A DNA stretch of 64,000 bases from a virus. The translations under genes and the position numbers were made by a program. The notes below the pieces were generated by a model that did no database searches, had not been told where the DNA came from, and saw nothing but the letters and a program-made list of their open reading frames with translations. Shown here one piece after another: positions 1-64,000 of the stretch; the first letter of the stretch is position 1, and each line of letters begins with the position of its first letter. Location: positions 54,466 through 118,465 of the IMG/VR virus record IMGVR_UViG_3300014050_000004. One strand, given 5' to 3'.

Positions 1-1
1 T

Positions 2-751
2 CTGCAATTCTTTTCTCTCCTCCACAGTCCACTCTCTGAATTCTGGAGTGGGTAAACCAGATTCCCCCTTACCAAGTCTCTCCTTGACGCTTTCTGGCAA
101 ACCAGATTCCCATCCGTACTTCTTGGCAATTTTTATGATATTCGCCATCACTTTGCGGGGGTCTTTTGCTCTCCCAACAGAAGTCCAAGCTGTTCCCACA
201 TCTTCTGGGCTAGCAATGGGGAAAGACATACCAGGACCAGCAAATTCTCCCTTCATTTCTCCGCTGTGGAGCTTCTCTCTCTTTTCGGAAGACCACTCTC
301 GGAATTCTCGGTCGAGTTTGGCTTTACAGGAAGAGCATTTACACTTACCTGGCCCTTCACACTTTGAGGAACACCCTTCTTCGAACACCGCCTGAGGCAT
401 CGATAAGAGTTCTGAATCATCAGCAAACTTGTATTCTTGTTTCTTAATCTCACGGAAAGCAGCAGCCCTGGCCTTCTTTCTACTCATGATTTCTTTCATG
501 ACTTCAGGCCCTTCAGCATGCTCGTTCCGATTGCGGTTGATTAAGCCAGCCCTCTTTTCTCGGGCTTTACGATTCATCTCCAGGATCGACTCATTGTGGT
601 AGGTTAGATTTCCGTCCTCATCCGTCCTCCACTTTTTGCCGGATTTGTTCATTTCTGCTAATTTGTCTGAAGAAATTGCTGTAGCAGCGTTGATAGCTCC
701 CCCAACCCCTGGCAGAGTCACTGAAGAAAAGTTGAGGTTGGGTATGTCCAT
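2..751 (-). CDS. Repeat-containing hypothetical protein, probably head-associated (partial, runs off left edge)
   Basis: Not in ORF track. ATG at 751, open to window edge: MDIPNLNFSS...CSSKCEGPGKCKCSSCK...FREWSSEKREKL...SFPIASPEDVGTAWTSVGRAKDPRKVMANIIKIAKKYGW...FREWTVEERKELQ. GGGTAAA lies 23 nt upstream. Confidence 0.75.
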   Translation of the reverse strand, partial: MDIPNLNFSSVTLPGVGGAINAATAISSDKLAEMNKSGKKWRTDEDGNLTYHNESILEMNRKAREKRAGLINRNRNEHAEGPEVMKEIMSRKKARAAAFREIKKQEYKFADDSELLSMPQAVFEEGCSSKCEGPGKCKCSSCKAKLDREFREWSSEKREKLHSGEMKGEFAGPGMSFPIASPEDVGTAWTSVGRAKDPRKVMANIIKIAKKYGWESGLPESVKERLGKGESGLPTPEFREWTVEERKELQ

Positions 752-774
752 CACAGAGAATTTGGCTGTTAAGT

Positions 775-781
775 TTTACCC
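775..781 (-). promoter_or_regulatory. GGGTAWR putative late-promoter element
   Basis: GGGTAAA, 23 nt upstream of ATG 751. Confidence 0.5.
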
Positions 782-788
782 TGTTACT

Positions 789-1100
789 TTAGGGGTTTGC
801 TTCATTATTGTCTTGTTGTGGTGTTTCCTTGCGCTTTCTGCTTTGTCCTAGAGCTGTTACAGACCCTTGAGAAGCAGAAGGAACAAGCAATGCCAGCAAA
901 GTGGCAAGTGCAACCTTGCCGGTCTCACTGAGAGAGGAAGCAGCGTTGTTACACACGAGAGTGACCTTTTCAGACTCTTTTGAGGACTGAATTGCCGAGT
1001 GGCAGGAGAACATTTGGTACCCCACGGTCACAAATTGAACCACGAAGATACTCACAAGAGCCCTAATCAGGAATGCTCTCTCATTGAACTGATTCAGCAT
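789..1100 (-). CDS. Small membrane protein (two hydrophobic segments; holin-like possible)
   Basis: Hydrophobic stretches FLIRALVSIFVVQFVTVGY and VALATLLALLVP; charged C-terminus. Confidence 0.5.
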   Translation of the reverse strand: MLNQFNERAFLIRALVSIFVVQFVTVGYQMFSCHSAIQSSKESEKVTLVCNNAASSLSETGKVALATLLALLVPSASQGSVTALGQSRKRKETPQQDNNEANP

Positions 1101-1125
1101 CTGAGTAAAATTGAGTACCTAGGAG

Positions 1126-1132
1126 TTTACCC
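1126..1132 (-). promoter_or_regulatory. GGGTAWR putative late-promoter element
   Basis: GGGTAAA, 25 nt upstream of ATG 1100. Confidence 0.5.
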
Positions 1133-1669
1133 TCAAACCTCATCCATCAGTTCTGCGATGATGTTATCAATCTCAGAATCACCCCCTTCTGCTTCATCGG
1201 ATGCGAGATCATCTTCAAGAATGTCAAGAAGATCTTCAAGCTCATCCACCGTTATGTCAATGTCAGCCTCATCTTCCATATCTTCTTCAAACTCATCGGA
1301 TCGGGACTCAAGAATACCTTCTAGCAATAGCTCAAGTTCTTGATCTTCCTCGTCATATTCCTCCTCTTCTCCCTCAAGAATGTCATCAAGCAACAGCTCA
1401 AGTTCCTCCTCTGTGAGTTCCTCCTCTTCTTCACCTTGAGCTTGAATTACCAGGCTCTGGTTGGCTTGAAACAAAGGGTCATTTCCAGGGTTAGCCTTCC
1501 ACAAGCCTGTGTGTTGAATCCAGGGAGAGGTATTGATGACGGTGTCAGTGGGTAACCCAGTGTATTCGTCGATCTCAATGTCCTCAGGGACTTGCAAACT
1601 CTGGGCGTAAGCCATCCTGAAAGCTTCAATGGATTCGGTGTCAAAATCCCCGTTGATTCTGTTAACCAT
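1133..1669 (-). CDS. Highly acidic hypothetical protein (internal head/scaffold-like)
   Basis: E/D-rich amphipathic repeats (EEELELLLDDILE, DQELELLLEGILE). Start moved to MVNRING at 1669 because the track extension overlaps the upstream gene. Confidence 0.65.
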   Translation of the reverse strand: MVNRINGDFDTESIEAFRMAYAQSLQVPEDIEIDEYTGLPTDTVINTSPWIQHTGLWKANPGNDPLFQANQSLVIQAQGEEEEELTEEELELLLDDILEGEEEEYDEEDQELELLLEGILESRSDEFEEDMEDEADIDITVDELEDLLDILEDDLASDEAEGGDSEIDNIIAELMDEV

Positions 1670-1696
1670 GGTTGAGAAGTAAAGTTTCAGTGTAAA

Positions 1697-1703
1697 CTTA
1701 CCC
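1697..1703 (-). promoter_or_regulatory. GGGTAWR putative late-promoter element
   Basis: GGGTAAG overlapping the stop of the upstream ORF, 27 nt upstream of ATG 1669. Confidence 0.45.
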
Positions 1704-1940
1704 TTTATCCCTCCATCCAGACATCTTTCCAGACACATCTTGCAAAAGCTTAGAGTTGCCTTGAAGGTTGCCTGTGGAACTTTCTTCAAAGGTGGGACTT
1801 ACAGTCTCCGAAAGCTTGTCTAGCAATGCCCCGTGTTCTTTATTAACAGCCCTTCTACACACCCGGTCGGCTGACACGAGCAAGGGTCCGCAAGGCACAA
1901 GACCTTGACTTTCTATGGACAATTTGACATTCTTCGTCAT
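1698..1940 (-). CDS. Hypothetical protein
   Basis: ATGA overlap with the stop of the upstream gene (1937-1940); fills the gap in the operon. Confidence 0.6.
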   Translation of the reverse strand: MTKNVKLSIESQGLVPCGPLLVSADRVCRRAVNKEHGALLDKLSETVSPTFEESSTGNLQGNSKLLQDVSGKMSGWRDKG

Positions 1941-2272
1941 GCGGATGTCCTATCTGGGTTGTGCCAAGTGTTCAGGTAGTCGGGATAATGAGAGTTCATT
2001 TTGCGTTCTAACCGAGGTTTAACATCTTCTTTGTTGCTTTCTCTCATCCCAGCAATAACTGCATCTCTCATTTTTCTAAGATCTTCTCTTGGAACGTTGC
2101 AATGAGGGCTGTCCCTGTAAGTGCGGAACCACCTGCAGACCTCGGAAGGGTCGTCTGACTGAAGCATCATGTTCCAAACAACGGTAGCCTGAGAATCCTT
2201 GAATATGCCGGATGGCAATCTGGCCTCCAGATCTTCTCTACTTGGGCGTTTGAAGCGTGTGTCTCTCCTCAT
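1937..2272 (-). CDS. Hypothetical protein
   Basis: Tightly packed between neighbours on the coding strand. Confidence 0.65.
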   Translation of the reverse strand: MRRDTRFKRPSREDLEARLPSGIFKDSQATVVWNMMLQSDDPSEVCRWFRTYRDSPHCNVPREDLRKMRDAVIAGMRESNKEDVKPRLERKMNSHYPDYLNTWHNPDRTSA

Positions 2273-2273
2273 G

Positions 2274-3758
2274 TTACAACAAATTGTCTAGGTTGGGGAC
2301 AAATTCCCTCAGCACTTGAGACAAATCATCACCATATTCGCTACTCTTCTGCTTCTGCAGGGCGAGCCTTGCGCTATTATTTCCTCTCACCGACATTGCC
2401 TCCTCGTCGGTCAAAATGCGAGCTTTTCTTAGGTCTTCCAGTTGTCCAATAAGTTGTTGTTTTTTCGAGGGGTCGACTGCTGCCAAAGCAATGAGAACGG
2501 CAGTACTCGGTTTAACTTTGGTTCCTGGCAAGGTTGGGACTCCATTGTTCATGAAAGCTGGCTTGCCTCCCATCCTGTGGTCAAGGTCTCTGTCTTGGTG
2601 CTGCCAACCCACCCCTGCCGCTCTTATCAAGTACCTTACCTTGTCACCGTAAGACTCAACAAGTTTCTTGGTATTTGCAACTCTTTCCTCGGGCGTGATG
2701 CTTGACAAAGCTTGGGACAATTCTCCAGGAGCTTGAGCCTTCTTGCCTTTCGTCGCCGCCGCCGACTCCGTAGCCGGATTGTACACCTGGTTGTTGTACT
2801 CTTCCCTTCCCATTTTCTGATACTTTTCAAGGGATTGTTTCCACTTGGTAAAGTTGTCATCGGCTCCAGCCTTCTGGTTGTTTGGTTGAGCGGCTGCCCA
2901 GAGGAGGTTCCTTGGCTGGTCTCCGCCACCACCTTTCGCCAAAGCGTGTGCAAACGCCACCATGTGTTCCGGTTCGGCATTTCTGATGTCAATTGGCTTC
3001 CCAGTGTAGGGGTCTAGCCCACCTTGTTCCATCCATCTTTTGACAAGGAACACACCCCTTGCTTTTGTCGGCTTACTTGAAAAGGTCGGATTACCTTTCT
3101 CGTCGTCCCCCGCATACATTACGCCTTCGCCCTTCACAGCCCCAGCTTTGTCAATCGCAGATCTAACCTTTGCTGGCAACATGTTGTAGGCTGCTACAGC
3201 TACGGAGTCAGAGATTTCATTTTTGAGGTATTCATTTTTGATGAGATCTCCCATACCTCCCTTTGCAGAAGGGTCAAACTTTCCTTCTTTTGAGAAAGAG
3301 GCCTGGTAAGCCTTCTCAAGGCTCTCCAGCTTCCCTGGCTTCAAAGCTGCTTCAATTTCATCGAAACTCATGACCCTTGGGGCATTCCTGTCTTGCCCGG
3401 GAGTTACGATCGTGCTGATGAGGAGGTTGGCAACTGAGTCAAGCTCTGTGTCCGAGGTTTTACCGGTATCAACCAGTTTCTTGAACAAGTCAAAAGCTTT
3501 CTGTTGGGAAGGCTCAATGTCCTTCAACTTTGAGACCACTTCTTCAGCAGTTCCTTCCGACACTGAGCCTTGCTCCACCCGCTCAGACAGCAATTTAGAA
3601 ACTTTTGAGATTGCCAAGCCTAAGGAAGGTGGCAAATCTACCACACATTGATTGTTACGGTATATGCATGTAGCTCCGCAAGACTTCCCCTTGGTGCACT
3701 TGTCTTTTGAAGAAGGACTTTGGAAGTCGAACCAATGAACCATTTTTGCACGCATCAA
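2274..3758 (-). CDS. HNH-domain protein with N-terminal Cys motif
   Basis: YTGKPIDIRNAEPEHMVAF...GGGDQPRNLLWAAAQPNNQKA fits the HNH beta-beta-alpha-metal pattern; N-terminal KCTKGKSCGATCIYRNNQC. True start may be ATG 3755 or 3743. Confidence 0.6.
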   Translation of the reverse strand: MMRAKMVHWFDFQSPSSKDKCTKGKSCGATCIYRNNQCVVDLPPSLGLAISKVSKLLSERVEQGSVSEGTAEEVVSKLKDIEPSQQKAFDLFKKLVDTGKTSDTELDSVANLLISTIVTPGQDRNAPRVMSFDEIEAALKPGKLESLEKAYQASFSKEGKFDPSAKGGMGDLIKNEYLKNEISDSVAVAAYNMLPAKVRSAIDKAGAVKGEGVMYAGDDEKGNPTFSSKPTKARGVFLVKRWMEQGGLDPYTGKPIDIRNAEPEHMVAFAHALAKGGGGDQPRNLLWAAAQPNNQKAGADDNFTKWKQSLEKYQKMGREEYNNQVYNPATESAAATKGKKAQAPGELSQALSSITPEERVANTKKLVESYGDKVRYLIRAAGVGWQHQDRDLDHRMGGKPAFMNNGVPTLPGTKVKPSTAVLIALAAVDPSKKQQLIGQLEDLRKARILTDEEAMSVRGNNSARLALQKQKSSEYGDDLSQVLREFVPNLDNLL

Positions 3759-3766
3759 TACAAAAG

Positions 3767-3773
3767 TTTACCC
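3767..3773 (-). promoter_or_regulatory. GGGTAWR putative late-promoter element
   Basis: GGGTAAA, 23 nt upstream of ATG 3743; back-to-back with the plus-strand copy. Confidence 0.45.
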
Positions 3774-3793
3774 TTTCACAAATTAAGAGAGTC

Positions 3794-3800
3794 GGGTAAA
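3794..3800 (+). promoter_or_regulatory. GGGTAWR putative late-promoter element (phoH)
   Basis: GGGTAAA, 25 nt upstream of phoH ATG 3826. Confidence 0.5.
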
Positions 3801-3825
3801 AACAGGGCAGAGTTGTCCTTAAGCT

Positions 3826-4653
3826 ATGAAAGACAAAGGCAACAGCCAATCAGATGGGGGTGATTTTGATGGTTTGATCCTCTTAAGCAACGAAGTATAC
3901 AAAACGGTATCCACTGTTGTCAACAACCCCACCCATCAAATGCTAACAAGTAAAGAAAAACGCAAAGCTCGCAGATCCTCGGAAGACTACGTTCCTTCCT
4001 CAAGAGGGATGGACATCAACTCCTTCCTGCCAAGAACGAGAAGGCAGAGCAATCTATGGGATACCATAGACAATAACACAGTGACCATAGCCATCGGATC
4101 TAGCGGTACAGGGAAGACTCTTGTTTCCCTGTGGTATGCCCTTCACCACCTGAGCCTGGGGCACTTCAGAAACGTGTACTACATCAGGAGTGATGTGGGA
4201 GTGGCCCACCAGAGGGGTAGAGGAGCCTTGCCAGGCTCTATGGAAGAAAAGATGGCTCCTCTTGTTGCCCCCTTGATGGACAATCTGTCTATCATTATGA
4301 GGTCTAACGGGGCTGCCGAGTACCTGATGTCGAAAAAGGTGATTCAACCATTGTTGTTGGAAGACATTCGCGGCAGAAGCTTAAATGACTCCTTCATCAT
4401 TTTCGATGAAGCTCAGAACTCCACAAAAGAGCAAACTAAAGCTGTCCTAACTAGAACTGGAGAAAGATCTAAGATTGTAGTAACCGGTGACACTCGCCAG
4501 GTTGACTTGAACGTATTCAACCATGACTCTGGGTTGCTAGATGCTTATCACAGGTTGTCTCAGATCCCCGGTATTGGAACTCTTCAGTTTCTCCCAGAGG
4601 ATATAGTTCGCAACGGCATCATAACGGATATCTTAAATGCTTACGAAAGCTGA
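3826..4653 (+). CDS. phoH: PhoH-family ATPase
   Basis: Walker A GSSGTGKT; GALPGSMEEKMAP, DIRGRSLNDSFIIFDEAQN, LTRTGERSKIVVTGD and DIVRNG are PhoH signatures. Confidence 0.95.
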   Translation: MKDKGNSQSDGGDFDGLILLSNEVYKTVSTVVNNPTHQMLTSKEKRKARRSSEDYVPSSRGMDINSFLPRTRRQSNLWDTIDNNTVTIAIGSSGTGKTLVSLWYALHHLSLGHFRNVYYIRSDVGVAHQRGRGALPGSMEEKMAPLVAPLMDNLSIIMRSNGAAEYLMSKKVIQPLLLEDIRGRSLNDSFIIFDEAQNSTKEQTKAVLTRTGERSKIVVTGDTRQVDLNVFNHDSGLLDAYHRLSQIPGIGTLQFLPEDIVRNGIITDILNAYES

Positions 4654-4657
4654 AATG

Positions 4658-4688
4658 AAAGGAGGGCTTACCACCCTCCTTTTTCTTT
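4658..4688. terminator. Intrinsic terminator, likely bidirectional
   Basis: AAAGGAGGG-CTTACCA-CCCTCCTTT followed by a T-run, between convergent phoH and ORF 4736. Confidence 0.7.
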
Positions 4689-4735
4689 GCTACATGTGCC
4701 ACCACTCGAGTAGTTCAGCTGCCGTTTGAATATGC

Positions 4736-4921
4736 TCAGAGCAGATGCTCTGCATAGTCGTCGAAACCGTTTTGTCCGCCACACCATTTATCGTATCTTT
4801 CTTTGCCAAGGACTTGTGACCTGTTCAAGTATGAGTCCGCTTTCGGGCTCGTGATTAAACAAGTTGTGCCATGGTCCTCGTACATCAACTTGGGCACTGT
4901 GTCTGTTTGGGAAATCGCCAT
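4736..4921 (-). CDS. Hypothetical protein
   Basis: 61-aa ORF downstream of terL on the coding strand. Confidence 0.5.
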   Translation of the reverse strand: MAISQTDTVPKLMYEDHGTTCLITSPKADSYLNRSQVLGKERYDKWCGGQNGFDDYAEHLL

Positions 4922-4975
4922 TTTGCTCCGTTTATTGAAAAATAACGAAACTTTTATGAAGGAGGTTCCATCTCC

Positions 4976-6679
4976 TTAGAATGATTCGTAACCCAGGGAT
5001 CTGCGGCTTCTTGGGGAATACGACAATGAGCTAAAGTCCGGGTCGTTGAGGAAGGAATCCGAACCCAAGCCTCGCGTTCTCCGGCCTGAGACTGGAGAGG
5101 GTCTATTCAGAGTATAGCTTGACAGTGGCCTCCGGTAATCTCCGCTCTCTCCCTGAGGGAGCCCCCTGCCTGCCGAATCGATCTTGAGGGAGTAGTACAT
5201 GAGAGACCAAACGCAAGCATCCACAGAGTCGTCGTGTCTCACATATGGGAAAGAAGTTAGTTCTTTGACAAACGCATCAGTCCATAAACCGCGAACAATC
5301 TTTACTCTTCCGCTTTCAAGAAGGGGGGACACAACTTGCAACCTAACAGATTTGGATCTGTTGCCTGGCTTCATTTCCTCAATTGGAATGCGGGTCTCTC
5401 TCTTCAAAACTTGAATGAGCGATTGACCAGAAGCTGCTTTTTCTATACACAGAACCTTCGCCTTGTAGAAACTTTGTTGTTGCTTGACTCCTTCAAGAAG
5501 ATCAGGGAAATCCCATCTCCCCTTCACTATGTCTCGGATGTAGACGGTCTCTGGTGACCTTTTGTTGATACCTGCGACACAAATCACACTCTCATCGGCC
5601 TGCTCTTCCTCAGAAAATGCGCAGTCAATTCCGAACCAAATGAGATCGAGTTCTGGGCATTCTTCCTCTTCTATGACATCAATCCAAGAGTTTTTAACAA
5701 TCTGGCCTTCAGCAGCTACAGGAACACCCTGATACAAGGCTGCAAATTTGAAGGATCCCATGATCTTCTTCTGGGATTCTAGCATAGGGACCGAGAAAGT
5801 CGGGTTGCTTGGCCAATGCGACTCTCCGATCTTTCTGCCCAGCGGATCATTCCCAGGGTCTTCGCACAACCCTGCAATGTTGATCCACCTCCAACCAAAG
5901 GGGTTGGATTCCTCGTCGTAGAGACCATCCTTCTCCATAAGGATACCGTGAAGGTCCTTTTCGTGGAAACGGGTGGCAATAACCATCTGGCAATAGTGGT
6001 TCGTCCTTCTCGTAGAGGCCTGTTCTTGCCACCAGCTTTCCAAGTTGTCTAATGCCTGTTTGGAGTCTGAAGATTTCAAAGGGTCATCGATAATCATGGC
6101 CCCAACTCCCGGAGATTCCATGTCTGTGGTGCCTGCAGTGAATCCAGTGAGAACACCCCCAACCGAAGTAGCAAGGATGTATCCTCCACCTAACAAGTCG
6201 TATTTGGAATCCGGAGAGAAACCGGACCATTCCGGAAAGACCCTTTTGAACTCTTTAGACTTCATCATAGCCACAGATTCCCTGTGGAACTTACCGGACA
6301 AGGTGGCCCCGTAAGAAGCAACGATATGCTGAGTCCTTTCGTCTCTCCCAAGCAACCAAGCTAAGAACATCGAAGCAAGCATGGACTTGCCTGATCTAGG
6401 AGGGCAAGATACAATGAGTCTATTGTACCTTCTATTTGCCACATCCTCAAAAGCTGAACCAATGATCTCATGGAAGTCTGCAACCTGGAGATCTCCGTTT
6501 TTCATGATATCAGAGAAAGCGAGGAAGCAATTCCTTGCTGCCTTGTATCTGTACTCCCGAACGATAGACTTCGGAGCTTCCATGATCATGAGCTCCCTGA
6601 TTCCCCTCTGGTACTCTCTCCAAGAGGAAAACTCTTCAAGTTGGGAGGAGTGAGTTATGACGGGTCTGCTGAAATCCAT
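4976..6679 (-). CDS. terL: Terminase large subunit
   Basis: Walker A PPRSGKS, Walker B MIIDDP, nuclease GIDCAFS...IEKAASG...HDDSVDA. Confidence 0.95.
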   Translation of the reverse strand: MDFSRPVITHSSQLEEFSSWREYQRGIRELMIMEAPKSIVREYRYKAARNCFLAFSDIMKNGDLQVADFHEIIGSAFEDVANRRYNRLIVSCPPRSGKSMLASMFLAWLLGRDERTQHIVASYGATLSGKFHRESVAMMKSKEFKRVFPEWSGFSPDSKYDLLGGGYILATSVGGVLTGFTAGTTDMESPGVGAMIIDDPLKSSDSKQALDNLESWWQEQASTRRTNHYCQMVIATRFHEKDLHGILMEKDGLYDEESNPFGWRWINIAGLCEDPGNDPLGRKIGESHWPSNPTFSVPMLESQKKIMGSFKFAALYQGVPVAAEGQIVKNSWIDVIEEEECPELDLIWFGIDCAFSEEEQADESVICVAGINKRSPETVYIRDIVKGRWDFPDLLEGVKQQQSFYKAKVLCIEKAASGQSLIQVLKRETRIPIEEMKPGNRSKSVRLQVVSPLLESGRVKIVRGLWTDAFVKELTSFPYVRHDDSVDACVWSLMYYSLKIDSAGRGLPQGESGDYRRPLSSYTLNRPSPVSGRRTRGLGSDSFLNDPDFSSLSYSPRSRRSLGYESF

Positions 6680-6680
6680 T

Positions 6681-6962
6681 TCAAGAATTCTGGTCTAGCT
6701 TTTTGAGCAATTTTTCGACTGTCGGATTGTACTCCTTTGCTAGAGATTTCTCCTTCTCACTCTCAGGATCCGAGAGGCTTACTATATCGGCAACCAAGTC
6801 TCTGTGGGCCTTAACGGCAGAGTTAAAGACCGTAACGAGGTCTCGGGTTCCGCACTCGCGGATTTGATCCTGCAAAAGTTCCAAGGAGTCCTCAGCAATC
6901 TGAAGAGCCTTCGTAGCCAGTTCCTCTTTCTGCTTGAGGATCTTTTCATTCGTTTCTTTCAT
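6681..6962 (-). CDS. Possible terminase small subunit
   Basis: Helical/coiled-coil 93-aa ORF 1 nt upstream of terL; positional evidence only. Confidence 0.4.
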   Translation of the reverse strand: MKETNEKILKQKEELATKALQIAEDSLELLQDQIRECGTRDLVTVFNSAVKAHRDLVADIVSLSDPESEKEKSLAKEYNPTVEKLLKKLDQNS

Positions 6963-7111
6963 CTCATTCTCCTGTTACAAGAGCTGCAACCTTGATAAGG
7001 ATTGCCTATAGTTCGTATACTGTGAATTTGTTTCAATATCTTGTTTGCAAGACTCGGGTCGTTGTTTCGAATTGCTTGGTGGTACAGATTCCAGAGTTCT
7101 TGGGGAGACAT
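6959..7111 (-). CDS. 50-aa hypothetical protein with C-terminal CxxC
   Basis: Below track cutoff: MSPQELWNLYHQAIRNNDPSLANKILKQIHSIRTIGNPYQGCSSCNRRMR. Starts 3 nt after the upstream stop; ATGA overlap with the next gene. Confidence 0.7.
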   Translation of the reverse strand: MSPQELWNLYHQAIRNNDPSLANKILKQIHSIRTIGNPYQGCSSCNRRMR

Positions 7112-7114
7112 AGA

Positions 7115-8338
7115 TCAACACAAAGGGGTAGGACTGTCTCTTCCTTCGCAAGGCAAACAACCCAGCTTCCACAGGGAGTTTATGGAAACTTTCTCAAAAG
7201 AGTTGTCCATCAACCAACCTTTACCCTGAGGAGATCTAACAACTAAGTAAAACCTCCCAGTCGGAGTTTGTATGAAAACATCCGTCTTAATTCCTATCAG
7301 TGTTCCTCCCATCAAACTGGATTTAGGGGAGGTGGGATTCATAGGATCCGTGTACAGATTCTGCAGTGCTCCTTGAACAACAGCGAATTCCCCTGACTGG
7401 AACCCTGAGGAGAAGGTGGAATCTAGAACACTTCCGGAATCGATTGTCCCTGTGAGTGCCCCCTTGACAGTGTTTCTCCAAAGTTCAAGGGCGTACTTCA
7501 CAAGTTTCTTTCCAGTTGGGGAATATAGGACCTCTTTGATTGGAGTTTTGCAATCCCCTTGAAACATTGTCACAACAAGCTTGCCGTCCTCTGTGTAGCT
7601 GTTTGTGCTGAGTAGACAAATTGGTTGAGATAGAGGGTCTTCTGCGAAAATCTCTTCGGGGTCACAAACAAATACCCAATTCCCTGTTTGAGTGATTTCG
7701 TTGCTCCATTTAATTCCAGAAGGGCGAGTGAACTCCTCATCACCTTCTTCCGTCCCCGGATACCAAGGTACGTAAATGTCTCCGCTTGATTCTTCAACGA
7801 CGCCCCCAAGGGGAAGAGAAGTTGCTAACTTGTGGCCGGGGAAGATCTCCCTACAATTCCCTCTCTGCACACATGGATCCAGGGCTATAAATGGCAAAAC
7901 TTCCTCAATGACAACTGTGTAGTTCTGGGTGTATGTGTACTGGGATTGCTCTGTTATTCCAGCGAATTGGGAGGAGACACAGTGGAACGGTTCTAAAACT
8001 TGGACAAAGGACCCTGAAGGGGAACCTCCGGAAATTGTTATTTCCGCCGCTGTAATGAGTTGAATTGCAAAGTCATGGCCGGAGCTTGACAGGTAGTTCT
8101 GACAAGAAAAGTTGAGCTCAAAGTAGAGAGTTTTCTCGTATATGAGAGGGTTCCTGTTTTTTAGTACCGAGGAAGAATTGGTGTATCTAACAACAATGTT
8201 GTTAGTTTGCTCCACGACTCCTTCGTTATCCGCTGCATCGGCAAGCCTTAAGACATTCACCCCGAGTGGAATCAGAGGAGACGCAATGAGGGCGTCACAC
8301 AGGTACTGTTCAATTCTTGTGATTGTTGAGAGTTCCAA
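7115..8338 (-). CDS. Tail terminator/completion protein (Mu gp37-like N-domain) with C-terminal extension
   Basis: The first ~145 aa resemble the Gp37 fold pattern; adjacent to a gp36-like gene as in Mu. Confidence 0.55.
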   Translation of the reverse strand: MELSTITRIEQYLCDALIASPLIPLGVNVLRLADAADNEGVVEQTNNIVVRYTNSSSVLKNRNPLIYEKTLYFELNFSCQNYLSSSGHDFAIQLITAAEITISGGSPSGSFVQVLEPFHCVSSQFAGITEQSQYTYTQNYTVVIEEVLPFIALDPCVQRGNCREIFPGHKLATSLPLGGVVEESSGDIYVPWYPGTEEGDEEFTRPSGIKWSNEITQTGNWVFVCDPEEIFAEDPLSQPICLLSTNSYTEDGKLVVTMFQGDCKTPIKEVLYSPTGKKLVKYALELWRNTVKGALTGTIDSGSVLDSTFSSGFQSGEFAVVQGALQNLYTDPMNPTSPKSSLMGGTLIGIKTDVFIQTPTGRFYLVVRSPQGKGWLMDNSFEKVSINSLWKLGCLPCEGRDSPTPLC

Positions 8339-8344
8339 GTTTGT

Positions 8345-9403
8345 TTAGGGGTACGTAAGGTCAGATCCACCGAGATATGTGCCACCGGAGTCACTCGGGT
8401 AAGAGAGATCGAGAGCACCCCCGAGGTCTTCGAAGTTTCTGGGAGTAATCCAGTTGGGAAATTCGGAATTTTGTCCAACAGAACCGAATCCAACCCTGTA
8501 GTCAGGGGCTTGGTCTCCTCCCATATCTGTCACCCACCCTGAAAAACCTTTGCCGGACATGGCATTGTACCTTTGAGGCACTCTCCACGTCCTCATGATG
8601 CCCTGTTTTGTATCGATAGCTGACAATCCGTGGCCCGCTCGGATCGCTGTCATTTGCCTTTCAGCATCAAGTTGCTTCAACGCTTCCACGTAGTCTTTGG
8701 AAACATCTTCCCTTCTTCGGATGGTATCCAAATAGTATCGAGCGATGATCAGAGCAGTTCTTCTGCGGCTGCTTGTTATCAAAACTTTCCCTGCCTTTCC
8801 CGACTGCTCAATGTACGAGTCGATGAGAGCATTAGCGTCCTCGATTGCCATACGCAGCTTGGCAACATTCACGCTCGTGGCACTTGCATCATCTATGTTC
8901 GTAAGTTGAATGGCTTCTTTCAGGCCGTAAGCAAGTATGAAATCATCCGGGGAAGCATTCTTCGGATCTGCAGATCTGTTCTGATACGGAAACCCGTATC
9001 CACCGATGGTTTCTCCGAGGTTAGAATTATTTCGAGTCCCGTCTGTGTCCTCGTTGGAGGCTAGAGAGTTGAGAACAGAAACCCTGTAGAAGGCTCTTAC
9101 GGCGTTTCTTTTCTTTACCACGCTGTCAGATCCCGGGGGAACTGGCGCTCTCATACATATTTCAAGGTCTAGGGGAGGTTCATAGGTAACAAACACCTCA
9201 TCAAGATGGGAGAGGCTGGTGTCCAGAACCAGAGAGACTATCGTATCTGAAGCGTAAGAGACTGAAGTGACCCCGTACTGTCCGTAATTGATCGTGAAGG
9301 AAGTAGATGGTACTGCCACCCTGTTGTCCAAAGGAGAGTCAAAATACAGTGACACTCCCGTGGGGGAAGCTAGCACTGCTTGTTTCATTCTTGGGACTGC
9401 CAT
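8345..9403 (-). CDS. Head-tail connector (DUF1320/Mu gp36-like) with N-terminal Ig-like domain
   Basis: NVAKLRMAIEDANALIDSYI...IARYYLDTIRRREDVSKDYVEALKQL; N-terminal beta-rich LYFDSPLD...VFVTYEPP. Confidence 0.75.
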   Translation of the reverse strand: MAVPRMKQAVLASPTGVSLYFDSPLDNRVAVPSTSFTINYGQYGVTSVSYASDTIVSLVLDTSLSHLDEVFVTYEPPLDLEICMRAPVPPGSDSVVKKRNAVRAFYRVSVLNSLASNEDTDGTRNNSNLGETIGGYGFPYQNRSADPKNASPDDFILAYGLKEAIQLTNIDDASATSVNVAKLRMAIEDANALIDSYIEQSGKAGKVLITSSRRRTALIIARYYLDTIRRREDVSKDYVEALKQLDAERQMTAIRAGHGLSAIDTKQGIMRTWRVPQRYNAMSGKGFSGWVTDMGGDQAPDYRVGFGSVGQNSEFPNWITPRNFEDLGGALDLSYPSDSGGTYLGGSDLTYP

Positions 9404-9408
9404 AGGTC

Positions 9409-9819
9409 TTAATTCCTAACTAAATAGCTATCGTCGTCATTTGAAAGGGGAATGAAGGCTTCTGAAACCCAGAAAGCTCTAGCTTCATTTCTAACTCTTA
9501 TAAGGTTCCCTTCTGAGGAAGGGTAGAGACAGTTCCCCATGTACTGGACGGCCAACCTCAAGGGCCACTCATCCCTCCAATTACATTCCCAGTTGTCTAT
9601 AGTAATGAGTTTACCCTCAAGAGTGTAATCAATTCTAGAGACTATCTCTCCACCCTCATGGTCAACGGGGTAATCAAAAGTCTGTGAGACACTCTCATAC
9701 CTCACATGGGAGTATTTGCCGAGAATATACCTTAAACTGGTAGATCCCTCGTCAAGGTACAAGAAATCCTGGAATATAAAATTCCTATCTGAGTAAACAC
9801 TCGGTCGTCGAATCGCCAT
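9409..9819 (-). CDS. Hypothetical protein
   Basis: Operonic ORF in the structural module. Confidence 0.6.
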   Translation of the reverse strand: MAIRRPSVYSDRNFIFQDFLYLDEGSTSLRYILGKYSHVRYESVSQTFDYPVDHEGGEIVSRIDYTLEGKLITIDNWECNWRDEWPLRLAVQYMGNCLYPSSEGNLIRVRNEARAFWVSEAFIPLSNDDDSYLVRN

Positions 9820-10177
9820 GGTTACAAGCTGCTAGTACTAAGAAACTTCCGCTCTGAGTTGAGATCCAGGTGGGAATATACTCCCTTCCGTCAACCTCAA
9901 CTCTTTTCGTGCCGAGGACACCCTCAACGGACACATCATTCTTGCAAGTTACAGGAACATCTATGGACAACCCTTCTGGAGTGAACAGCGATTTTCCTAC
10001 CCTGATTGAAACTTGAGCGTTTATGTTCTTCGCATACAAAGATTGATAAACAGACAAGTCTTTAACAACTCCCAGGGAGTCATAAAAGACAGGTGCCAGA
10101 GGATTTGTAACGCTCTGGCCAAAACCAGGAGCATTTAGAAAACCTGGGTTGTAATCTTCCGTAAAAGTGATTGACAT
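9785..10177 (-). CDS. Putative baseplate/spike-associated protein
   Basis: Beta-rich, directly after the OB-fold spike gene. Confidence 0.45.
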   Translation of the reverse strand: MSITFTEDYNPGFLNAPGFGQSVTNPLAPVFYDSLGVVKDLSVYQSLYAKNINAQVSIRVGKSLFTPEGLSIDVPVTCKNDVSVEGVLGTKRVEVDGREYIPTWISTQSGSFLVLAACNHGDSTTECLLR

Positions 10178-10178
10178 T

Positions 10179-11354
10179 CTACAATTTCAGTGCGCTTTTT
10201 ATAGAAGGGTAGATGGTCTTTATTGTCCCTTCGACGTTGGATAGAGATGATATAACAAACTGGGTTGCCGCAGGTATGTAAGAGTTGAGTGTTGACAGAG
10301 CTGCATTTGCCAAGGCATTGACTGGGTTGCTGGCGACAGAGGAGGAACTTTGCAAGACCTGCTGAGCTGTTTCTATGGCTGTTTGCGCATTGGCAAATCC
10401 CGGTACTGTCTCCACGGCAGCTTGAATGCTCGGGGCATACGTAGAGATGAAGCCAGCCGGAATGTCGCTGATGAAGCCAGAGTTTCGGACGACAGATAGA
10501 GCTGAGTTCTGGTCCAAAAGAGGACCGGTAATGGGTGTTCTCCCTTGTATAGAAGACATGGGTGGTGGGTTCCAACTAGCGGCACTCCCCCAAGGGTTGC
10601 CAGCTGGTCCTGTGAAGTAACCCGAAGCTTTCTTCATCTCTTGGTGGCTCGTTACAAAAACGTGATCGTAGCTGGCTCCTACGTATCCGGGGCTTGGTCT
10701 GTTTCCAGAGGAGTCAACTTGAGAGGTCACGTCATTGCCGCCGGCATGTCCATGCGCCAAATCTGAGTGTCTGACCCAAATGTACTGATTGTTGCGGGAC
10801 AAGCAAACACATACCCAATCGGAGTTCATTGGCCCACCTTCCTCAATTACCATGCACCCAAGGTTTTCCTTGCAAGGAGGAGGCAAATTGCCTGCCTTGT
10901 ACACCGGCAACCTTGTCATGGAGCTGTTGCTGGGGAACTCCAATGACTTTGCGGAGCTTTCGGTGAGTACCTGAGGGTCATACAACACGTCTTGCAAAAT
11001 AGCGTACTGATATTGGCCATTTGAAAGAATCACATTGACCCTCTTTCCAACCAATCCCTCTGGTTGTTTTCCTTTGAAAGAGGGGGAAACGTCAATCCAG
11101 TGGGAATAAGATTCCTCGCCCGTTCTGGAAAGAGAGAATTGCCCAGACCCTTCAAACTGGGGGATGTCCTTTGGGTTCATGGCGTCAAAGAGTACTCTGA
11201 CTCTGCCTCTCTCCTGAGGATCGTTGACATCGACCACGGTTGCTCTAACCGTCCCTCTTGCCACTCCCGGAAATCTGGCATTCAGGTTGTCTAGAGACTT
11301 CTGAGTCTCCGCCAACATGCGCACCAGCGGTATGTTTCTCAAGCTTCTTGCCAT
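10179..11354 (-). CDS. Baseplate spike (gp5/gpV/VgrG OB-fold)
   Basis: RATVVDVNDPQERGRVRV...SHWIDV OB-fold signature; HxH motif AHGHAGG. Confidence 0.75.
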   Translation of the reverse strand: MARSLRNIPLVRMLAETQKSLDNLNARFPGVARGTVRATVVDVNDPQERGRVRVLFDAMNPKDIPQFEGSGQFSLSRTGEESYSHWIDVSPSFKGKQPEGLVGKRVNVILSNGQYQYAILQDVLYDPQVLTESSAKSLEFPSNSSMTRLPVYKAGNLPPPCKENLGCMVIEEGGPMNSDWVCVCLSRNNQYIWVRHSDLAHGHAGGNDVTSQVDSSGNRPSPGYVGASYDHVFVTSHQEMKKASGYFTGPAGNPWGSAASWNPPPMSSIQGRTPITGPLLDQNSALSVVRNSGFISDIPAGFISTYAPSIQAAVETVPGFANAQTAIETAQQVLQSSSSVASNPVNALANAALSTLNSYIPAATQFVISSLSNVEGTIKTIYPSIKSALKL

Positions 11355-11599
11355 TACCTAACGAACCTTGGTATGTTTCTCGGTGTTCTCCTTTTGGGTT
11401 TGACCTTAGGTTGTCTTTTCTCAGTGATAACAGGTTCTGGGTCGGGGTCGGGGGCCGTCGGCTCTGGTGCAACAACTTCTGCAACCAATGGGATTGGTTC
11501 GCATACAGACTCAGGTTCCACCAAAGCCACATCCTCAGAAACTAAAGGAGTCTCAAAATTCCCGTCTTCCAGATTTTCCACTCTCCTTCTCCTTGGCAT
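11354..11599 (-). CDS. Small Pro/Glu-rich protein with basic ends
   Basis: 1-nt overlap with the spike gene; GGGTAAA 25 nt upstream. Confidence 0.6.
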   Translation of the reverse strand: MPRRRRVENLEDGNFETPLVSEDVALVEPESVCEPIPLVAEVVAPEPTAPDPDPEPVITEKRQPKVKPKRRTPRNIPRFVR

Positions 11600-11624
11600 A
11601 TGCGATAGTAGCTAACTCCAAGAT

Positions 11625-11631
11625 TTTACCC
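11625..11631 (-). promoter_or_regulatory. GGGTAWR putative late-promoter element
   Basis: GGGTAAA overlapping the upstream stop, 25 nt upstream of ATG 11599. Confidence 0.5.
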
Positions 11632-14433
11632 GATTTCGAACACAGCTTCTCCGGCTGCCGACAAGTCCGAGCAGAAAAATGCGTATCCTACAACATACTT
11701 ATTACTCTGAATCTCTTCGAGTTCCCTACTCAGTATGCAAGTTTTTGGAACTTTGTACATGCTCGCGTCCCACAAGGGGGGACTCATTTCCTCAAGAGAG
11801 CCTAATTCTAGATCAGCGGACAGGTGACCGGTTAGCTCGGAACAAGGGTTTTTTCGGTAGTACTTACCTTCCCACTCACCGTAGCCCTTGCCTACCGGCG
11901 AAGAAATATCCGCTCTTCTGTTATGGAAAGGATCGTAACTCTCTATCCGACCCGGATCAAAAGTGTTTATAGAATTACTGAAGTCAGTGTGCACGATTGA
12001 TTTTTCAAATTCGTCGTCATAGTGATGATCCGGAGTTATTGAAGAGTACAAGAACGATTCCTCATATATGTTGAGAATGGTGGAGTTGTCATTCTGGTTA
12101 GCCACCACTTCTTCATACAAGTATGGTTTTTCTTCTTGCGGAGGACAAATTTCTTGAACAGCGTGGCTAGAGGAACCCCAGTATCCGAAATTCTGACACA
12201 CAAGATTAACTTTCTGCCACTCGCTACCATCTCTCTTGTAATCCAATGGCAATCTAACAAAGTATCTGTCCCACTCCTCATTGCCAGGACCAGAATTTTC
12301 ATCCGCCAGAAGTTGATTCGGATAACTCAAAGAGTTAAAAGTGTTTGTGCTTTCCACACAGAACAGGCTTTCGTTTTTCTTCACTCTTAACAACTGCTCT
12401 GCATTGAGAACATTAGGCAGGGCTGAGTATACCAAACCGCTGAATACCAAGTCACTGATGTCGCAGGAGAAGGAGGATGTCAAAGAATCTGACACGGACA
12501 CAACCGGGAAATTGAATTTGCCCTCAGGTTCTCTCGGAGTGTAGTGAAAAGACAGACTACCTGGAACAGATACTTCATATCTGAACACAAAGTTGTTTTC
12601 TATGTAATCAACCCCTTCATTCAGAAGATTCCCGTTACAATACAGCAAGAGCGCGGAGTAATTCAATTCTCTTGCAGGATCCGCTGAAACTTCTCCCGTG
12701 TTCACATTTACCCAATCTCCGACGAGTTCCCACATTGAACTTAGAGGGTTAAACTCCCATCTGTTGTAGTAAAATATCAAGCACTCTCTATTATCAATAT
12801 CTCCGTTATTGAAATCCCAGTACATTTCCCCATCGACAGGAGTCCCGTACAACTGAGTGTCGCCCACATACTTAAGGTGTGGCGGAAGTTGTAAAAACCA
12901 TTTTCCGGAGCCCAGAGATTTGGACACGTAGGCCTTGTAAGCTCCTCCAACCGTTACACGCAAGTTTTCAATCACGTAATTTGAGCCAGAATTTGACAAG
13001 CCTTCGGCGTCTACAATCTCGACCCTGGTATAAGGTGGCAAAAACAAAGAGTCAGCATTGAAAGAAGTTACATCGGCATAAGAGAAGTCGATGGCAACCC
13101 AACCTCTTTTCTCTTCTGACTTGTAAGCAACCACGTTTCCCTGGCCGCTCAAGGAACCGGTTATGCCAAACAGCTTAGAATCCTGATTCATTCCGTTGCA
13201 GTTGAGAATCCTTGCAACTTTTCCGTACTCAAGGGATCCCTCAACGGACAAGAAGGCAGCAACGTTCGCGAATTCATAGTCAACGGGTTGACTCTGTTCT
13301 AGACCTTCCGGATACTCACACTCGACCCACGGGTCACAATTGAACACTCTTTTCGGATGTATCAAAAGTTTCTCACTCTGGGGGTCCCACCATAGTTGGT
13401 TGTCTTGCAAAACCGGAGGTGGAGTTGTCCCCACCTGAGTCGTTTGCTGATAAACCAAATTGAGTAATTTGTCAAACTCAATCTCTCTGTGGATGTCCTG
13501 AAGTTGTACGGATTCAGTGCTATACCCGTGCAAGGACAGAGCATCAAAGGAAAAGTGCAATGGCAGGACGCCTCCTTTGTTGCCCCATACACCCTTAAAG
13601 TTGTCTATCAGCTCCTTATCAACCCAGTCCGAAGGGTCTGACCAAGGATTCAGTGTCACATCAAGGGAAACACTGCCATACTGCAGTTCTCCTTGTGTTG
13701 AGGACACGGAAGGAATGTCCAAGTACCACAATGAACGGTCAAAGTCATACACAGGAGGGAACTCTCCCACATTCTGCACTAGCAAGGAAAGGGGAAGATC
13801 GAAGTAACACCTTGATCCGATGTACAGTACATTGTAAGCCATAGGTTGAAGCTCTTCAATGTCGTGCACCGGGTACAGTGTCAAGGTTGTTTCCCCAACC
13901 TTGCAGTGGAACGAGTAGTCTCCTGAGATTCCCACCTCTCTTCTTACAAAGGGGTTGGGAAGAGAAGAAACGCTGATGAATTTCAGCTGTTCCCCACTTG
14001 CCAAGTCTTCAAGGAACTGCTCGCTCAGAGATTCGAAGAAAATCTCAGTCGTGTCTCCTACTTTCAGGTACTGAGAGGGAGAGTAAGAATAACTTCCCAG
14101 GTAGAGAGTGTCTGCGTTTGAAAGATGGCTGTTCCCCTTGACAAGTACGGAATTGCTAAAGTTCCTCACTTCAACTATCTCTAGGATCTCGTAAGAGTTG
14201 TAGACTCCGAAAGAACCGCCCAATAGTTGTCTCTTTTGGTCAACCGTCTCTGGCAGTTTGCCCCAATAGTTGTCTCCACTCCAGCCGAGTAATTGGGCTA
14301 CCCAGTCCAATTGTGAGTCCACTCTCAAAGTCACATCTGTCACTTGAGAGGTTTGCTCACTGGTCAAGAAGCTACTAATGTCTCCCCTTTTCTCAAAGTC
14401 TTCAATGTTAAATTGTGGGGTATGTACTGTCAT
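11626..14433 (-). CDS. Large virion structural protein (baseplate/fibre region)
   Basis: 935 aa, aromatic/beta-rich, in the baseplate operon; no family recognised. Confidence 0.6.
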   Translation of the reverse strand: MTVHTPQFNIEDFEKRGDISSFLTSEQTSQVTDVTLRVDSQLDWVAQLLGWSGDNYWGKLPETVDQKRQLLGGSFGVYNSYEILEIVEVRNFSNSVLVKGNSHLSNADTLYLGSYSYSPSQYLKVGDTTEIFFESLSEQFLEDLASGEQLKFISVSSLPNPFVRREVGISGDYSFHCKVGETTLTLYPVHDIEELQPMAYNVLYIGSRCYFDLPLSLLVQNVGEFPPVYDFDRSLWYLDIPSVSSTQGELQYGSVSLDVTLNPWSDPSDWVDKELIDNFKGVWGNKGGVLPLHFSFDALSLHGYSTESVQLQDIHREIEFDKLLNLVYQQTTQVGTTPPPVLQDNQLWWDPQSEKLLIHPKRVFNCDPWVECEYPEGLEQSQPVDYEFANVAAFLSVEGSLEYGKVARILNCNGMNQDSKLFGITGSLSGQGNVVAYKSEEKRGWVAIDFSYADVTSFNADSLFLPPYTRVEIVDAEGLSNSGSNYVIENLRVTVGGAYKAYVSKSLGSGKWFLQLPPHLKYVGDTQLYGTPVDGEMYWDFNNGDIDNRECLIFYYNRWEFNPLSSMWELVGDWVNVNTGEVSADPARELNYSALLLYCNGNLLNEGVDYIENNFVFRYEVSVPGSLSFHYTPREPEGKFNFPVVSVSDSLTSSFSCDISDLVFSGLVYSALPNVLNAEQLLRVKKNESLFCVESTNTFNSLSYPNQLLADENSGPGNEEWDRYFVRLPLDYKRDGSEWQKVNLVCQNFGYWGSSSHAVQEICPPQEEKPYLYEEVVANQNDNSTILNIYEESFLYSSITPDHHYDDEFEKSIVHTDFSNSINTFDPGRIESYDPFHNRRADISSPVGKGYGEWEGKYYRKNPCSELTGHLSADLELGSLEEMSPPLWDASMYKVPKTCILSRELEEIQSNKYVVGYAFFCSDLSAAGEAVFEIG

Positions 14434-14445
14434 TGTAGGAAAGGG

Positions 14446-15702
14446 TTATGTAAGTTCAATTCCAAATGGAGGCAGGCTTAGGTATTCTTGCTTCATACTC
14501 AATGTTGGGCTCATCCACTGTTTGTCATAGTGAAGGACTTGGTCGTACAAGCCAATGAGATTGCTATCCCAAAAAGAGGTTAACCAATCAGCAATCGGTT
14601 CGTATTTTGTGTGAACTACATCTCTCACATCACTCAAAGATTGGACAGTGAAGGATGAGTCTATGTCTACGAGAGCTAACTTGCACATGACCAGTGGGAC
14701 TTTGTTGCCCTCTTCGGTAACTATCTCGTTTGGAACTGCATTGGCGGGGTATGCTACAAGACTATACTTGGTGACGCTCACCGCTGGGGGGCTCAGGGTG
14801 GAAATCACTCCAGAAACATATATGTTGTTAATTGACACTGAAGAATCTTCCCATTCAACTCTCCAACCATTCCCACTTACTGGACTGTCAAACTGGAAGC
14901 TAAACAGTTGACCAAGATTGTCTTCCTCAATGTCTGCAGAAGAAACGTATTGCCAAGAAGAGTCTTCGCAGTAACCGGAAGAACCCGTGCTTTTGCAAAT
15001 TAGTTGGTACAATAAAGCTTTACCGTAACTTCTTGAGTTGGGTGGGCACCGAAGGGTGATTGTATTCAGAGAGTATGAATAAGGAGTTTCCCAAGACAGG
15101 TAGGCATTTCCTGTGTGTGAAGGAAATACGTTGTCGTAGTTTGACCAGTACTTCTCGCTGTCTCCCAAGAAAGCGTAGCCCGGAGAATACCTCCACCCGG
15201 TCACAGCATCTGTGCTACTCAGTATGTTCATTTCCTGCCCATTCAGAGAAAAGTTTTCAACTGAGTAGGAGTATGTTTGGGGAGAATTGTCGTAGTACAG
15301 TTGATATCCTATAACGTACTTTGCAGACCCAATGCCAACTTGTTCAAGGTCTATGATCACAGGTGAAGTCTTCACCGAGCCGAATTGCCAGACAATCGTC
15401 CCTTCTTGAACTGTCAGAAACTTGCCGTTCCCAGAGGATTCAACAACCATGGAAGTTGAGCCAGTTAGTCCCTCTCCCACAGGTATGAAACAATACGCTT
15501 TCCCCGGATCGTAACCGAACTCTAGCTTGTAAGATTGAGAAGCCGCCGGCAACCGATTGTAAATCGGCCTCCCACTTTCCTTCCACTCAGTTGGAATCGG
15601 AGTCAGGTTGAGAGCTTCCGTGTACTGGCGTGACAGGTATGTTCCAGGATTCTGGGTGGAGGTTACAACAATTTTTTGAGTGCCTCCGTCTAAGGGAATC
15701 AT
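14446..15702 (-). CDS. Baseplate-region structural protein (beta-sandwich, possibly discoidin-like)
   Basis: Follows baseplate J; start moved to MIPLDGG, 5 nt after the J stop. Confidence 0.55.
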   Translation of the reverse strand: MIPLDGGTQKIVVTSTQNPGTYLSRQYTEALNLTPIPTEWKESGRPIYNRLPAASQSYKLEFGYDPGKAYCFIPVGEGLTGSTSMVVESSGNGKFLTVQEGTIVWQFGSVKTSPVIIDLEQVGIGSAKYVIGYQLYYDNSPQTYSYSVENFSLNGQEMNILSSTDAVTGWRYSPGYAFLGDSEKYWSNYDNVFPSHTGNAYLSWETPYSYSLNTITLRCPPNSRSYGKALLYQLICKSTGSSGYCEDSSWQYVSSADIEEDNLGQLFSFQFDSPVSGNGWRVEWEDSSVSINNIYVSGVISTLSPPAVSVTKYSLVAYPANAVPNEIVTEEGNKVPLVMCKLALVDIDSSFTVQSLSDVRDVVHTKYEPIADWLTSFWDSNLIGLYDQVLHYDKQWMSPTLSMKQEYLSLPPFGIELT

Positions 15703-15707
15703 CGTGC

Positions 15708-18700
15708 TCACAGAGAAAGAGTGCCAATTCCGTAGTCTGGCGGTGACAGAACTGAGGTTGTACCCGTGAACCAAGAAAGTTCAGGGGTTGAGGAAGCTGA
15801 CTCGGTGTTTTCCCAGACATACACAACTTTTTGTTCCGAAGATGGCAATGAAGTTTGTCTTGAAGAATTTTTAGGTATCAAAGTTACACTCGTAGGGCCA
15901 AGCTTGATTGATGAAGTGTCTCCGTCGTACTGAGGTAGGATGGGCTCATCACAAGAATAACTTGACACGTATCTCAGGAGATTTCCAGAGAATTCCTGAT
16001 ACCTGGGACTGTTTACCTGGGTTCCAGTGTTGGACCAGTTGGTAACTTCCTGAGTGGGGGTGAATCCCTTCATGACTCTGTAAAGGTCTCTGCCACCTCT
16101 GTCTTCTATGGTGTCCTCAGCGTAGTTGGCATAGGCGGGGTTAAAGAAAGGTATGTACCTCTCGGCTTCTCCTGTTGTTTTAGGGGTGTTGTCTTCAGTG
16201 AACACATTATTTTTGTAGTAAACCTCAAAGTCAAACAGAGGTGTTACAGCTTCATTCGCGAGATACACTTGAGTTCTACCTCCACCTCTAAATAGTGTCC
16301 TGTCCCCTTTAAAGAAAGTGAACATCCTAACTGGTTGGTAGATTGGATTATCAGACACAGGGTTTATACTTGTAACCTCAACGGCAAGGTCCTGATCGGA
16401 ATTACCAAGATCAACTCCCGAGATAGTCAAATTGTCCAGATACCGGTACTTCTGCCCTCTGTTATTTGGCTGGATGTCCGTTACAACTCCGCCAGAGACA
16501 AATACGTTTGCAGTACCTCCAATCCCATCTCCACCGGACAGCGGAACATTGATGTATGTTCCATTTACGAATGTGAATCCCGAACCAACTGTTCTCAGGG
16601 AACCTATTTGCCCAGAAAAGCTCTCTGATAGGTTGGTGTTGAATTGGTTGTACAACTCTTCGGTAGGGGTGACATTAATTATCTCGGGAACTAGAGCTGG
16701 ATCGGTTGACCTTGGTGTGAAGTACTCTGAAGCAATGAAGTACTCTGGGTTTGAGGAAACGTCTCTCCTGTACTCAAGATATTGACCTGCTTGAAATCTG
16801 GGTTTGTATTGGTACACGGGCAGGCCTTCGTTGCCATCGAAAACAGTGATTTCTTGAATGATGCCTTGTTCCTTCAAGCTCTCAAAGTATTCGCTAACGC
16901 TACTTGAATCAGGGTTGTATACGAATGTTGAAAGTACATACGCGTACTTGACAACCCCTCCTTTTGTGACATCTACGTAGAAGTAGTTGGGGTCTAGAAC
17001 CTCATCTGGTCCGGAACCGATTTGAGGTGTATACACCCAAGAACCAACGGTGTAGGTCATATCTGGGTTGAGAACTAACGGTTCTACGGGGTCCCCTAAA
17101 TTGGAAGCTACGTTTGCTCCTTCGATGTCATTTGTGGAACTTTGGAGAACAAAATTCTTTGAAACCAACCACACCAAAGACCCCGGTCTCTTCTCCAAAG
17201 ATACTTCCGCCGGACTAGCTGGTATGAACTCTCCTTCGGAATAGTCATACTGAATGATCTCGGGGTTTAGGAAACCGCTCACTGTGTTGGCGTATGTATT
17301 ACCCACAACCCAAGGGCTGTAATCCTTGAGTTCAGATATCTTGCCAGAGTCTATCAACGATATGACGTCCCCGGGAGAGTTCACTGTGACATTGTCTAAT
17401 ATAACGTGAAGCCCCTCTTCTGCAGGATCCAATCCCCCGTCGTAGTAAACTACCTCTCCTGTTTTGTACGAGCCCGATCCGAGATTTTGAATCTGTTTGA
17501 GGCTCAAGTTGCCGTACAAAGTTTGATCAAATTTGTCTGACGAGTAGGGGGTGAAACTAATCTCAACCGGATAGAAGGTTGGGTTCGGGTCGTCTTTTCT
17601 AACTAAGTCTCTAAGGTTCAGTAGGAAGTCTTTGGGAGCGAATTCCAGTACTCTTGTGTAGGTTGCGCACTCTTTTGTTAGGAAGTTTGGTGTGTTGTAA
17701 GCTTGGGAGCTCACAATGTGTGGGTTTGTGTATCTGTAGTTGGTGTCGAAAGTTGAGTAAAAAGCTGAGTCAACGTCTCCGGGTGAAGGGTCGAGAGTTG
17801 CAGGGAAGACAGACCCTGGTTGAAATATGCTAAAGAGTCTATCTCGGAAATTCAAAGAAGCTTCTCGGAAATTCTTGCCCCACACTCCGTTACTTTCTAT
17901 CTCAAGAGAAATGTTGTATTGTACACCGGTGAGTGTTATTGGATAGAGGTGCCCTTGAGTGCCGATTGGCACAGAGTAGTTGATGGCTGTTTGTCCAGAC
18001 TCAAGTTGGGTTTCGGTGAGTTCCACTCCATTGGGCCCAAGGACGAAGAAAGATACTTGTCCGTTTGACACAGAACTTGCGCTTCCGTATCTACTTGACC
18101 TGTTAGGTTGCACAGTGGTGAGAGTGCCTTGTCCGTACAAATTCGTGAAAAAGTCCTGCCAATCGGATTCACTAACAGGGTTCCTGCGCCTAATGAGAGA
18201 GAAAAATCTTTCCTTAACCTCTTCGTAAGTTTCAACATCACTTCCGCCAACAGCCGGTAACAAATTGGTTACCGAGGACTCAGGTACGTTGCTGGTGGAA
18301 GAAACTGTGATTGTATTGGCAGCCACATTGTAGGAGCTTCCAACGTACCTTGAGTAAACAAGGAGTTTTCCTGTGGTACCTCCTGCAGGGATTGTCAGGT
18401 CTTGAGAAGAAACAAATTCATAACTTTCTCCGCCGGTCAGCTGGGAGTTGGTCGAAAAGACAGAGCCAGATGGGAAGAGCGTTGATACGTTTCTTGGAGG
18501 AACAGTAACTGTAAGCTCTGCAGAGGAGGGTGTTCCCACTCTTCTCATTGCCCCGAGGAAGGGGCCTATCCACTCAATCAGTATTTTTTCGGGAAGCTGG
18601 TTTGCCCAGAAGAGAAACTCCCCCTGAGCAAATGCCTGACCTTCCAACAAAGCTGCCAGGGGATTGCCAGCACTGAAATCGTTGAGTGTGCCGTTTGAAG

Positions 18701-18791
18701 CCTCATATGCTACTTGGGCAGCTCTCTGTACTAAAGCTGCCTCATTCCGAGGATCTATTGATACCGGAGGTAAAGGTGCGTATCTTGCCAT
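15708..18791 (-). CDS. Baseplate J-like protein, extended
   Basis: IDPRNEAALV...NDFSAGNPLAALLEGQAF...VTNLLPAVGGSDVETYEEVKERF...DWQDF Baseplate_J pattern. Confidence 0.85.
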   Translation of the reverse strand: MARYAPLPPVSIDPRNEAALVQRAAQVAYEASNGTLNDFSAGNPLAALLEGQAFAQGEFLFWANQLPEKILIEWIGPFLGAMRRVGTPSSAELTVTVPPRNVSTLFPSGSVFSTNSQLTGGESYEFVSSQDLTIPAGGTTGKLLVYSRYVGSSYNVAANTITVSSTSNVPESSVTNLLPAVGGSDVETYEEVKERFFSLIRRRNPVSESDWQDFFTNLYGQGTLTTVQPNRSSRYGSASSVSNGQVSFFVLGPNGVELTETQLESGQTAINYSVPIGTQGHLYPITLTGVQYNISLEIESNGVWGKNFREASLNFRDRLFSIFQPGSVFPATLDPSPGDVDSAFYSTFDTNYRYTNPHIVSSQAYNTPNFLTKECATYTRVLEFAPKDFLLNLRDLVRKDDPNPTFYPVEISFTPYSSDKFDQTLYGNLSLKQIQNLGSGSYKTGEVVYYDGGLDPAEEGLHVILDNVTVNSPGDVISLIDSGKISELKDYSPWVVGNTYANTVSGFLNPEIIQYDYSEGEFIPASPAEVSLEKRPGSLVWLVSKNFVLQSSTNDIEGANVASNLGDPVEPLVLNPDMTYTVGSWVYTPQIGSGPDEVLDPNYFYVDVTKGGVVKYAYVLSTFVYNPDSSSVSEYFESLKEQGIIQEITVFDGNEGLPVYQYKPRFQAGQYLEYRRDVSSNPEYFIASEYFTPRSTDPALVPEIINVTPTEELYNQFNTNLSESFSGQIGSLRTVGSGFTFVNGTYINVPLSGGDGIGGTANVFVSGGVVTDIQPNNRGQKYRYLDNLTISGVDLGNSDQDLAVEVTSINPVSDNPIYQPVRMFTFFKGDRTLFRGGGRTQVYLANEAVTPLFDFEVYYKNNVFTEDNTPKTTGEAERYIPFFNPAYANYAEDTIEDRGGRDLYRVMKGFTPTQEVTNWSNTGTQVNSPRYQEFSGNLLRYVSSYSCDEPILPQYDGDTSSIKLGPTSVTLIPKNSSRQTSLPSSEQKVVYVWENTESASSTPELSWFTGTTSVLSPPDYGIGTLSL

Positions 18792-18796
18792 ATTTA

Positions 18797-19273
18797 TCAG
18801 TAGATCCCATTGTCAACAACAAGGTTGTCAAATTGGTCTAGTACGATTCTCTTTGTCATGAGGTCAGAGTCGGACAAAGACGCGAACTTTTGAGATATTG
18901 AAGAGGGGTTGATCCCGTTGGCGTAGTTGTACTTGATGTTCGTGAGATAGCTACGGGGAGCGTTAACACCGTTTTGAGCATCGACTGTGGGATTTTGTGC
19001 AGGGTCAAACCCAAAGGACCATAACCCTGTAACTACCTTGGACCCTGAAATTGGGGATCCGGAAATAAAAGTACCGTTAGGAGCTAAATTCGGTTGGCTA
19101 GTGCCAAGTGTGACGTACCTTGTGTCTAGTCCATTAGAACCTTTAGTTACAAGAGATTCCAACCCAAGAGGATCAAAGTGCCAGTCCAGGTCCTGACCGT
19201 CAAAGTATAACTTTTTCGCCCCATTGAGCCACTTGCTGGTTACTACAACCGCATGTCCAAAAGTAGTCTTCAT
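18797..19273 (-). CDS. Putative tail/fibre-associated structural protein
   Basis: In the tail module; GGGTATA 25 nt upstream. Confidence 0.5.
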   Translation of the reverse strand: MKTTFGHAVVVTSKWLNGAKKLYFDGQDLDWHFDPLGLESLVTKGSNGLDTRYVTLGTSQPNLAPNGTFISGSPISGSKVVTGLWSFGFDPAQNPTVDAQNGVNAPRSYLTNIKYNYANGINPSSISQKFASLSDSDLMTKRIVLDQFDNLVVDNGIY

Positions 19274-19298
19274 TAACGCTCCTGCTACCAGTTACGGT

Positions 19299-19305
19299 TA
19301 TACCC
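19299..19305 (-). promoter_or_regulatory. GGGTAWR putative late-promoter element
   Basis: GGGTATA, just after the terminator, 25 nt upstream of ATG 19273. Confidence 0.5.
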
Positions 19306-19307
19306 TT

Positions 19308-19337
19308 AAACAAAAAGAGCCCCGCAATGCGAGGCTC
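19308..19337 (-). terminator. Intrinsic terminator after tail tube gene
   Basis: GAGCCTCGC-ATT-GCGGGGCTC-TTTTTGTTT on the minus strand. Confidence 0.85.
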
Positions 19338-19359
19338 GATGAACAATTGTATTAACGAA

Positions 19360-19803
19360 TCAAGTTCTGTCCCAAGAGTTGACTGTGAACTCAACTTCAA
19401 TCTCCTGAACATCTCCGCTTTCGCGGTCTACTTCAGCAGTGTTGATGGAGACGAATCTGCACCCGTAGCAGGTGTATTCTCCTCCAGTTGGAGCTGAGCC
19501 GTTGCCTATGCAATCTCTTGGAGTCACAGTGATAGTGATTTCCTGGCAGTTGTACTGAAGCCAAAAGACTTCTAACTGTTTGTAGATTGTAGGGTCGTAA
19601 GGGGCAGTCAAGGTGACGTTGTCAGCTGTCCTGGGCCCTGTGACTTTGTACAATCTGTTTCCAGTCCCATTTGCATAGGTGCTATCATCTGAGGAGTCCT
19701 TAATTCCGCTGAATTTTGTGAAAACAGCGATCAAGGTTGGCCCTCCGGGAGCCACAAAGGACACCTCGTATTGAGCCTTTGTAATCGGTCTAAGAAAAGC
19801 CAT
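19360..19803 (-). CDS. Tail tube protein
   Basis: FTKFSGI...VTGPRTADNVTLTAPYDP...DVQEIEVEFTV, gp19-like tube pattern; AAGGAGG Shine-Dalgarno upstream. Confidence 0.8.
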   Translation of the reverse strand: MAFLRPITKAQYEVSFVAPGGPTLIAVFTKFSGIKDSSDDSTYANGTGNRLYKVTGPRTADNVTLTAPYDPTIYKQLEVFWLQYNCQEITITVTPRDCIGNGSAPTGGEYTCYGCRFVSINTAEVDRESGDVQEIEVEFTVNSWDRT

Positions 19804-19832
19804 TTAAGTACCTCCTTGTGTGTCCTTCCCAA

Positions 19833-20888
19833 TCAGGAAAGGATGTCGGAGATCATAGCGCCTGAACCGATGAGTCCGCTGGCACCGAGGCCAACCAAGT
19901 TAACCACTCGCTCAATTGTGATCTCAGCACGAACCACTCTACGCTCACGAATGTAGTACTCAGGGCGTACGGAAGGTGTGCCAGTCAACTGATAGGTGTA
20001 TGCGAAAGCTGGGGTTGCAGCGTTTGCTCCACCTGCAGGCATGATCGAGTCGGAAGGACCGCTTGGGCTGTAGAACAGAAGGATTCCGTTGCTTGGGAAC
20101 ACAGGCTTCAGAGAACCGTCTACATCCAGGTATCTGCCCTCAGCAACACGCAGACCTCTCTCAAGACCGAAGTAACGTGCGAGCACGTCAGTGTCGATCG
20201 AGTCGGCGCTGGTGTACTTGATACGATCAAGGATAGTGGTGTTGGTCAACAGTTGGTCAAAGACAGCTGTTCCAAGGACGCAAGAGTTGGGGCGGATGCC
20301 GATCTGGTTAGCGACGGAACGCTTGAGAGCCAAGACGTCTTCGATTGGGTTGGCAGAAACGTTGGACCATGCGCCAGGGCCGGTAAAGTTGTTACCGTAG
20401 GCAGTGTTGAAGCTAGTCCAAGTTTGGAATCCGAGACCGGTCTGAGTGCTGGCTCCGGTGTTTGGCTCGTAGGGGTTGTAAGAACCGGTAACTGTGATAG
20501 CTTGAGCAACAGTGTACTCATAGCTATTCATCAGCCTGGACATTGCGTTTCTGGTTTCGATCGCCCTCAGGTCAACCTGTGCAGGTCCCTCTCCCGCGTT
20601 CTCAATTACCTCTTCAGGGAGTTCCCAAGCCACAACTTCCTGTTCCAGAGCGTAGGGCTCAGAGTCGTAACGGCTCTGTACGTAAGGAATGTTGGCTCCG
20701 TAGGAACGACGGAAGTCGCTAACTGCGAACTGCTCCTTTCCAAAGCGGAGGATGCGGCCAGCACGAGTTGGGGTGTCCACAACAGGTGCAATGAAGTTTG
20801 CAATGTTGGTTGAGGGAAGGTTGAAACCTTGTGCAAGCGTAGTTAGAATCGGATCTACGCCAGCATAGGTTTGCTGGAGATTCATCAT
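19833..20888 (-). CDS. Major capsid protein (HK97 fold, capsid-E-like)
   Basis: VDPILTTLAQGF...IGIRPNSCVLG...RIKYT...PAFAYTY; strongly biased codons; start moved to MMNLQQ. Confidence 0.85.
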   Translation of the reverse strand: MMNLQQTYAGVDPILTTLAQGFNLPSTNIANFIAPVVDTPTRAGRILRFGKEQFAVSDFRRSYGANIPYVQSRYDSEPYALEQEVVAWELPEEVIENAGEGPAQVDLRAIETRNAMSRLMNSYEYTVAQAITVTGSYNPYEPNTGASTQTGLGFQTWTSFNTAYGNNFTGPGAWSNVSANPIEDVLALKRSVANQIGIRPNSCVLGTAVFDQLLTNTTILDRIKYTSADSIDTDVLARYFGLERGLRVAEGRYLDVDGSLKPVFPSNGILLFYSPSGPSDSIMPAGGANAATPAFAYTYQLTGTPSVRPEYYIRERRVVRAEITIERVVNLVGLGASGLIGSGAMISDILS

Positions 20889-20964
20889 AACGATGTACCG
20901 TAAAATTAAAGTGACTTCAAAGATTGGTTTCCCAATCTGACTCTTTTTCAAGAATCACAAAGAT

Positions 20965-20971
20965 TATACCC
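20965..20971 (-). promoter_or_regulatory. GGGTAWR putative late-promoter element (capsid gene)
   Basis: GGGTATA(AT) immediately downstream of the terminator; 76-nt distance to ATG. Confidence 0.45.
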
Positions 20972-20987
20972 CAATTTTTCAGGCAAT

Positions 20988-21013
20988 AAAAAACCCCGGA
21001 GTGGAATCCGGGG
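20988..21013 (-). terminator. Intrinsic terminator
   Basis: CCCCGGA-TTCCAC-TCCGGGG-TTTTTT on the minus strand. Confidence 0.85.
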
Positions 21014-21036
21014 CTTGAGCGAAACTGTAAATCAGA

Positions 21037-21531
21037 TCACTTAAAAGAAACAAGGACGTACTGGTTGGGTCCGATGTCAATGATGTCTCGGATGAGTGGG
21101 GTGGTACCGCCAGATGTAACGGCATTTGCACCGTCGGAAGCCAGACCGTAGTTGTTGATTCTCAGTTGGGTGTTGAGGTCGGCAGCTTCGAACTTAGCTG
21201 TCGAGTCAACCTTAACAAGCAAAGATCCGGAAGTAGCTACGGTAACTTGTCGAGCGGTGTAAGGCTGCTCGGTGGAAGTTGGGATGTAGATTTGGCTAAC
21301 TCCAACAGCGGCATAAGCAGGAGTGGCAAGGTCGGCGGGCAAGCAGACCTGGTTGGAACCGGCGTAACCGGCGGGAACAACAACTGAAAACTCAGGGATG
21401 TCCACAGTGCCGACGGTGGTTCCTTTTGCAACTGCCCTTGGTGAAGCAGCTTGAGAATTGGAAGCAGCTTGCCAAGTTTCAGAATACCTGATGTACTGCT
21501 TTCCGTAGATGGGCTCGATGTTCAGTGACAT
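21037..21531 (-). CDS. Capsid decoration/cement-like protein
   Basis: Small Ala/Gly/Thr-rich beta protein immediately upstream of the MCP gene (DUF2190-like position and pattern). Confidence 0.6.
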   Translation of the reverse strand: MSLNIEPIYGKQYIRYSETWQAASNSQAASPRAVAKGTTVGTVDIPEFSVVVPAGYAGSNQVCLPADLATPAYAAVGVSQIYIPTSTEQPYTARQVTVATSGSLLVKVDSTAKFEAADLNTQLRINNYGLASDGANAVTSGGTTPLIRDIIDIGPNQYVLVSFK

Positions 21532-21603
21532 AATATTGTCTAGTAAGGTTTGCGTTTATTGTTTTCTCTAGGAATGGTTTTTCACCTAGCTAAGTTACTA
21601 ATG

Positions 21604-21610
21604 TTTACCC
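21604..21610 (-). promoter_or_regulatory. GGGTAWR putative late-promoter element
   Basis: GGGTAAA overlapping the upstream stop; 72 nt to ATG 21531. Confidence 0.4.
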
Positions 21611-22272
21611 TATCTGTATTCAATTCGGCAGCGGCACCGGTCATAGCAGCGGCACTCTCTGCCCGGCATAGGTAGGGATCCTAGTGTCTGCCACCCGAGA
21701 GAGGAAAAGTGCTTACAGTCTTCGCAAGTCTTTTGATCAAGCACTGCAATCCTCCTCATTTCTTTATAACCTTGGTCACTCTTGTTGAAAAAGTTTCCGA
21801 GTTGAAAGAAAGAATAGGTAGGTGTAGAGAGATATCTCATGACTCGAGAAAGCAGCCCTCCCCATGACATCCTTTTTGGGGAGCTTTCCTCGAAATCTGT
21901 GTCTCCCTCCCTAGGCTCAATCAGACCAAGTTCAAGTGAGATTTGAGTTTGGCTCAAAAAAGTATGCAAGGGTGGCAGCATGTCCCCGATGATTATGGGC
22001 CAGCTTTTGTCAAGAACCCTTTGAGAGTTGTCGGAAGAGCCGAGAATTGCTGAGGCGAGAGCAGATATAATACTCTGCTCTACCAAAGACCTCTCGTATT
22101 CTTCCCACCTTATCCTGCCATCCCTCAGATTACCAACAATCTCCTTAGATTGTCCTTCCATCATTTCCTCGAGTTTGTTCAAACTCTGAGTCTTTTTGGC
22201 CAAGTCTTGAGCCTGAGAGAAAAGATCTCCCTTCCTCTTCGTCACCTGAGCAACTAAGGAAAGGAGATCCAT
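21610..22272 (-). CDS. Head morphogenesis protein (Mu gpF/SPP1 gp7-like)
   Basis: C-terminal EMRRIAVLDQKTCEDC...PGRECRCYDRCRC. Confidence 0.7.
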   Translation of the reverse strand: MDLLSLVAQVTKRKGDLFSQAQDLAKKTQSLNKLEEMMEGQSKEIVGNLRDGRIRWEEYERSLVEQSIISALASAILGSSDNSQRVLDKSWPIIIGDMLPPLHTFLSQTQISLELGLIEPREGDTDFEESSPKRMSWGGLLSRVMRYLSTPTYSFFQLGNFFNKSDQGYKEMRRIAVLDQKTCEDCKHFSSLGWQTLGSLPMPGRECRCYDRCRCRIEYR

Positions 22273-24768
22273 TCACTTGTTTCCGTTGTTCCAGAGGCAA
22301 ATCTTGATAGCCTCAACATAATCAGCGGCTTCCCCATTAGCAACCATCTTGAGCGCCTTCTCATGTGGATCCATCTCTTCTGGTTCCTCTGGGATAGAAG
22401 CCTCTGAGACAACTTCGCCGAAATAAACCATGTTTGGCAATCTTCGAAGCATCTCAAACAACCTTGAGGTTGGGGTTTCACCTTCTGAGAAGTTAAGAGT
22501 CCCAAATTCGAGACCTTCGCAGTAGTTCTGAAGCTCTCTTTGAGGGATGATCCCATCAGTGAGCTTGCCTTCCACGTACAAACTGTCAATGAACTCGGCA
22601 ATTTTTTCTTTGCGAGCTCTGATCTTGTGCTCCTCGTATTCTCTTCTCAGCTTGTCATTTTCGGCCTTGAGAGACTTCAATTCCTCAAACATGGCTTCCG
22701 GATACCCGACTGGCTTGGCTTGAGACATAGACCCCATGCCACAGAACTCTTCGGTCTCGGAGAATTCCTCCTCTTCTGCAATCTGAGCCATAACGGAATC
22801 CACCAGAGCTTCGATGTCTTCCTCCGAGAAGTCTTCTCCTTCCTCTTCTCCTTCCTCTTCCTCCTCCATCACAGGGGATCTTTGCCCATAGGTGGAACCT
22901 TTACCGGTCTTTGACAGAGTGTCTTTGACTCTCTCTTTGTGCTCCAGGGAAGCCTCTTCTCCGGATCGCTGGCGAATGATTCTTACCTTGTCGCTTTCGG
23001 TTGCGTTTTCGAGGTCAACAGCCAGCTCCATGGTATCAGGATCTTCCTCAGATCGATCAGGGAACTCGGTAGGACCGTCGTCTCTGCCTCTTGGGTCTGT
23101 ACCATCAGAAACTTTAGCCTTCCTTGGGGTATCAGTCAGACCGTCAGCGTCTCCTTCAGCGAAATCTCCAATTGGACCTCCCTTAACCGGTGCTCTTTCG
23201 TCACCGGAGGACTGGTGAATGACCCGAGCAACTTTGTTGCCCTTTGTGCTTTCAAGGGGCACAGCAATGTCCTCATCATGGGGCTCTTCCTCCATGTCCT
23301 CCGAGACCTCTGTGGGACCACCGTCTCTACCATGAGGTTCCTTGCCTTCTGAAGTCCCAGCATCTCTGGCAAATCCCTCATTCCCGACATTGTATTGATC
23401 GGAATTTGTTGCTCTCATTCTGGCTTCGGGTTGGTCGGCCCAACGTGCCTCTTCATCCCCTCCGTCTTCCGTGTCTCTGCCAATGCTCGCTCTGCTTACC
23501 TCTTCTTCAGAGTTGCGAGCTGTGTTTTTTCTATCCTGGTCTTGTCTGCCAGAATCCTTGGAAACATTGGTTCTGCCGTCAGATTCACCCTTGCCAATTT
23601 TCTGCCTGTCACCGAAACTGTCATCCTTGGACCTTCCAGTCAGACCCCTTCCAGCCACGTCCTCCATTCTTTCTGGCTCATGGGTGCCGAACTTAACCTT
23701 GCCACCTTCTACTGTTTTATGAGAAACTCTCTCAGAAAACTCGTCCTCAATTTCATCGAGTTGGGACAGCAGGGAATCTACAAGGTTGTCAATGTCATCT
23801 TCGGAGAATTCCCCGTCTTCTTGTTCCATGTCCATGTCCATCTCACTCTCGACCTTTTTCTTCGGCTTGCTCTTCGCTCTGAGCTTGTGAGACTTTGCCT
23901 TAGGCTTAGGCTCTGCGGGGACTTCCTCAAACACCTCTTCAACAACCTGAACTTCGTGTCCGTGAGCTCCTTTGGCTGTTTTGCGTTCTGTCCTCTCCTC
24001 GTACTGGTCGTCTGGAAGCATGGTTTCCATGTTAGCTGTGGTCTGGGCGGATTCTGAAGCTTCAGATCCTTCTCGCCCCATTTTCTTTTTCATTTCAAGA
24101 AAGTTTTGGTAAGGGTTTTCTGGGGCGGAGCTGTCCGCCTCGGGAATTGTTTCTTCTGGAGATACATCTGTCTCTTGCTGTGTTTCCTGGTTTTCCTTGA
24201 GTTCCGACAAAGACGACGAGATGTCTCCCCTTATCAACTCAAGTTTCTCTCTCAGAGTCTCCAAAGGTCCTTTATCGGCCACCAAAGAAGGTCCTAATTC
24301 TTTGTCAAATAACTGATCAGGAGTCAAGTTTGTGGCAAAGTTGAACACTCCTTCTTCTTCTGAGAAGGAGAAAGGTTCCAGCCCTTTAACGGCTGGGGGA
24401 GCAGCTCCAAGTAAGGCCAAATGTCTGGCGCTCCATTGACCTTTGTGAGGGTTGATGCCCGACTCAGGCGAGTAGAAGGATATAGAAACTTTTTTGTAGT
24501 GGCCATTTTTCACCAGATCTTTAGCAGTATCCGTGAAATCTACATCGGCGTAGAGGTCATCTCCCCTTCTTTCAAAACCTTTGATCCACCCATATGAGGG
24601 TATACCGTCACTGTCACCAGAATGACCTATGACTAAAGGTGCTTCGTGAACATCAGGGTCGTAGGAATCAACAACCTCTTGCAGATCTTCACGAGAAAAG
24701 TGTCTTTCTACCCCATTGGCAGAAGTTTGGGGGCCTGACTTAAATACATGCAAACGTTTTGTAAACAC
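22273..24768 (-). CDS. Prohead protease (Mu gp32/I-like) fused to a long acidic scaffold
   Basis: APLVIGH...YGWIK...YKKVSISFY...RHLALLGAAPPAVKGL; followed by ~690 acidic aa with internal repeats and a coiled coil. Confidence 0.85.
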   Translation of the reverse strand: MFTKRLHVFKSGPQTSANGVERHFSREDLQEVVDSYDPDVHEAPLVIGHSGDSDGIPSYGWIKGFERRGDDLYADVDFTDTAKDLVKNGHYKKVSISFYSPESGINPHKGQWSARHLALLGAAPPAVKGLEPFSFSEEEGVFNFATNLTPDQLFDKELGPSLVADKGPLETLREKLELIRGDISSSLSELKENQETQQETDVSPEETIPEADSSAPENPYQNFLEMKKKMGREGSEASESAQTTANMETMLPDDQYEERTERKTAKGAHGHEVQVVEEVFEEVPAEPKPKAKSHKLRAKSKPKKKVESEMDMDMEQEDGEFSEDDIDNLVDSLLSQLDEIEDEFSERVSHKTVEGGKVKFGTHEPERMEDVAGRGLTGRSKDDSFGDRQKIGKGESDGRTNVSKDSGRQDQDRKNTARNSEEEVSRASIGRDTEDGGDEEARWADQPEARMRATNSDQYNVGNEGFARDAGTSEGKEPHGRDGGPTEVSEDMEEEPHDEDIAVPLESTKGNKVARVIHQSSGDERAPVKGGPIGDFAEGDADGLTDTPRKAKVSDGTDPRGRDDGPTEFPDRSEEDPDTMELAVDLENATESDKVRIIRQRSGEEASLEHKERVKDTLSKTGKGSTYGQRSPVMEEEEEGEEEGEDFSEEDIEALVDSVMAQIAEEEEFSETEEFCGMGSMSQAKPVGYPEAMFEELKSLKAENDKLRREYEEHKIRARKEKIAEFIDSLYVEGKLTDGIIPQRELQNYCEGLEFGTLNFSEGETPTSRLFEMLRRLPNMVYFGEVVSEASIPEEPEEMDPHEKALKMVANGEAADYVEAIKICLWNNGNK

Positions 24769-24793
24769 TTTTTACATCATAGCGATAGTATTT

Positions 24794-24800
24794 TTTACCC
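24794..24800 (-). promoter_or_regulatory. GGGTAWR putative late-promoter element
   Basis: GGGTAAA, 25 nt upstream of ATG 24768. Confidence 0.5.
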
Positions 24801-24809
24801 TTATCTCAG

Positions 24810-26240
24810 TCACTCTTCTTCAACAGGAGCTTCTGACTCTGACTCTGTTTCTTCAGCTCCGAAGATGGAATCGTAAAGGTCTTGTTCTTCTTGGGGGATG
24901 TCGTTCTGTGCCTCTTCCCCTACTTCTGACTCATCCCCGAATATGGACTTGTAAAGGTCTTCCCCTTCACCCACTCCGGAAACTTCCTCCTCCCCACTAA
25001 TTTTGTCAGGTTCAATCTCAACTTCCTCCTCAAGCTCAACCCTGAAGTGCCTTTCTATCCACTCTTTCTTGGGTTTGAAGCCAGAGTTTATCATGACAGA
25101 AACATCCGACATGGAGAGATTGGATTCCTCGATCCTAAACTCTCTTTTCAAGGTGGGAGCAACCACATCAGCACCGTAGTTCAGATCTACAATCCAGCGG
25201 ACAAGAGTCCGGGTTAGAAGCTGAGAAGTGATCTCGGATATCTCAGAAGCTTTAACAACTCTTACAACGTTTGCAACCTGAGAAGAAGCTCGAGATCCAG
25301 CCTCTGCCTGGCCAGCTTCATTCTCACCGCATATGAGTAGGCTGATTTCCTTATCAATGTAATCGATCAAGTTTTTGAACACGTCTGGAGAGCCCGTTGG
25401 GTTGATGGAATCCAGAGTGAAACCTTCGGGGAGAACTAGGGATGTTTCCTGGGACAAGTTAGATATGTGGTTCCAAATCTTGTCAACTTCTTCCGGGGAA
25501 GCACTGAGAGGAGCAGTTGCTACGGTCGTTGGGGTAGCGTATCGGTCTCCATACAGAACGTATGACTCGATTGCCCTCCTTCTGAATTTCACAAGAGGGT
25601 AGAGTATTCTTCCTAATCCCGATCCGTACGGATCCCCATTGTGGAAGACCCAGTGCCTGTTAACAATGAATTTTCTTGCAGGTAGCTCAACACCCTCAAA
25701 CATTCGGTTGAAGGTTAGGCATCTCATCGTAAAACCAGTTTGAGACTCTTGGCTTTCTTGAAAGACGAATCTCCTTTGGTCTCTGACGCGAATGTCATAG
25801 GGAACGACTCCCCTCTTCGATTTCTTCCACATTACCTCTGCGACGCTGTATCCCATGATCGCCGCTTCGCACAAACCTTTGTATAGTTCATCTATGGGCA
25901 GCTCTTCTAGAACTTCAGCAACGAAATCCCTGATGGCCAAGTCGCCTGGTTTCTGACTGTATTCCTCAACATACCAAGGTCTAGAGGTTATTTCTTGAAC
26001 AAGTTTTGCAAAGGAAGATTGAACGTGTTCGTCAAAAAACAACCTTTGATAAACTGACAGGGCTCTGTTTCCACCCTTTGCAATCAGCAGATCATCGCTT
26101 GGTCTGACTATGGTGTTTCCTGACCCTGTAAAAGGGGAGGAGCTACCGAACATGTAAATGCTCGATAGATTATACGGGTCCGATACGTAAGAGGCTATCT
26201 CTCCGGAAGGAACTGGTACTGTCTTGAATCTTTGGGGCAC
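24810..26240 (-). CDS. Portal protein (DUF935/Mu gp29-like)
   Basis: GYSVAEVMW...NPYG-like DPYGSGLGRILY...FVLYGDRYATP...IDYIDKEISLLICGEN...GSRASSQV. Confidence 0.9.
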   Translation of the reverse strand: MPQRFKTVPVPSGEIASYVSDPYNLSSIYMFGSSSPFTGSGNTIVRPSDDLLIAKGGNRALSVYQRLFFDEHVQSSFAKLVQEITSRPWYVEEYSQKPGDLAIRDFVAEVLEELPIDELYKGLCEAAIMGYSVAEVMWKKSKRGVVPYDIRVRDQRRFVFQESQESQTGFTMRCLTFNRMFEGVELPARKFIVNRHWVFHNGDPYGSGLGRILYPLVKFRRRAIESYVLYGDRYATPTTVATAPLSASPEEVDKIWNHISNLSQETSLVLPEGFTLDSINPTGSPDVFKNLIDYIDKEISLLICGENEAGQAEAGSRASSQVANVVRVVKASEISEITSQLLTRTLVRWIVDLNYGADVVAPTLKREFRIEESNLSMSDVSVMINSGFKPKKEWIERHFRVELEEEVEIEPDKISGEEEVSGVGEGEDLYKSIFGDESEVGEEAQNDIPQEEQDLYDSIFGAEETESESEAPVEEE

Positions 26241-26278
26241 TACTGTTCTCCCTCTATAGTTGATTTTCCATAGTAGAT

Positions 26279-26285
26279 CTTACCC
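26279..26285 (-). promoter_or_regulatory. GGGTAWR putative late-promoter element
   Basis: GGGTAAG, 38 nt upstream of the portal ATG. Confidence 0.4.
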
Positions 26286-26292
26286 GAAGCCA

Positions 26293-26670
26293 TCAACCCA
26301 TCAAGGAGTACTCTAAAGGAGGCTGCGGGGTTCCATCCACTTCGTAAAGTATTCTAACTTTGTACACACCCTCCTCTCCGCCTGTCAACCAATCTCCCTC
26401 AACAGTCAAGGAGGTCAAACCGCTAACATTCTCTCTTATGGAATTTTGGAACTCGGAATTTATAAGCCCAGGGTTGATGATTTCCAGGGTGTGATCTCCA
26501 ACTCCGTAGTCGGCTCTCATGACTCGTTCAAAAAACCGTGTGTCTATCACACTTCTTATCTCTTGAGCCTTAAGATCATAGTCTGTACTCACAGCTAGAT
26601 TGCCATTTTCCACCGTTAGAGGGTACTTGATCCCTCTGATTGAAGGTGAGGAAGTAGTGGGACCGTTCAC
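26293..26670 (-). CDS. Baseplate wedge gp25/gpW-like protein
   Basis: GIKYPL...EIRSVIDTRFFERVMRADYG. Confidence 0.85.
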   Translation of the reverse strand: MNGPTTSSPSIRGIKYPLTVENGNLAVSTDYDLKAQEIRSVIDTRFFERVMRADYGVGDHTLEIINPGLINSEFQNSIRENVSGLTSLTVEGDWLTGGEEGVYKVRILYEVDGTPQPPLEYSLMG

Positions 26671-26939
26671 TTTCTTATGAAGTCTAAGTTGGCTTGGCTG
26701 AGGTTTCTCAGCCTCTTGTTGATGTCTTGTGTTGGCAGTTTACTGCGCATGATCTTCGCCTTTTCTATTTTCATGTCCTCCTTTGACAGAGTCCTGTACA
26801 ATTTCGGGTCCAGGAGGTCTTCTTCCCCACTGAGCAAAGAGAGGCAAAACGCATCCAAGGATGCGCCCTGCCTCATTGCTCTTTCCGACAGTTGCTGAAA
26901 GAAAGACTCTGACACTTGTAGTTTGATTTCTCTATCCAT
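26667..26939 (-). CDS. Small protein, ribbon-helix-helix-like N-terminus
   Basis: REIKLQVSESFFQQLSERAMRQGASLDAFCLSLL. Confidence 0.45.
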   Translation of the reverse strand: MDREIKLQVSESFFQQLSERAMRQGASLDAFCLSLLSGEEDLLDPKLYRTLSKEDMKIEKAKIMRSKLPTQDINKRLRNLSQANLDFIRK

Positions 26940-26940
26940 T

Positions 26941-29900
26941 TCAGAAGGTATTGTTTGACAAGCCTTGAGAATTCAGCTCTTTGCTCATTTGTCCGACGGA
27001 CACTCTGATCTGTTCAACTTCCATTCTCTCCAAAGTTGGAGCGGGAACATCAAACACCTTGACCATGACAACACCGTTCTCCAGGGTCTCTGGAGTGTTG
27101 ATCCTGTCGTCGCATATCACTTGGAATGCGTCAGAAGGTCTGGCTCCAAACAAAGCCCCAGCTCTCCAAAGTTGGCTCAGAACACTGTTACCAATGCTCA
27201 CAATCTGGTTGTAGACCAGGCCGAATCCGTCCACAATGGAGAAAATCTGGCTGTCATATGCGTTCCTAAGAGAACCGTATACAACGTTTTGAATGACCCT
27301 GGTGTTAACAAATTGGAACTTCCTTTGGTTCTCGTCCATCTTGTTGATGCGAGTTCTTCCGCCCCAAATGAACACTGCCGTGTTCGGGTAGCCAGGTAGA
27401 GTTCTAACAGCGTTGCAACCGTCTGGGTTCAACAGGTTTTGCTGAGCAGAATTGATTGGGATCTGTGTTCCTACAGCGTCTGCAAGCTGGTACTTGACAC
27501 CGGCAGGTGGGAACTGGAACCCTTCTGCTCTGTATCGCCTGAGCGCTACTCCAGCAACGTAAGGTGAGGGTGGAATGAATTGGTTTGAGGCATTCAGAAC
27601 GTAAGGACCGTAGAAGGCAATGAAACCGAAAGCGTTAAAGTAACGCTGGCTGTCTTCGTAAAGTCTATTGTCGTTGTCTACACCAGCTTCCACAAACTCA
27701 GCTTGGGGTTCACCATTGAACCCAACTCCTCTGAGAGCGTTGTCCATTATTTCTGTGGAAGTAATGGCGTCAAATCTCCAAAGGTTGCTTGGAGGAGTTT
27801 GCTCGGAGGTAAGAGAGATTTCAACCTGAGCACCTAGGCATACCTTGGAAGCAGAAGTGAGGTCTCCTCCAAGAGCTTGGGCTTTGATGACAGTCCAATT
27901 ATAGTTAGAACCGTCGAAAGTAACCACGATTCTGTCTCCTTGAACAACGTCTGTGGTGCCATCAGGGGCTTTACCGTCGTTGTCCACAATTTCGAAATAG
28001 ACGCCTTCGAGCTTGGAAATCAGGTTCTGAATGTCGGCTCCAGTATCACCAATATCGAGCAATTGGTTGGAGTAGACAGACAGGGTTCCACTCAAGGCAC
28101 CGGCACCGTCAGGATCATAGTTACCACCATAGATGGGGTCAATCACAGGTACGATGTAAGCTTCCGTGCTGAACTTTTGCTCAACTGTTGGTGTGCAGAT
28201 GAAGTTTTCAACGGCTGAAGTGGTGCTTCCGGCCTCAACCAGAGATAGCTCAGGCAACCAGTTGGCCTCAGCAGTTTCTCCATAAGGGAAGATCTGATTT
28301 TTGCCAACTACTACAGAGCTATTATTGAGATAGAGGGAAACTCCAACTCCCGCTGTTGCGTTGTTATTTGACTTTGTTGCTTCTTCTACAATGGTTCCGC
28401 TGGCCAAACCATACTTCCTACCCCTAATCATGGCAAAGGTGGAAACTTCGGCCATAGAAGTTGCGGTCAGACTTCCCCCTGTGACAGAAGAGTAAAGAAT
28501 TGTTGGATTGCTGGAAAGAGTTCCAGACACAAACTCAACATAGTTCCCTGCCAAGTAGTTAGAGAACGAGGAGGCAAGAAGGATGGAGTCTTCATCAAGG
28601 ACCTTCACATAGTAAGGGTGAAGACCGTTTACAGAAGAAGCTTTGAACAATACCTGGCTATCCTTGGTTACAGGCTGAGTGAAGAACACCTTTTGACCGT
28701 TTTGCAAGGTGTGGGAGACGCAATTGAACTTCCAGTATTGCTTAGAACCCAAGGTGTAGGCTTCCATGTACAGGTCGCTGTTTGGATCCAAGATCGTTCT
28801 GCTTACAAAACCAAGGCGGAAATCCTTAGTAGAGTCCTGAAGAGTGCCTGGCAAGTGAACTGTGTTCACGAACTGAGAAGAACCAGAGATGTTTTGGATC
28901 AAGTTGGACTCTTGACCGTTGATATCAATCTGATTCATCAGATCCCAAGCTGGACTTCCGTAGGAGGCAAGGACAGTCGTGCCTGCCGGGGATCCCACGC
29001 TGTAGGCTCCCATGGGCAGAGAGGCCATCAGATCGCTACCACCTGCAGCAACAACTTCAGCATACACCGCAGAAGCTTCAGCAGCTGTCTCAGTTATGTA
29101 GACAATTTGAGAAGATCCGTTGGAAGGATACGGTCCGTAAAGAGCTTGATTGAAGGGTGGTGCAACAATGTAAGCGACATCTCCAAGCGCAGTAAAGTCT
29201 GCACCGGCTGCTTCCAAAGTGACTTCCATGATCTGGAACTCAGCAGGCCAAACGTCAGAAGAGGAAATCTGGAATTGACCGATGCTGGAAGCCATGGTGG
29301 TCGTGACTGTGAACACACCATTGTCAATGGCCCCAACCTTCTCATCCGCAGCTACTTCCTCCACTGATTGCTGTACAGCAACCTTAGGATCTGAACCGCT
29401 GATGATTGGTTGGTACCTCAGTTTGTCGTAAGTAACCCCAACTCCGGTCCATTCGTAGATTGCGTTATCTACGAGATACTTAAGCCCGGTAACAAGGTCA
29501 GCTGCAGGTTTGTGAGGAGCGAACTCCTTGTACTTGTTCAAGTCCGTTACAAAGAAGGGACCGGGATCAGCCAGAGCTATCCACTTGTAGTTATTGCTTT
29601 GGCAATGAGCAGCAGCAGCAGCTCCAATGGCGGATCTACCTGCGGCATCAAACTGAGCGTATGCAGTTGGTGTGATCAAATACCCCTGATTCTGTTGGCC
29701 GTCGAAGGCAGTGTTAATGCACTGGATGTAGTCCTGATATACCCTTTCCAGATTGTTTGACATGCCCACGATGTTCTGAACATCGTAGGAATTGTTCATG
29801 ATTACACTGTATGAACCGACAACATTCTGCTGGTTAACCACAGATACCGAGCCACCGTAAGAGGAAGCTGCAATAGTGATGAAACCGCTTTCAGAGGTTG

Positions 29901-30558
29901 AAGTAGGATCCAGATCAACCACGAGACCGAAATCTCTAACGTAGATAGAGCTGCTAACGCTTGGGTTGCTTTCGATAGCTGCCGCAATTGCTGTTACGAC
30001 GGCTTTCGAAATCTTTCTGTTATTGACAGCGTCCCCAGCGATGTAATCCACTGGGATGGTAACCGGGACACCAAGCCATTCTCCTGAAGAGCTGTAACCA
30101 GTGGACCCATCTCCCGCTACAAGCTTCAGACCATTCAGGATAAGCTGTGCATAAACAATGTCACCAGCTTCGAAGTTTGTTGGCAATCCGGAGTTGTTGA
30201 GTTTGGTCCCGGAAGGCAGGAATTCGATTTCGGAGATTTGGTTAGGTGTACCAACTCTAACGACTCTCAAATCTCCGACTTGAGCATTTTGGTAGAAGGA
30301 ATTAACGCAGTTGTAGCTGAGAAGAGGGATGCGGGACTCAGGTACCACACCACCGACCAAAGCCTTATAGTCCTGCAGAGAGGTGATTGCTACAGGAGTA
30401 TTGAAAGGAAACACTGTGACAGGCACAGATTCTTCTGCTTCCACAAGCATATACACAGTGCTAAAGGAAGAAATACCAGCAGAAGCTATGTTTCCAACTG
30501 TTTCATTGATGTAGGTTCCGGGAGCTCCAGGTGTAGCTCCAAAGGAGAAAGTTGCCAT
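26941..30558 (-). CDS. Contractile tail sheath protein (1205 aa)
   Basis: N-terminal APGTYINE; C-terminal IPPSPYVAG...FPPAG...LNPDGCNAVR...IWGGRT...FVNTRVI. Confidence 0.92.
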   Translation of the reverse strand: MATFSFGATPGAPGTYINETVGNIASAGISSFSTVYMLVEAEESVPVTVFPFNTPVAITSLQDYKALVGGVVPESRIPLLSYNCVNSFYQNAQVGDLRVVRVGTPNQISEIEFLPSGTKLNNSGLPTNFEAGDIVYAQLILNGLKLVAGDGSTGYSSSGEWLGVPVTIPVDYIAGDAVNNRKISKAVVTAIAAAIESNPSVSSSIYVRDFGLVVDLDPTSTSESGFITIAASSYGGSVSVVNQQNVVGSYSVIMNNSYDVQNIVGMSNNLERVYQDYIQCINTAFDGQQNQGYLITPTAYAQFDAAGRSAIGAAAAAHCQSNNYKWIALADPGPFFVTDLNKYKEFAPHKPAADLVTGLKYLVDNAIYEWTGVGVTYDKLRYQPIISGSDPKVAVQQSVEEVAADEKVGAIDNGVFTVTTTMASSIGQFQISSSDVWPAEFQIMEVTLEAAGADFTALGDVAYIVAPPFNQALYGPYPSNGSSQIVYITETAAEASAVYAEVVAAGGSDLMASLPMGAYSVGSPAGTTVLASYGSPAWDLMNQIDINGQESNLIQNISGSSQFVNTVHLPGTLQDSTKDFRLGFVSRTILDPNSDLYMEAYTLGSKQYWKFNCVSHTLQNGQKVFFTQPVTKDSQVLFKASSVNGLHPYYVKVLDEDSILLASSFSNYLAGNYVEFVSGTLSSNPTILYSSVTGGSLTATSMAEVSTFAMIRGRKYGLASGTIVEEATKSNNNATAGVGVSLYLNNSSVVVGKNQIFPYGETAEANWLPELSLVEAGSTTSAVENFICTPTVEQKFSTEAYIVPVIDPIYGGNYDPDGAGALSGTLSVYSNQLLDIGDTGADIQNLISKLEGVYFEIVDNDGKAPDGTTDVVQGDRIVVTFDGSNYNWTVIKAQALGGDLTSASKVCLGAQVEISLTSEQTPPSNLWRFDAITSTEIMDNALRGVGFNGEPQAEFVEAGVDNDNRLYEDSQRYFNAFGFIAFYGPYVLNASNQFIPPSPYVAGVALRRYRAEGFQFPPAGVKYQLADAVGTQIPINSAQQNLLNPDGCNAVRTLPGYPNTAVFIWGGRTRINKMDENQRKFQFVNTRVIQNVVYGSLRNAYDSQIFSIVDGFGLVYNQIVSIGNSVLSQLWRAGALFGARPSDAFQVICDDRINTPETLENGVVMVKVFDVPAPTLERMEVEQIRVSVGQMSKELNSQGLSNNTF

Positions 30559-30652
30559 TTAGTTAAGGTCCTTATTTTCCTACCCATTGTGCTGGTAAGG
30601 ACATTTCCAACGGTGGTGCCCGCAGGCCAATGAGTCGGTTAGACGCTTGATT

Positions 30653-30659
30653 TTTACCC
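30653..30659 (-). promoter_or_regulatory. GGGTAWR putative late-promoter element (sheath)
   Basis: GGGTAAA just after the upstream stop; 94 nt to ATG 30558. Confidence 0.4.
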
Positions 30660-30664
30660 TACTC

Positions 30665-31024
30665 CTAAGACAACTGTTTCGATGTTTGCACTACACCGTT
30701 AATTTCCTCAACGTGAGACAAAGCGTATGATCCGTACTTTGAGAGTGCCTGGTAATACTCTTGAGCGTTGGAATAAGGATAGTAAGTGTCATCAGCGCTG
30801 TACTGCCCAGTATCTACAGACACTGTAATGGATGACTGGGTTAGGCCAGATGAGGGGAGTCCGGAGTTGTCTGGTTCTTTGAGTATTGAACCTGGGACTG
30901 GCATCTTTGTAATGTCCCAGAAAGGATTGGCTTCCAATACCTCTCTGTAGGAGGTAGAGTCGGAGAAAAACACGAACCCCAACTTACCCCAACTACTTCC
31001 GGACTGAAGAACGAAATTGTTCAC
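30665..31024 (-). CDS. Tail protein X/LysM-like baseplate protein
   Basis: SSWGKLGFVFFSDSTSYREVLEANP pattern. Confidence 0.6.
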   Translation of the reverse strand: MNNFVLQSGSSWGKLGFVFFSDSTSYREVLEANPFWDITKMPVPGSILKEPDNSGLPSSGLTQSSITVSVDTGQYSADDTYYPYSNAQEYYQALSKYGSYALSHVEEINGVVQTSKQLS

Positions 31025-31353
31025 CTATTGATTCTTTGAGAGCGTGCCAAAAGTCTGGCTCCAATTTCAGTTCCTCTGCTCAGAGGGAATCCTTTTTCCT
31101 TGGCAACCTCTACAACTTCTTTGTCAAGCTGAGGGCTGGGGACGAATGGGTTTTCCTCATCAGAGTCAGTTTTTCTCGAAAGTTTGTCATGCATCGTTGC
31201 TTGAATCTTCTCAACGCTGATGTCTTGGAGAACTGGAGAGGTCTCTTCTTTTTCCTCTTCCACAACTTCAGACTCGGTCTTGGGGAGTTCTTGCATGGTT
31301 TCCTCTACTTCTGGGGTTTCTGATTGTGAGGGGGAATTTCTGCGTCTTGACAT
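31021..31353 (-). CDS. Acidic hypothetical protein
   Basis: Operonic, Glu-rich. Confidence 0.6.
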   Translation of the reverse strand: MSRRRNSPSQSETPEVEETMQELPKTESEVVEEEKEETSPVLQDISVEKIQATMHDKLSRKTDSDEENPFVPSPQLDKEVVEVAKEKGFPLSRGTEIGARLLARSQRINR

Positions 31354-31360
31354 TGAATAC

Positions 31361-31762
31361 CTACTTGAGAATGTGTTTTATGGCTATCCGCGATAGGATA
31401 TCCAAGGAAGCGTTTGACACGCCCATCCAGGGTCTGGCTGGCATCTTGGTAGTACCGAACTGATGATACATACCGACTGGGGAAGTTACAACATTAAACC
31501 TGTTGCCCTTGTTTTCTATGGTCGCTTGCTCTAACATTTTTCCCGTAACTCTCAGCATTGGCAAGGAACCGTAATTCCTTCTTTTCCACTTTGAGTACGC
31601 GGGGGAGAGAGCCTTCCAAGGTTTACCCTTATAGTCAGTTTCAGCAGTCCAGTTCTTGCGATTTTCCAGCAACAACATTGCTGGCCATGCAGCCTTGGTT
31701 TTCGACCACCAGTTTAAGTTAATGATCTTGGAGCTTTTGGGGCTCATTTTGATAGAAATCAT
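31361..31762 (-). CDS. Virion morphogenesis protein (Mu gpG/tail completion-like)
   Basis: PWKALSPAY...LRVTGKM...YHQFGTTKMPARPWMG. Confidence 0.85.
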   Translation of the reverse strand: MISIKMSPKSSKIINLNWWSKTKAAWPAMLLLENRKNWTAETDYKGKPWKALSPAYSKWKRRNYGSLPMLRVTGKMLEQATIENKGNRFNVVTSPVGMYHQFGTTKMPARPWMGVSNASLDILSRIAIKHILK

Positions 31763-32184
31763 TTCTTCCTCGGCTTCTTTGCAGCATCTTTTTGTTTTTC
31801 TACAAACTTCTCATTGATGCTGATCATCAGCTTAACCTTGCTCATGGGTTGGTCTTCTAACCAGTCTATTGATTGATCCCATCTTTGCTTACACAAATGA
31901 AAGGCCACCTCTAGCCAATTTTCCACGGAAAAGATGCTATCGGAAAAAATGTTGTCCACCATCCAATTCGTCAAGGCTCTGAAAGTCCTGGAAGACACTC
32001 TTTCAAGTATTTCAGGGTTGCTAAGCAACCTGAGAAGCAGAGGCATGTAGTTTCCGTTCTGCGTTCTTATCAACTGTGCCAGGTAGAAGTCTTTGGGTCT
32101 AACCTCTCTGATTATGAATGGGCCGTGGCCGTTTACGAAAACTTTATAGGAAAAGTCTTCGTTATCCGTAGCTATTACTTTGGG
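31759..32184 (-). CDS. Tail assembly chaperone frameshift extension (G-T-like, -1 frame)
   Basis: Reading frame is open from the slippery site at 32184 to the stop at 31759; no ATG until 32046. Confidence 0.7.
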   Translation of the reverse strand, partial: PKVIATDNEDFSYKVFVNGHGPFIIREVRPKDFYLAQLIRTQNGNYMPLLLRLLSNPEILERVSSRTFRALTNWMVDNIFSDSIFSVENWLEVAFHLCKQRWDQSIDWLEDQPMSKVKLMISINEKFVEKQKDAAKKPRKK

Positions 32185-32501
32185 TCTTTCAGATCTTCAC
32201 CATTGGCCTTAGCAACAAGTTCAGAGATGGCTTTGATGTCTCTGACACCCATATTTTCAATTTCTTCGTAAGACAGAGAATTGGGACCTACATTGAGTCT
32301 TTCAATAATGTGAAAACTCCTTCGGGTGTCTTTCATATCCCCAAGTTCCTCTTCCATATATACCAGATCTTTCCCTGTCATTTCCCTGATCGTGATTGAG
32401 GTTCCGTTTCTCAGAGTTACACTGAAAGTTTCAAGCTCTGGGTAGGAGAAGTCATCAGGATTGCCGTCTGTTGGGGCCTGAGGGTTGTTGACTGTTCGCA
32501 T
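32175..32501 (-). CDS. Tail assembly chaperone (Mu gp41-like)
   Basis: ITIREMTGKDL...EEIENMGVRDIKAI; ends GAC CCA AAG TAA. Confidence 0.75.
   Translation of the reverse strand: MRTVNNPQAPTDGNPDDFSYPELETFSVTLRNGTSITIREMTGKDLVYMEEELGDMKDTRRSFHIIERLNVGPNSLSYEEIENMGVRDIKAISELVAKANGEDLKDPK
32178..32184 (-). other. -1 programmed ribosomal frameshift heptamer C CCA AAG
   Basis: X XXY YYZ in the correct phase, immediately before the chaperone stop codon. Confidence 0.75.
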
Positions 32502-32518
32502 AGTTTAGTTGATGAATG

Positions 32519-32731
32519 CTAGTCGATTTTTACCCTTAGCTCGTGCAGTTTGGCTTCAACCTCAGGGTTGGAGAATCCGGCAGGGAGGGAGAGAGCCAAG
32601 GTATTTGCCTCCCTCCAACTCATCAGTGCCTCTGATCTGTCTCCAACGTTCAATCTATCCTCAACATCTTGCAACCAAGACTGTATGACTTCCATTCTGA
32701 ATTCAGGGTCTTTGGGCAAGGGAAAGGGCAT
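32519..32731 (-). CDS. Hypothetical protein
   Basis: Start moved to MPFPLPKDPEF, 1 nt after the upstream stop. Confidence 0.55.
   Translation of the reverse strand: MPFPLPKDPEFRMEVIQSWLQDVEDRLNVGDRSEALMSWREANTLALSLPAGFSNPEVEAKLHELRVKID
32529..32535 (-). promoter_or_regulatory. GGGTAWR putative late-promoter element
   Basis: GGGTAAA, 27 nt upstream of chaperone ATG 32501; marks the start of the virion module. Confidence 0.5.
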
Positions 32732-32732
32732 G

Positions 32733-32924
32733 TTACATAGCCCCCAAAATGGACTCCACCCTTTTCCTGGAGTAGTACTCTTGGTTGTAATAGCAATCAA
32801 CAGAATGAGAAACTCCTGTCCACTTTACTTCGGGAATGATAGCCCACCAAAAGTTGCTTGTTTTGCTGTTTCTTAGTCCTTTGAATACCCCGAGGGTGAA
32901 GCTTCTTTGTGTCTCTTTTGTCAT
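32733..32924 (-). CDS. Hypothetical protein
   Basis: Abuts the polymerase stop. Confidence 0.5.
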   Translation of the reverse strand: MTKETQRSFTLGVFKGLRNSKTSNFWWAIIPEVKWTGVSHSVDCYYNQEYYSRKRVESILGAM

Positions 32925-35798
32925 TTAAATCAAACCTTGTGAAATGGCTCTGTATCTTGTTGTTAGTTTGTCTATAGCACCGATCTCAGATAGCTCCATC
33001 ATTGAAAACTCTTCTCCATTCGGTTCCTCATTACCTTTCGGGTTTGAAGGAGAGACGGTGGATTCCCTTGGGGATTTGCGAATCTTGCTATCTATTGCTA
33101 CGGAGGAGAAATAAGATCTGCTCAAGGGCAGTTCAGGGATCCCGACACGACTGTGAAACAAGCTCCAAGTGTACATGTGTGCAATCTGAAACAGAACAGC
33201 GAACTGTTGGGAGTATTTCTCAGGGGTCATGAACCACACTTCATCGTGGATGCTAATGATGAATCTGCATGGGATTTTGTATTCCTCTGACAGCCAGTGA
33301 ACTGCAGTCAGCATGATCGATAAGATCTCGGCGCCAGAAGATTGAATCGTCCAGTTAACTCTACCCGTCTTAAAGTCGTCTCCAACAGCAGAAGGTCTCA
33401 TGGCTGTGGAGATCTTTGTGCCCAGACAGGGCAGGGTTGGGACTTTGCTTCTCATGGCAATTTCTTCCATGTAGTTGAAACAACCGGAATCCGTTCCCCC
33501 TTCATATAACCCGCCTTGTAACTGGCCTTTCTTTGAGGAAAGAGCTTTGAAAGCGAAGTTTTTGACCTGAGAAGGAGACTTTTCTGGGTAGATCTTTCGG
33601 ATGTAAGTTTGAATGGCTCGGGCACCTCCCCCATACAATACAGTGAATCCCACAATCTTCGCAAGATCCCTTGCCTTTGCGATTTCCTTATACCTCTCCT
33701 TAGAGATGGGGGTCAGAGTTGACTTGTCCTCAGACAGTTCGCAAACCCCTTTGTGAGAATCCCAAACAATGCCTTGATAGAGCTCGGGCATGATGGCTCT
33801 GGCCAGAGCAGTGTGAGGGTCTGTCCCAAGCTCTTTCGCCCCGCTCAGAACGTTATATCCGAAGGGGGAGCAACCAATGTGTCCCCCTTCCCACTTGTCA
33901 CTGTAGATGGCTGCGATATTTAGCTCTTGAGCGTCAAAGTCAGCCCCGACAATCTTCCAGCCTTCTGGAGCAGTGATCCTTGACTTAAGCTCAGTCCCAA
34001 TCCGGTTCGGCTTTGTGGAACACATTGTAACCATCAAGGCTTCCACGGTTCTTCGAGTCACTGTTCCATGGCATAGAATCTCTGGCAAGGTAACAAGAGC
34101 ATCTTTGCCATAGGGGTTCTCGCTCTTGAGGAAAATCCGATCCATGACCCTGCTTCTCACAGATGTCCAATAGGAGGTGGCTGAAGAGATTTCAAGTGCT
34201 CTTTTTGCTTCAGGAAGGTCGCTGCTGAGCCTTCCGACATTCATGTCTTCGATGAAATCTTTGGTAAGCAAACCTCCCACATTTTCCCCTGTACCTTTGG
34301 GGTGAGGGACTTTGGAGATTGAGCCTTCTTCTTCGTTCCAGTAGCACCACCCAGAACCTTCCACAAACTGCAAAGGTTGGCCTTCCCACTTGAGCTTGAG
34401 TAGCAGGTGTGCAATCCTGCTCTTGACCCCAATGGGGGTGTTAGGGTCCTTGGAGAAAGGGCGTATCCAGTTGGGCACATTGGCATATTTGCCTTTGGTG
34501 GAGGCCACTGTCCAATCAAGTTGTGAAAACCAGGGATCTTTCTTCACCCATTCGTCTCTCTCGGATTCTGTTGAAAGTTCCTGCCACTCTTCATAGCAAG
34601 AGTATAGCAAGTCTTTGCAAATCCGACTCATCTCCTCGTTGTGCTCTTGGAAAACTCTCTCGGTGTTTGCAATCCAATCCGTCCATTCGTCGATGAGAGG
34701 TACGACAGAACCATTCAAGTAGTAGTGGCCACAAAGAGCCACGGGAGAAGGAGTGCTGTCTCTGTATTTGGGCCACAAGGCTTGAAAGAGTTCTGCCGTA
34801 TATAGAGCGTCCTTGACAGCGTAGTCAACGGCTTTGCCAAGCATTGAAGTAATCTGGGAGATATGTGTCGCTCTTACGAACACATCTCTCACAGCTTTGT
34901 CTTCAGACCCAAGAGGTTGAGCACTGCTGTCCCCAAAGAATTTCTTAACCTCGTATACGTGGAAGTTGTAGCATTGAACAAGGCTATTGGTTGCTCCCTT
35001 CTCTAGCCACTTAGGTGCGTATCTGAGCTTTCTCTTTTCCTCTTCGGTCAAGTTTTCTGGGTCCTTGGCAGCCAAAACGTAGAGCCACCTTTGTCCGGAA
35101 GCCAATCCTGAAACTCCGACATGGGCAGACAAGGTGTCAAAATAGAAGTTTTCTGGTCTGGTATTGTTAAGATTGTATCCTTCCTGAGCCCTCACTCTGT
35201 CGTACGACACATTGTGTCCAACGATGAACCGGTCCTTGCCAACTGGAATCAAGTCAAATTGGTCCCATTCTTCTTCTGGCAGGGAGGGATTGATGAGCTC
35301 AGAGGCCAACCATATATAAGCTGCTTTCGAAGACAGAGCCGTTCCAATTACCGGAAACGCTCCACCTTGAACAAAAGTTTCGGTGTCAAAAGTAAATGCC
35401 TCTTCAGTAGGATAGTCAACTTGTTCCACCTCAAACTCTTCCCCGTTCCAGAAGTAACGAGTCCACCCAGGGTTGAACTGAATGTCCTTTTCTTGGGGAA
35501 CAGGAGGCAACTTTGATGTGGAAAATTCCTCAGCCAACTCCAGGTACCTACCAATCTGCAAGTTGGCGATGGAATGAAAGTGTTCTTCTAAGTTGTGACC
35601 CTTGAGATCAGGAAGCGGCAAAGGCCCGTCATACAGGTTGTTCGGGTAATCTACAGGAACTGAAACACCAAACCTATTGAGCAAGCTCTCAGCTCTCTTT
35701 TGGTCACGAGGTGTCATGGCCTTCGGTTTCTCGGGGCCGAAAATCTTAGAGTGGATCTCCTCAGAGACCACCGGATAACCGAGTTCGTTGAGTTTCAT
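32925..35798 (-). CDS. Family A DNA polymerase, mitochondrial Pol-gamma-like
   Basis: Exo I FDTET, exo II VGHNVSYDR, FDTLSAHVGVSGL, DPWFSQLDW, KVPHPKGTGENVG, GTVTRRTVE, NRIGTELKSRITAPEGWKIVGADFDAQEL (motif A), RDLAKIVGFTVLYGGG (B), GRVNWTIQSSG...RFIISIHDEV (C). Confidence 0.93.
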   Translation of the reverse strand: MKLNELGYPVVSEEIHSKIFGPEKPKAMTPRDQKRAESLLNRFGVSVPVDYPNNLYDGPLPLPDLKGHNLEEHFHSIANLQIGRYLELAEEFSTSKLPPVPQEKDIQFNPGWTRYFWNGEEFEVEQVDYPTEEAFTFDTETFVQGGAFPVIGTALSSKAAYIWLASELINPSLPEEEWDQFDLIPVGKDRFIVGHNVSYDRVRAQEGYNLNNTRPENFYFDTLSAHVGVSGLASGQRWLYVLAAKDPENLTEEEKRKLRYAPKWLEKGATNSLVQCYNFHVYEVKKFFGDSSAQPLGSEDKAVRDVFVRATHISQITSMLGKAVDYAVKDALYTAELFQALWPKYRDSTPSPVALCGHYYLNGSVVPLIDEWTDWIANTERVFQEHNEEMSRICKDLLYSCYEEWQELSTESERDEWVKKDPWFSQLDWTVASTKGKYANVPNWIRPFSKDPNTPIGVKSRIAHLLLKLKWEGQPLQFVEGSGWCYWNEEEGSISKVPHPKGTGENVGGLLTKDFIEDMNVGRLSSDLPEAKRALEISSATSYWTSVRSRVMDRIFLKSENPYGKDALVTLPEILCHGTVTRRTVEALMVTMCSTKPNRIGTELKSRITAPEGWKIVGADFDAQELNIAAIYSDKWEGGHIGCSPFGYNVLSGAKELGTDPHTALARAIMPELYQGIVWDSHKGVCELSEDKSTLTPISKERYKEIAKARDLAKIVGFTVLYGGGARAIQTYIRKIYPEKSPSQVKNFAFKALSSKKGQLQGGLYEGGTDSGCFNYMEEIAMRSKVPTLPCLGTKISTAMRPSAVGDDFKTGRVNWTIQSSGAEILSIMLTAVHWLSEEYKIPCRFIISIHDEVWFMTPEKYSQQFAVLFQIAHMYTWSLFHSRVGIPELPLSRSYFSSVAIDSKIRKSPRESTVSPSNPKGNEEPNGEEFSMMELSEIGAIDKLTTRYRAISQGLI

Positions 35799-35833
35799 TT
35801 TGTTTTGTTTGCGTGTTGTTAATATGAACCTAA

Positions 35834-36634
35834 CTATTCTGAGTAACTAAACAATTTCAGATCAAAAGCTCGGACCCCACTACTGTCAAACACATTTTCC
35901 TTGTGTCTCTTGTACAATTCAAAGGCATCGTAAACGTTAGAAAACTGAATGGGTCTCTCTGCTGGTTCCTCTGCCCACAGAGAAATCTCTTTCAGATCCA
36001 AGGACGGCTCAATGTCCCAAGCCTCGTGCCTGCTCCCATATAGCAGGGGCAGAGCATCATTCCTCCACCAATCAGACATTGACTGAATGCACGCCGCCCA
36101 AGTCTCAGGGTCTGTAATGTGTGTGTTGAACTCTGAACGGATGGAAGAGATGTACTGTTTGCCCCTCTTCACTACGACCAATGCCGATGCTGGAACCTCC
36201 TTGAGATACAATGACTCATCTTCAAAAACAAGTTTCTCGTATACCAGAGGAAACAAGATGGCGTGGCACATGAGCTTCACGTCATCCGAAGAAACACACA
36301 TGTGTCTTAGAATTGACTCAAAGATCGCGATTGTTGAGGCGATCATCAATTCACTCTCGTTCAGGTCTGGTTGAATCTCAGTTTTTTGCCCTTCTAGCAG
36401 CTTGTTTAACGTAATGACCTCCATCTCCAATTTGCGAGCTTGGCGATTCGCTTCCCTCTCTACTCTAGATTTGTAAATGTCGGACTGAACCAGAAGCTTG
36501 TCAAACTTGATTTCAATCTTTTCCAGTTCCGCATCCAATGCTTCTAGGCAAATCTTCAAGTTGGATACTTTCTTCTTGAGGGATCCAACAGATGTTCTCA
36601 GAGTCTCTGTTGCATATACAAGATTGTCTGTCAT
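35834..36634 (-). CDS. Hypothetical protein with N-terminal coiled coil
   Basis: 266-aa ORF on the coding strand. Confidence 0.7.
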   Translation of the reverse strand: MTDNLVYATETLRTSVGSLKKKVSNLKICLEALDAELEKIEIKFDKLLVQSDIYKSRVEREANRQARKLEMEVITLNKLLEGQKTEIQPDLNESELMIASTIAIFESILRHMCVSSDDVKLMCHAILFPLVYEKLVFEDESLYLKEVPASALVVVKRGKQYISSIRSEFNTHITDPETWAACIQSMSDWWRNDALPLLYGSRHEAWDIEPSLDLKEISLWAEEPAERPIQFSNVYDAFELYKRHKENVFDSSGVRAFDLKLFSYSE

Positions 36635-36642
36635 GTTGATTG

Positions 36643-37218
36643 TTACATTTGTTTGATCGACGCTTTCATCTCGTCGAGGTCTTGATCAATGATCTTTATG
36701 TTAAAGGAGTAAGTCTTCTCCGGGTCTGACTTGAGGTGGAAAGTTCCTTCAAAAAAGTCTCCGTTGTCTGAGCTCAAAAAGTTGTTGCTTGGGGTGGGGG
36801 GAGAGCACAGGGCTATGTCACCTTCAAATTCGGGGTAGGACTCTTCTATCACAGAAACAAGCTTTCTGTAAACTGCTGAAGCAGCTGCCAACTCTCCCTC
36901 ATTGTTAATCTGAGCTAGAAGTCCATTGTCTGTTGCCCGAAGTTCGCAAGCAACCCCATTATCAAGATATATGACAATTAAGGCTCCTTCGTCATGGCTC
37001 TCAAATCTTGCCTCCTGGGCTTCAAACTCACAATCGTCAGGCTCTGTGCCCTCGAAGTTGAATTCTATAAGGTCGTAAAAAGAAGATCTTATGGTTTCGG
37101 CGTCGGGTCCCCCCAAGTAATTGGCTATAGCATTGAACAGTTTAGGTTGAGCAAGCAACCTTTCTACAGGATACGCAATAATCATAGTTCTCTCCTTGAT
37201 GACAGTATAGCCCCCCAA
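36643..37218 (-). CDS. Hypothetical acidic protein
   Basis: 191-aa ORF; true start may be MIIAYP. GGGTAAA at 37263-37269. Confidence 0.65.
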   Translation of the reverse strand: MGGYTVIKERTMIIAYPVERLLAQPKLFNAIANYLGGPDAETIRSSFYDLIEFNFEGTEPDDCEFEAQEARFESHDEGALIVIYLDNGVACELRATDNGLLAQINNEGELAAASAVYRKLVSVIEESYPEFEGDIALCSPPTPSNNFLSSDNGDFFEGTFHLKSDPEKTYSFNIKIIDQDLDEMKASIKQM

Positions 37219-37323
37219 AACAATGGTAAGCTTTGCCTTACTATGAAGGTCCTGCTTTACGTTTTACCCCCCCGGCGATTCAAAGGGGTGCTCCCACAGT
37301 TTTGTGCGAGAGCCACCTGCATC

Positions 37324-39336
37324 TCACGATAGGTCCTCGACCATGGCAACCTTGATACCTTTGCTACCTGGCCTGCCTTGCTTTGCAGTCAAGTCCAGTT
37401 TCAAAGGCTTTTTGCGTTTGGAAGCCCAATTTACAGTGTAAGAACCTTCTCCGAAGTAAACAATCTTCGAACCTTCTGGGAGAGCAAGCTTACCTTTGCT
37501 CGTTGTTTTCACAAGGTCTGACCCGCACAGTACCATGGCTCTTAGCTCTTCGTTGTTTTCAAACACAACAAGGTACTTCAGCTCTAGAATCTCAGAGTCT
37601 TTCTTTGCCAATAGAATCGGGCAGTAGTTTGTTGACACAGGACCTTTGTAATTTGGGGCCACCTTTTTCAGGAACCCTGCTTCGTTTAAGAGCACCAGTT
37701 TGTCCTTGGATTCCAGGACCAGAGCTCCCCGAGGCCCTTTGGCTTGTTCCACAAGCCCTTTCTTCACATCCACCTTCAGGAACCTAGGCTTAGGGGCCGC
37801 TGCCACCCTCCTGGTTGGGGAGCCGGGTGTATAGGTCCCTCCGTGCGAAGGGGGCTCCACGAGGGGGCTCCTACGAGCCTCTCCGTGCCTCTTTCCGAGC
37901 TCGGTCAGCTCCTGGGTCATGTACGAGCTACGGCAGGTGGTGCCTTCTGCCTCGTCGCTTGCCAATTTCTCAAGCTCTTTGATTCTCGTTTGAAGTTCAT
38001 TGTCCTCCAGGATCAAATCCTTTTCGTCGAGGTTGGTCAACTGCCGGAGTCTCATGTCAAGGATTGACTCCGCCTGGTCATCCGTGAACATGAACGGCTT
38101 TGACATAAGGGAGCTCTTAGCTTGAGCTTTATCCTTGGACTCCCGAATTTTCCCAATCACTAAGTCCATCATTCCGATGGCCTTCAGTAAACCTTGGACG
38201 ATCGAAAGACGAGCTTCCTTGGTGCTGAGTTCTTTCACAAACTTGGCTTGAAGCCGGTTCAGCCTCCAATGAACCCATTTCTGTACAATCTCTACAGGGG
38301 AAAGCTCAACTGGCTTATTGCCATCAATGACTAATGTTTTAGCTGAGAACTTGAGTTCGAGATCGGTGAAGGAGTAGAGCTGGTTTTTGAGGGTGTCAGC
38401 ATTGATCCCTGCTTTCGCTACCACTTGAACACGGTCGCCAGATAGATCGGAGAGATCATTAACCTCGGCTACTCCTTCAATCCTGCCTTTTTCAAGTTCA
38501 GCCTTGATTTGCTCTCCGATTTTCTCCGGGTTTGTTCCCGGTGGCAGGTTTGTAAAAGTCAAGCACGGCCTTTCTTTTCCTTTGCCATGCCGAACCACAG
38601 AGGTTTCCAACTTTGCCATGCACCGAATGCTTCCGGAGCCTGTTTCTTTGTACTGCTTGAGTTGATCATCCTCAATGATCTGGGTGCCAGTGGGGAAGTC
38701 AGGAATGAGGATATCTCGTGCTTTGCTTAGGTTGTCTTTGTAAGCTTTCTCCGAAGCAGTGTGTTTACAAAGGAGCTTGGTAGCTTCGACGATAGACCTG
38801 AGATTGTGAGGGGCAATCTTACAGGCATAACCAACTCCAATTCCCTCCTGGCCGTTGAGAAGAACCAAGGGGAACTTGACATTCAACTCCATAGGTTCTT
38901 GCAGGGAACCATCGTAGTTTGGAACTGTCTCCCAAGTGTCTGAATCGTCAAGCACACCCTCCCAAAGTAAGGGAGAGGACTTGACTTCCGTATACCTGGC
39001 AGCAGCACATTGAGAAGTTGAGTCTCCGAAGTTCCCGTGGCCGTTAATCAATGGGTAGTTGTTGTTCCAAGGTGCTGCCAGAGTGACAATGGCACCGTAA
39101 GCTGAACCGTGAGGGCTGTACTTACCCAGCACTTCTCCGTCAAGCCTGGCACTTTTCATGAAGCGTCCGTCAGGCTTCAAGTTCAGCATCTTAATTGCTG
39201 TGAAGATTCTCCTTGCAATTGGCTTGCATCCATCCGTGTACCGAGGAATAGCCCTGCCAACTATGACACTCAAGGAGTAGGCTAGGTAGTCTTCCTTTAC
39301 AAGGGATGTAAGGTTGGTTGGGATGTAGTTACTCAT
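37324..39336 (-). CDS. Type IIA topoisomerase subunit A (GyrA/ParC-like)
   Basis: DGCKPIARR, KSARLDGEVLGKYSPHG, GHGNFG, catalytic AAARYTEVK, LLNGQEGIGVG, ILDMRLRQLTNL; short C-terminal domain. Confidence 0.93.
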   Translation of the reverse strand: MSNYIPTNLTSLVKEDYLAYSLSVIVGRAIPRYTDGCKPIARRIFTAIKMLNLKPDGRFMKSARLDGEVLGKYSPHGSAYGAIVTLAAPWNNNYPLINGHGNFGDSTSQCAAARYTEVKSSPLLWEGVLDDSDTWETVPNYDGSLQEPMELNVKFPLVLLNGQEGIGVGYACKIAPHNLRSIVEATKLLCKHTASEKAYKDNLSKARDILIPDFPTGTQIIEDDQLKQYKETGSGSIRCMAKLETSVVRHGKGKERPCLTFTNLPPGTNPEKIGEQIKAELEKGRIEGVAEVNDLSDLSGDRVQVVAKAGINADTLKNQLYSFTDLELKFSAKTLVIDGNKPVELSPVEIVQKWVHWRLNRLQAKFVKELSTKEARLSIVQGLLKAIGMMDLVIGKIRESKDKAQAKSSLMSKPFMFTDDQAESILDMRLRQLTNLDEKDLILEDNELQTRIKELEKLASDEAEGTTCRSSYMTQELTELGKRHGEARRSPLVEPPSHGGTYTPGSPTRRVAAAPKPRFLKVDVKKGLVEQAKGPRGALVLESKDKLVLLNEAGFLKKVAPNYKGPVSTNYCPILLAKKDSEILELKYLVVFENNEELRAMVLCGSDLVKTTSKGKLALPEGSKIVYFGEGSYTVNWASKRKKPLKLDLTAKQGRPGSKGIKVAMVEDLS

Positions 39337-39629
39337 TTTTGGGAGTTGGCCTTGATACGGTTCAACAAAGCTTGCTTTTTGTGAGGGTAGGGTGTAAACC
39401 CTATGTTAACAATGTCTTCAGCTACTTCTCTGGTAACTTGAAGGTCAAGAGAGCCTTCTTTTTCAGTCAGATACTCTTTCTTTTGGTCCAGGTCAAGAAG
39501 GCTAAACAGGCGATCTTCATCTACCCAAAACCCGTAGTCGTAGTCTTTACAAACAAAAACTCTGACTCTGTTTCGGAAAAATCTCACAGGGTCAGAGCTT
39601 CTATTTTCGGTGATTAAAATGTTGATCAT
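39333..39629 (-). CDS. Hypothetical protein
   Basis: ATGA-type overlaps on both sides. Confidence 0.65.
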   Translation of the reverse strand: MINILITENRSSDPVRFFRNRVRVFVCKDYDYGFWVDEDRLFSLLDLDQKKEYLTEKEGSLDLQVTREVAEDIVNIGFTPYPHKKQALLNRIKANSQK

Positions 39630-39931
39630 TTCGATTGTTTCTGGTTAATACGAGAGCAATCCTCCTCATAGAGGCTTTGCAAGTTTAGCCACAACTGTTT
39701 GCCTGTTCCGAAGATGTCCCCAAGCCTTTCAGCAAGAAGCTCATCTATGTCGGCTTCTCCGGCTTCAATCTCGTAGAGTTCTCCCACAGTTAGACCTGTT
39801 TCTCCGGCTAAATCATGAGGGGAAATGTTCTTTTCCTGCCTCATTTCCTCAAGCACACTGCCTGGGTGCAAAGCCCAATCAGAGTCCCAGTTTGAGCTAA
39901 ATCCAGTCATCATCAGTATGAAACCTTTCAC
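39626..39931 (-). CDS. HigA-like XRE helix-turn-helix protein
   Basis: LHPGSVLEE...DLAGETGLTVGELYEIEAGEADID...LGDIFGTGKQLWLNLQSLYE. Confidence 0.85.
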   Translation of the reverse strand: MKGFILMMTGFSSNWDSDWALHPGSVLEEMRQEKNISPHDLAGETGLTVGELYEIEAGEADIDELLAERLGDIFGTGKQLWLNLQSLYEEDCSRINQKQSK

Positions 39932-39936
39932 ACCTT

Positions 39937-39979
39937 ATTATAGGTCGTTTGGAGGGTCCGGTAAAGTTCGGTTAACCGA
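39937..39979 (-). promoter_or_regulatory. Palindrome-linked sigma70-type promoter
   Basis: TCGGTTAACCGA-A-CTTTAC-N18-TATAAT. Confidence 0.8.
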
Positions 39980-40538
39980 TCTGACAAGTCCCCAAAACGT
40001 ATCCAAGTATTTCTGAAGCTCGAGATTCCGGGGGTCCGTCAATTTCGAAATTGAGCCCGTTGTCAAACTCTTTCAGATGGCTTTGAACCAGGTTATCAAT
40101 CTCTTTCGCCTCTTTCTCAGATTCCCACCTTCCGCGAGTGTCGAACGGTCCTACGCGCTTCAAGAAAAAGTTCAGATGAGTGACATTCTCTTTCTCGGCC
40201 TCCCTTAGGAAAGCTTTGGCAGCCTCTCCAACATACTTGTCTTCCCCTTTCGATCTGTACTCCTGGTAGACTCCTGCAAGCAGAATGGGACTGTCTGTGA
40301 CAATGTAGTCAACCTTGCCGTACAAGGTGCTTTCGTAGGAACTTTGCTTCCCAAGCAAGTACAACTGGTCGCTCTGTTTAACCTTACGATCGCTCCAAGC
40401 CCAATGTTTCACATATTCCCTAACAAGTTCAACATGAAGACCGAGAAGCTTCATCTGACCAAAAAGTAAAGCGGCAGTAGTAGATTTACCACACCCTGGC
40501 CCGCCAAACAGATTTATAACGATCGTATTGTTTCTCAT
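39972..40538 (-). CDS. NadR/Ttd14-like P-loop kinase (AAA_28)
   Basis: INLFGGPGCGKSTTA...ELVREYVK...IVTDSPILL. Confidence 0.8.
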   Translation of the reverse strand: MRNNTIVINLFGGPGCGKSTTAALLFGQMKLLGLHVELVREYVKHWAWSDRKVKQSDQLYLLGKQSSYESTLYGKVDYIVTDSPILLAGVYQEYRSKGEDKYVGEAAKAFLREAEKENVTHLNFFLKRVGPFDTRGRWESEKEAKEIDNLVQSHLKEFDNGLNFEIDGPPESRASEILGYVLGTCQIG

Positions 40539-40864
40539 ACGTACCTTTTGTAGAGAATTCGGTTGACTTTTGAGATCACCCTGTTGTTAAATCTGCCCCA
40601 AGGAGTTAGCTGTCTGTGTAGCACTCGCATAGCTGATCGAGGCGTCTCGCACTTGATACAACGTCCGTTATGTTCAGTGGGGAAGTACACTTGATACATT
40701 GAAGTGACAGCTTGCCTGTTCGGCTCCGGCTCAAACTTGTTTACTACTACAACACCTATCTGCTGTCGATTGCGAACATCGTAGCAAACAGCTCTGAAAG
40801 TGGAAAGGTCATTTCTAACCACTTTTATCAAAAGTTTCCCTTGGGGATCTTCATTGTGAATCAT
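40535..40864 (-). CDS. Hypothetical protein
   Basis: Operonic overlaps. Confidence 0.6.
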   Translation of the reverse strand: MIHNEDPQGKLLIKVVRNDLSTFRAVCYDVRNRQQIGVVVVNKFEPEPNRQAVTSMYQVYFPTEHNGRCIKCETPRSAMRVLHRQLTPWGRFNNRVISKVNRILYKRYV

Positions 40865-40983
40865 AGATGCCTGTAATGTTTGAGGGAGGAATAGACGAAA
40901 TTGAAGACAATGACCATAAACACTCTCCTTAACGCTAGCAGTGCCAGTATGATTAGCAGTGTTTTCGTAGCTAGATTCTCCAT
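40861..40983 (-). CDS. 40-aa membrane peptide
   Basis: MENLATKTLLIILALLALRRVFMVIVFNFVY...; start moved from the track. Confidence 0.45.
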   Translation of the reverse strand: MENLATKTLLIILALLALRRVFMVIVFNFVYSSLKHYRHL

Positions 40984-41014
40984 TTTCGGGTTTGCGTGGT
41001 ATGGGAAAGGCAGG

Positions 41015-41638
41015 TTAGATGTCAAGGTCAAGGTGTGAAAGTTCACCCAACCCCATGAAGTCAACCCCTTTATGCACTATGTGGTAATCGATGTGCCAGT
41101 GGCCATGTATCCAAAGATCTGGCTTATGAATCTCCAGCATGTTGTCGAAGCATTTGCGGGTTGCACAAGGAATGTCTAGCATTCCAGGGTACACCCTGGA
41201 AATTACTGATTCTGGGCACTCGTGACTGATTACGACTCTGGGTTTGGCCAATTCGTAAACCTCGATGATTTTGCAAAGCTGAGAGTAGCTCAGTTCCTCA
41301 TCGTGCCACCAATCGTAGCCTTCAGTGCGCAGGTGTTTGTCTATGGAGAGTGCCCCGCCGACACAGAAAATGTCATCACGCCCAAGTGCCGATTCCCCGT
41401 CAGCAACATAATAAGGATGCCCCTTGCATTCTTCAAGATTGTCATGGTTGCCCCTTATAAAAAAGTGCTCCCCTTGAGCCATGGCATCAGTGGGGGGACC
41501 TTCGAGCTTTTCTCCAGTGCGATAGTTTCGAAAACCAACTCCGAAATCTCCAACCTGAAGGGAGCGGTCGCACTCTTTAATTAGGGCTTTGTAGCGAGAC
41601 CATTTGCCATGTACATCGCCGATGAATCTGATTTCCAT
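41015..41638 (-). CDS. Calcineurin-like metallophosphoesterase
   Basis: GDVHG, VGDFG, RGNHD, SHECP, HGHWH. Confidence 0.9.
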   Translation of the reverse strand: MEIRFIGDVHGKWSRYKALIKECDRSLQVGDFGVGFRNYRTGEKLEGPPTDAMAQGEHFFIRGNHDNLEECKGHPYYVADGESALGRDDIFCVGGALSIDKHLRTEGYDWWHDEELSYSQLCKIIEVYELAKPRVVISHECPESVISRVYPGMLDIPCATRKCFDNMLEIHKPDLWIHGHWHIDYHIVHKGVDFMGLGELSHLDLDI

Positions 41639-41644
41639 GGTTTA

Positions 41645-41687
41645 ATTATACTTCATTTCACCTTTCAAGTAAAGCTCGGATTACCGA
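41645..41687 (-). promoter_or_regulatory. Palindrome-linked sigma70-type promoter, leaderless
   Basis: TCGGTAATCCGA-G-CTTTAC-N18-TATAAT-N6-ATG. Confidence 0.8.
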
Positions 41688-41688
41688 A

Positions 41689-42138
41689 TCAGGAATTAAA
41701 CGGCTTTGGTACATTGACTCTCCTTGAATAGTGGCTGAATCTTTCCATCACAGGGGGACTCTCACCATTGGTAGAAGGAAGCTCCGGTGTCTCAAAACTC
41801 TGGTTTACCTCTGGTTCTTCAACAATTCTGAGTGGAGCGTCTTGCCAAAGGATGTGTTCGTACAGCTCTTCTCCCTCTGGTGACAAGGATGTTATGACAC
41901 TGTTTACAAGTTCAATGAATTCTCGGTTCGAAGATCTCCTTCCCTTGTTGTACAATTGTTTGTGAAACATTGCCGTAATCTCGTTGGCAATTTCCGTGGA
42001 CTTTTTGCTCAGTATCTTCTTTTCTCTCAGGAGTTTGTACACTGAGTGCCAAAGGGAATTAGCCTTCTTCTTTTCCTCTGAGAGTTCATCCTGGAGCTTT
42101 TTGATTTGTGCTTCAAGAGCGGTTATATTGTCAATCAT
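41689..42138 (-). CDS. Hypothetical protein
   Basis: N-terminal coiled coil; overlaps the kinase stop. Confidence 0.6.
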   Translation of the reverse strand: MIDNITALEAQIKKLQDELSEEKKKANSLWHSVYKLLREKKILSKKSTEIANEITAMFHKQLYNKGRRSSNREFIELVNSVITSLSPEGEELYEHILWQDAPLRIVEEPEVNQSFETPELPSTNGESPPVMERFSHYSRRVNVPKPFNS

Positions 42139-42619
42139 TGATTAACAAGGTGTGGTCGTACTTTTTGCAGAGGTTACTGATTCGCGTGCTCATGCCCTTC
42201 CTCCAGGATTCATTCTGTTCTTCACCCCTCTTAGCATGTCTCTTGTTCAGTTCCTCCTCCCCAACAGATACGCATACGAGCTCCATGTCCGCATTTTCAA
42301 ACATGGCATCTAGATTAGGTTGATTGCTGAATCGTTCCCCCTCCCCCAGAATAGTCCAACCCTCAAGATCTTCCTTGTTGGCTGACAGCCATTCTCTAAA
42401 CTTGGGGCCAACCCCTTTGGACATGCGGTCTGTACCGTCGAAAGTGCTTCCGTCATACCTTCCCAAGACAATCACCTTCTGCTGAGGGAATCTATGGTAG
42501 ATAACAAGACCCTCTTTGACTTCTTCATCTTGTTCCTTCTTTCTTAGGTCCTCAATGAAACTCTTCATTAAGGTGGTTTTTCCAGTCCCCGGTTGGCCGA
42601 TGTAGTAGCGTATCTTCAT
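42131..42619 (-). CDS. P-loop kinase, 5-hydroxymethyl-pyrimidine DNA kinase-like
   Basis: GQPGTGKTT...VLGRYDGSTFDGTDRMS...LGEGERF; resembles the P-loop kinases of base-hypermodification loci. Confidence 0.7.
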   Translation of the reverse strand: MKIRYYIGQPGTGKTTLMKSFIEDLRKKEQDEEVKEGLVIYHRFPQQKVIVLGRYDGSTFDGTDRMSKGVGPKFREWLSANKEDLEGWTILGEGERFSNQPNLDAMFENADMELVCVSVGEEELNKRHAKRGEEQNESWRKGMSTRISNLCKKYDHTLLIND

Positions 42620-42640
42620 TTTGGTTTGAGGTTTGATTGT

Positions 42641-42669
42641 ATTATAGAGTGAGAGAACTATGATGTAAA
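42641..42669 (-). promoter_or_regulatory. sigma70-type promoter
   Basis: TTTACA-N17-TATAAT upstream of the kinase; no palindrome. Confidence 0.65.
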
Positions 42670-42678
42670 CTTATCTCT

Positions 42679-43725
42679 TCAACTTCCTATGACCTCTTGG
42701 GCCAAGAGCAGTAAAGAATTACAAGAGTTCTTCCATGTCCAACTTTCACTCTTGACCAAAGCTCTTTTCACCTTGGCTTTTGTTTCTTCCTTGTTCTCCA
42801 CACACTTTAGGATTTCCTTTGAAAGGTCTTTGTAAGAGCTGGAATCTGCTATGTAACCACAATCTCCAACTATCTCTGGAAGGGAAGCGCACGGAGCTAC
42901 AACTACTGGAACTCCGAGAGACATGGCTTCAATAACAGGCAATCCCATGCCTTCATACTTGCTTGGGCAGACGTACATCTCAGACTGTGTGATCAATTCA
43001 CACAGCTCTTGATCTGACAAAGAATCATAGAACATAACTCTCTCTTCAAGTTTCATCCCTCTGATTGCTTCCAGCTCTTTAACAGAAGGGGGTTTGAACG
43101 AAGATACCCTAAGGTCCAAGTCATGGTCTTTCAAGGTCTTCAAAAGAGCAGTGAAGTTTTTACTCTTTTCATACCGGTTACCCCAATACACCATGTAGGG
43201 CTTAGGAGGACTCTTCGTGGTAAACTTAGTAAGTTTGCCGCCGGAGAATTTGCTGCCGGAGTACAGACATTTTGTGTTCGCTCCCGGAATTATCTCCAAC
43301 ACTTGTTTTTGTATGAAAGGAGTTGTACAAGCAAAGGTATTTGTTAACTTCGAGAGACCTCTTAGGGTCAGGCTGATGGAAAGGCTGTATTCTTCCCTTC
43401 CGGGGATGTCCACGTCATGTACCACAGGTAGCACTTTTTCACAGACAGGAAACATTGTAAAGTGGTTCCCGATTTGAATGTCAAACGGACCTAGATCTTC
43501 GTAAACTTTCTTAAAGTTGGAGGTTTCAATCTTACCGTTGAAACGAGTGTACCCACCCTCGGGTGGGTTCCATTTATGAAACTTTGGCCTCCTTAACAGT
43601 AGATCGTCCACAACCACGCACACTTCATGGTTTTCCCTTCTTAGGTGGGATATCATTTGTCTATCCCATTCATTGATTCCGCATCCACCAAATCCCACAT
43701 TTCCGGAATCCCACAAAATTCTCAT
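42679..43725 (-). CDS. GT-B (family 4-like) glycosyltransferase
   Basis: PSKYEGMGLPVIEAMSLGVPVV...SLPEIVGDCG; KSKNFTALL. Confidence 0.9.
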   Translation of the reverse strand: MRILWDSGNVGFGGCGINEWDRQMISHLRRENHEVCVVVDDLLLRRPKFHKWNPPEGGYTRFNGKIETSNFKKVYEDLGPFDIQIGNHFTMFPVCEKVLPVVHDVDIPGREEYSLSISLTLRGLSKLTNTFACTTPFIQKQVLEIIPGANTKCLYSGSKFSGGKLTKFTTKSPPKPYMVYWGNRYEKSKNFTALLKTLKDHDLDLRVSSFKPPSVKELEAIRGMKLEERVMFYDSLSDQELCELITQSEMYVCPSKYEGMGLPVIEAMSLGVPVVVAPCASLPEIVGDCGYIADSSSYKDLSKEILKCVENKEETKAKVKRALVKSESWTWKNSCNSLLLLAQEVIGS

Positions 43726-44015
43726 AGTACAATCTCCTCAACTTTTCTCTTGAGAATCCTCTCCCAGTACGACTTAGTCTTAGGCATAACTTCTATTGTA
43801 GGTATACTATGAACCCATTCAGAATATTTTATCAACTCTTTGGACAAATGAGTTACAATGACCACAGTGTTTAATAATAGTAAGTGTTCAGTCTCAAATG
43901 GGTAGTCCCAAATGAGTTGATATTCTGGCAATACCAAAGAAATCGTCTGTGCTTGGGCTATCTCTTTGAGGAAGATGCTATTTGTCCCCGATCTGAAGAC
44001 GGTGCAGTGTTTCAT
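43722..44015 (-). CDS. Hypothetical protein in the modification cluster
   Basis: ATGA overlaps on both sides. Confidence 0.6.
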   Translation of the reverse strand: MKHCTVFRSGTNSIFLKEIAQAQTISLVLPEYQLIWDYPFETEHLLLLNTVVIVTHLSKELIKYSEWVHSIPTIEVMPKTKSYWERILKRKVEEIVL

Positions 44016-45028
44016 AATTCTTCAGAAAAGTGGTGGAATGACCCCGTCTCAAGAAAGTGGCTCATCTTTTGATTGTCTATTTTCGCTCCTCGAGGGGCCC
44101 AGATGTCCCCCACAACCTCTTTTCTCATTTGGTGCAACACCTCCCAGTCAATCCCATGCCACCCTGAACTCTCTGCTTTCGCAATTTGCTCTGACATTCT
44201 GTCCAAGTAAAAACCGCAGTATCTGCCCTTCTTCACTCGAAAAAGTTTTTTGTATGAGCACCCCACGGTTTCTAGAGAAAAAGCGTCAAACTGACTGGAA
44301 TGTCCGGACCATCGACCTTTCGCCTCCTTGATAAGATCCTGAGAAAAACCTTCTAACCAATCGTACTCATCTGCGGTTAATCTCTGGTTAACCCAGTCAT
44401 CTTTTCCGGCGGCGAAGCACAAACCGTTTCTATGAGATTTGGACCCAGAGTAGTCGCTGAGCATCAGGGTTCTGGGCTCTATGGGAACACCGCAAGTGTG
44501 CTTATAAGTCTGAAGCACAAACCAGGCCGAGTACCTTCCCATCTTCCACCAGTCATCTATAATAACACGCCACAATCGGTCAAAGTTCTCTTCGGGAGAG
44601 TCTTGGCACAAGTCCGAAAATCTCTCGTGTTGAGTCCTCTCCCCAACAAAGTCATGGTAGCTTGAGTACATAGAGGCTATGTGTCCTTTGCTCCATTTTG
44701 TGTCTGTATCGTAGTAGATACGTGAGTAGTTGTCATTATTCCACTGCTCAAATCTCTCCACGGAAGCCAGCTCTTGGTCCGGGAATTCGTTCTTCATAAT
44801 GAACGCCGTGGGCAAATTATAAGTGTGGTAGAGCCATGCAAAAAAGTAACGTTCTTCAATGTTGTATTCGTACCTTTCATTGAGATAGTTAATGCCCCAG
44901 AGAGGACAATCAACATCCCCGATCTCTGTACAGGCTGCCCACCATTGCAAGAAACCTTCTCTTCTGTTTCGCGGCAGTCTGAAATCCAGGGAGGGAGCAT
45001 TCGTTTTTGCAGACAGTTTAGTCATCAT
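44012..45028 (-). CDS. Amino acid:DNA transferase-like protein (aGPT-Pplase2/ADDT)
   Basis: FAWLYHTYNLPTA...FPD...YDTDTKWSKGH...MGRYSAWFVLQTYKHTCGVPIEPRTLMLSDYSGSKSHRNGLCFA...ETVGCSYKKLFR...RYCGFYLDRMSEQI. Confidence 0.75.
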   Translation of the reverse strand: MMTKLSAKTNAPSLDFRLPRNRREGFLQWWAACTEIGDVDCPLWGINYLNERYEYNIEERYFFAWLYHTYNLPTAFIMKNEFPDQELASVERFEQWNNDNYSRIYYDTDTKWSKGHIASMYSSYHDFVGERTQHERFSDLCQDSPEENFDRLWRVIIDDWWKMGRYSAWFVLQTYKHTCGVPIEPRTLMLSDYSGSKSHRNGLCFAAGKDDWVNQRLTADEYDWLEGFSQDLIKEAKGRWSGHSSQFDAFSLETVGCSYKKLFRVKKGRYCGFYLDRMSEQIAKAESSGWHGIDWEVLHQMRKEVVGDIWAPRGAKIDNQKMSHFLETGSFHHFSEEL

Positions 45029-45067
45029 GTGAACTTCTCACAGCTTTTGAACAAGGTTACAGGATTC

Positions 45068-45074
45068 GGGTAAA
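45068..45074 (+). promoter_or_regulatory. GGGTAWR putative late-promoter element (PTP gene)
   Basis: GGGTAAA, 30 nt upstream of GTG 45105. Confidence 0.4.
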
Positions 45075-45104
45075 GGTATGGATACAGGTCAAGAAGAAGC
45101 TCTT

Positions 45105-45512
45105 GTGAAGGTACTTTTTATATGCACTGGTTGCATTAATCGAAGCGCGACAGCCCACGTTATTCTTGCCACCCTTGGCAAAGACAAGCATGAAGTTCAA
45201 AGTTGCGGAACAGGCAAAGTTGCACCCTTAGGGTGCCGCATACCCCGGAAGATGAGGGATGTCTTGACAGAAATGGGATACGACCCCGCTCATCACAGAT
45301 CCCAGGGCATCAATTTGGAACTTTTGTCTTGGGCAGACAAAATTATCTGCATGGGGAATGTCCATGAGAAGTTCATTAAGAAACACTTTCCTGAGATGCA
45401 CAATAAAGTTGAAAATTGGAGGATCAAGGATCCACACTTTGCCAAGGGAGATGCGTTGCATAGGACGGTCGCTAAAGAAATTGAGCAGTGCGTGAAGACT
45501 CAATTTCTCTGA
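45105..45512 (+). CDS. Low-molecular-weight protein phosphatase (LMW-PTP/ArsC fold)
   Basis: VLFICTGCINRS (CX5RS), SCGT, HRSQ, IICM, IKDP. GTG 45105 or ATG 45078 start. Confidence 0.85.
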   Translation: MKVLFICTGCINRSATAHVILATLGKDKHEVQSCGTGKVAPLGCRIPRKMRDVLTEMGYDPAHHRSQGINLELLSWADKIICMGNVHEKFIKKHFPEMHNKVENWRIKDPHFAKGDALHRTVAKEIEQCVKTQFL

Positions 45513-46428
45513 TGGCTGCTACAGTTTCCTCTGAAGAGCAGGTATCTATGTCTACTAACTCCCTCAGTTTACAGATTCGTTCCTCCACAACTTTTCTGCT
45601 GTTTTTGTCAAAGTTGGTGTAGGAGTACCCTTTTTCCATGGAGTCGTTGTAAGGAGCGAAGGGAGGAAAGTCACAGTCACTCGAGGACAAGAGTTCCGAA
45701 ACCGGAGCATTTTCGAGTGCCATCGGGATGAAGTTTTTGACCCAAATGAAGCAAGATAGGAGCTTCCGGGGGGATCGAGTGCAAGTGAAATGTCGAAACT
45801 CTATGGTATCAGTTTCTTTTATTTGAAGCAGGTTAATGCCGGCCCTGGTTGTTAATCCCCACGCAGGCTCACCTGATTGGGAAGTTGGAGCATGGGCTGC
45901 CAGGAATTCTTGGACTGTTTCCGCTTTGAGGGCTGCTTGAACCCTGTTCTTAGGCACTTTGTATTGATGTGAAACCTTCCTTCGATTGAACCGTTTACGA
46001 GCCCCTCTCAGCTCCTCGGGGGAAAAGTCTCCTAGGCTTGGTACGGGGATTGGTTCAATAACCTCGTAGATTTCACTCTGGTGAGTGTCAATGTATTTTA
46101 GCAACCTTTTCAAAGATGCAAGGTCTTCGCTCAACCCTGGCACTCTTACATGCAAGTGGAGGTTTGTTCTGTGATTTACAGAAGCTTCAGGATGCATAAC
46201 CAGCAGCTTTTCAAACATGAGGATTTGTTCCTCAAGAGATTCCGAGGGTCTAGAGTTTATCTCTCCTCCCCTCTTATAAATCAAACCCTTAGGATCATTG
46301 GCTATTCCGGTACTTGAGACAACAGAGTAGTCTTTTCTGTTCCAAGTCAGACCGTCTGGCAAATCTGTTAGCCACACATCTCCAAACTCGTACTCTGCTC
46401 CAAAGGTTGAGTGTTCAAAATTCAGCAA
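45472..46428 (-). CDS. Amidoligase (glutamine-synthetase-like COOH-NH2 ligase, Amidoligase_2-like)
   Basis: TFGAEYEF, GGEINSRP, RTNLHLHV, RAGINL, TIEFRHF. Confidence 0.8.
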   Translation of the reverse strand: MLNFEHSTFGAEYEFGDVWLTDLPDGLTWNRKDYSVVSSTGIANDPKGLIYKRGGEINSRPSESLEEQILMFEKLLVMHPEASVNHRTNLHLHVRVPGLSEDLASLKRLLKYIDTHQSEIYEVIEPIPVPSLGDFSPEELRGARKRFNRRKVSHQYKVPKNRVQAALKAETVQEFLAAHAPTSQSGEPAWGLTTRAGINLLQIKETDTIEFRHFTCTRSPRKLLSCFIWVKNFIPMALENAPVSELLSSSDCDFPPFAPYNDSMEKGYSYTNFDKNSRKVVEERICKLRELVDIDTCSSEETVAAIREIESSRTAQFL

Positions 46429-47084
46429 GGTATCAGCTCCTTAATTTGGGTTAGAATTACTTCAGAGTCTTCGCTATAAATCACACCTGGTACACATCTC
46501 TCAGGGTTCCCTAAGCCTGATCGTATAGCTATGTCTTTGGTTGAGGTTAGAAAGAACCCATTCTTGACATTGACTTTCCATAGCGGCCTCTTACCGTTTC
46601 TGTAGAATCTGATTGAACCGTTCTTCCTAAGCTCCAGGACAGCTATAGAAGAATCCTTGAATTTCATCATTGGTTCTTCCCCAGCCTCCAAAGCTCTGAG
46701 TATGAGCTCGGAATCATTCTTCCCCGTTAAAGGGTAGCCATACTTAGACCAAGAGTCTGGCGAGTTTTGGTCAACTACACCGTTATGGACTATAGAGATC
46801 TTCTCTCCAAACAGAGGTTGGTTGTACTGCAAGTCAGAGGTTGAGTAGCGGCAATGGCCAATCAAGGATAAGGATTGCCCAGAAACACAGCTTTCAAGGT
46901 CGAAATCTGAAAGAAAAGTCTCAGCACTCTCTGGCTTTTTAATTGTTGTTATGGCATTGTCCTTGAAGAAGGAAACACCGAATGCATGTTTACCTCTTAT
47001 TTGTGACTCAAGCGCAATCCTCCTAAGGATTATCAGATCTTGTTCAGAGGTTTCCTCAAGTTGACAGCCGAAGATGGCACACAT
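46422..47084 (-). CDS. Class II glutamine amidotransferase (Ntn hydrolase)
   Basis: Start moved to MCAIFG (N-terminal Cys nucleophile); RGKHAFG, GHCRYST, YNQP, HNGVV, DSE. Confidence 0.88.
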   Translation of the reverse strand: MCAIFGCQLEETSEQDLIILRRIALESQIRGKHAFGVSFFKDNAITTIKKPESAETFLSDFDLESCVSGQSLSLIGHCRYSTSDLQYNQPLFGEKISIVHNGVVDQNSPDSWSKYGYPLTGKNDSELILRALEAGEEPMMKFKDSSIAVLELRKNGSIRFYRNGKRPLWKVNVKNGFFLTSTKDIAIRSGLGNPERCVPGVIYSEDSEVILTQIKELIPC

Positions 47085-47132
47085 ATTGTAATGAGGGTGT
47101 TGGTTGGTTCGTTCATTCAAAACTCTGGAACT

Positions 47133-47160
47133 ATTATAGCCCGGAGAGTGGGCGGGTAAC
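47133..47160 (-). promoter_or_regulatory. sigma70-type promoter candidate
   Basis: GTTACC-N16-TATAAT upstream of the GATase ATG. Confidence 0.45.
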
Positions 47161-47163
47161 CCA

Positions 47164-47454
47164 CTACCAACTGATGTCCAAGATTTGAGAGCCCATAACA
47201 TTATCCAAGGTAACTACCGTGTAACCTTTCTCTTCTAAGATGTGGGATATGCCGTTGCTGTAATGAGAGCCAAGGTTTCTTGGCATTGTAAAGATCAACC
47301 TGTTTTTGCAAGCCGAAGTGCAATTCAAAACTTCTTGGAATATCACCTTGAGAAGTCTTCTGGCCTCGAAAGAACCTCCAAATGTGTCTCGAGCTTTGAT
47401 AGTAAGTCTTCTGGCTTCCTGTACACTTATCTCGTTTTCCATCGGCCTTGTCAC
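47164..47454 (-). CDS. Hypothetical protein
   Basis: Overlap with the ATP-grasp stop. Confidence 0.6.
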   Translation of the reverse strand: MTRPMENEISVQEARRLTIKARDTFGGSFEARRLLKVIFQEVLNCTSACKNRLIFTMPRNLGSHYSNGISHILEEKGYTVVTLDNVMGSQILDISW

Positions 47455-48194
47455 ACTAAGTTACAAAATAAAATCTGATACCATCTGCTTACAAGCATCT
47501 CTGAGTATTCCAGGCTTGTTGGCGGATTAGATTGACTGTCGGTATTGTTGTAGAACCCGAGAGACCAAGCATCGTTGAGTTCAATTAGAGAGTACTTTTG
47601 AATGTCGGGCCTCCAACCGATGTCAATCGAATAGGCATTGGGTCCCAGCTCTTGATGGAAAGCGTTGGCGATTCTTGCAATCATCTCGAAATCAGGGTCT
47701 GGATTTGTCACCTCCAGATCGTCGTACCTGGACCACCCTAAAACCTTAGGCTCCTGAATAGTGTCTTGTATGTAAAATCGAAACTCAGACTCAAACTTTG
47801 TTGGTTCCGATATCCACACTCTTGTGCTTGGGTCTATGCTCTTGACAAGGTCCTTTTTGAGCGAACCTGTGAACAGTTTAACTGTGTCTCGGGGTTTGAC
47901 AAATTCCTCTTCGGAGGCTTCTGCTAAAACACCCTGCCGAATGTTTCGGCTTAGGTAAGGCTCTACAAAATCAGGAAATCCTAACGGTTCTGGAAGTTCT
48001 AGACCGAAAACTCTGCAGTATTCTCTCACAAACTCTACTGTTCCCACGGGAGTGGTAGAGCACTTGTATTTGTTCACATCGAGATTTGGCAAGCTCTCCA
48101 AAGGCAGAGACAGGGTTTGGTAAGGAGAGAGAACGCAAGCAATTTTTTCGGACCCCGAAAAGTTGCCACTTTGAAGTAGAAATTTGTCAATCAT
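47451..48194 (-). CDS. ATP-grasp protein (DUF4343/R2K-like)
   Basis: PVGTVEFV...FVKPRDTVKLFTG...SEFRFYI...AYSIDIG...LIELNDAWSLGFY. Confidence 0.8.
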   Translation of the reverse strand: MIDKFLLQSGNFSGSEKIACVLSPYQTLSLPLESLPNLDVNKYKCSTTPVGTVEFVREYCRVFGLELPEPLGFPDFVEPYLSRNIRQGVLAEASEEEFVKPRDTVKLFTGSLKKDLVKSIDPSTRVWISEPTKFESEFRFYIQDTIQEPKVLGWSRYDDLEVTNPDPDFEMIARIANAFHQELGPNAYSIDIGWRPDIQKYSLIELNDAWSLGFYNNTDSQSNPPTSLEYSEMLVSRWYQILFCNLV

Positions 48195-49623
48195 ACAGCA
48201 CCCATTCCGGCGATGGAGCGAACTTGTGAAGCTTCACTTCTCCTGTGACAGTGTTTTTGTAAGGAGAGGAAAGTTGCCAGTTCGAGTTTGAACACCGGGT
48301 CAGTCCCCTCTCAGCTTTGAAAGCCTTCCACTCATCAGATAGCCACATCTGAGGCCAAACCCCTCTCCAATCCGAGTGCTCCTTTCCCTTTTCTCTTAGA
48401 TTTTGAGAGGAGTGTCTGATGAAGTCTCGACGACAAGTTTCGCATTCCAGGTCATCGAGGTATACCATGTTTTCCCTGGAGTAGAAAACCATCGAAACCC
48501 TTTCAGCATCCTCAGAGTCTTTGACCATTGGGGTGTTCCCATGAATCAAATTCTGGGTGTCCGCAATGATGAAGTCCCCGTCTCTCACGTCAAAGGCGAG
48601 TTTCAACTCAGGAAATACTAAGTAGTGCCCTGTGTAGGAACCTTGAGAGATGACTGTGAGAACAGCCATGGCCTCTTTGAGGTTGTTTTTGTCTACGTGG
48701 TAAGCGGTTTGAAAGTTGAAATTGAGGGTTATGCTTGTGAAAGCTGTGTCAAATAAGCTATATAAGGGTTCCTTGACTTTGCTAATTACTGATCGTACCT
48801 TGCTCCAGGTCTCAGGAAACAAGCTCTTAAACCCTTGGTCAACTGCAATGTAAACGCTCTTAAACTTTTCGAAATCTTCAAAGTTTCTTTGAGTCGTCCC
48901 GCTCAATCTCCCATAGGGAAACCTTGCTCCCCTGTCTATAGCTCCAAGCACATTGCTGTAACAATGATTGAAGTTCAGCTGAGAGCTGATGAAATTTGAG
49001 TGAACTTTGCTGGCTTCTTCTTTTTTGCTGAGGGATTTGGACCAGACTTCTTCCAGCCAAGGTTCAAACCAACTCCACAAAACAGTTCTTTTTTCTTCCT
49101 CCCCAACAAAAGCACCACTCTTGGCTCTCTTGTCTATCTCTGCCAAAGCATTCTTGATATGGGGAAATTCTTTTTTGATGTGCTTGGACTTAAGGGTTTT
49201 CACAGTCAGCTCATCAGAGCTGGACAAAACTTGCCTTGCACTTTCAAGGTTAGAGATTGACCCTGAGATCGCTCCTTTGAAGAAATCCACTTGACCGCGA
49301 GTGAGCCTGGCTTCTCGGCGAGTGGTGAGCTCAGTACCTGCAACGACCCCTCTCTGGGTCCCATAAACCTCACGGGAAGCCCTCCTAAAGAAGGGCCAGG
49401 CTTCCCCCGAAGAGCCCTCTGAGAGGGCTGGTATGAGGCTCCTACGGAACGATAGGACCTTGGCCTCAGCCACATAGACGTCGCAATCGTCATTGATCAC
49501 TCTGTCAAAGTCCCCCTCTTGAGGGAATTTGCCGATGTAGAGGCTTCTGGGACAATCGTGGAGAGAGTCCAGTTTTACAACTTCAGGACTCTCCCTACTC
49601 ATAAGGTCTTCAGAAACCGTCAT
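48187..49623 (-). CDS. TET/JBP-like 2OG-Fe(II) dioxygenase, copy 2
   Basis: FTSITLNFNFQTAYHVD (HxD), LVFPEL...VRDGDF, HGNTP, RVSMVFYSRE; start moved to the ATGA overlap at 49623. Confidence 0.85.
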   Translation of the reverse strand: MTVSEDLMSRESPEVVKLDSLHDCPRSLYIGKFPQEGDFDRVINDDCDVYVAEAKVLSFRRSLIPALSEGSSGEAWPFFRRASREVYGTQRGVVAGTELTTRREARLTRGQVDFFKGAISGSISNLESARQVLSSSDELTVKTLKSKHIKKEFPHIKNALAEIDKRAKSGAFVGEEEKRTVLWSWFEPWLEEVWSKSLSKKEEASKVHSNFISSQLNFNHCYSNVLGAIDRGARFPYGRLSGTTQRNFEDFEKFKSVYIAVDQGFKSLFPETWSKVRSVISKVKEPLYSLFDTAFTSITLNFNFQTAYHVDKNNLKEAMAVLTVISQGSYTGHYLVFPELKLAFDVRDGDFIIADTQNLIHGNTPMVKDSEDAERVSMVFYSRENMVYLDDLECETCRRDFIRHSSQNLREKGKEHSDWRGVWPQMWLSDEWKAFKAERGLTRCSNSNWQLSSPYKNTVTGEVKLHKFAPSPEWVLYD

Positions 49624-51110
49624 TTGGTGCTTTCCTCCCACACCTCCAAGTGCTCCCAGTCTTCCCCAGGTGAGTGAGTTGATAGCTTAACCTCTCCTGA
49701 GGTTTTGTTTCGGAAAGGTTTGGTACCCCAGTAGTTACCGTTGCCGCAGTGGGTCATTCCTTTTTGTTCGCGATAGTCAAGCCATTCCTGGGAGGTCCAT
49801 TGGCCACTCCACACTCCGTTCCAAGTGCTATGGCCAGTGCCCTTTTCTTGCAGGTTTTTACCACAGTATTGCATAAAGTCTTTCCTGCACTCTTCGCAGT
49901 CCAAACCTTCAAGCAGAGTCATTCTCTCTCGAGAATAGAAAACCAGGGACACTCTTTCAGCATCAGGGGATTTGGGCTTCATTGCCGTATTGCCATGGAT
50001 CAACCCTTGATTGTCTCCGGCCAGGAAATCCCCGTCTCGAAGATCAAAAGCGCACCTTAGCTCAGGGAACACGAGGTAATGTCCCTCATAGTCTCCTTGC
50101 GTCATTGCTGAAAGAACAGCCACGCCACCCTCGCAATTATTAGCGTCATAGTGCATTGCGCACCGGAAGTTCCAATTAAGTGTCAGAGCTGTGAATACGG
50201 TCCCAAACAAGTTGTAGTGTGGATCTTGCACTTTTGAGAACTTCTCATGAAGTACAGTCCACCTATCACCCAAAGTTTCCAGCAAAACATCGGAAGCAGT
50301 TTGATACACATCTCTGTGTCTCACAAACTCTTCATAGTTTTTCAAAGTTGTGCCTGTGAGCCTACCATAAGGGTTTCTAGCTCCCCTGTCAAAAGCACCG
50401 AGAACATTGCTGTAACACTTGTTGGATCGCAGTTGTTTGCTGATGTACCTGTTGTCGGCCCACTTAGCCTCCTTAACCCTGTCCTCAGCAGAGTCCCATT
50501 TCTCTTTCAGCCAAAGCTCAAACCACTCTCCAAGAATCTTTCCTTTCTCTTTCTTCAGCTCTTCTTTTCTGTCCTCGGGGGTCTTCTTCTTGCGGATTTC
50601 AGCCTCAAGGGGTGCGAGCCTTTCTGAGATGCTCGGGAAGTCTTTCTTAATTTCGGTGACACGGATGATGTATTTGCTCGGGTCAGGGGACATCCCAACG
50701 ATATCCATGGCTTCTTCCACAGAGGAAACATTGTCGGCAAAAGCCTTTTTGAAGAAGTTAAGAATGCCGTTTGACACTCGGCCTTCGAGATCTGTGGTCA
50801 ATTCTTTGCCCGCTACGAGACCCCTTTGGTCCGAGTAAAGGTCTCTTGATGCCCAACGCAGATACTCCCAAGTTTTGGGATCTCCCTTTGCACCTTCCTT
50901 GAGTTTAGGGAAAACGGACTTCCGGAAGGCTAGAACCTTCACCCCTGCAACATAGACGTCACAGTCTTCTTGTACAAGAGTGTCGTAATGGGTTTCATCC
51001 GCAAAGTACCCGATCAATTCCTTCGGGTCGCAGGGGTACAGAGCGTCAAGCTCAATTCTCTTAGCTTGAGGTCTGGACCTGAGCTCTTCAATTACTTGTG
51101 TTTGTGTCAT
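49620..51110 (-). CDS. TET/JBP-like 2OG-Fe(II) dioxygenase, copy 1
   Basis: QRGLVAG, FTALTLNWNFRCAMHYD (HxD), LVFPELRCAFDLRDGDF, HGNTA, RVSLVFYSRE. Confidence 0.87.
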   Translation of the reverse strand: MTQTQVIEELRSRPQAKRIELDALYPCDPKELIGYFADETHYDTLVQEDCDVYVAGVKVLAFRKSVFPKLKEGAKGDPKTWEYLRWASRDLYSDQRGLVAGKELTTDLEGRVSNGILNFFKKAFADNVSSVEEAMDIVGMSPDPSKYIIRVTEIKKDFPSISERLAPLEAEIRKKKTPEDRKEELKKEKGKILGEWFELWLKEKWDSAEDRVKEAKWADNRYISKQLRSNKCYSNVLGAFDRGARNPYGRLTGTTLKNYEEFVRHRDVYQTASDVLLETLGDRWTVLHEKFSKVQDPHYNLFGTVFTALTLNWNFRCAMHYDANNCEGGVAVLSAMTQGDYEGHYLVFPELRCAFDLRDGDFLAGDNQGLIHGNTAMKPKSPDAERVSLVFYSRERMTLLEGLDCEECRKDFMQYCGKNLQEKGTGHSTWNGVWSGQWTSQEWLDYREQKGMTHCGNGNYWGTKPFRNKTSGEVKLSTHSPGEDWEHLEVWEESTK

Positions 51111-51191
51111 TGGGTGTAATTTTATTCTGGCCTTTGAGGTGCAGGGGGGTCAGATGTATTATCTTAGCCTCCGGTTTGTGGCTGTAAACAC

Positions 51192-51217
51192 AAAAAAGGA
51201 GCCGGTTGACCGACTCC
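51192..51217 (-). terminator. Intrinsic terminator after the sprT-like gene
   Basis: GGAGTCGG-TCAA-CCGGCTCC-TTTTTT. TTTACA-N16-TAAGAT follows and may be the promoter of the dioxygenase operon. Confidence 0.8.
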
Positions 51218-51245
51218 TTGCGCTCCAGCGTCGTCTCTGAATCTG

Positions 51246-51857
51246 CTAGTATACCAGGGTGTTACTGTTGTAAAATACCGTTTCGGCAATTTTTTTCGCA
51301 ATCAGCGCGAAGTCAAGATCCTCAAAACAATCAATGTTGCCGTTGACGGTGTCAGAGTGGATGTAGGGCTTTTGGCACTCAATCTCTTTGTCATAGAAAA
51401 GTACTCGGAAGGAATAACCTTTGTCCTTACAATGGGTGTTGATCCGAACAGATTCTCGAATGAAGGAATCTCCGTGGCCCTTCATGCCACGATCTTCACC
51501 AACTAGGTCAAGATAAGCGTGGAGCATCTCATGGAGCAGAGTGCTCTTTGTGAGAGCAAGGTCCTTTGCAATCTTACGAGAAAGGCGGATGATTCCGCAC
51601 CCCGCTTTGGTGGATCGCTTGGTAGTGTAAGTGCCCAGGGTTCTCAACCCCATCCTACCATCCCACTTCACACGGTCAAATGACACGTGCTCTTCGCCAC
51701 TCCGCGTCTTTTTGATAATCTTCTTGAGTTCAGGCAGTTTCCCGTAGAAAAACTCATTGTTGTAAGTGGAGTAAAGCTCCCCAAGATCATACATGACCTC
51801 AGGGTTCGGGCAGAAGGTCCGGAAGAAGCTTTCTGAGAGAGTGGTAGAGAGTTCCAT
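51246..51857 (-). CDS. SprT-like zinc metalloprotease
   Basis: ELYSTYNNEFFYGKLP...IRLS...TLLHEMLHAY...GHGDSF; start moved to MELS. Confidence 0.85.
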   Translation of the reverse strand: MELSTTLSESFFRTFCPNPEVMYDLGELYSTYNNEFFYGKLPELKKIIKKTRSGEEHVSFDRVKWDGRMGLRTLGTYTTKRSTKAGCGIIRLSRKIAKDLALTKSTLLHEMLHAYLDLVGEDRGMKGHGDSFIRESVRINTHCKDKGYSFRVLFYDKEIECQKPYIHSDTVNGNIDCFEDLDFALIAKKIAETVFYNSNTLVY

Positions 51858-51863
51858 ACTATT

Positions 51864-51906
51864 ATCATACTCCACTTGGGCAAGGAAGTAAAGGTCGGGT
51901 AACCGA
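51864..51906 (-). promoter_or_regulatory. Palindrome-linked sigma70-type promoter, leaderless
   Basis: TCGGTTACCCGA-C-CTTTAC-N18-TATGAT-N6-ATG. Confidence 0.78.
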
Positions 51907-51909
51907 ACC

Positions 51910-52200
51910 TCACCTCTTTGCTTTGGAAGCCTCGTATACGCGGATCATCTCGTAAAGACCCTTCTTGAGCTTGGGGTCGGCTGTTTTGTTGTAGGCTTCC
52001 TTCACTTTTGCGAAAGCTTCCTCTTTCGTTGGAATCACCAAATCTTTCTTGTTTAGGGTTTGTTTGGAAATCTCAAGGTACTTGGCCTTCCCTTGGACTT
52101 TAGGTTTGCCGAAGTTGCCCGTGTGGCGACCAGTGGTCCTCAGACCATGGCCATCAGGTTGTTTACTCATCCCAATTAATCTCCATCGAGTGTTCTTCAA
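51910..52200 (-). CDS. Basic hypothetical protein
   Basis: Lys/Arg-rich ORF on the coding strand. Confidence 0.6.
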   Translation of the reverse strand: MKNTRWRLIGMSKQPDGHGLRTTGRHTGNFGKPKVQGKAKYLEISKQTLNKKDLVIPTKEEAFAKVKEAYNKTADPKLKKGLYEMIRVYEASKAKR

Positions 52201-52417
52201 TCAGGTACAACCTGAACGGGCACGAATTGCGACTCTCATTGACAAAATTCGCATAGTATTCGATAGCTTCTTCCCTTGTGGGGAAAGACATGTAGCCCAA
52301 GACATGGTTTTCTCCGTGTTCATCCTGCGGAGTTCTCAGATGGCCTTCATCAGAGATTTCCATCCATCTGTATCTCAAAGTTAGTTGATACATGGTAATT
52401 GCAGAGCTCTGTGTCAA
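52163..52417 (-). CDS. Hypothetical protein
   Basis: ATGA overlap with the upstream gene. Confidence 0.55.
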   Translation of the reverse strand: MTQSSAITMYQLTLRYRWMEISDEGHLRTPQDEHGENHVLGYMSFPTREEAIEYYANFVNESRNSCPFRLYLIEEHSMEINWDE

Positions 52418-52854
52418 TAGGGGCAGAATTCTTCAGTGGTGAAGCCCTCGCGAGTAGCCACAACTCTGTTGCTTTCGCCAAACATGTTTTCCAAGAATGT
52501 GGCAGATTGGTTGGATGTCAGGAACTTTTCAATACACGCTCCGCCTACAATTTTTTCCGATCGAGAATAAAAGACTTCGCAGCCTTCGGGAAATTCCTCT
52601 TCATCAAAAGACTCCATCACTTCCATCACGTTTGAGGGGTCTTCAAAAGAGACGAAACATGGATATCCCACAGAGAAAACACACGGGTCTCCGTCATTGA
52701 ATGTAGGTGTTGACTGAGTCCAGCTAACAGCCGCGATTTTCGGATTCTCCCTCCAAAATTCCTGAAAAACCTCGTTCAAAATTCTTGAAAAGTAGTTCTC
52801 CAAGACAGACATAGCTTGGTTATAAGAGGTCAAAAAAGCTTCAACTTTTTCCAT
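52414..52854 (-). CDS. Hypothetical protein, paralog of 53211-53684
   Basis: FQEFWRENPKIAAVSWTQSTPTFNDGDPCVFSV...MFGESNRVVATREGF. Confidence 0.75.
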   Translation of the reverse strand: MEKVEAFLTSYNQAMSVLENYFSRILNEVFQEFWRENPKIAAVSWTQSTPTFNDGDPCVFSVGYPCFVSFEDPSNVMEVMESFDEEEFPEGCEVFYSRSEKIVGGACIEKFLTSNQSATFLENMFGESNRVVATREGFTTEEFCPY

Positions 52855-53214
52855 TTAATCAGATAGGGGGATGAATTTAGATTTTTTGCCGTGCTTCAAA
52901 GTACCCGACATCCAGGGTTGGAGAGCCATGTTGTTGAGGTATCTCTCTACTGTGGGTATGAAACCAAGGTCTTGAATGATGTGGTCTTCAGCCACGTCCC
53001 TTGGGGAGTACGTTTTTCCGTCGGAGTTTGTGCGAGTTCTTCCGAAAACTTTTTCAACAAGGAAACAACCAAAGGAATTGTGAAGCAAGGCTCTGTGTCT
53101 CATGTCCGGCACAGACACCTTTGACGAATCGATGAAATCATCTATGTCGGAGTAATCCTCGGGGACACCTCCGTACTTTCTGGCATGCTTAATTCCGTGC
53201 AAATATGGTTTCAT
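52855..53214 (-). CDS. DUF6915-like His-rich protein
   Basis: MKPYLHGIKHARKYGG...DFIDSSK...RHRALLHNSFG...VAEDHIIQDLGFIPT. Confidence 0.7.
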   Translation of the reverse strand: MKPYLHGIKHARKYGGVPEDYSDIDDFIDSSKVSVPDMRHRALLHNSFGCFLVEKVFGRTRTNSDGKTYSPRDVAEDHIIQDLGFIPTVERYLNNMALQPWMSGTLKHGKKSKFIPLSD

Positions 53215-53684
53215 TCGTGATCATACTCCAGAGTATCAAAACCTTCTCGAGTGGCGATCACCACTACATGGTCGCCAAAAATGGTCTGCAGAGTACTCTC
53301 CATGTTAGGAGACTCAAGAATGTTAGAAAAACCTTTGGTGAATTCTATGTCAAACTTCATTCCGTACTCCCTATTGAACTCTTTATCGAGCATCATCCAC
53401 GACTGGAAGCATAATACCTCTGGGTTAGACCCTTCGTAGCAAGAACCTTGTACATCAAGGATTTCCTCCATTTCGTCTGTGTTTAGAAACGTAACATCTC
53501 CCACAGAAAACTCACAAGTTTCCCCGTCGTTGAAGTACGGAGTGTACTGAGTCCAAGTGACTGCTTTCAAGAATGGGTTGCGGTCCCAGAACTCCTGAAA
53601 CAGGGACTTGAGAAGGGCCTGGGCCTGTTGGGTGTAATCGAGAGTGAGTTTTTCAAATAACTCGTTAAATTCTGAGAGTTTCAT
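53211..53684 (-). CDS. Hypothetical protein, paralog of 52414-52854
   Basis: FQEFWDRNPFLKAVTWTQYTPYFNDGETCEFSV...IFGDHVVVIATREGF. Confidence 0.75.
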   Translation of the reverse strand: MKLSEFNELFEKLTLDYTQQAQALLKSLFQEFWDRNPFLKAVTWTQYTPYFNDGETCEFSVGDVTFLNTDEMEEILDVQGSCYEGSNPEVLCFQSWMMLDKEFNREYGMKFDIEFTKGFSNILESPNMESTLQTIFGDHVVVIATREGFDTLEYDHE

Positions 53685-53705
53685 TTGTTTGCTAGGGTGT
53701 TGTAC

Positions 53706-53957
53706 TCAGTACGAGCCTTGTTGGGATTCCAAGGATTCTTGGCTGAGCAAAGGCTCTACAAGGTCTGGGCAAACTTCAAGGGCAAGCTCCCAGAGCTGAG
53801 GCCACTCGGTGCGAAGCAAGCGATTGTAACTATCAATCCACTCTTCGGTCCCACTCTCTGAGAAGTGGCTGGATATGCGAGAGGCGAATGCGACCTTGTC
53901 CTTGTCTGCCCAGTTATTCGGAATCAGTACCATCTGGGTGTCCTTGTGAAAGAGCAA
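53706..53957 (-). CDS. Hypothetical protein
   Basis: True start may be MVLIP at 53933. Confidence 0.5.
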   Translation of the reverse strand: MLFHKDTQMVLIPNNWADKDKVAFASRISSHFSESGTEEWIDSYNRLLRTEWPQLWELALEVCPDLVEPLLSQESLESQQGSY

Positions 53958-54093
53958 TGATCATTTTGGAAGCGTGGACACAGCCTTCTTGAGTGAAAGC
54001 GGAATTGACTAGGCAGCGGCCTGCCAAATCGTAAGAACTCCACTTGTTGTCTTCTCCCAGGACAACTGTGAAGGGTAGAGCGGGATCATTCAT
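53914..54093 (-). CDS. 59-aa hypothetical protein
   Basis: Below track cutoff: MNDPALPFTVVLGEDNKWSSYDLAGRCLVNSAF...; fills the gap. Confidence 0.5.
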   Translation of the reverse strand: MNDPALPFTVVLGEDNKWSSYDLAGRCLVNSAFTQEGCVHASKMIIALSQGHPDGTDSE

Positions 54094-54101
54094 GATTGTA
54101 T

Positions 54102-54503
54102 CTAGGAATGTCGGGAAATGACATGAACACAGGGAACACCTAGCTTTCCAACTTCTTTGCAGTTATCGGGCCTGTCGTCAAATAGAATGACATTGTTCCC
54201 GAATTCTCTCATGACTCGCTTAACTTGGTCAACCCTGACCATGAAATCAGGTCGAACATCCGTGTTATCTCGGAAGAGCAAAATATCCGGCCCGAGATTG
54301 TGGGTATTGAGCCACTCGAGAGTTCCAGCCCTCAGGTATTCCGGGCGGGCAGTTACGATAGCAAACCCTTGGGTTTTTGACATTGACTGAGCGATTCTCA
54401 AAATCGGCTCATTGGGCTTCAAAGTTGTGATTTCCCTTTCGTCTTCGAAAGATTGAGCAGTGAGCGTGTGATCAATGTCGAAGATATAAGTGATATGGTT
54501 CAT
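54102..54503 (-). CDS. HAD phosphatase (polynucleotide 3'-phosphatase-like)
   Basis: IFDIDHTL, IVTARP, TLEWL, FDDRP. Confidence 0.85.
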   Translation of the reverse strand: MNHITYIFDIDHTLTAQSFEDEREITTLKPNEPILRIAQSMSKTQGFAIVTARPEYLRAGTLEWLNTHNLGPDILLFRDNTDVRPDFMVRVDQVKRVMREFGNNVILFDDRPDNCKEVGKLGVPCVHVISRHS

Positions 54504-54547
54504 GCAGGTTTTTTACTGGGGGTGGCTTAGTATAAAGTTGAGGAAGC

Positions 54548-54682
54548 CTAGCTCACTGCCAGGGACTGCAGGAAACGAGACCTCCTCTTTTTGGCATTTC
54601 TCACTGCCTGGGGCTTTTTCTTCCCCTTCAACTTTCTGCCCTTGTCTCTCGGGCCAAGTTTCGAGCGAACAGAGCTTTCCAT
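54548..54682 (-). CDS. 44-aa highly basic peptide
   Basis: MESSVRSKLGPRDKGRKLKGKKKPQAVRNAKKRRSRFLQSLAVS; ATG 6 nt after a -10 box. Confidence 0.65.
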   Translation of the reverse strand: MESSVRSKLGPRDKGRKLKGKKKPQAVRNAKKRRSRFLQSLAVS

Positions 54683-54688
54683 AACTCT

Positions 54689-54731
54689 ATTTTAGTTCAA
54701 GCGGAGGTGGGAGTAAAGGTCGGTTTACCGA
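54689..54731 (-). promoter_or_regulatory. Palindrome-linked sigma70-type promoter, leaderless
   Basis: TCGGTAAACCGA-C-CTTTAC-N18-TAAAAT-N6-ATG. Confidence 0.78.
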
Positions 54732-54733
54732 AC

Positions 54734-54943
54734 TCACCTTCCAATCAAACCTACTAAGTTAATCACCGAACTAATGAGGATCAGGAGAATCACATCGTAG
54801 TCTCTGTGCTTCACAAAGTAAGGAAGATTGATTATGCTGCAGAAGAGTATAACGCACAGACCAGCTTCCTTGGAGACAAACAACAACAAGTACTGTCCGA
54901 ATATAACCCCAATGTTTCCGAATATTCTAAGACTTTTTAGCAT
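54734..54943 (-). CDS. Small membrane protein
   Basis: Three hydrophobic segments. Confidence 0.6.
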   Translation of the reverse strand: MLKSLRIFGNIGVIFGQYLLLFVSKEAGLCVILFCSIINLPYFVKHRDYDVILLILISSVINLVGLIGR

Positions 54944-55085
54944 CTTTACCCATGAAAGTTAGCCCGAGCATGATCAATGCGAAACCCCAATCAAATCTAG
55001 GGTCATAGCTTTCGTACATTGAAACCCCTAGAATCCCTAGAGATGCGGATAGTATGGCGGAGATCAAAGCATAAGTGTTAATCAT
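54927..55085 (-). CDS. Small membrane protein
   Basis: MINTYALISAILSASLGILGV...WGFALIMLGLTF; start moved to 55085. Confidence 0.55.
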   Translation of the reverse strand: MINTYALISAILSASLGILGVSMYESYDPRFDWGFALIMLGLTFMGKDAKKS

Positions 55086-55212
55086 GAGTAACCTCACTGT
55101 ATAGTATCTCTCCCCACTGTCTCGCCTTATCCAAGGACTTTTTGCCCCAAGGTAAGACATGCCATCTGACCTTCTTGTCTTTGTGTAAGATCAGCAACAG
55201 AAGCTTTTTCAC
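55078..55212 (-). CDS. 44-aa hypothetical protein
   Basis: GTG start 22 nt after GGGTAAA (55235-55241). Confidence 0.45.
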   Translation of the reverse strand: MKKLLLLILHKDKKVRWHVLPWGKKSLDKARQWGEILYSEVTHD

Positions 55213-55235
55213 ACGGAATTGTTCTCTGGTTGAGT

Positions 55236-56132
55236 TTACCCCGTGGCCCCCAAAGTTGCACAAATTTTCTTGAATCGGCTCTCTTTGAGGAAGGACCGAA
55301 ATTCAAGTTGTGTGAAGATCGAGGAGACAGTTGAAGACTTCGGAGGGGAGGAAGCGAACCATCGCGCATCTGGAATGTTCGTCTCAAGAGTTACCAATTT
55401 AAGATTGTTAAGGAAGACTGAGAACCTCTCTGAAGACTTTTTGAGAATCTCTGGGTGGGAAATGATCCTGTCAACTAAGCTCCATTCTGGGTTCACCGTG
55501 CTGTTTTTACTCTCGTTAATAATTTTAACAGCCGTTTTCGGGCCAATTCCTTTGATGCCTTGAACGTTATCCGACGAATCCCCGGCGAGTGCCTTGAAGA
55601 ACTTGACTTCTTCAGGTCCCACACCGAAGTGATTTACCACCTCCTCTTCACCAATGATTTCAACCTTCTTAGCTGAGTTGAAAAGGATGATCTTAACTTT
55701 GTTGTTGACAAGCTGGAAGAGATCTCGATCACAGGTGAGGATGAAAATCTCCGAGTAAGCAGGACTGTTCTGACAGATATGTCCAATTACATCATCTGCC
55801 TCATATCCCCCAATTCCGATGGGAGTGAATCCCAGCTCCGGCAAGACTTCCCGAATAAGAAGGCTCATATCCGTCGCGTGAGCAAGGTCAGGAGCACTTC
55901 GGTTCGCCTTGTAGCTCTCTGATTCCTGCTTTCTCCAGTTACCACCTTTGTCGTATACTGGGATAACACAGTCAAAGTTGTGTTTGTCCATAAGGGAAAA
56001 CAGAGCGTTGAGAAACCCGTAAGTCCCCGTCACCGGCATTCCGTAGGAAGTAGTCATCTCTCCTGCCGCCCTTAGAAGGGCAGACCTCGACCTGTGGAAC
56101 AGAGCGTTGCTATCAATCAGAAGAAGCTTCAT
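55236..56132 (-). CDS. 5'-3' exonuclease/flap endonuclease (PolI N-domain, T4 RNase H-like)
   Basis: LLIDSNALFHRS, YKANR, GYEADDVIG, TCDRDLFQL, ALAGDSSDNVQGIKGIGPKTA. Confidence 0.93.
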   Translation of the reverse strand: MKLLLIDSNALFHRSRSALLRAAGEMTTSYGMPVTGTYGFLNALFSLMDKHNFDCVIPVYDKGGNWRKQESESYKANRSAPDLAHATDMSLLIREVLPELGFTPIGIGGYEADDVIGHICQNSPAYSEIFILTCDRDLFQLVNNKVKIILFNSAKKVEIIGEEEVVNHFGVGPEEVKFFKALAGDSSDNVQGIKGIGPKTAVKIINESKNSTVNPEWSLVDRIISHPEILKKSSERFSVFLNNLKLVTLETNIPDARWFASSPPKSSTVSSIFTQLEFRSFLKESRFKKICATLGATG

Positions 56133-56848
56133 TTCTCAGAGAATTGGACGTAGTAGTTTTGAGTGACATTGTAAGCAGTCAGCTTTCCGCCGCGACTGAA
56201 AAAAGCTGCCGTGTCAAGGTTCACCCTATCCGGATGAATGTCGGGTTTGAAGCTCTTTTGGGGAGTGTGACCATGAAACACCCGCTTCAGGTTTGGATTC
56301 CACTTTTGAAAGTCAGGGCCGTGTTCAAGAAAAACCCCCCTTATCCATAGAAGGTTGTTTGCCTGCCCTGCAATAACACTGTCTCTCGGGTCATGTCCGG
56401 GGTAGATGCCAGCATGGATGAACATGTTCTCTCCAATTACCATGTATACGGGTAACTGCTTCATCCAATCAAGGAACTGGAGCATTTCCTCATAAGCCTC
56501 ACCGTTGCCCCCATTTTTCCGCCAAATGTTGTAACTTTCCGACCACATGTTATTGTATTCTCTCACAGCGTCTATGAACATGGCTTCATGGTTGCCTTTG
56601 AGAGCGTAAAAACTTTGAAGTCCGAATCTCTCAGGATCCTGACACCTGAGGTAGCAGGATTCTAGAACTGGGATGTCGTCCCCCCCTCTGTCTATCATGT
56701 CGCCGAGGATCACAACTGTCGCCTCTGAACCGTCAACCCATTCCAGAAATTGCCGGAATGGGCCCCATGTAGCGTGGATGTCACCAACGGCTATAACATC
56801 GCCTTTGTTGATTGTGTTTTTCATGTGTTCTGATATGATCTTAGTCAC
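56129..56848 (-). CDS. Ser/Thr phosphatase-type metallophosphoesterase
   Basis: GDIH, LGDMIDRG, KGNHE, HAGI, LWIR, HGHTP, LDTAA. Confidence 0.92.
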   Translation of the reverse strand: MTKIISEHMKNTINKGDVIAVGDIHATWGPFRQFLEWVDGSEATVVILGDMIDRGGDDIPVLESCYLRCQDPERFGLQSFYALKGNHEAMFIDAVREYNNMWSESYNIWRKNGGNGEAYEEMLQFLDWMKQLPVYMVIGENMFIHAGIYPGHDPRDSVIAGQANNLLWIRGVFLEHGPDFQKWNPNLKRVFHGHTPQKSFKPDIHPDRVNLDTAAFFSRGGKLTAYNVTQNYYVQFSEK

Positions 56849-56994
56849 CTTGTTGCCTCCTCATTCTTGACTGCATCCGCAATACTGCGGAGCGCAATTC
56901 CTTGTTCGTTGATTCAAGCATCTGCAGCAATTCTCTTTCTCTTGGTACGGGATTGGGTATTGAATCACTTTGATGTCAGAGGGGCAAGTCAGTC

Positions 56995-57447
56995 TCAGGA
57001 AAAGACCAAGACTTCCGAAAAACCTTCGCTGTGTATCCCGGGGAGAGAAGCCTGGAGCTTTGTGTGCATACGCTCAATAACCTCATAGGGAACTTTACGT
57101 TCCCTTTCGGAATTCTGTTGGAGACAGACTTCCAGGGGTTGATTGATTACAACAGCTGTAACTTCCTTGTAACCGAAAGACCCGAGCATTATTCTTGCTG
57201 TCTTTCTGTATTTTGCCAGATAGTGGGTCCCATCCATGACAATAGTCTTGCCTTTATTTTCAGATATCAACTCTTTCATCCTCTTTTCGATGTCCAAGTA
57301 GACACCCTGAATGTCTGCGTCCCCATACAGTTCCTCTCTGATGTTGTCACCAGATACCACAACAAGGTCAGGGAACTGCTCTTTCAGGTGAGACACGTAG
57401 GTGGACTTCCCAGATCCTGGAGCTCCCACCATGACAAAAGCTTTCAT
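56995..57447 (-). CDS. Polynucleotide kinase-like P-loop protein (AAA_33)
   Basis: MVGAPGSGKST, SGDNIR, MDGTH...YR, CLQQNSERERKVP. Confidence 0.85.
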   Translation of the reverse strand: MKAFVMVGAPGSGKSTYVSHLKEQFPDLVVVSGDNIREELYGDADIQGVYLDIEKRMKELISENKGKTIVMDGTHYLAKYRKTARIMLGSFGYKEVTAVVINQPLEVCLQQNSERERKVPYEVIERMHTKLQASLPGIHSEGFSEVLVFS

Positions 57448-57453
57448 AGTTTA

Positions 57454-57496
57454 ATTATAGACCGGTTTCGTTGAAAAGGCAAGTTCGGATTACCGA
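57454..57496 (-). promoter_or_regulatory. Palindrome-linked sigma70-type promoter, leaderless
   Basis: TCGGTAATCCGA-A-CTTGCC-N18-TATAAT-N6-ATG. Confidence 0.78.
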
Positions 57497-57714
57497 CTCT
57501 TGGTGGATTGAAGCCAGAAGCGGTATTCGTCAAACCACTCCTGCAAAGGGTCCTCGTTGATTACATCTCCGTCCCGCAACAAATATAATTCCACCACCTT
57601 GGCAATTTCTTGGAACTCTAGTTCATCCCAAGGCAAAGTTGTATGAATCTTGAGGCCAGGGTGTTTCTGAAGGATCTTGTGTAGTTTCTTTTGTATGGTT
57701 ACAAGTTTTGACAC
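57490..57714 (-). CDS. Hypothetical protein
   Basis: GTG start inside the upstream gene. Confidence 0.5.
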   Translation of the reverse strand: MSKLVTIQKKLHKILQKHPGLKIHTTLPWDELEFQEIAKVVELYLLRDGDVINEDPLQEWFDEYRFWLQSTKSR

Positions 57715-58216
57715 CGTTGAGTTCCTCCTGGACTAATTGGGTTGCTAAACGTGCACAATAATCTCTTTTATAGTACTCGCGAAAAGAACTAAATCCCTCT
57801 TGAATGTAAGACTCCCTCAAGCTGGTACTTGAGCAGATTCTCTCGTTCAAGTGGAAGTCTAAGCCGAAGGCTTCTGACATTTCTTCCGCAAGAAGAACCT
57901 GGTCTTCTCCCCATACCAGTAAAACCTTCTCTTCGGAGCCTTTGTTAAGGCAGTTGTGGAGAAAAGACAAAGGAGACTTGAACTTAGAAAAACATACCCT
58001 GCCCAGATCTACCCCCTCTTGCCTCAGCAGCACCCGAAACAGCAAGACTCTCAAATCCCAACTGTTGTTCCTGTACCCACTGGATACACAGATGTTACAA
58101 GATTGAGACCTGAGAAGCATCTCTTTCACAAGGTGCACATGTCCGTAATGCGGTATGTTGAACCTTCCGAAGGTTAGAGATCTGTCGTACAAAACCCCAT
58201 TCTCAGTGCCAGCCAT
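57623..58216 (-). CDS. HxGH nucleotidyltransferase (cytidylyltransferase/NMNAT-like)
   Basis: TFGRFNIPHYGH, WGEDQ, SSTSLR. Confidence 0.75.
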   Translation of the reverse strand: MAGTENGVLYDRSLTFGRFNIPHYGHVHLVKEMLLRSQSCNICVSSGYRNNSWDLRVLLFRVLLRQEGVDLGRVCFSKFKSPLSFLHNCLNKGSEEKVLLVWGEDQVLLAEEMSEAFGLDFHLNERICSSTSLRESYIQEGFSSFREYYKRDYCARLATQLVQEELNGVKTCNHTKETTQDPSETPWPQDSYNFALG

Positions 58217-58397
58217 AGCGATCAATATTTTTGAGTACCACATCGCTTGCCATGAGACAAGTGAGAAGTTCAGATTCAGCTCGGGCTCTGTCAGTGCGGA
58301 GGTACAGAAGATGCCGCTGGAAAGAGCATACGAGGATGTTGTTGTATATCTTGATGAGGCTCAAAGCCGAAGAGTCACTCTTCTTCATAAGTGACAT
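58203..58397 (-). CDS. Hypothetical protein
   Basis: Fills the gap; start moved from the track. Confidence 0.4.
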   Translation of the reverse strand: MSLMKKSDSSALSLIKIYNNILVCSFQRHLLYLRTDRARAESELLTCLMASDVVLKNIDRYGWH

Positions 58398-58581
58398 TTT
58401 GTTCAATGAGGTCGAAGAAACCGTTTTCCTCCAGGGCATTCACAAGGTCTTCGTCTGACAGAGCTTCAACGGTCTGTTGGAGCAACTGAGAGTACACTCT
58501 GATGATTTCGCTCACAGGTACAGTGTTGATCGTTCTAGTTACAATAGCACTAACGATCTCAGGCTTGTTTTGGATTTGCAT
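58375..58581 (-). CDS. Hypothetical acidic protein
   Basis: Follows the tRNA on the coding strand. Confidence 0.6.
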   Translation of the reverse strand: MQIQNKPEIVSAIVTRTINTVPVSEIIRVYSQLLQQTVEALSDEDLVNALEENGFFDLIEQNVTYEEE

Positions 58582-58599
58582 GTTGTGTAGGGGATAGAG

Positions 58600-58672
58600 T
58601 GCTCGTCGAGGGGATCGAACCCACCTTGGACGAATTATGAGTTCGTTGCATTCACCAGATTGCTAGACGAGC
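58600..58672 (-). tRNA. tRNA with CAT anticodon (Ile2 or elongator Met)
   Basis: Acceptor GCTCGTC/GACGAGC-A; anticodon arm ACGAA-CTCATAA-TTCGT; T-loop GTTCGATCC. No CCA encoded; lacks initiator features. Confidence 0.9.
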
Positions 58673-58701
58673 GTATGCACCTAGCTTCAGGTGCACAGTC
58701 A

Positions 58702-58860
58702 TCACATGGATTTATTGGCCTCAGCCAGGTCAAACTTGGAAAGAGCTGCCAATACATCCGCAGACGTTTCCGCTGCACTCAGATCAAGAAGCAACTGAGC
58801 TCCTGTGGGACTCTTCTCTGAGAGACGGGATGCTTTGGTAAGAAGGGAAATGTTCGCCAT
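58702..58860 (-). CDS. 52-aa hypothetical protein between the tRNAs
   Basis: MANISLLTKASRLSEKSPTGAQLLLDLSAAETSADVLAALSKFDLAEANKSM, followed by hairpin GCACCT-GAAGCT-AGGTGC. Confidence 0.6.
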   Translation of the reverse strand: MANISLLTKASRLSEKSPTGAQLLLDLSAAETSADVLAALSKFDLAEANKSM

Positions 58861-58891
58861 GTTATGTGGGGTTGAAAAGGCAATTAGCCTA

Positions 58892-58964
58892 CGACCTCTG
58901 TTGGATTCGAACCAACGACCGACTGCTTAGAAGGCAGTTGCTCTATCCTCTGAGCTAAGAGGCC
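58892..58964 (-). tRNA. tRNA-Arg(TCT)
   Basis: GGCCTCT/AGAGGTC acceptor, GCTC/GAGC D-stem, ACTGC-CTTCTAA-GCAGT, GTTGG-TTCGAAT-CCAAC; no CCA. Confidence 0.95.
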
Positions 58965-58974
58965 TCACTGTCAC

Positions 58975-59016
58975 AGTATAGGGGGCACTGCAACGAGGTA
59001 AAGTTCGGGATACCGC
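58975..59016 (-). promoter_or_regulatory. Palindrome-linked sigma70-type promoter for the tRNA operon
   Basis: GCGGTATCCCGA-A-CTTTAC-N17-TATACT, 10 nt before tRNA-Arg. Confidence 0.75.
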
Positions 59017-59017
59017 C

Positions 59018-59299
59018 TCAAGAGGACTGCATAATTCTGTAAGAGCCTTTGATCCTGCCCTTTAGGACTCGGTCAACAGCTTCCATCTCTCTCTTTTTCT
59101 TGGAAGCTCTTTCCTGATCTTCAAGGGAATTCCAGAAAATGAGCATCTCCACAAGATCTCTGGATACTCTCGTTACCGACTTACCAATGTACCCTGGCTG
59201 TCTTTCTAACCAGGGGGTCCAAGTTTCAGCATCTTCTGTCATGAAGTCTTTAACTTCGGAAGCCGGTGAAACGTGGAATAGCAGTCTTTCAGTCTTCAT
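59018..59299 (-). CDS. TIGR03792-like (cyanobacterial ABM-fold) protein
   Basis: ERLLFHV...DFMTEDAETWTPWLERQPGYIGK...MLIFWNS. Confidence 0.65.
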   Translation of the reverse strand: MKTERLLFHVSPASEVKDFMTEDAETWTPWLERQPGYIGKSVTRVSRDLVEMLIFWNSLEDQERASKKKREMEAVDRVLKGRIKGSYRIMQSS

Positions 59300-59549
59300 T
59301 GTGTTCTTCCCATTTGTCTAAGGGGCACCTAACATTTGCAAAGGAAGTTTTTATGCTCATAATGCAGAGGCAAATTTCGCATTGGTCCGTGTCTCCCAGG
59401 TAATGATCGCAAGCTTCGCACGTCGATAATCGCTCTTGCCTCACAATTCTGGGGCAAAGCTTCGGGTTGCTCAAAACTTTCTTAGCACTGTCAAGAAGAG
59501 AAGCTCCGAAACTTCTCCTACAACAATCTTTTTCCATGTTTTCTTTCAA
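59289..59549 (-). CDS. Cys-rich small protein (DUF6171-like)
   Basis: RLSTCEACDHY...CEICLCIMSIKT...CPLDKW. Confidence 0.7.
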   Translation of the reverse strand: MKENMEKDCCRRSFGASLLDSAKKVLSNPKLCPRIVRQERLSTCEACDHYLGDTDQCEICLCIMSIKTSFANVRCPLDKWEEHNED

Positions 59550-59797
59550 CCAGAAACGGACTGTATGCGTTTATTAAGGACACCCATTAACCCATCAAAG
59601 TTCCAACCGTATCCGCACCAAACACCTTCTTTTGAGATAGTTACGCTTTCAGTTACACCTGTTCTACCGAAAACGTCGTCAAAGTAGATTATAAAATCCC
59701 CTTTGAACGAGACTACTTCGGGACTTACGCCCAGTGTTTGAAGTTTCGCTAAAAGCTCAAGGACTTGTGTTGTTGTGATAGTCATCAGGGATCTCAC
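59546..59797 (-). CDS. Hypothetical protein
   Basis: Operonic overlaps. Confidence 0.55.
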   Translation of the reverse strand: MRSLMTITTTQVLELLAKLQTLGVSPEVVSFKGDFIIYFDDVFGRTGVTESVTISKEGVWCGYGWNFDGLMGVLNKRIQSVSG

Positions 59798-60624
59798 CCT
59801 GCAGAAGCAAGTTCTAGAGCAACTTTCATGGCCCTGTCATTCACAGCTTTACCCTGACCAAAATTGGCGTAGTTGAACCGGCCCGAAACTGTTTTGCGGC
59901 TGAAGTTCGAAGAGTAGTCCGTAATCGCGTTGAAGGCGTCATACATGGTTGACCCTTGGTTGCCCTCTCCGTTACGGAACAGCTCTTCCAGCTTATTTGC
60001 GAACCGAATTTGCTCGTACCTTTTGTTATAAACGGTGCTCACAAATTCTTGGAATTTGGCCATGGAGCAACTTTCCCGGTCAAGCTTTTCTGCTTTCTCT
60101 CTATACCTGGACATGTTGGACTCAACGTATTCAATCACGGCCTTGGTTTCGAGGATCCGGTCATTGACTCCTTGGGAGTGCCTAAAGCGTTCCGCCATGC
60201 GTGAGTAAGCCATGGAGAAGGTGTTGCCACAACACACTCGGATCACGGAAGGTCCGATTGCAACAGAAGTGTTGCCAGTGTGCCCATTGAGAAGTGTAAT
60301 GTAGGAGTTGTAGTTGAATCCGTTGACCTGAAACACTTTGTTCACTTTGCCTTGGATGAACACCTTGGATCCATTATTCAGATAGCCCATGTTCTCAACT
60401 ACAAGCACCTCTTCTTCAACGAGGGGTTGGATCAGAGATTTGAGAGCTTCGTTTTGCACAGTTTCGTAGTCTTCGGAAACTGTGCCAAGGGGAAATTCAT
60501 TGTCTGCCCTTACCACCGCAACTCGATTCTCGAAACGGACCAGATTCCCCTCTTTGTCTGGGAAATAGAGGGGCCGATGTTCAACCATCCAGGAGAGGTC
60601 GTCTTGATGGGAAAAGGAGGGCAT
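59794..60624 (-). CDS. DUF932/DUF945 (TIGR03299-like) protein
   Basis: VRADNEFPLGTVSEDYETVQN...GYLNNGSKVF...LLNGHTG...RVCCGNT...RHS...STMYDAFNAITDY; start moved to MPSF. Confidence 0.88.
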   Translation of the reverse strand: MPSFSHQDDLSWMVEHRPLYFPDKEGNLVRFENRVAVVRADNEFPLGTVSEDYETVQNEALKSLIQPLVEEEVLVVENMGYLNNGSKVFIQGKVNKVFQVNGFNYNSYITLLNGHTGNTSVAIGPSVIRVCCGNTFSMAYSRMAERFRHSQGVNDRILETKAVIEYVESNMSRYREKAEKLDRESCSMAKFQEFVSTVYNKRYEQIRFANKLEELFRNGEGNQGSTMYDAFNAITDYSSNFSRKTVSGRFNYANFGQGKAVNDRAMKVALELASAG

Positions 60625-60656
60625 TGTTGTTTTGAAGGAGTTGTTTCTATGTAAGT

Positions 60657-60699
60657 AGTATAGCTGGGACATGGGAGGAGGTAAAGATCGGTTTACCGC
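60657..60699 (-). promoter_or_regulatory. Palindrome-linked sigma70-type promoter
   Basis: GCGGTAAACCGA-T-CTTTAC-N18-TATACT. Confidence 0.78.
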
Positions 60700-60711
60700 C
60701 CCTTAGCCGAA

Positions 60712-61026
60712 TCAGTCTCGGGTCATGTGGTCGTTTTCGTTAGGCTTCAACCATTCTGCAAGTTCGACGGGGTCTTGAGGTCCGATCAGATGTTGAGAAG
60801 GCTCAATTTCCCCTAGATCCAGTGCTTGGAGAAAGCCATCTAGGGAGTCCTCATGGGCTTTGCCTTGCCTTTGGATGCGTTGAGCTTTGGAAATAATGGA
60901 AGAAGCACTCCTGTTGGCCTTTGCCCACTTGGAAGCCCAGATTCTCTCTTCCAGGGAAACTGCCTGGCCAGTGGTCATCTTGTTGGCAATTTCCTGAAGC
61001 CTCAGCCTTACAGAAGTGGAAAGCAT
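60712..61026 (-). CDS. Conserved cyanophage-type hypothetical protein
   Basis: MLSTSVRLRLQEI...VSLEERIWASKWAKAN...SLDGFLQALDLG, a pattern I recall from cyanophage/cyanobacterial proteins. Confidence 0.65.
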   Translation of the reverse strand: MLSTSVRLRLQEIANKMTTGQAVSLEERIWASKWAKANRSASSIISKAQRIQRQGKAHEDSLDGFLQALDLGEIEPSQHLIGPQDPVELAEWLKPNENDHMTRD

Positions 61027-61052
61027 CGTGTTTCTCTCAATGTTTTGGTTAA

Positions 61053-61059
61053 CTTACCC
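61053..61059 (-). promoter_or_regulatory. GGGTAWR putative late-promoter element
   Basis: GGGTAAG, 26 nt upstream of ATG 61026. Confidence 0.45.
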
Positions 61060-61064
61060 TGTTT

Positions 61065-61778
61065 TCAAGTGAACTTCAGGAGACGGGCACTCTCCACTTC
61101 CCATAGGCAGAGGAAGTTGTCTTGGGAATTTTCCTCTTGTTCCTCGGAGCCTCCCATGTTGCCGTCTAGAACTAGATTGTTCTCAGAAATGTGAACGGTA
61201 TGGTAATGCCCAGCAACCCGAACCCACTGTCGGTCAGAAGGTCGTTCCCACCAGAATATCCTGTTTTCAGCATCTCTGGGTCCGTAGAGCATGTAATCCC
61301 TGGCTCTCCTGGAAACATCCATAACCTTGTAGACGTCCGTGGAGCCAACAGAGGGCACGTGTACCCAGGAAGGGAACATGGCATGAGCACACCTGTATTC
61401 TTTGCCGCTAGAGCTCTTGAATGCAATGCCGTAAGGGAAGGTGTTTAGCCATTCGTAAACTTCATCAGTGGAAACTTTGCTCTCCTTGAAGTCTCGAAGG
61501 GTCTTTGAAAAGGATCCTTCGATTCGAACATTGTTCCCTCTGGCAAACCTTTCAAACTTGTTTTGGTGATTTGAGCGCAGTACAATGGCATTGAGGTCTT
61601 TTTGGCTCTCTTTCACCAACTTGTATACGCCCGCAGAATCCGAAGCTTCAACTCGACTGTCGAAAAGATCTCCCAGAAACACAGGCGTGAGTTTGCGAGA
61701 GTGACAGTGGTTGATAGCTTTTTCAAGGGGAACCGACTGAGAATGGATGTCCCCGATAAAAGCATAATCGCGTGTCAT
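61065..61778 (-). CDS. Metallophosphoesterase (Pnkp/ApaH-like)
   Basis: Start moved to MTRDYAFIGDIH; LGDLFD, SNHQ, CAHA, AGHYH, LDG. Confidence 0.85.
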   Translation of the reverse strand: MTRDYAFIGDIHSQSVPLEKAINHCHSRKLTPVFLGDLFDSRVEASDSAGVYKLVKESQKDLNAIVLRSNHQNKFERFARGNNVRIEGSFSKTLRDFKESKVSTDEVYEWLNTFPYGIAFKSSSGKEYRCAHAMFPSWVHVPSVGSTDVYKVMDVSRRARDYMLYGPRDAENRIFWWERPSDRQWVRVAGHYHTVHISENNLVLDGNMGGSEEQEENSQDNFLCLWEVESARLLKFT

Positions 61779-61784
61779 GTATTT

Positions 61785-61827
61785 ATGATAGCGCGATTTA
61801 AGGGTCCGGTAAAGTTCGGTTAACCGA
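61785..61827 (-). promoter_or_regulatory. Palindrome-linked sigma70-type promoter, leaderless
   Basis: TCGGTTAACCGA-A-CTTTAC-N18-TATCAT-N6-ATG; 27-nt identity with the 39953-39979 copy. Confidence 0.8.
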
Positions 61828-61828
61828 A

Positions 61829-62329
61829 TCATAGGGTTACGAGAGTCACCTCTGCCCAGTCTTTGCTGCGAACGGCAAAATCCTCTATCATGGGTACAAT
61901 CCTTGACTCGTCGCCCTTGGCGTACCCGCACCCAATTTTTGGAAAGCCAATTCGTACTTTCCTGCCCATTTTATGTCCCATTTGCGTAGAGAAAATTTCC
62001 AACTTTCTCAGAAACTCTGAGAACTTCTCATACTCAAAGAGATCTTTTCTGCCGTCCTTGAGCAATCCACTCCACCCATACTGGGTGTATGCGTTAACAA
62101 CTGTGAACCCATGTGCCCCTGATTTGACCTCCGCAAAAGAGAAAGTTCCGAGCTTTGAAAGGTCTCCGCGGGGAGTAAGATTATCCGCTGCTGCAACAGA
62201 AGGGTAACGAGAGGCTATTTCTCTCGCAATTCCGCTGCCCATTTTATGAAAGCAGTTGCAGCCGTGAACTATAATATCGAACTTTGCTTCTTCGGCGAGG
62301 TCAATGAGGTTGCCTGTGATTCTTTTCAT
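61829..62329 (-). CDS. Macro domain protein (ADP-ribose processing)
   Basis: GNLID...IVHGCNCFHKMGSGIA...VNAYTQ...FPKIGCG. Confidence 0.88.
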   Translation of the reverse strand: MKRITGNLIDLAEEAKFDIIVHGCNCFHKMGSGIAREIASRYPSVAAADNLTPRGDLSKLGTFSFAEVKSGAHGFTVVNAYTQYGWSGLLKDGRKDLFEYEKFSEFLRKLEIFSTQMGHKMGRKVRIGFPKIGCGYAKGDESRIVPMIEDFAVRSKDWAEVTLVTL

Positions 62330-62338
62330 ACAGATGTT

Positions 62339-62533
62339 TCAGTTGTACTCTCTACCTGTTTCGATGAGCTTGCTGCTATTTTTTATCCCGTCTCTCATTT
62401 CTATCCAGCCAATATTTATCAAGTCCCAGAAAGACTTCTTCCATCCTCCGTTCCAAGAAAGTTCATTGTAGCACTCATTGAGAAACACTCTCTTGTACCA
62501 TGCCTCAAGGACACACCCAAGGTAAACAATCAT
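62339..62533 (-). CDS. Hypothetical protein
   Basis: ATGA overlap with the endolysin stop. Confidence 0.45.
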   Translation of the reverse strand: MIVYLGCVLEAWYKRVFLNECYNELSWNGGWKKSFWDLINIGWIEMRDGIKNSSKLIETGREYN

Positions 62534-63150
62534 CTTTGACCTACCTCCTTCATTCCTTCATTCCATAGCTGTCCTTCAGTTTTACGTCTCCTTTTGAGAC
62601 CTTCGGTTACGGATGAGCCAGGGTTCACGTACAGCATAAGGGCTTGGGGAACCTCCTCCCACTTTTTCTCTCTCAAGCACCTTGAAATGGTGTTGAAACC
62701 GTCAGACCCGTAAAAATTGGCCCCCAAGTTGTAGGCAAAGCTCAGCAAAGCCCCTTGCATTTTTGATGCCATCTCTCCCCAATAAGGGATCTTAGTGAGT
62801 GGTGGCAGATATTCGGATTTCAAGGAGGACAGCAACAAGTCATCTGCTTCCTGTTGGGTTACCCTTTGGCCAAGCTTAAAAAAGTTGCCGGAAGAGTCAC
62901 GGGTGCTTCCCCAACCAATTGTGATCGGAAGGGACCCTGTCAGAGGGTCTGGATAAGCGTCTAAGCTGCAACCTTCAAACTCTTTGATGATGCTGACTCC
63001 GGATGATGGAACATTCACCCCTCTGTACATGGTGGCAAAAGTCTCCAAGATTGCCTTAGGTACCTTGGACTGCAAAAAGTCATAAGCCTCATTTTGGTGA
63101 GGCTCAGACTTGTAGTATCGGGCAGCGTCTTTCAAGTTGATGGGCGTCAT
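62530..63150 (-). CDS. Endolysin, GH24 lysozyme with an N-terminal extra domain
   Basis: IIKEFEG...AYPDP...ITIGWGST...ALLSFAYNLG...GLKRRRKTE; N-terminal DAARYYKSEPHQ...FATMYR. Confidence 0.92.
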   Translation of the reverse strand: MTPINLKDAARYYKSEPHQNEAYDFLQSKVPKAILETFATMYRGVNVPSSGVSIIKEFEGCSLDAYPDPLTGSLPITIGWGSTRDSSGNFFKLGQRVTQQEADDLLLSSLKSEYLPPLTKIPYWGEMASKMQGALLSFAYNLGANFYGSDGFNTISRCLREKKWEEVPQALMLYVNPGSSVTEGLKRRRKTEGQLWNEGMKEVGQR

Positions 63151-63174
63151 GAGCAGAAGGGGGTTACCTTCTAT

Positions 63175-63999
63175 TCACTTACCCGTTTTACAGAGCCATA
63201 CATTGCTGATGGCTTTGAAAGAAAAGTCGCTGTTCAGGGACTTGAATACCAGTCCTTCCCGCCTGGCTTGAGGGTTCATGGAAGGACCATCTGCAAAGGC
63301 TAGGAGAGCCTCGAGAGACCCGAGCTCAGAGCTGACGCACAGGTCCCCGTTAAGTACGGGCACGTGCTCCAGGGAGGCTCCTAGAGACCTCAGAGCCCTC
63401 ACCTGCTCTTGGCGCTCTTCGGGCGAGAGATACCTTTGCTCATCGATATTGAAAATATCAAAGAGGTACAGACGTTGGCCTTGAATCTTTTCTTGATTCC
63501 CCTGAATCCCTTCACCAATGAGCTCAAACTGGAGAGCCAAATTGTCTCCTGTTTCGTTGTATAGCTGGAGTAGCGCTTCAATCACCTTTTGGGAACGGGC
63601 AGTAGACCAGAAGGTGTTGTTTTCCGTTTCCGTCAGATCCAGATTGCGACTGCACACCCCAAGGTTTCCGTCTTTGCAGTACACAGTGCAAGAGGATCCG
63701 TCAAGCTTCAAGGTGACTTCGTACCTTTCCCCGTAACGGTCGCGAAAGATCTCTTCAACAAGATTTTGGCAGCGTTCCTGGTCGGTTTTCGGTACGAAAG
63801 AAGGGAAGTTACCTTTGACCACACCTGCAAGTTGAGGCGGGATGTAAGGTTCCCACTTCTGAATCCCAAGTTGTTGGGTTAGTTCAAAACCGATAGGAGA
63901 ACCAGCGAGAGGCCAGAGTCCTTTCTCATCGAGGATTGTTGTAGGCAGGAGGAGACCCTGACTCACCTGACCGCGGAACTTCATGGTCTTGAGACGTTC
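63175..63999 (-). CDS. RNA ligase, DRB0094/Rnl5-like (partial, 5' end outside window)
   Basis: RLKTMKFRGQVSQGL, FPSFVPKTDQERCQN, motif I TLKLDGSS, FELIGEGIQGN, FDIF, EGLVFK, FKAISN. Confidence 0.9.
   Translation of the reverse strand, partial: ERLKTMKFRGQVSQGLLLPTTILDEKGLWPLAGSPIGFELTQQLGIQKWEPYIPPQLAGVVKGNFPSFVPKTDQERCQNLVEEIFRDRYGERYEVTLKLDGSSCTVYCKDGNLGVCSRNLDLTETENNTFWSTARSQKVIEALLQLYNETGDNLALQFELIGEGIQGNQEKIQGQRLYLFDIFNIDEQRYLSPEERQEQVRALRSLGASLEHVPVLNGDLCVSSELGSLEALLAFADGPSMNPQARREGLVFKSLNSDFSFKAISNVWLCKTGK
63178..63184 (-). promoter_or_regulatory. GGGTAWR putative late-promoter element (endolysin)
   Basis: GGGTAAG inside the last ligase codons, 27 nt upstream of ATG 63150. Confidence 0.5.
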
Positions 64000-64000
64000 T

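Follow-up and report, generated by a model that had tools for sequence, protein, structure and literature searches.

Does the gene at positions 32925–35798 (minus strand) encode a genuine, full-length relative of the mitochondrial DNA polymerase gamma (PolG), and does its occurrence in a contractile-tailed phage bear on the origin of PolG, as the initial annotation proposed? We addressed both points with sequence comparisons, structure prediction, gene neighborhoods and phylogeny. Here, the window is the whole 64,000-nucleotide stretch of DNA analyzed, which is part of a 118-kb IMG/VR contig; coordinates refer to the window unless given as contig positions.

A full-length PolG-type enzyme

Read from its ATG start, the gene encodes 957 amino acids with no internal stops, and its product is a single-subunit family A DNA polymerase of the Pol gamma subfamily (defined as CDD cd08641; Pfam PF18136 plus PF00476). 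PF18136 (DNApol_Exo) matched at E = 2.6e-63 (214 bits, cut-off 26.7; profile positions 6–282 of 282) and PF00476 at E = 2.5e-11 (43.6 bits, cut-off 34.3 bits). Using HMMER against PDB sequences, the top match was yeast Mip1 (E = 3e-111), with human POLG at 6e-107; E values for PolG chains ranged from 3e-111 to 1e-104, compared to 2e-3 for the top non-PolG polymerase. The similarity is colinear, falls into three or four segments and covers nearly the entire protein. The alignment to Mip1 is almost continuous, while in that to human POLG about 90 and 115 residues of the human spacer (approximately 466–558 and 601–716) are unmatched. All of the motifs listed earlier were found in the translation (GHNVSYDR, DTLSAHVGVSGL, PSPVALCG, DPWFSQLDW, KVPHPKGTGENVG, GTVTRRTVE, IGTELKSRITAPEGWKIVGADFDAQEL, GGTDSGCFN, GRVNWTIQSS and RFIISIHDEV), and the human strings given as their counterparts occupy the matching positions when the protein is aligned to human POLG with HMMER. 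The claim of a colinear match beyond generic PolA motifs is borne out by these E values, and judged from sequence, the likeness to PolG far exceeds chance and generic family A similarity.

The AlphaFold (AF2) model was predicted with high confidence (pLDDT 95.6) and aligned to POLG with Z = 45.5 and an rmsd of 2.7 Å over 843 residues (Foldseek TM 0.82). POLG alignments together spanned model residues 1–948 (843–866 residues, Z = 38–45), and that to Mip1 covered 869 residues (Z = 30.9). The top 35 structural matches were all PolG or Mip1; the next family A polymerase family followed at Z = 16.6, with a TM of only about 0.38 for T7/PolI-type structures. In the predicted model, the fold has a canonical palm, fingers and thumb, and both the PolG-type spacer between exonuclease and polymerase domains and the overall PolG architecture appear to be present.

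Like human and mouse POLG (PDB 8d33, 9ic3 and others), the protein aligns across the exonuclease, spacer and polymerase regions and has identical catalytic residues. Unlike human POLG, it is without two spacer stretches, including the accessory-interacting determinant (AID), carries Phe in place of Y951 and has no POLG2-like gene on its contig, where HGTP_anticodon, the profile searched for a PolG2-like (class II aaRS-like) accessory subunit, gave no match on what is a genome fragment. The AID and PolG2, both features of the metazoan-type holoenzyme, are therefore not found for this polymerase, but they do not define the Pol gamma subfamily, because yeast Mip1 also lacks them. Mip1 (PDB 9c51), a single-subunit mitochondrial Pol gamma, resembles the phage enzyme in having neither an AID-type accessory-binding insert nor an accessory subunit. 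It differs in its long C-terminal extension (deposited chain of 1240 aa, compared to 957 aa), in having Tyr rather than Phe at the ddNTP-selectivity position and in being without a 37-residue insert in the fingers.

Catalytic residues and the selectivity position

The 3'–5' proofreading exonuclease domain (residues 61–345; 34764–35618, minus strand) corresponds to the PF18136 match, and its Exo I (D138/E140), Exo II (D200) and Exo III (Y326/D330) residues do not vary across an alignment of 88 family sequences. Invariant in the same alignment are the catalytic D620 and steric-gate E625 of polymerase motif A (residues 614–626, KIVGADFDAQELN; 33921–33959, minus strand), which lies opposite human LVGADVDSQEL. 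Motif C (H851-D852-E853, catalytic; 33240–33248, minus strand) occupies nearly invariant columns opposite human RFCISIHDEV. The fingers insert (residues 668–704; 33687–33797, minus strand) is clade specific, with 70% or more of a diverse set of family members having a gap there, and forms a small three-stranded sheet in the predicted model (strands 677–680, 684–688 and 695–697).

Motif B (residues 710–725, RDLAKIVGFTVLYGGG; 33624–33671, minus strand) has the conserved R710, K714 and Y722. Its F718 occupies the position of human Y951, T7 Y526 and Klenow F762, so the Tyr associated with ddNTP/NRTI sensitivity, a signature of mitochondrial PolG, is absent. Extracting motif B from 142 sequences plus 120 close relatives revealed Phe at this position in all 120 close relatives, S-CBWM1 and A-HIS, and Tyr in every labeled eukaryotic sequence, in S-TIM5 and in 65 of 65 long sequences (>1000 aa) with the motif found. 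By extrapolation from mutagenesis of the T7, Klenow, Taq and human PolG enzymes, a polymerase with Phe in place of Y951 is predicted to discriminate against dideoxynucleotides in the manner of PolI, which mitochondrial PolG does not. The Phe/Tyr distribution at the motif B selectivity position is also given in PMC7156551.

Source virus and gene neighborhood

The source is an uncultured S-CBWM1-like cyanomyovirus (a relative of Aokuangvirus). Compared to S-CBWM1, 100 ORFs of the contig had blastp matches at 30–67% identity, colinear (inverted) contig-wide, and a psbA fragment is found at contig positions 1716–1922. When 20 kb of the window was compared with phage genomes by Megablast, nothing matched; the kinship with S-CBWM1 shows up only in protein comparisons. 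A tail sheath gene at 26941–30558 (minus strand; phrog_17610, 4.4e-44; 44.5% identity to S-CBWM1 tail sheath gp167) indicates a virus with a contractile tail, as the initial annotation had stated, and the polymerase gene is a genuine full-length PolG-type gene of such a phage. The contig is linear and a fragment (53% by CheckV), on which absences, as of a Twinkle-like helicase, GyrB or SSB, do not amount to proof.

The polymerase gene belongs to a string headed by a GyrA-like type IIA topoisomerase subunit (37324–39336, minus strand; PF00521, 1.5e-98; phrog_551). Next come a 191-aa acidic ORF (36643–37218, minus strand), a homologue of S-CBWM1 gp75 whose linkage to polG is conserved, and, directly upstream of polG, a 266-aa ORF with an N-terminal coiled coil (35834–36634, minus strand; S-CBWM1 gp76 homologue). 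This gene order is common to the window, S-CBWM1 and the IMG/VR relatives, and wherever an IMG/VR relative extends far enough beyond polG, both small ORFs are found upstream of it; searches of Pfam, PHROG and the ESM Atlas gave no lead for either. No PF00204 match indicating GyrB was found on the contig fragment, and S-TIM5 likewise has a lone GyrA and no GyrB (PMC4889955).

Given that the viral contig was assembled from a metagenome, the PolG similarity might instead reflect a eukaryotic contaminant or a chimeric assembly. This is extremely improbable, as an isolated phage, S-CBWM1, and 35 independent contigs from IMG/VR carry the same gene in the same neighborhood, and the GC content of the gene is in line with that of its flanks.

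Two further neighbors named in the initial annotation were recovered. A FEN-type 5'–3' exonuclease suited to primer removal is encoded separately from polG at 55236–56132 (minus strand; PF02739, 1.1e-34; PF01367, 5e-12; phrog_107). A DNA base-modification cluster extends over 42679–51110 (minus strand) and comprises a GT1 glycosyltransferase, an amino acid:DNA transferase, a GATase, an R2K ATP-grasp protein and two Tet/JBP dioxygenases. This cluster is context for polG rather than part of it.

Two related loci (L037 and L041) have an interrupted polG, in which Rfam found no known intron family; an intein in L037 was ruled out, the insert being full of stop codons. The polymerase gene of the Microcystis siphovirus Mic1 is split by an intron (PMC7156551).

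Relation to known PolG-like polymerases

The implied novelty of a PolG in a myovirus is not supported: homologues are already known in the cyanomyoviruses S-TIM5 (Sabehi 2012) and S-CBWM1 (Xu 2018) (PMC7156551, PMC10087341), and the contig is a relative of the latter. The present sequence adds one uncultured lineage to an already documented group of cyanophage PolGs. Its counterpart in S-CBWM1, a Synechococcus phage that can be grown on strain CBW1002, is gp77 ('DNA polymerase gamma'; MG450654, Aokuangvirus), which is 56.7% identical over its full length (957 compared to 953 aa), and the two viruses share the gyrA-like/two small ORFs/polG order, contig-wide synteny, the motif B Phe and a contractile-tail virion module. 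Amino acid identities of 30–67% genome-wide nevertheless mark a different species or genus-level lineage, and the contig has two Tet/JBP genes plus additional modification genes at the place where S-CBWM1 has one. Uncultured metagenomic relatives are nearer than S-CBWM1, with hundreds of proteins at 64–78% identity that are already automatically named 'DNA polymerase gamma 1'. Among 185,579 genomes of prokaryote species, scanned with a search that reaches close relatives only, none had a close relative of the window protein.

Polymerases of S-TIM5-like myoviruses, the Acaryochloris siphoviruses A-HIS1/2 and Mic1 belong to the same subfamily (31–36% identity over ~95% of the length) but form deep clades separate from the window protein, and those of S-TIM5 and Mic1 retain the motif B Tyr, unlike the window polymerase.

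A predicted replicase and its partners

We consider it probable, at roughly 85%, that the gene encodes the single-subunit, proofreading Pol gamma-type replicase of this S-CBWM1-like cyanomyovirus, a reading that draws on sequence and the predicted structure. Alternatively, the enzyme could be an accessory or repair polymerase, acting in gap filling, primer replacement or translesion synthesis on modified DNA, with host Pol III or an unseen phage polymerase replicating the genome. Bacterial family A enzymes mostly act in repair (PMC4889955), the contig is incomplete and a DnaQ-like exonuclease is encoded apart from polG. We nonetheless regard this role as quite unlikely: the complete S-CBWM1 genome annotation contains no second polymerase catalytic subunit, polG sits with a topoisomerase subunit in a conserved replication string kept in every relative, the proofreading domain has its full set of catalytic residues and the closest characterized relatives, PolG and Mip1, are processive replicases. 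There were also no other polymerase-like ORFs among the contig ORFs scanned.

Among phages, the mitochondrial replisome is classically modeled on that of T7 (gp5, thioredoxin and gp4). Like T7 gp5, the window enzyme would be a proofreading family A replicase of a tailed phage; unlike in T7, no SF4 helicase or Toprim primase was found on the contig. Specifically, a gp4/Twinkle-type helicase-primase of the kind the initial annotation had suggested looking for was absent from the 118-kb contig fragment (no DnaB_C or Toprim_2 match, with positive controls run), and none is listed in the complete S-CBWM1 annotation. Instead, the contig holds a candidate primase-helicase at contig positions 23840–25819 (DUF5906; phrog_25243, 4e-124), whose Foldseek matches were SaPI5 primase-helicase, ASFV PrimPol and poxvirus D5/E5 (1e-7 to 1e-5). 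It is a candidate D5/SF3-like enzyme, based on a moderate model (pLDDT 77; TM about 0.3, owing to multiple domains). PF00940, the profile searched for a T7-like RNA polymerase, gave no match, as was also the case in the control genomes.

As a replicase, the PolG-like enzyme would copy the phage genome together with the D5/SF3-type primase-helicase and, like yeast Mip1, would work with no PolG2-like accessory subunit. Primers may be removed by one or two FEN-type 5'–3' exonucleases, and the lone GyrA-like topoisomerase subunit and the separately encoded DnaQ-like exonuclease would also take part.

Phylogenetic placement and the origin of PolG

In a family A tree, the PolG-like sequences were separated from T7 gp5 plus Klenow, the only two outgroup sequences, by a branch with support of 93 (FastTree) and 95 (IQ-TREE SH-aLRT). 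The window protein is accordingly not placed with PolI/T7/SPO1-type enzymes; it pairs with S-CBWM1 (support 100/99). Eukaryotic PolG formed a clade (100/99) that was a single tight group in all 1000 ultrafast bootstrap trees, over which all grouping counts were taken. Its partners were seven unnamed environmental proteins of ~900 aa (96/100; 959 of 1000 bootstraps), whereas eukaryotes and the S-CBWM1-like clade grouped in 0 of 1000. The sister position to PolG that the initial annotation implied for the window protein does not hold, and by these tree comparisons the closest phage or viral relative of eukaryotic PolG lies outside the S-CBWM1-like clade.

The PolG-like sequences form 998 clusters at 50% identity. 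Those of viral type (roughly 850–1000 aa) fall into at least six deep clades, with internal branches much longer than the whole eukaryotic clade; the window polymerase belongs to one of about six such clades, presumably viral. Searching IMG/VR with three proteins near eukaryotic PolG (P0156, P0197 and P0161) yielded no relatives, and a single metagenome scan with P0248 returned only one weak fragment.

Capture of the phage gene from an opisthokont would make it uninformative on a phage origin of PolG. Phage PolGs have been noted as most like fungal PolG (PMC10201439), and outgroup branches of 4–5 substitutions per site leave the PolG-like tree weakly rooted. We find such a transfer unlikely, given that the eukaryotes, tight as they are, lie inside a 19-row group and are nested under either outgroup rooting, that the viral-type clades are both numerous and deep and that the known phage hosts are cyanobacteria, with no obvious transfer route. 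A tentative reading, possible but still doubtful, places the origin of eukaryotic PolG inside an extensive, largely unexplored viral radiation, with the seven ~900-aa proteins as the viral sister lineage of the eukaryotic enzyme and PolG brought into mitochondria independently of Twinkle and the T7-like RNA polymerase. Compact, accessory-free enzymes such as this one would then show the ancestral architecture, compact here meaning no AID, no C-terminal extension and a D5/SF3 rather than Twinkle-type helicase.

Significance

The diversity of PolG-like polymerases in metagenomes greatly exceeds what the few published phages would suggest, and the sister of mitochondrial PolG appears to be a different environmental set rather than the S-CBWM1-like clade. 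In these phages, PolG seems to be paired with a D5/SF3-type primase-helicase, so the mitochondrial 'T7-like trio' would not occur together here. The Phe at the selectivity position provides a clear biochemical prediction. To our knowledge, no phage PolG has been characterized biochemically, and this compact, confidently modeled 957-aa enzyme is therefore a reasonable candidate for such characterization.

An intact PolG-type polymerase

The polG gene is an open reading frame of 957 codons on the minus strand (window 32925-35798), with an ATG start and zero internal stops. The initial annotation had described its product as a full-length PolG-like polymerase, and this observation was confirmed: all ten quoted motif strings are present in the translation, and the human POLG strings quoted alongside them lie opposite these motifs in an HMMER alignment. 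Based on Pfam, residues 61-345 match the 'DNA mitochondrial polymerase exonuclease domain' (PF18136, 2.6e-63), together with an above-cut-off match to family A (PF00476). When all PDB sequences were searched, the best 14 distinct sequences were Pol gamma, including the yeast-type chain 9c51 (3e-111) and human POLG chains (about 1e-107 to 3e-104), and the first non-PolG polymerase scored only 2e-3.

AlphaFold2 modelling from an alignment of 88 sequences gave a mean pLDDT of 95.6 and a pTM of 0.93. Using Foldseek against the PDB, the top 35 matches were exclusively Pol gamma structures from human, mouse and yeast (E as low as 1.6e-61, TM 0.82), with Klenow next at TM 0.38. VIA-align gave Z scores of 45.5 for POLG (r.m.s.d. 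2.7 Å over 843 residues, model 2-948) and 30.9 for Mip1 (869 residues), compared to about 16.5 for every other family A polymerase. These structural comparisons suggest that the exonuclease, spacer and polymerase parts are all of PolG architecture, and we conclude that the window gene encodes a real, intact PolG-type polymerase, very confidently modelled.

The sequence alignment with Mip1 is almost continuous, whereas about 90 and about 115 spacer residues of human POLG have no counterpart in the window protein. Because, in addition, no PolG2-like gene was found on the contig, a 118-kb fragment, the enzyme resembles single-subunit Mip1, minus the C-terminal extension of the latter. In the model, the fingers also carry a small extra sheet (residues 668-704) that most other family members lack.

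Residue conservation was read from the same 88-sequence family alignment. The window protein retains the invariant residues of Exo I (D138, E140), Exo II (D200), Exo III (Y326, D330) and motif A (D620, E625), and the nearly invariant residues of motif B (R710, K714, Y722) and motif C (H851-D852-E853). F718 is equivalent to human Y951, T7 Y526 and Klenow F762, the position at which Phe or Tyr sets dideoxynucleotide discrimination according to mutagenesis of T7, Klenow, Taq and human PolG. By analogy, F718 predicts strong discrimination against dideoxynucleotides by the window enzyme. Phe occupies this position in 120 of 120 close relatives, S-CBWM1 and A-HIS1/2, whereas Tyr is found in S-TIM5, every labelled eukaryotic sequence and all 65 long sequences with a readable motif; the same split was remarked on in the Mic1 paper (PMC7156551).

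The window copy is uninterrupted, but in some close relatives polG is broken at two recurrent sites. In the IMG/VR relative L037, residues 687 and 695 are separated by about 813 nt rich in stop codons (L037:5074-5886); in L041, about 727 nt intervene between residues 490 and 496 and the frame changes (L041:4486-5212). The cluster representatives P0123, P0126, P0127 and P0124 are also affected, and several database proteins start or end precisely where the gene is broken. As in Mic1, the interruptions are intron-like; those of L037 and L041 match no Rfam family.

A contractile-tailed relative of S-CBWM1

The window makes up the 3'-terminal 64 kb of a linear IMG/VR viral contig of 118,465 bp (CheckV completeness 53%). 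Using tblastn, the polymerase was found in 11 of 50,697 phage records, all of them cyanophages, with 56.7% identity over the full length to the polymerase of the cyanomyovirus S-CBWM1 and lower identity to the S-TIM5 group (35%), Mic1 (32%) and A-HIS1/2 (31%). Based on all-ORF blastp, the contig is colinear with S-CBWM1 end to end at 30-67% amino acid identity. A tail sheath gene and the S-CBWM1 structural module indicate a contractile-tailed virus, and a psbA fragment fits a cyanobacterial host. By megablast, a 20-kb part of the window had no nucleotide-level match among phage genomes, and the contig thus represents a distinct uncultured lineage.

Both viruses share a local gene order in which a gyrA-like gene is followed by two small ORFs and then polG. 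In the window, these are a GyrA-like topoisomerase IIA subunit (37324-39336, minus strand) upstream of polG and, between the two, a very acidic 191-aa ORF (36643-37218, minus) and a 266-aa ORF with an N-terminal coiled coil (35834-36634, minus). The two ORFs are linked to polG in S-CBWM1 and in every IMG/VR relative with enough flank; they could be replication accessory factors, although no functional lead came from Pfam, PHROG or the ESM Atlas. No GyrB partner was found anywhere on the 118-kb contig fragment. A lone GyrA was also reported for S-TIM5 (PMC4889955) and a lone GyrA-like subunit is annotated in S-CBWM1, so this arrangement seems common to PolG-type cyanomyoviruses.

A DNA hypermodification cluster (window 42679-51110, all minus strand) encodes a GT1 glycosyltransferase (42679-43725), an amino acid:DNA transferase (44012-45028, PF18724), a GATase_6 protein (46422-47201), an R2K ATP-grasp protein (47451-48194) and a tandem pair of Tet/JBP dioxygenases (48187-49641 and 49620-51110). 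S-CBWM1 gp8 is homologous to these dioxygenases (43-57% identity), and its annotation as an 'SNF2 DNA repair protein' therefore looks wrong.

Candidate replication partners

A Twinkle/T7-gp4-like helicase-primase had been proposed as a partner to look for, but the contig (a 118-kb fragment) contained no DnaB/Twinkle-type helicase, Toprim_2 primase or canonical SSB. Instead, a gene outside the window (G000:C1:23840-25819, minus; G000:C1 being the whole contig) encodes a homologue of the S-CBWM1 'putative DNA primase' gp136 (56% identity) that matches phrog_25243 (4e-124) and DUF5906, with Walker A (GKDAGLGKST) and Walker B motifs. Foldseek matched its model (pLDDT 77) to the SaPI5 primase-helicase, ASFV PrimPol and poxvirus D5/E5 helicases, pointing to a probable D5/SF3-type rather than gp4/Twinkle-like primase-helicase. 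This protein is kept at 58-83% identity in >100 metagenomic clusters.

The contig also encodes a DnaQ-like exonuclease, an RNA-ligase-family nucleotidyltransferase and two FEN-type 5'-3' exonucleases, one in the window (55236-56132, minus) without an S-CBWM1 counterpart at E 1e-8 and a gp131 homologue outside it (G000:C1:35496-36530, minus). The annotated complete S-CBWM1 genome lists no other polymerase catalytic subunit. Given these candidate partner genes and the lack of a second annotated polymerase in S-CBWM1, the best-supported reading of the window enzyme is as the replicase of this phage. It would work as a self-proofreading single-subunit enzyme, with the D5-like protein priming and unwinding for it and the FENs taking out primers.

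Placement among PolG-like enzymes

The initial annotation presented PolG in a myovirus as new, but such genes were already published. According to the Mic1 paper (PMC7156551), PolG-type genes have been known since 2011 from the siphoviruses A-HIS1/2 (Chan 2011) and from two cyanomyoviruses, S-TIM5 (Sabehi 2012) and S-CBWM1 (Xu 2018); the 'mitochondrial-like DNA polymerase' serves as the signature gene of the TIM5 group in the TIM5 paper (PMC10087341). The context deemed striking (contractile tail, separate FEN and modification genes) is indeed present, but published S-CBWM1 has it too. In a collection of 5.8 billion proteins, the window protein had 456 matches at E <= 1e-10, including >120 clusters at 64-78% identity. 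Many of these clusters come from 50-190 kb contigs, and relatives in this identity range already carry the JGI name 'DNA polymerase gamma 1'; IMG/VR contained 35 loci of such polymerases. The window polymerase thus adds one member to a known, already annotated group.

An exhaustive HMMER search over 1.84 billion cluster representatives recovered 1468 proteins at E <= 1e-3 (998 at E <= 1e-10), and named matches above about 1000 aa were fungal or insect PolG/Mip1. Trees from FastTree (142 rows) and IQ-TREE (LG+C20 PMSF, 62 rows, 1000 ultrafast bootstraps) were mutually consistent and did not place the window protein with PolI, T7 or SPO1. It paired with S-CBWM1 (100/99) within an S-CBWM1-like clade; other deep clades, with sequences of about 850-1000 aa, hold S-TIM5 and A-HIS. 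Eukaryotic PolG formed one tight group (100/99), joined in a 19-row group (96/100) by seven unnamed environmental proteins of 884-1225 aa, all roughly 900 aa except one of 1225 aa (metagenomic P0151, P0197, P0161, P0155, P0236, P0156 and P0159). This split was recovered in 959 of 1000 bootstrap trees, compared to 0 of 1000 for eukaryotes with the S-CBWM1-like clade, giving no support to the implied sister relationship between the window copy and PolG. The seven proteins, which were absent from IMG/VR in scans with P0156, P0197 and P0161, could represent the actual sister group to mitochondrial PolG, either viral or early-branching eukaryotic. Rooting with T7 gp5 and Klenow nested eukaryotes among viral-type clades, although the basal order is tentative because the outgroup branches measure 4-5 substitutions per site. 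The window branch is not the nearest to the mitochondrial enzymes, and it bears on a phage origin of PolG only as an additional lineage within an extensive viral-type radiation.

What the first reader, a model, noticed from the sequence alone, without database searches (positions are those of the whole stretch)
42131..51110. Candidate new DNA hypermodification pathway: TET/JBP dioxygenases plus DNA kinase, amino-acid transferase, glycosyltransferase and amide-ligase enzymes
Seen: within 9 kb lie two TET/JBP-like dioxygenases, an ATP-grasp, a class II GATase, an amidoligase, an LMW-PTP, an ADDT/aGPT-Pplase2-like protein, a GT-B glycosyltransferase and a P-loop kinase. No dUMP hydroxymethylase/thymidylate synthase or C5 methyltransferase is in the window. 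Established: in phages ViI and M6, hmU made at nucleotide level is phosphorylated on DNA by a P-loop kinase and displaced by an amino acid via the ADDT. JBP oxidises T to hmU before glucosylation (base J), and phage TETs oxidise 5mC before glycosylation. Inference: this phage may make the hydroxymethyl pyrimidine post-replicatively and branch it to both a sugar and an amino-acid/amide adduct. I know of no characterised pathway with this combination, and it fits a polymerase that uses ordinary dNTPs.
Basis: partly seen in the sequence, partly recalled or inferred. Interest (0 to 1): 0.92.

Follow-up and report, generated by a model that had tools for sequence, protein, structure and literature searches.

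The report
Phage thymine hypermodification gene cluster
An uncultured freshwater phage carries a conserved 9-kb gene set that most likely oxidises thymine in finished DNA and builds an unidentified amino-acid/amide and sugar group on it. This kind of pathway is already published, so the window is a new variant, not a new kind.

Summary
Window 42131-51110 holds two intact TET/JBP dioxygenases, an R2K ATP-grasp, a class II glutamine amidotransferase, a glutamine-synthetase-like amidoligase, an LMW phosphatase (on the opposite strand), an amino acid:DNA transferase (ADDT) with its catalytic Cys/Glu, a GT4 glycosyltransferase and a P-loop kinase.

The order is conserved in metagenomic relatives. 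The same DNA recurs at about 99% identity in freshwater samples from 2013 to 2025.

No C5-methyltransferase, ThyA-type hydroxymethylase or ParB was found in the 118-kb contig or in near-complete relatives. A ThyX lies outside the window. Thymine is therefore the likeliest TET substrate.

The idea is not new. Lee et al. 2021 showed metavirome contigs with TET_JBP, kinase and aGPT-Pplase2, and reported amidoligase and glutaminotransferase genes in the wider kinase/aGPT-Pplase2 contig set. O'Toole et al. 2026 demonstrated phage thymine dioxygenases linked to GATase, kinase and AADT. This scan has also reported at least eight similar clusters in other genomes.

What differs here:
- a tandem pair of long (about 480-500 aa) TETs with no ParB helper;
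- a conserved LMW phosphatase;
- a GT4 plus small-ORF unit inserted between transferase and kinase;
- close relatives that carry a sugar cassette (TAGT) at the same site.

The final base is unknown.

The parts
49620..51110 (-). TETb: long-form TET/JBP 2OG/Fe(II) dioxygenase (496 aa)
   Evidence: Pfam Tet_JBP E 1.4e-16. 45% identical to TETa over the full length, with HxD, distal H and R conserved. Orthologs at 68-71% identity in relatives.
48187..49641 (-). TETa: long-form TET/JBP dioxygenase (484 aa ORF; database homolog starts 6 aa later, about 49623)
   Evidence: Pfam Tet_JBP E 2.7e-18. Invariant H315, D317, H367, R389 in 22 homologs. AF2 pLDDT 91.9; Foldseek top hits CcTet, CMD1, NgTET1, human TET2.
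47451..48194 (-). R2K-clade ATP-grasp ligase (247 aa); membership in the pathway uncertain
   Evidence: Pfam R2K_2 1.2e-20, R2K_3 1e-19. Follows the TET gene(s), with up to one small intervening gene, in close relatives with either cassette type. Absent in L082 and in the T4-like cassettes L046 and L066.
47164..47454 (-). Small ORF u96 (96 aa), unknown, not conserved
   Evidence: No Pfam or PHROG hit. No similarity to the ORF in the same position of L081.
46422..47084 (-). Class II (Ntn) glutamine amidotransferase, true start at Met40 of the ORF
   Evidence: Pfam GATase_6. All homologs found start 'MC'. Invariant Cys1, R30, GHxRYSTSD, HNG, NDSE.
45472..46428 (-). Amidoligase (carboxylate-amine ligase, glutamine-synthetase-like fold), 318 aa
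   Evidence: 12 of 19 homologs hit Pfam Amidoligase_2. AF2 pLDDT 93.5. VIA Z 9.6 to YbdK-type 1tt4; all top 50 hits are GCL/GS/YbdK/PafA. Start overlaps the GATase stop by 7 nt.
45078..45512 (+). Low-molecular-weight phosphatase (LMW-PTP family), antisense to the cluster
   Evidence: Pfam LMWPc 6e-16. CX5RS loop 'CTGCINRS' and DP motif. Where the whole ORF is in the locus (7 of the 8 relatives found), it keeps the same motifs; in L017 the ORF is cut at the locus end, so only the NRS part of the loop is seen. L046 carries it on the same strand as the cassette.
44012..45028 (-). Amino acid:DNA transferase (ADDT / aGPT-Pplase2), 338 aa
   Evidence: Pfam ADDT 2e-18. About 30% identity, E 1e-21 to 1e-23, to Ackermannviridae orthologs of ViI gp247. 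Invariant E253/T254/C257 'LETxxC' aligned with the PhaxI protein.
43722..44015 (-). Small ORF u97 (97 aa), unknown, travels with the GT
   Evidence: 55% identical to the ORF directly before the GT in L081. No family hit. Atlas gave nothing usable.
42679..43725 (-). GT4-family (GT-B) glycosyltransferase, 348 aa
   Evidence: Pfam Glycos_transf_1 9.5e-22, GT4-conflict 1e-6. About 23 orthologs at 47-63% identity. In the same ADDT-GT-kinase position in L081 and L082/L083. Absent from L002, L008, L016.
42131..42619 (-). P-loop kinase (Ploopntkinase3), candidate 5-hydroxymethyluracil DNA kinase
   Evidence: Pfam Ploopntkinase3 2.5e-9. Walker A 'GQPGTGKTT'. In mycobacteriophage JAMaL a homolog (2873-3349) lies beside the ADDT match (1918-2724); more homologs occur in other actinophages, among them Rhodococcus phage Tonitrus. 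Always with ADDT in related loci.
51161..51219 (-). Terminator-like hairpin (51219-51196) then promoter-like site (51188-51161) just upstream of TETb
   Evidence: Consensus scan only. Lies between SprT-like (51246-51875) and the TETb start. A 1-nt insertion polymorphism at 51143 is seen in other samples.
42641..42669 (-). Promoter-like site (TTTACA-17-TATAAT, 11 of 12) between GT and kinase
   Evidence: Consensus scan only.

Best explanation
This is a post-replicative thymine hypermodification cluster of a freshwater tailed phage. The phage is myovirus-like, has a family-A DNA polymerase, and its nearest cultured relative is Synechococcus phage S-CBWM1.

Proposed steps:
1. DNA is replicated with ordinary dNTPs. 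A phage ThyX supplies dTMP. (Inferred.)
2. TETa and TETb, two autonomous long-form TET/JBP dioxygenases, oxidise thymine in DNA to 5-hydroxymethyluracil. They probably differ in sequence-context preference. (Inferred from homology, from the absence of a C5-MTase, and from published phage T-dioxygenases.)
3. The P-loop kinase phosphorylates the hydroxymethyl group. (Inferred from context only.)
4. ADDT uses Cys257/Glu253 to form the exocyclic methylene and replaces the phosphate with an amine or hydroxyl nucleophile, an amino acid or ammonia. (Inferred by homology to ViI gp247 and M6 gp51.)
5. The GATase-amidoligase pair then remodels the adduct. It either amidates the appended amino acid's carboxylate with glutamine-derived ammonia, or, if ammonia is the ADDT nucleophile, acylates the resulting 5-aminomethyl group.
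6. The GT4 (with u97) adds a sugar, either to leftover 5hmU or to a hydroxyl of the adduct.
7. The LMW phosphatase probably removes phosphate from unreacted phospho-hmU.

The R2K ATP-grasp may add a further amide-linked residue or may be unrelated. The final base is unknown. Its likely use is protection of phage DNA from host nucleases.
For: - All catalytic families and motifs are present.
- TET fold confirmed. Amidoligase fold confirmed.
- Conserved order SprT-TETb-TETa-R2K-GATase-amidoligase-(LMWP)-ADDT-[u97-GT]-kinase in several independent metagenomic contigs.
- The amino-acid cassette (GATase, amidoligase, LMWP, ADDT, kinase) also sits behind a distant TET (30-37% identity) in the T4-like contig L046, there with a TAGT glycosyltransferase.
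- Close relatives and S-CBWM1 carry TAGT + NTP-transferase + APH instead, at the same site behind the same TETs. The TET product therefore looks like a common handle.
- No C5-MTase or ThyA in the contig, nor in relatives of 98-100% completeness. ThyX is present.
- Listed differences against 2015-2025 freshwater samples are mostly synonymous (23 of 34), with no indel inside a gene.
- Literature: phage TET/JBP enzymes oxidise T in DNA and are linked to GATase, kinase and AADT (PMC13229309). Kinase plus aGPT-Pplase2 chemistry on 5-hmdU DNA, with the essential Cys/Glu (PMC8989533). A Glycos_transf_1 GT acting on a DNA-borne group in a TET cluster (PMC8256090).
Against: - No chemistry was measured. 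T versus 5mC specificity cannot be read from sequence.
- The contig is only about 53% complete, so a C5-MTase could lie in the missing part. The near-complete relatives searched mostly carry the sugar cassette, not this one.
- The kinase belongs to Ploopntkinase3. The PhaxI gene placed by gene order as the ortholog of the validated ViI gp243 kinase hits HMUD2, so its substrate here is inferred from neighbours only.
- A similar kinase sits next to a C5-MTase and a TET in the cultured Methylophilales phage Melnitz. This kinase type may therefore also serve cytosine pathways.
- R2K ATP-grasps of phages were predicted to modify host proteins (PMC4431377).
- R2K and SprT adjacency is confined to one phage clade and may be mere shared ancestry.
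Confidence: 0.68

Rival explanations
1. The pathway starts from 5-methylcytosine, not thymine. A C5-methyltransferase, encoded in the missing half of the genome or supplied by the host, makes 5mC. The TETs make 5hmC, and kinase, ADDT and GT decorate cytosine.
For: - The contig is about 53% complete.
- Phage TET clades A/B act on 5mC and feed glycosyltransferases (PMC8256090).
- In the cultured phage Melnitz a HhaI-like C5-MTase, a TET and a Ploopntkinase3-like kinase are adjacent.
Against: - No PF00145 match in the 118-kb contig, nor in five relatives including three of 98-100% completeness.
- Characterised ADDT homologs all act on 5hmU-derived DNA (PMC8989533).
- Only 6% of phage 5mYOX pathways co-occur with a C5-MTase (PMC13229309).
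- Phage 5mC-type TETs have the methylase next door. Here there is none within 10 kb in any relative.
Confidence: 0.1
2. Only part of the block is one pathway. TETs, kinase, ADDT and GATase/amidoligase modify DNA. GT4+u97, the R2K ATP-grasp and/or the LMW phosphatase do other jobs, such as host protein or envelope modification, or dephosphorylation of host tyrosine kinases. On this reading there is no sugar on the base.
For: - GT4+u97 is absent from several otherwise identical clusters (L002, L008, L016).
- The GT is not of the TET-associated TAGT family, and JGI's automatic annotation names several orthologs cell-wall glycosyltransferases.
- R2K is missing in L082 and in T4-like cassettes, and was predicted to act on proteins (PMC4431377).
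- The LMW-PTP is on the other strand.
Against: - The GT sits exactly between ADDT and kinase in the three fetched contigs (two arrangements: L081 and L082/L083). Further GT orthologs appear, by matching contig lengths only, to share contigs with the amidoligase.
- An unrelated GT family (TAGT) is inserted inside the same cassette in L046, so a sugar-plus-amino-acid combination arose twice.
- The LMW-PTP is kept in all relatives with the LMWP-type cassette, including L046 where strand and TET clade differ.
- A Glycos_transf_1 enzyme acts on DNA-borne groups in another TET cluster (PMC8256090).
Confidence: 0.2
3. The enzymes act on RNA (for example tRNA wobble-uridine-like chemistry) or on free nucleotides, not on DNA.
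For: The predicted adducts resemble tRNA xm5U chemistry. Close relatives such as S-CBWM1 carry many tRNA genes nearby.
Against: TET/JBP, ADDT and the associated kinases have only been shown to act on DNA polymers (PMC8989533, PMC13229309). The cluster lies among replication genes: PolA, topoisomerase, 5'-3' exonuclease.
Confidence: 0.02

Closest known systems
Metavirome clusters with TET_JBP, 5-hmdU DNA kinase and aGPT-Pplase2 (Lee et al. 2021, NAR, PMC8989533; Fig. 2, sequences 22-25)
   Same: Same logic and same core genes. A TET_JBP replaces the dUMP hydroxymethylase and feeds a kinase and an amino acid:DNA transferase. Amidoligase and glutaminotransferase genes were reported in the wider kinase/aGPT-Pplase2 contig set. 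The authors drew the same inference (T to 5hmU in situ).
   Different: In the main text held (figures are not held), those clusters were shown as gene maps without products. I found no mention there of an LMW phosphatase, an R2K ATP-grasp or two tandem TETs. Whether this contig family is among their four examples could not be checked, because the supplements are not held.
Phage 5-methylpyrimidine dioxygenases (5mYOX) clades C1 (ParB-dependent) and C2 (ParB-independent), O'Toole et al. 2026 (PMC13229309)
   Same: TET/JBP enzymes of phages that lack a neighbouring C5-MTase and oxidise T to 5hmU on DNA. Clade C1 is 'consistently linked' with GATases, P-loop kinases and AADTs.
   Different: - The characterised enzymes are about 290-300 aa or a little longer. 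These are 484-496 aa, with a large helical insert and a C-terminal extension.
- No ParB_N match, and no homolog of the L066-type upstream helper, in the contig or its clade.
- A second TET paralog sits where C1 cassettes carry the helper.
Salmonella phage ViI (5-NeOmdU) and Pseudomonas phage M6 (5-NedU) pathways
   Same: Kinase activation of 5hmU on DNA, followed by displacement of the phosphate by an aGPT-Pplase2/ADDT with an essential Cys/Glu. The window's ADDT is about 30% identical to the ViI-type enzyme and keeps both residues.
   Different: - 5hmU there comes from a ThyA-type dUMP hydroxymethylase before replication. Here there is none.
- The PhaxI gene taken, by gene order, as the ortholog of the validated ViI gp243 kinase hits Pfam HMUD2. 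Here the kinase is Ploopntkinase3.
- Tailoring there uses PLP decarboxylase or radical SAM. Here it is GATase, amidoligase, LMW-PTP and GT4.
Phage TET43/TET14 + GT-II + GT-I cytosine pathway (Burke et al. 2021, PMC8256090)
   Same: Post-replicative oxidation by a phage TET followed by glycosylation. The GT-I is of the same Pfam family (Glycos_transf_1) as the window's GT.
   Different: That pathway needs an adjacent C5-MTase and acts on 5mC. It has no kinase or ADDT. GT-I there adds a second sugar to one placed by GT-II, and the window has no first GT.
Base J synthesis in kinetoplastids (JBP1/2 + JGT), and phage TET + TAGT cassettes such as Synechococcus phage S-CBWM1
   Same: T to 5hmU by a TET/JBP enzyme on DNA, then a sugar. 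S-CBWM1 and relatives such as L013 share the window's TET type (43-70% identity) and backbone synteny.
   Different: The window has no TAGT/JGT-type transferase. It carries the amino-acid cassette plus a GT4.

Membership tests
TET/JBP (5mYOX) dioxygenases | 2OG/Fe(II) double-stranded beta-helix with HxD...H iron triad and 2OG-binding Arg | tested here: met
   Pfam Tet_JBP above cut-off for both proteins. H315, D317, H367 and R389 are invariant in 22 homologs covering both paralog groups. AF2 model matches CcTet, CMD1, NgTET1 and TET2.
TET/JBP (5mYOX) dioxygenases | Substrate is thymine (JBP-like), not 5mC | not testable with these tools
   Indirect only: no C5-MTase in the contig or in near-complete relatives, and an ADDT/kinase context.
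ParB-dependent 5mYOX clade C1 cassette (O'Toole 2026) | Neighbouring ParB-like activator gene | tested here: not met
   No ParB_N match at E<=10 in the contig, and none in five relatives. No homolog of the gene upstream of the TET in L066. That L066 gene was not itself verified as ParB-like.
ParB-dependent 5mYOX clade C1 cassette (O'Toole 2026) | Linked GATase, P-loop kinase and AADT | tested here: met
Amino acid:DNA transferase (ADDT / aGPT-Pplase2) | Pfam ADDT domain with the conserved catalytic Cys and nearby Glu (essential in M6 gp51 and ViI gp247) | tested here: met
   Pfam 67 bits against a cut-off of 26. E253 and C257 are invariant in an alignment with the PhaxI protein that matches at the ViI-like locus. 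tblastn E 1e-21 to 1e-23 to ViI-like phages.
Amino acid:DNA transferase (ADDT / aGPT-Pplase2) | Identity of the nucleophile transferred | not testable with these tools
   Gly, Ser and putrescine are used by different homologs (PMC8989533). Nothing in the sequence decides.
5-hmdU DNA kinase (validated ViI gp243 type) | Membership of Pfam HMUD2, the family hit by the PhaxI gene four genes upstream of the ADDT, taken by gene order as the gp243 ortholog | tested here: not met
   That PhaxI gene hits HMUD2 at 1.9e-150. The window's kinase hits Ploopntkinase3 and no HMUD family at E<=0.01. M6, PaMx11 and SP10 kinases were not compared.
5-hmdU DNA kinase (functional class) | P-loop kinase encoded next to an ADDT | tested here: met
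   Walker A present. Kinase accompanies ADDT in related loci. It lies beside the ADDT match in mycobacteriophage JAMaL.
Class II (Ntn) glutamine amidotransferase | N-terminal Cys nucleophile after Met, oxyanion Asn-Gly, Arg and Asp that bind glutamine | tested here: met
   Start 'MC' in all homologs found. Invariant R30, H100-N101-G102, N123-D124-S125. Pfam GATase_6.
Amidoligase_2 (PF12224) / carboxylate-amine ligase superfamily | Direct match to the family profile | tested here: inconclusive
   The window protein gives no hit even at E<=10. Twelve of 19 homologs at 45-70% identity do, best E 3.4e-8.
Amidoligase_2 (PF12224) / carboxylate-amine ligase superfamily | Glutamine-synthetase-like fold | tested here: met
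   VIA Z 9.6 (rmsd 5.1, 218 aligned) to 1tt4; Z 9.2 to 2gwc and 1r8g. All top 50 hits are from this superfamily. Foldseek agrees.
LMW protein tyrosine phosphatase / ArsC fold | CX5R(S/T) P-loop and DP general-acid motif | tested here: met
   'CTGCINRS' and 'KDPHF'. Pfam LMWPc 59 bits against a cut-off of 23. Motifs kept in relatives.
TET-associated glycosyltransferase (TAGT / JGT-like) | Match to PF20691 | tested here: not met
   No TAGT match in the whole contig at E<=1. The window's GT is Glycos_transf_1/GT4.
GT4 (GT-B) glycosyltransferases | Glycos_transf_1 C-terminal domain | tested here: met
   E 9.5e-22, and GT4-conflict above cut-off.
R2K-clade ATP-grasp | Match to R2K_2/R2K_3 profiles | tested here: met
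   74 and 72 bits against a cut-off of 26. Catalytic lysines were not inspected.

The most novel reading that the evidence does not exclude
The two long-form TET paralogs work without a ParB helper and divide the work, either by sequence context or by oxidation level. The cassette then yields a doubly decorated thymine (an amino-acid/amide arm that is also glycosylated) or two different hypermodified thymines in one genome. A dedicated LMW phosphatase proofreads the phospho-hmU intermediate. None of these features (phosphatase step, GT4+u97 step, paralog division of labour) is described in the papers I could read.
Probability: 0.22. Interest if true: 0.75.

Novelty: new variant of a known kind. 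Interest (0 to 1): 0.5.

Why it matters
DNA hypermodifications let phages evade restriction and CRISPR systems, and they supply enzymes for DNA labelling and sequencing chemistry. This cluster type is published only as gene maps plus a demonstrated first step (T to 5hmU). The products of the amidoligase, GATase, phosphatase and GT steps are unknown.

The window gives a clean, conserved and recurrent example with every enzyme apparently intact. Comparison with its relatives shows that one TET 'primer' is combined with exchangeable sugar or amino-acid cassettes at a single site.

It also points to cultured handles, Synechococcus phage S-CBWM1 and Caulobacter phage Cr30. In these the long-form TET's substrate could be measured directly.

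Tried and rejected
- Megablast of the 9-kb block against 50,697 phage records gave no match.
- Single-protein scans of IMG/VR with TETa and with the GT gave nothing. An alignment-based scan was needed.
- Complex prediction of amidoligase with GATase returned no verdict, score 0.00. It is not used as evidence either way.
- ParB helper: no ParB_N, and no homolog of the L066 upstream gene. I did not verify that the L066 gene is ParB-like.
- Earlier notes of this scan report a shared clamp-binding C-terminal tail in T4-like versions. I printed the C-termini of all cluster proteins, of PolA and of two relatives. There is no tail shared across relatives. Only 'QFL' ends both the amidoligase and the LMW-PTP in the window, and it is not conserved.
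- u97 in the ESM Atlas: poor model, no usable hit. u96 and u149 show no meaningful conservation.
- Iyer et al. 2013 (NAR), which first predicted such systems, is not held. Statements about it rest on my memory only.
- Supplements of PMC13229309 and PMC8989533 are not held. I could not place these TETs in the published clades, nor check whether this contig family was among the published examples.
- The RNA-library contigs of X3 cover most of the block from the kinase to TETb, in pieces with gaps. They do not prove transcription, because DNA may be present in that library.
- A broad literature search for later characterisation of the kinase/AADT steps found nothing further.

Full report
**What is there.** The window is the last 64 kb of a 118,465-bp IMG/VR virus contig, linear and about 53% complete by CheckV. 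It is a tailed phage. The window holds a large terminase, a Mu-type portal, a major capsid protein, baseplate J, a family-A DNA polymerase with a pol-gamma-type exonuclease domain, a topoisomerase IV/GyrA-like subunit, a 5'-3' exonuclease, an RNA ligase and a lysozyme. Of 137 called ORFs, 124 are on the minus strand.

**The genes at 42131-51110.** In transcription order on the minus strand the block holds:
- TETb, 49620-51110.
- TETa, 48187-49641.
- An R2K ATP-grasp, 47451-48194.
- A non-conserved small ORF, u96.
- A class II GATase, true start at 47084.
- A 318-aa amidoligase, 45472-46428.
- An LMW phosphatase on the plus strand, 45078-45512.
- ADDT, 44012-45028.
- A small ORF, u97.
- A GT4 glycosyltransferase, 42679-43725.
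- A P-loop kinase, 42131-42619.

Most neighbours overlap by 4-8 nt. A terminator-like hairpin and a promoter-like site lie between the upstream SprT-like gene and TETb. Another promoter-like site precedes the kinase. These are consensus matches only.

**Are the enzymes intact?**
- The two TETs are 45% identical end to end, and both keep HxD, the distal His and the 2OG Arg. These residues are invariant in 22 homologs.
- The TETa model (pLDDT 91.9) matches CcTet, CMD1, NgTET1 and human TET2.
- At 484-496 aa the TETs are much longer than the roughly 300-aa phage T-dioxygenases characterised so far (PMC13229309).
- ADDT keeps the Glu/Cys pair that Lee et al. showed to be essential. It is about 30% identical (E 1e-21 to 1e-23) to the ViI-type enzyme of Ackermannviridae.
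- The GATase and all homologs found begin Met-Cys and keep the class II glutaminase residues.
- The 318-aa protein has no Pfam hit of its own. Twelve of 19 homologs hit Amidoligase_2. Its model (pLDDT 93.5) matches only YbdK, glutamate-cysteine ligase, glutamine synthetase and PafA, with top Z 9.6.
- The phosphatase has CX5RS and DP.
- The kinase has a Walker A motif but belongs to Ploopntkinase3. In PhaxI, the gene four genes upstream of the ADDT, which I took by gene order as the ortholog of the validated ViI gp243 kinase, hits Pfam HMUD2.

**Conservation.** About 50 homologs of TETa fall into two groups, which correspond to the two paralogs. An alignment-based scan of IMG/VR found 374 relatives, of which 76 distinct loci were kept.

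Close relatives share the order SprT-TETb-TETa-R2K-GATase-amidoligase-(LMW-PTP antisense)-ADDT-kinase. These are L002/L003 on contigs of 256 and 166 kb, L008, L016, L017, and a 60-kb JGI/NCBI contig.

The u97+GT4 pair lies between ADDT and kinase only in the window, L081 and L082/L083.

Other close relatives, some with only one of the two TET types, carry a sugar cassette at the same place: TAGT, an NTP transferase and an APH-like kinase. These are L004, L009-L015, L013 (277 kb, 98% complete) and L021. The cultured Synechococcus phage S-CBWM1 has a TAGT and homologs of the other two genes, annotated there as phosphoheptose isomerase and glucose-1-phosphate thymidylyltransferase.

Each TET paralog occurs alone in some relatives, so neither seems to need the other.

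The amino-acid cassette also occurs behind distant TETs in T4-like contigs. L046 has TET-GATase-TAGT-amidoligase-LMW-PTP-ADDT-kinase. L066 has an unknown 430-aa gene, then TET-GATase-amidoligase-GNAT-ADDT-kinase. Two conclusions follow. The LMW phosphatase is a real, recurrent member of the cassette. A sugar transferase has joined the amino-acid cassette at least twice, from two GT families.

**Which base?**
- The contig has no ThyA-family enzyme and no C5-methyltransferase, but it has a ThyX.
- Five long relatives, three of them 98-100% complete, also lack C5-MTase, ThyA and ParB_N.
- Thymine is therefore the parsimonious substrate, as Lee et al. 2021 and O'Toole et al. 2026 argued for such clusters.
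- Caveats: the window's own genome is incomplete, and most of the near-complete relatives carry the sugar cassette.
- A further caveat: in phage Melnitz a similar kinase sits beside a C5-MTase and a TET.

**Persistence.** The block is found at 98-99% of sampled words in the 2013 freshwater runs that may be its source. Contigs of a 2015 metatranscriptomic library cover most of it. It is also found in independent freshwater studies of 2024 and 2025, at about 99% identity and including the GT. Of 34 listed differences inside genes, 23 are synonymous. No indel lies in a gene.

**How it most likely works.** See the best explanation for the full sequence. The TET, kinase and ADDT steps rest on homology plus context.

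The later steps are inference, with two chemically sensible orders:
- (a) ADDT adds an amino acid, and amidoligase plus GATase amidate its carboxylate. This is the logic of glutamine synthetase or asparagine synthetase.
- (b) GATase-derived ammonia is the ADDT nucleophile, which is PurF-like logic. The amidoligase then acylates the 5-aminomethyl group.

I lean to (a) for three reasons. GATase and amidoligase always travel together in my loci. They are translationally coupled in the window. To my recollection of its Pfam entry (not re-checked here), Amidoligase_2 is also paired with GATase-like proteins outside phages.

The GT4 may glycosylate spare 5hmU or a hydroxyl on the adduct. The phosphatase plausibly clears unreacted phospho-hmU. 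R2K may be unrelated.

**Comparison with what is known.** The kind is known.
- Lee et al. 2021 depicted TET_JBP with kinase and aGPT-Pplase2 in metavirome contigs and drew the same inference. They reported amidoligase and glutaminotransferase genes in the wider kinase/aGPT-Pplase2 contig set.
- O'Toole et al. 2026 proved T oxidation by phage TET/JBP enzymes and reported their linkage to GATase, kinase and AADT.
- Burke et al. 2021 proved TET-then-GT chemistry on cytosine.
- Earlier notes of this scan list at least eight similar clusters in other genomes, mostly T4-like phages.

The window's version differs in these respects:
- a tandem long-form TET pair and no ParB-type helper;
- the GT4+u97 unit;
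- the R2K neighbour;
- a PolA-type freshwater phage backbone related to S-CBWM1;
- no shared clamp-binding tail of the kind reported for T4-like versions.

**Verdict.** A real, conserved and probably functional thymine hypermodification cluster with an unknown product. It is a new variant of a published kind, not a new pathway class. Interest 0.5.

Noticed in passing
window 51246-51875 (-): A SprT-like metalloprotease gene lies directly upstream of the TET gene(s) in the window and in nearly all close relatives. S-CBWM1 has it too, annotated there as a 'transcription elongation protein'. SprT/Spartan-type proteases clear DNA-protein crosslinks. ADDT works through a covalent Cys-DNA intermediate, and 5-formyluracil can crosslink proteins. 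The linkage could be functional, or it could be shared ancestry only.
   Followed up: partly
contig C1:36715-37344 (-), locus L001 (outside the window): A flavin-dependent thymidylate synthase (ThyX, Pfam Thy1 E 1e-42). The phage makes its own dTMP but has no ThyA-type hydroxymethylase.
   Followed up: partly
L085 (Methylophilales phage Melnitz-3, MZ577098.1) 4010-8090: In this cultured phage four genes are adjacent: a HhaI-like C5-methyltransferase, a 328-aa Tet_JBP protein (annotated hypothetical), a 427-aa unknown and a Ploopntkinase3-like kinase. This may be a cytosine-based pathway that also uses a base kinase.
   Followed up: partly
L086 (Synechococcus phage S-CBWM1, NC_048106.1) 3729-7921: The long TET is annotated 'putative SNF2 DNA repair protein'. 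The next gene hits TAGT (E 3.5e-10) and is followed by genes annotated phosphoheptose isomerase and glucose-1-phosphate thymidylyltransferase. This cultured cyanophage probably carries a base-J-like glycosylated thymine that, as far as I could find, has not been looked for.
   Followed up: partly
L087 (Caulobacter phage Cr30, NC_025422.1) 3519-8682: This cultured T4-like phage has a TET (gp129), a strong ADDT (gp123, E 1e-52), a weak TAGT-like protein (gp122) and an inositol-1-phosphate synthase nearby.
   Followed up: partly
L002 (256-kb ENA contig) and L013 (277-kb IMG/VR contig): Relatives above 200 kb carry TET/JBP genes. A 2021 survey of cultured jumbo phages (PMC7824862) stated that TET/JBP hydroxylases were absent from the jumbo phages characterised to date.
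   Followed up: no
L082/L083 5128-6645: In this GT-bearing relative the TETa ortholog is called as two ORFs (258 and 214 aa) and the R2K gene is missing. The split could be a frameshift, an assembly error or decay of one paralog.
   Followed up: no
window 41015-41638, 56129-56848, 61065-61931 (-): Three separate calcineurin-like metallophosphoesterase genes lie in one 64-kb window. Also present are an RNA ligase (63175-63984), an AAA_28 ATPase (39972-40538), DUF932 (59794-60672) and DUF6915 (52855-53214).
   Followed up: no
window 51143: A 1-nt insertion (G) relative to the window is seen in contigs of three other runs. It lies in the short spacer between the promoter-like site and the TETb start.
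   Followed up: no
window 45472-45512: The 3' ends of the amidoligase (-) and the LMW phosphatase (+) overlap by 41 nt in convergent orientation. The same antisense arrangement is kept in the relatives L002, L008, L016, L081 and L082.
   Followed up: partly
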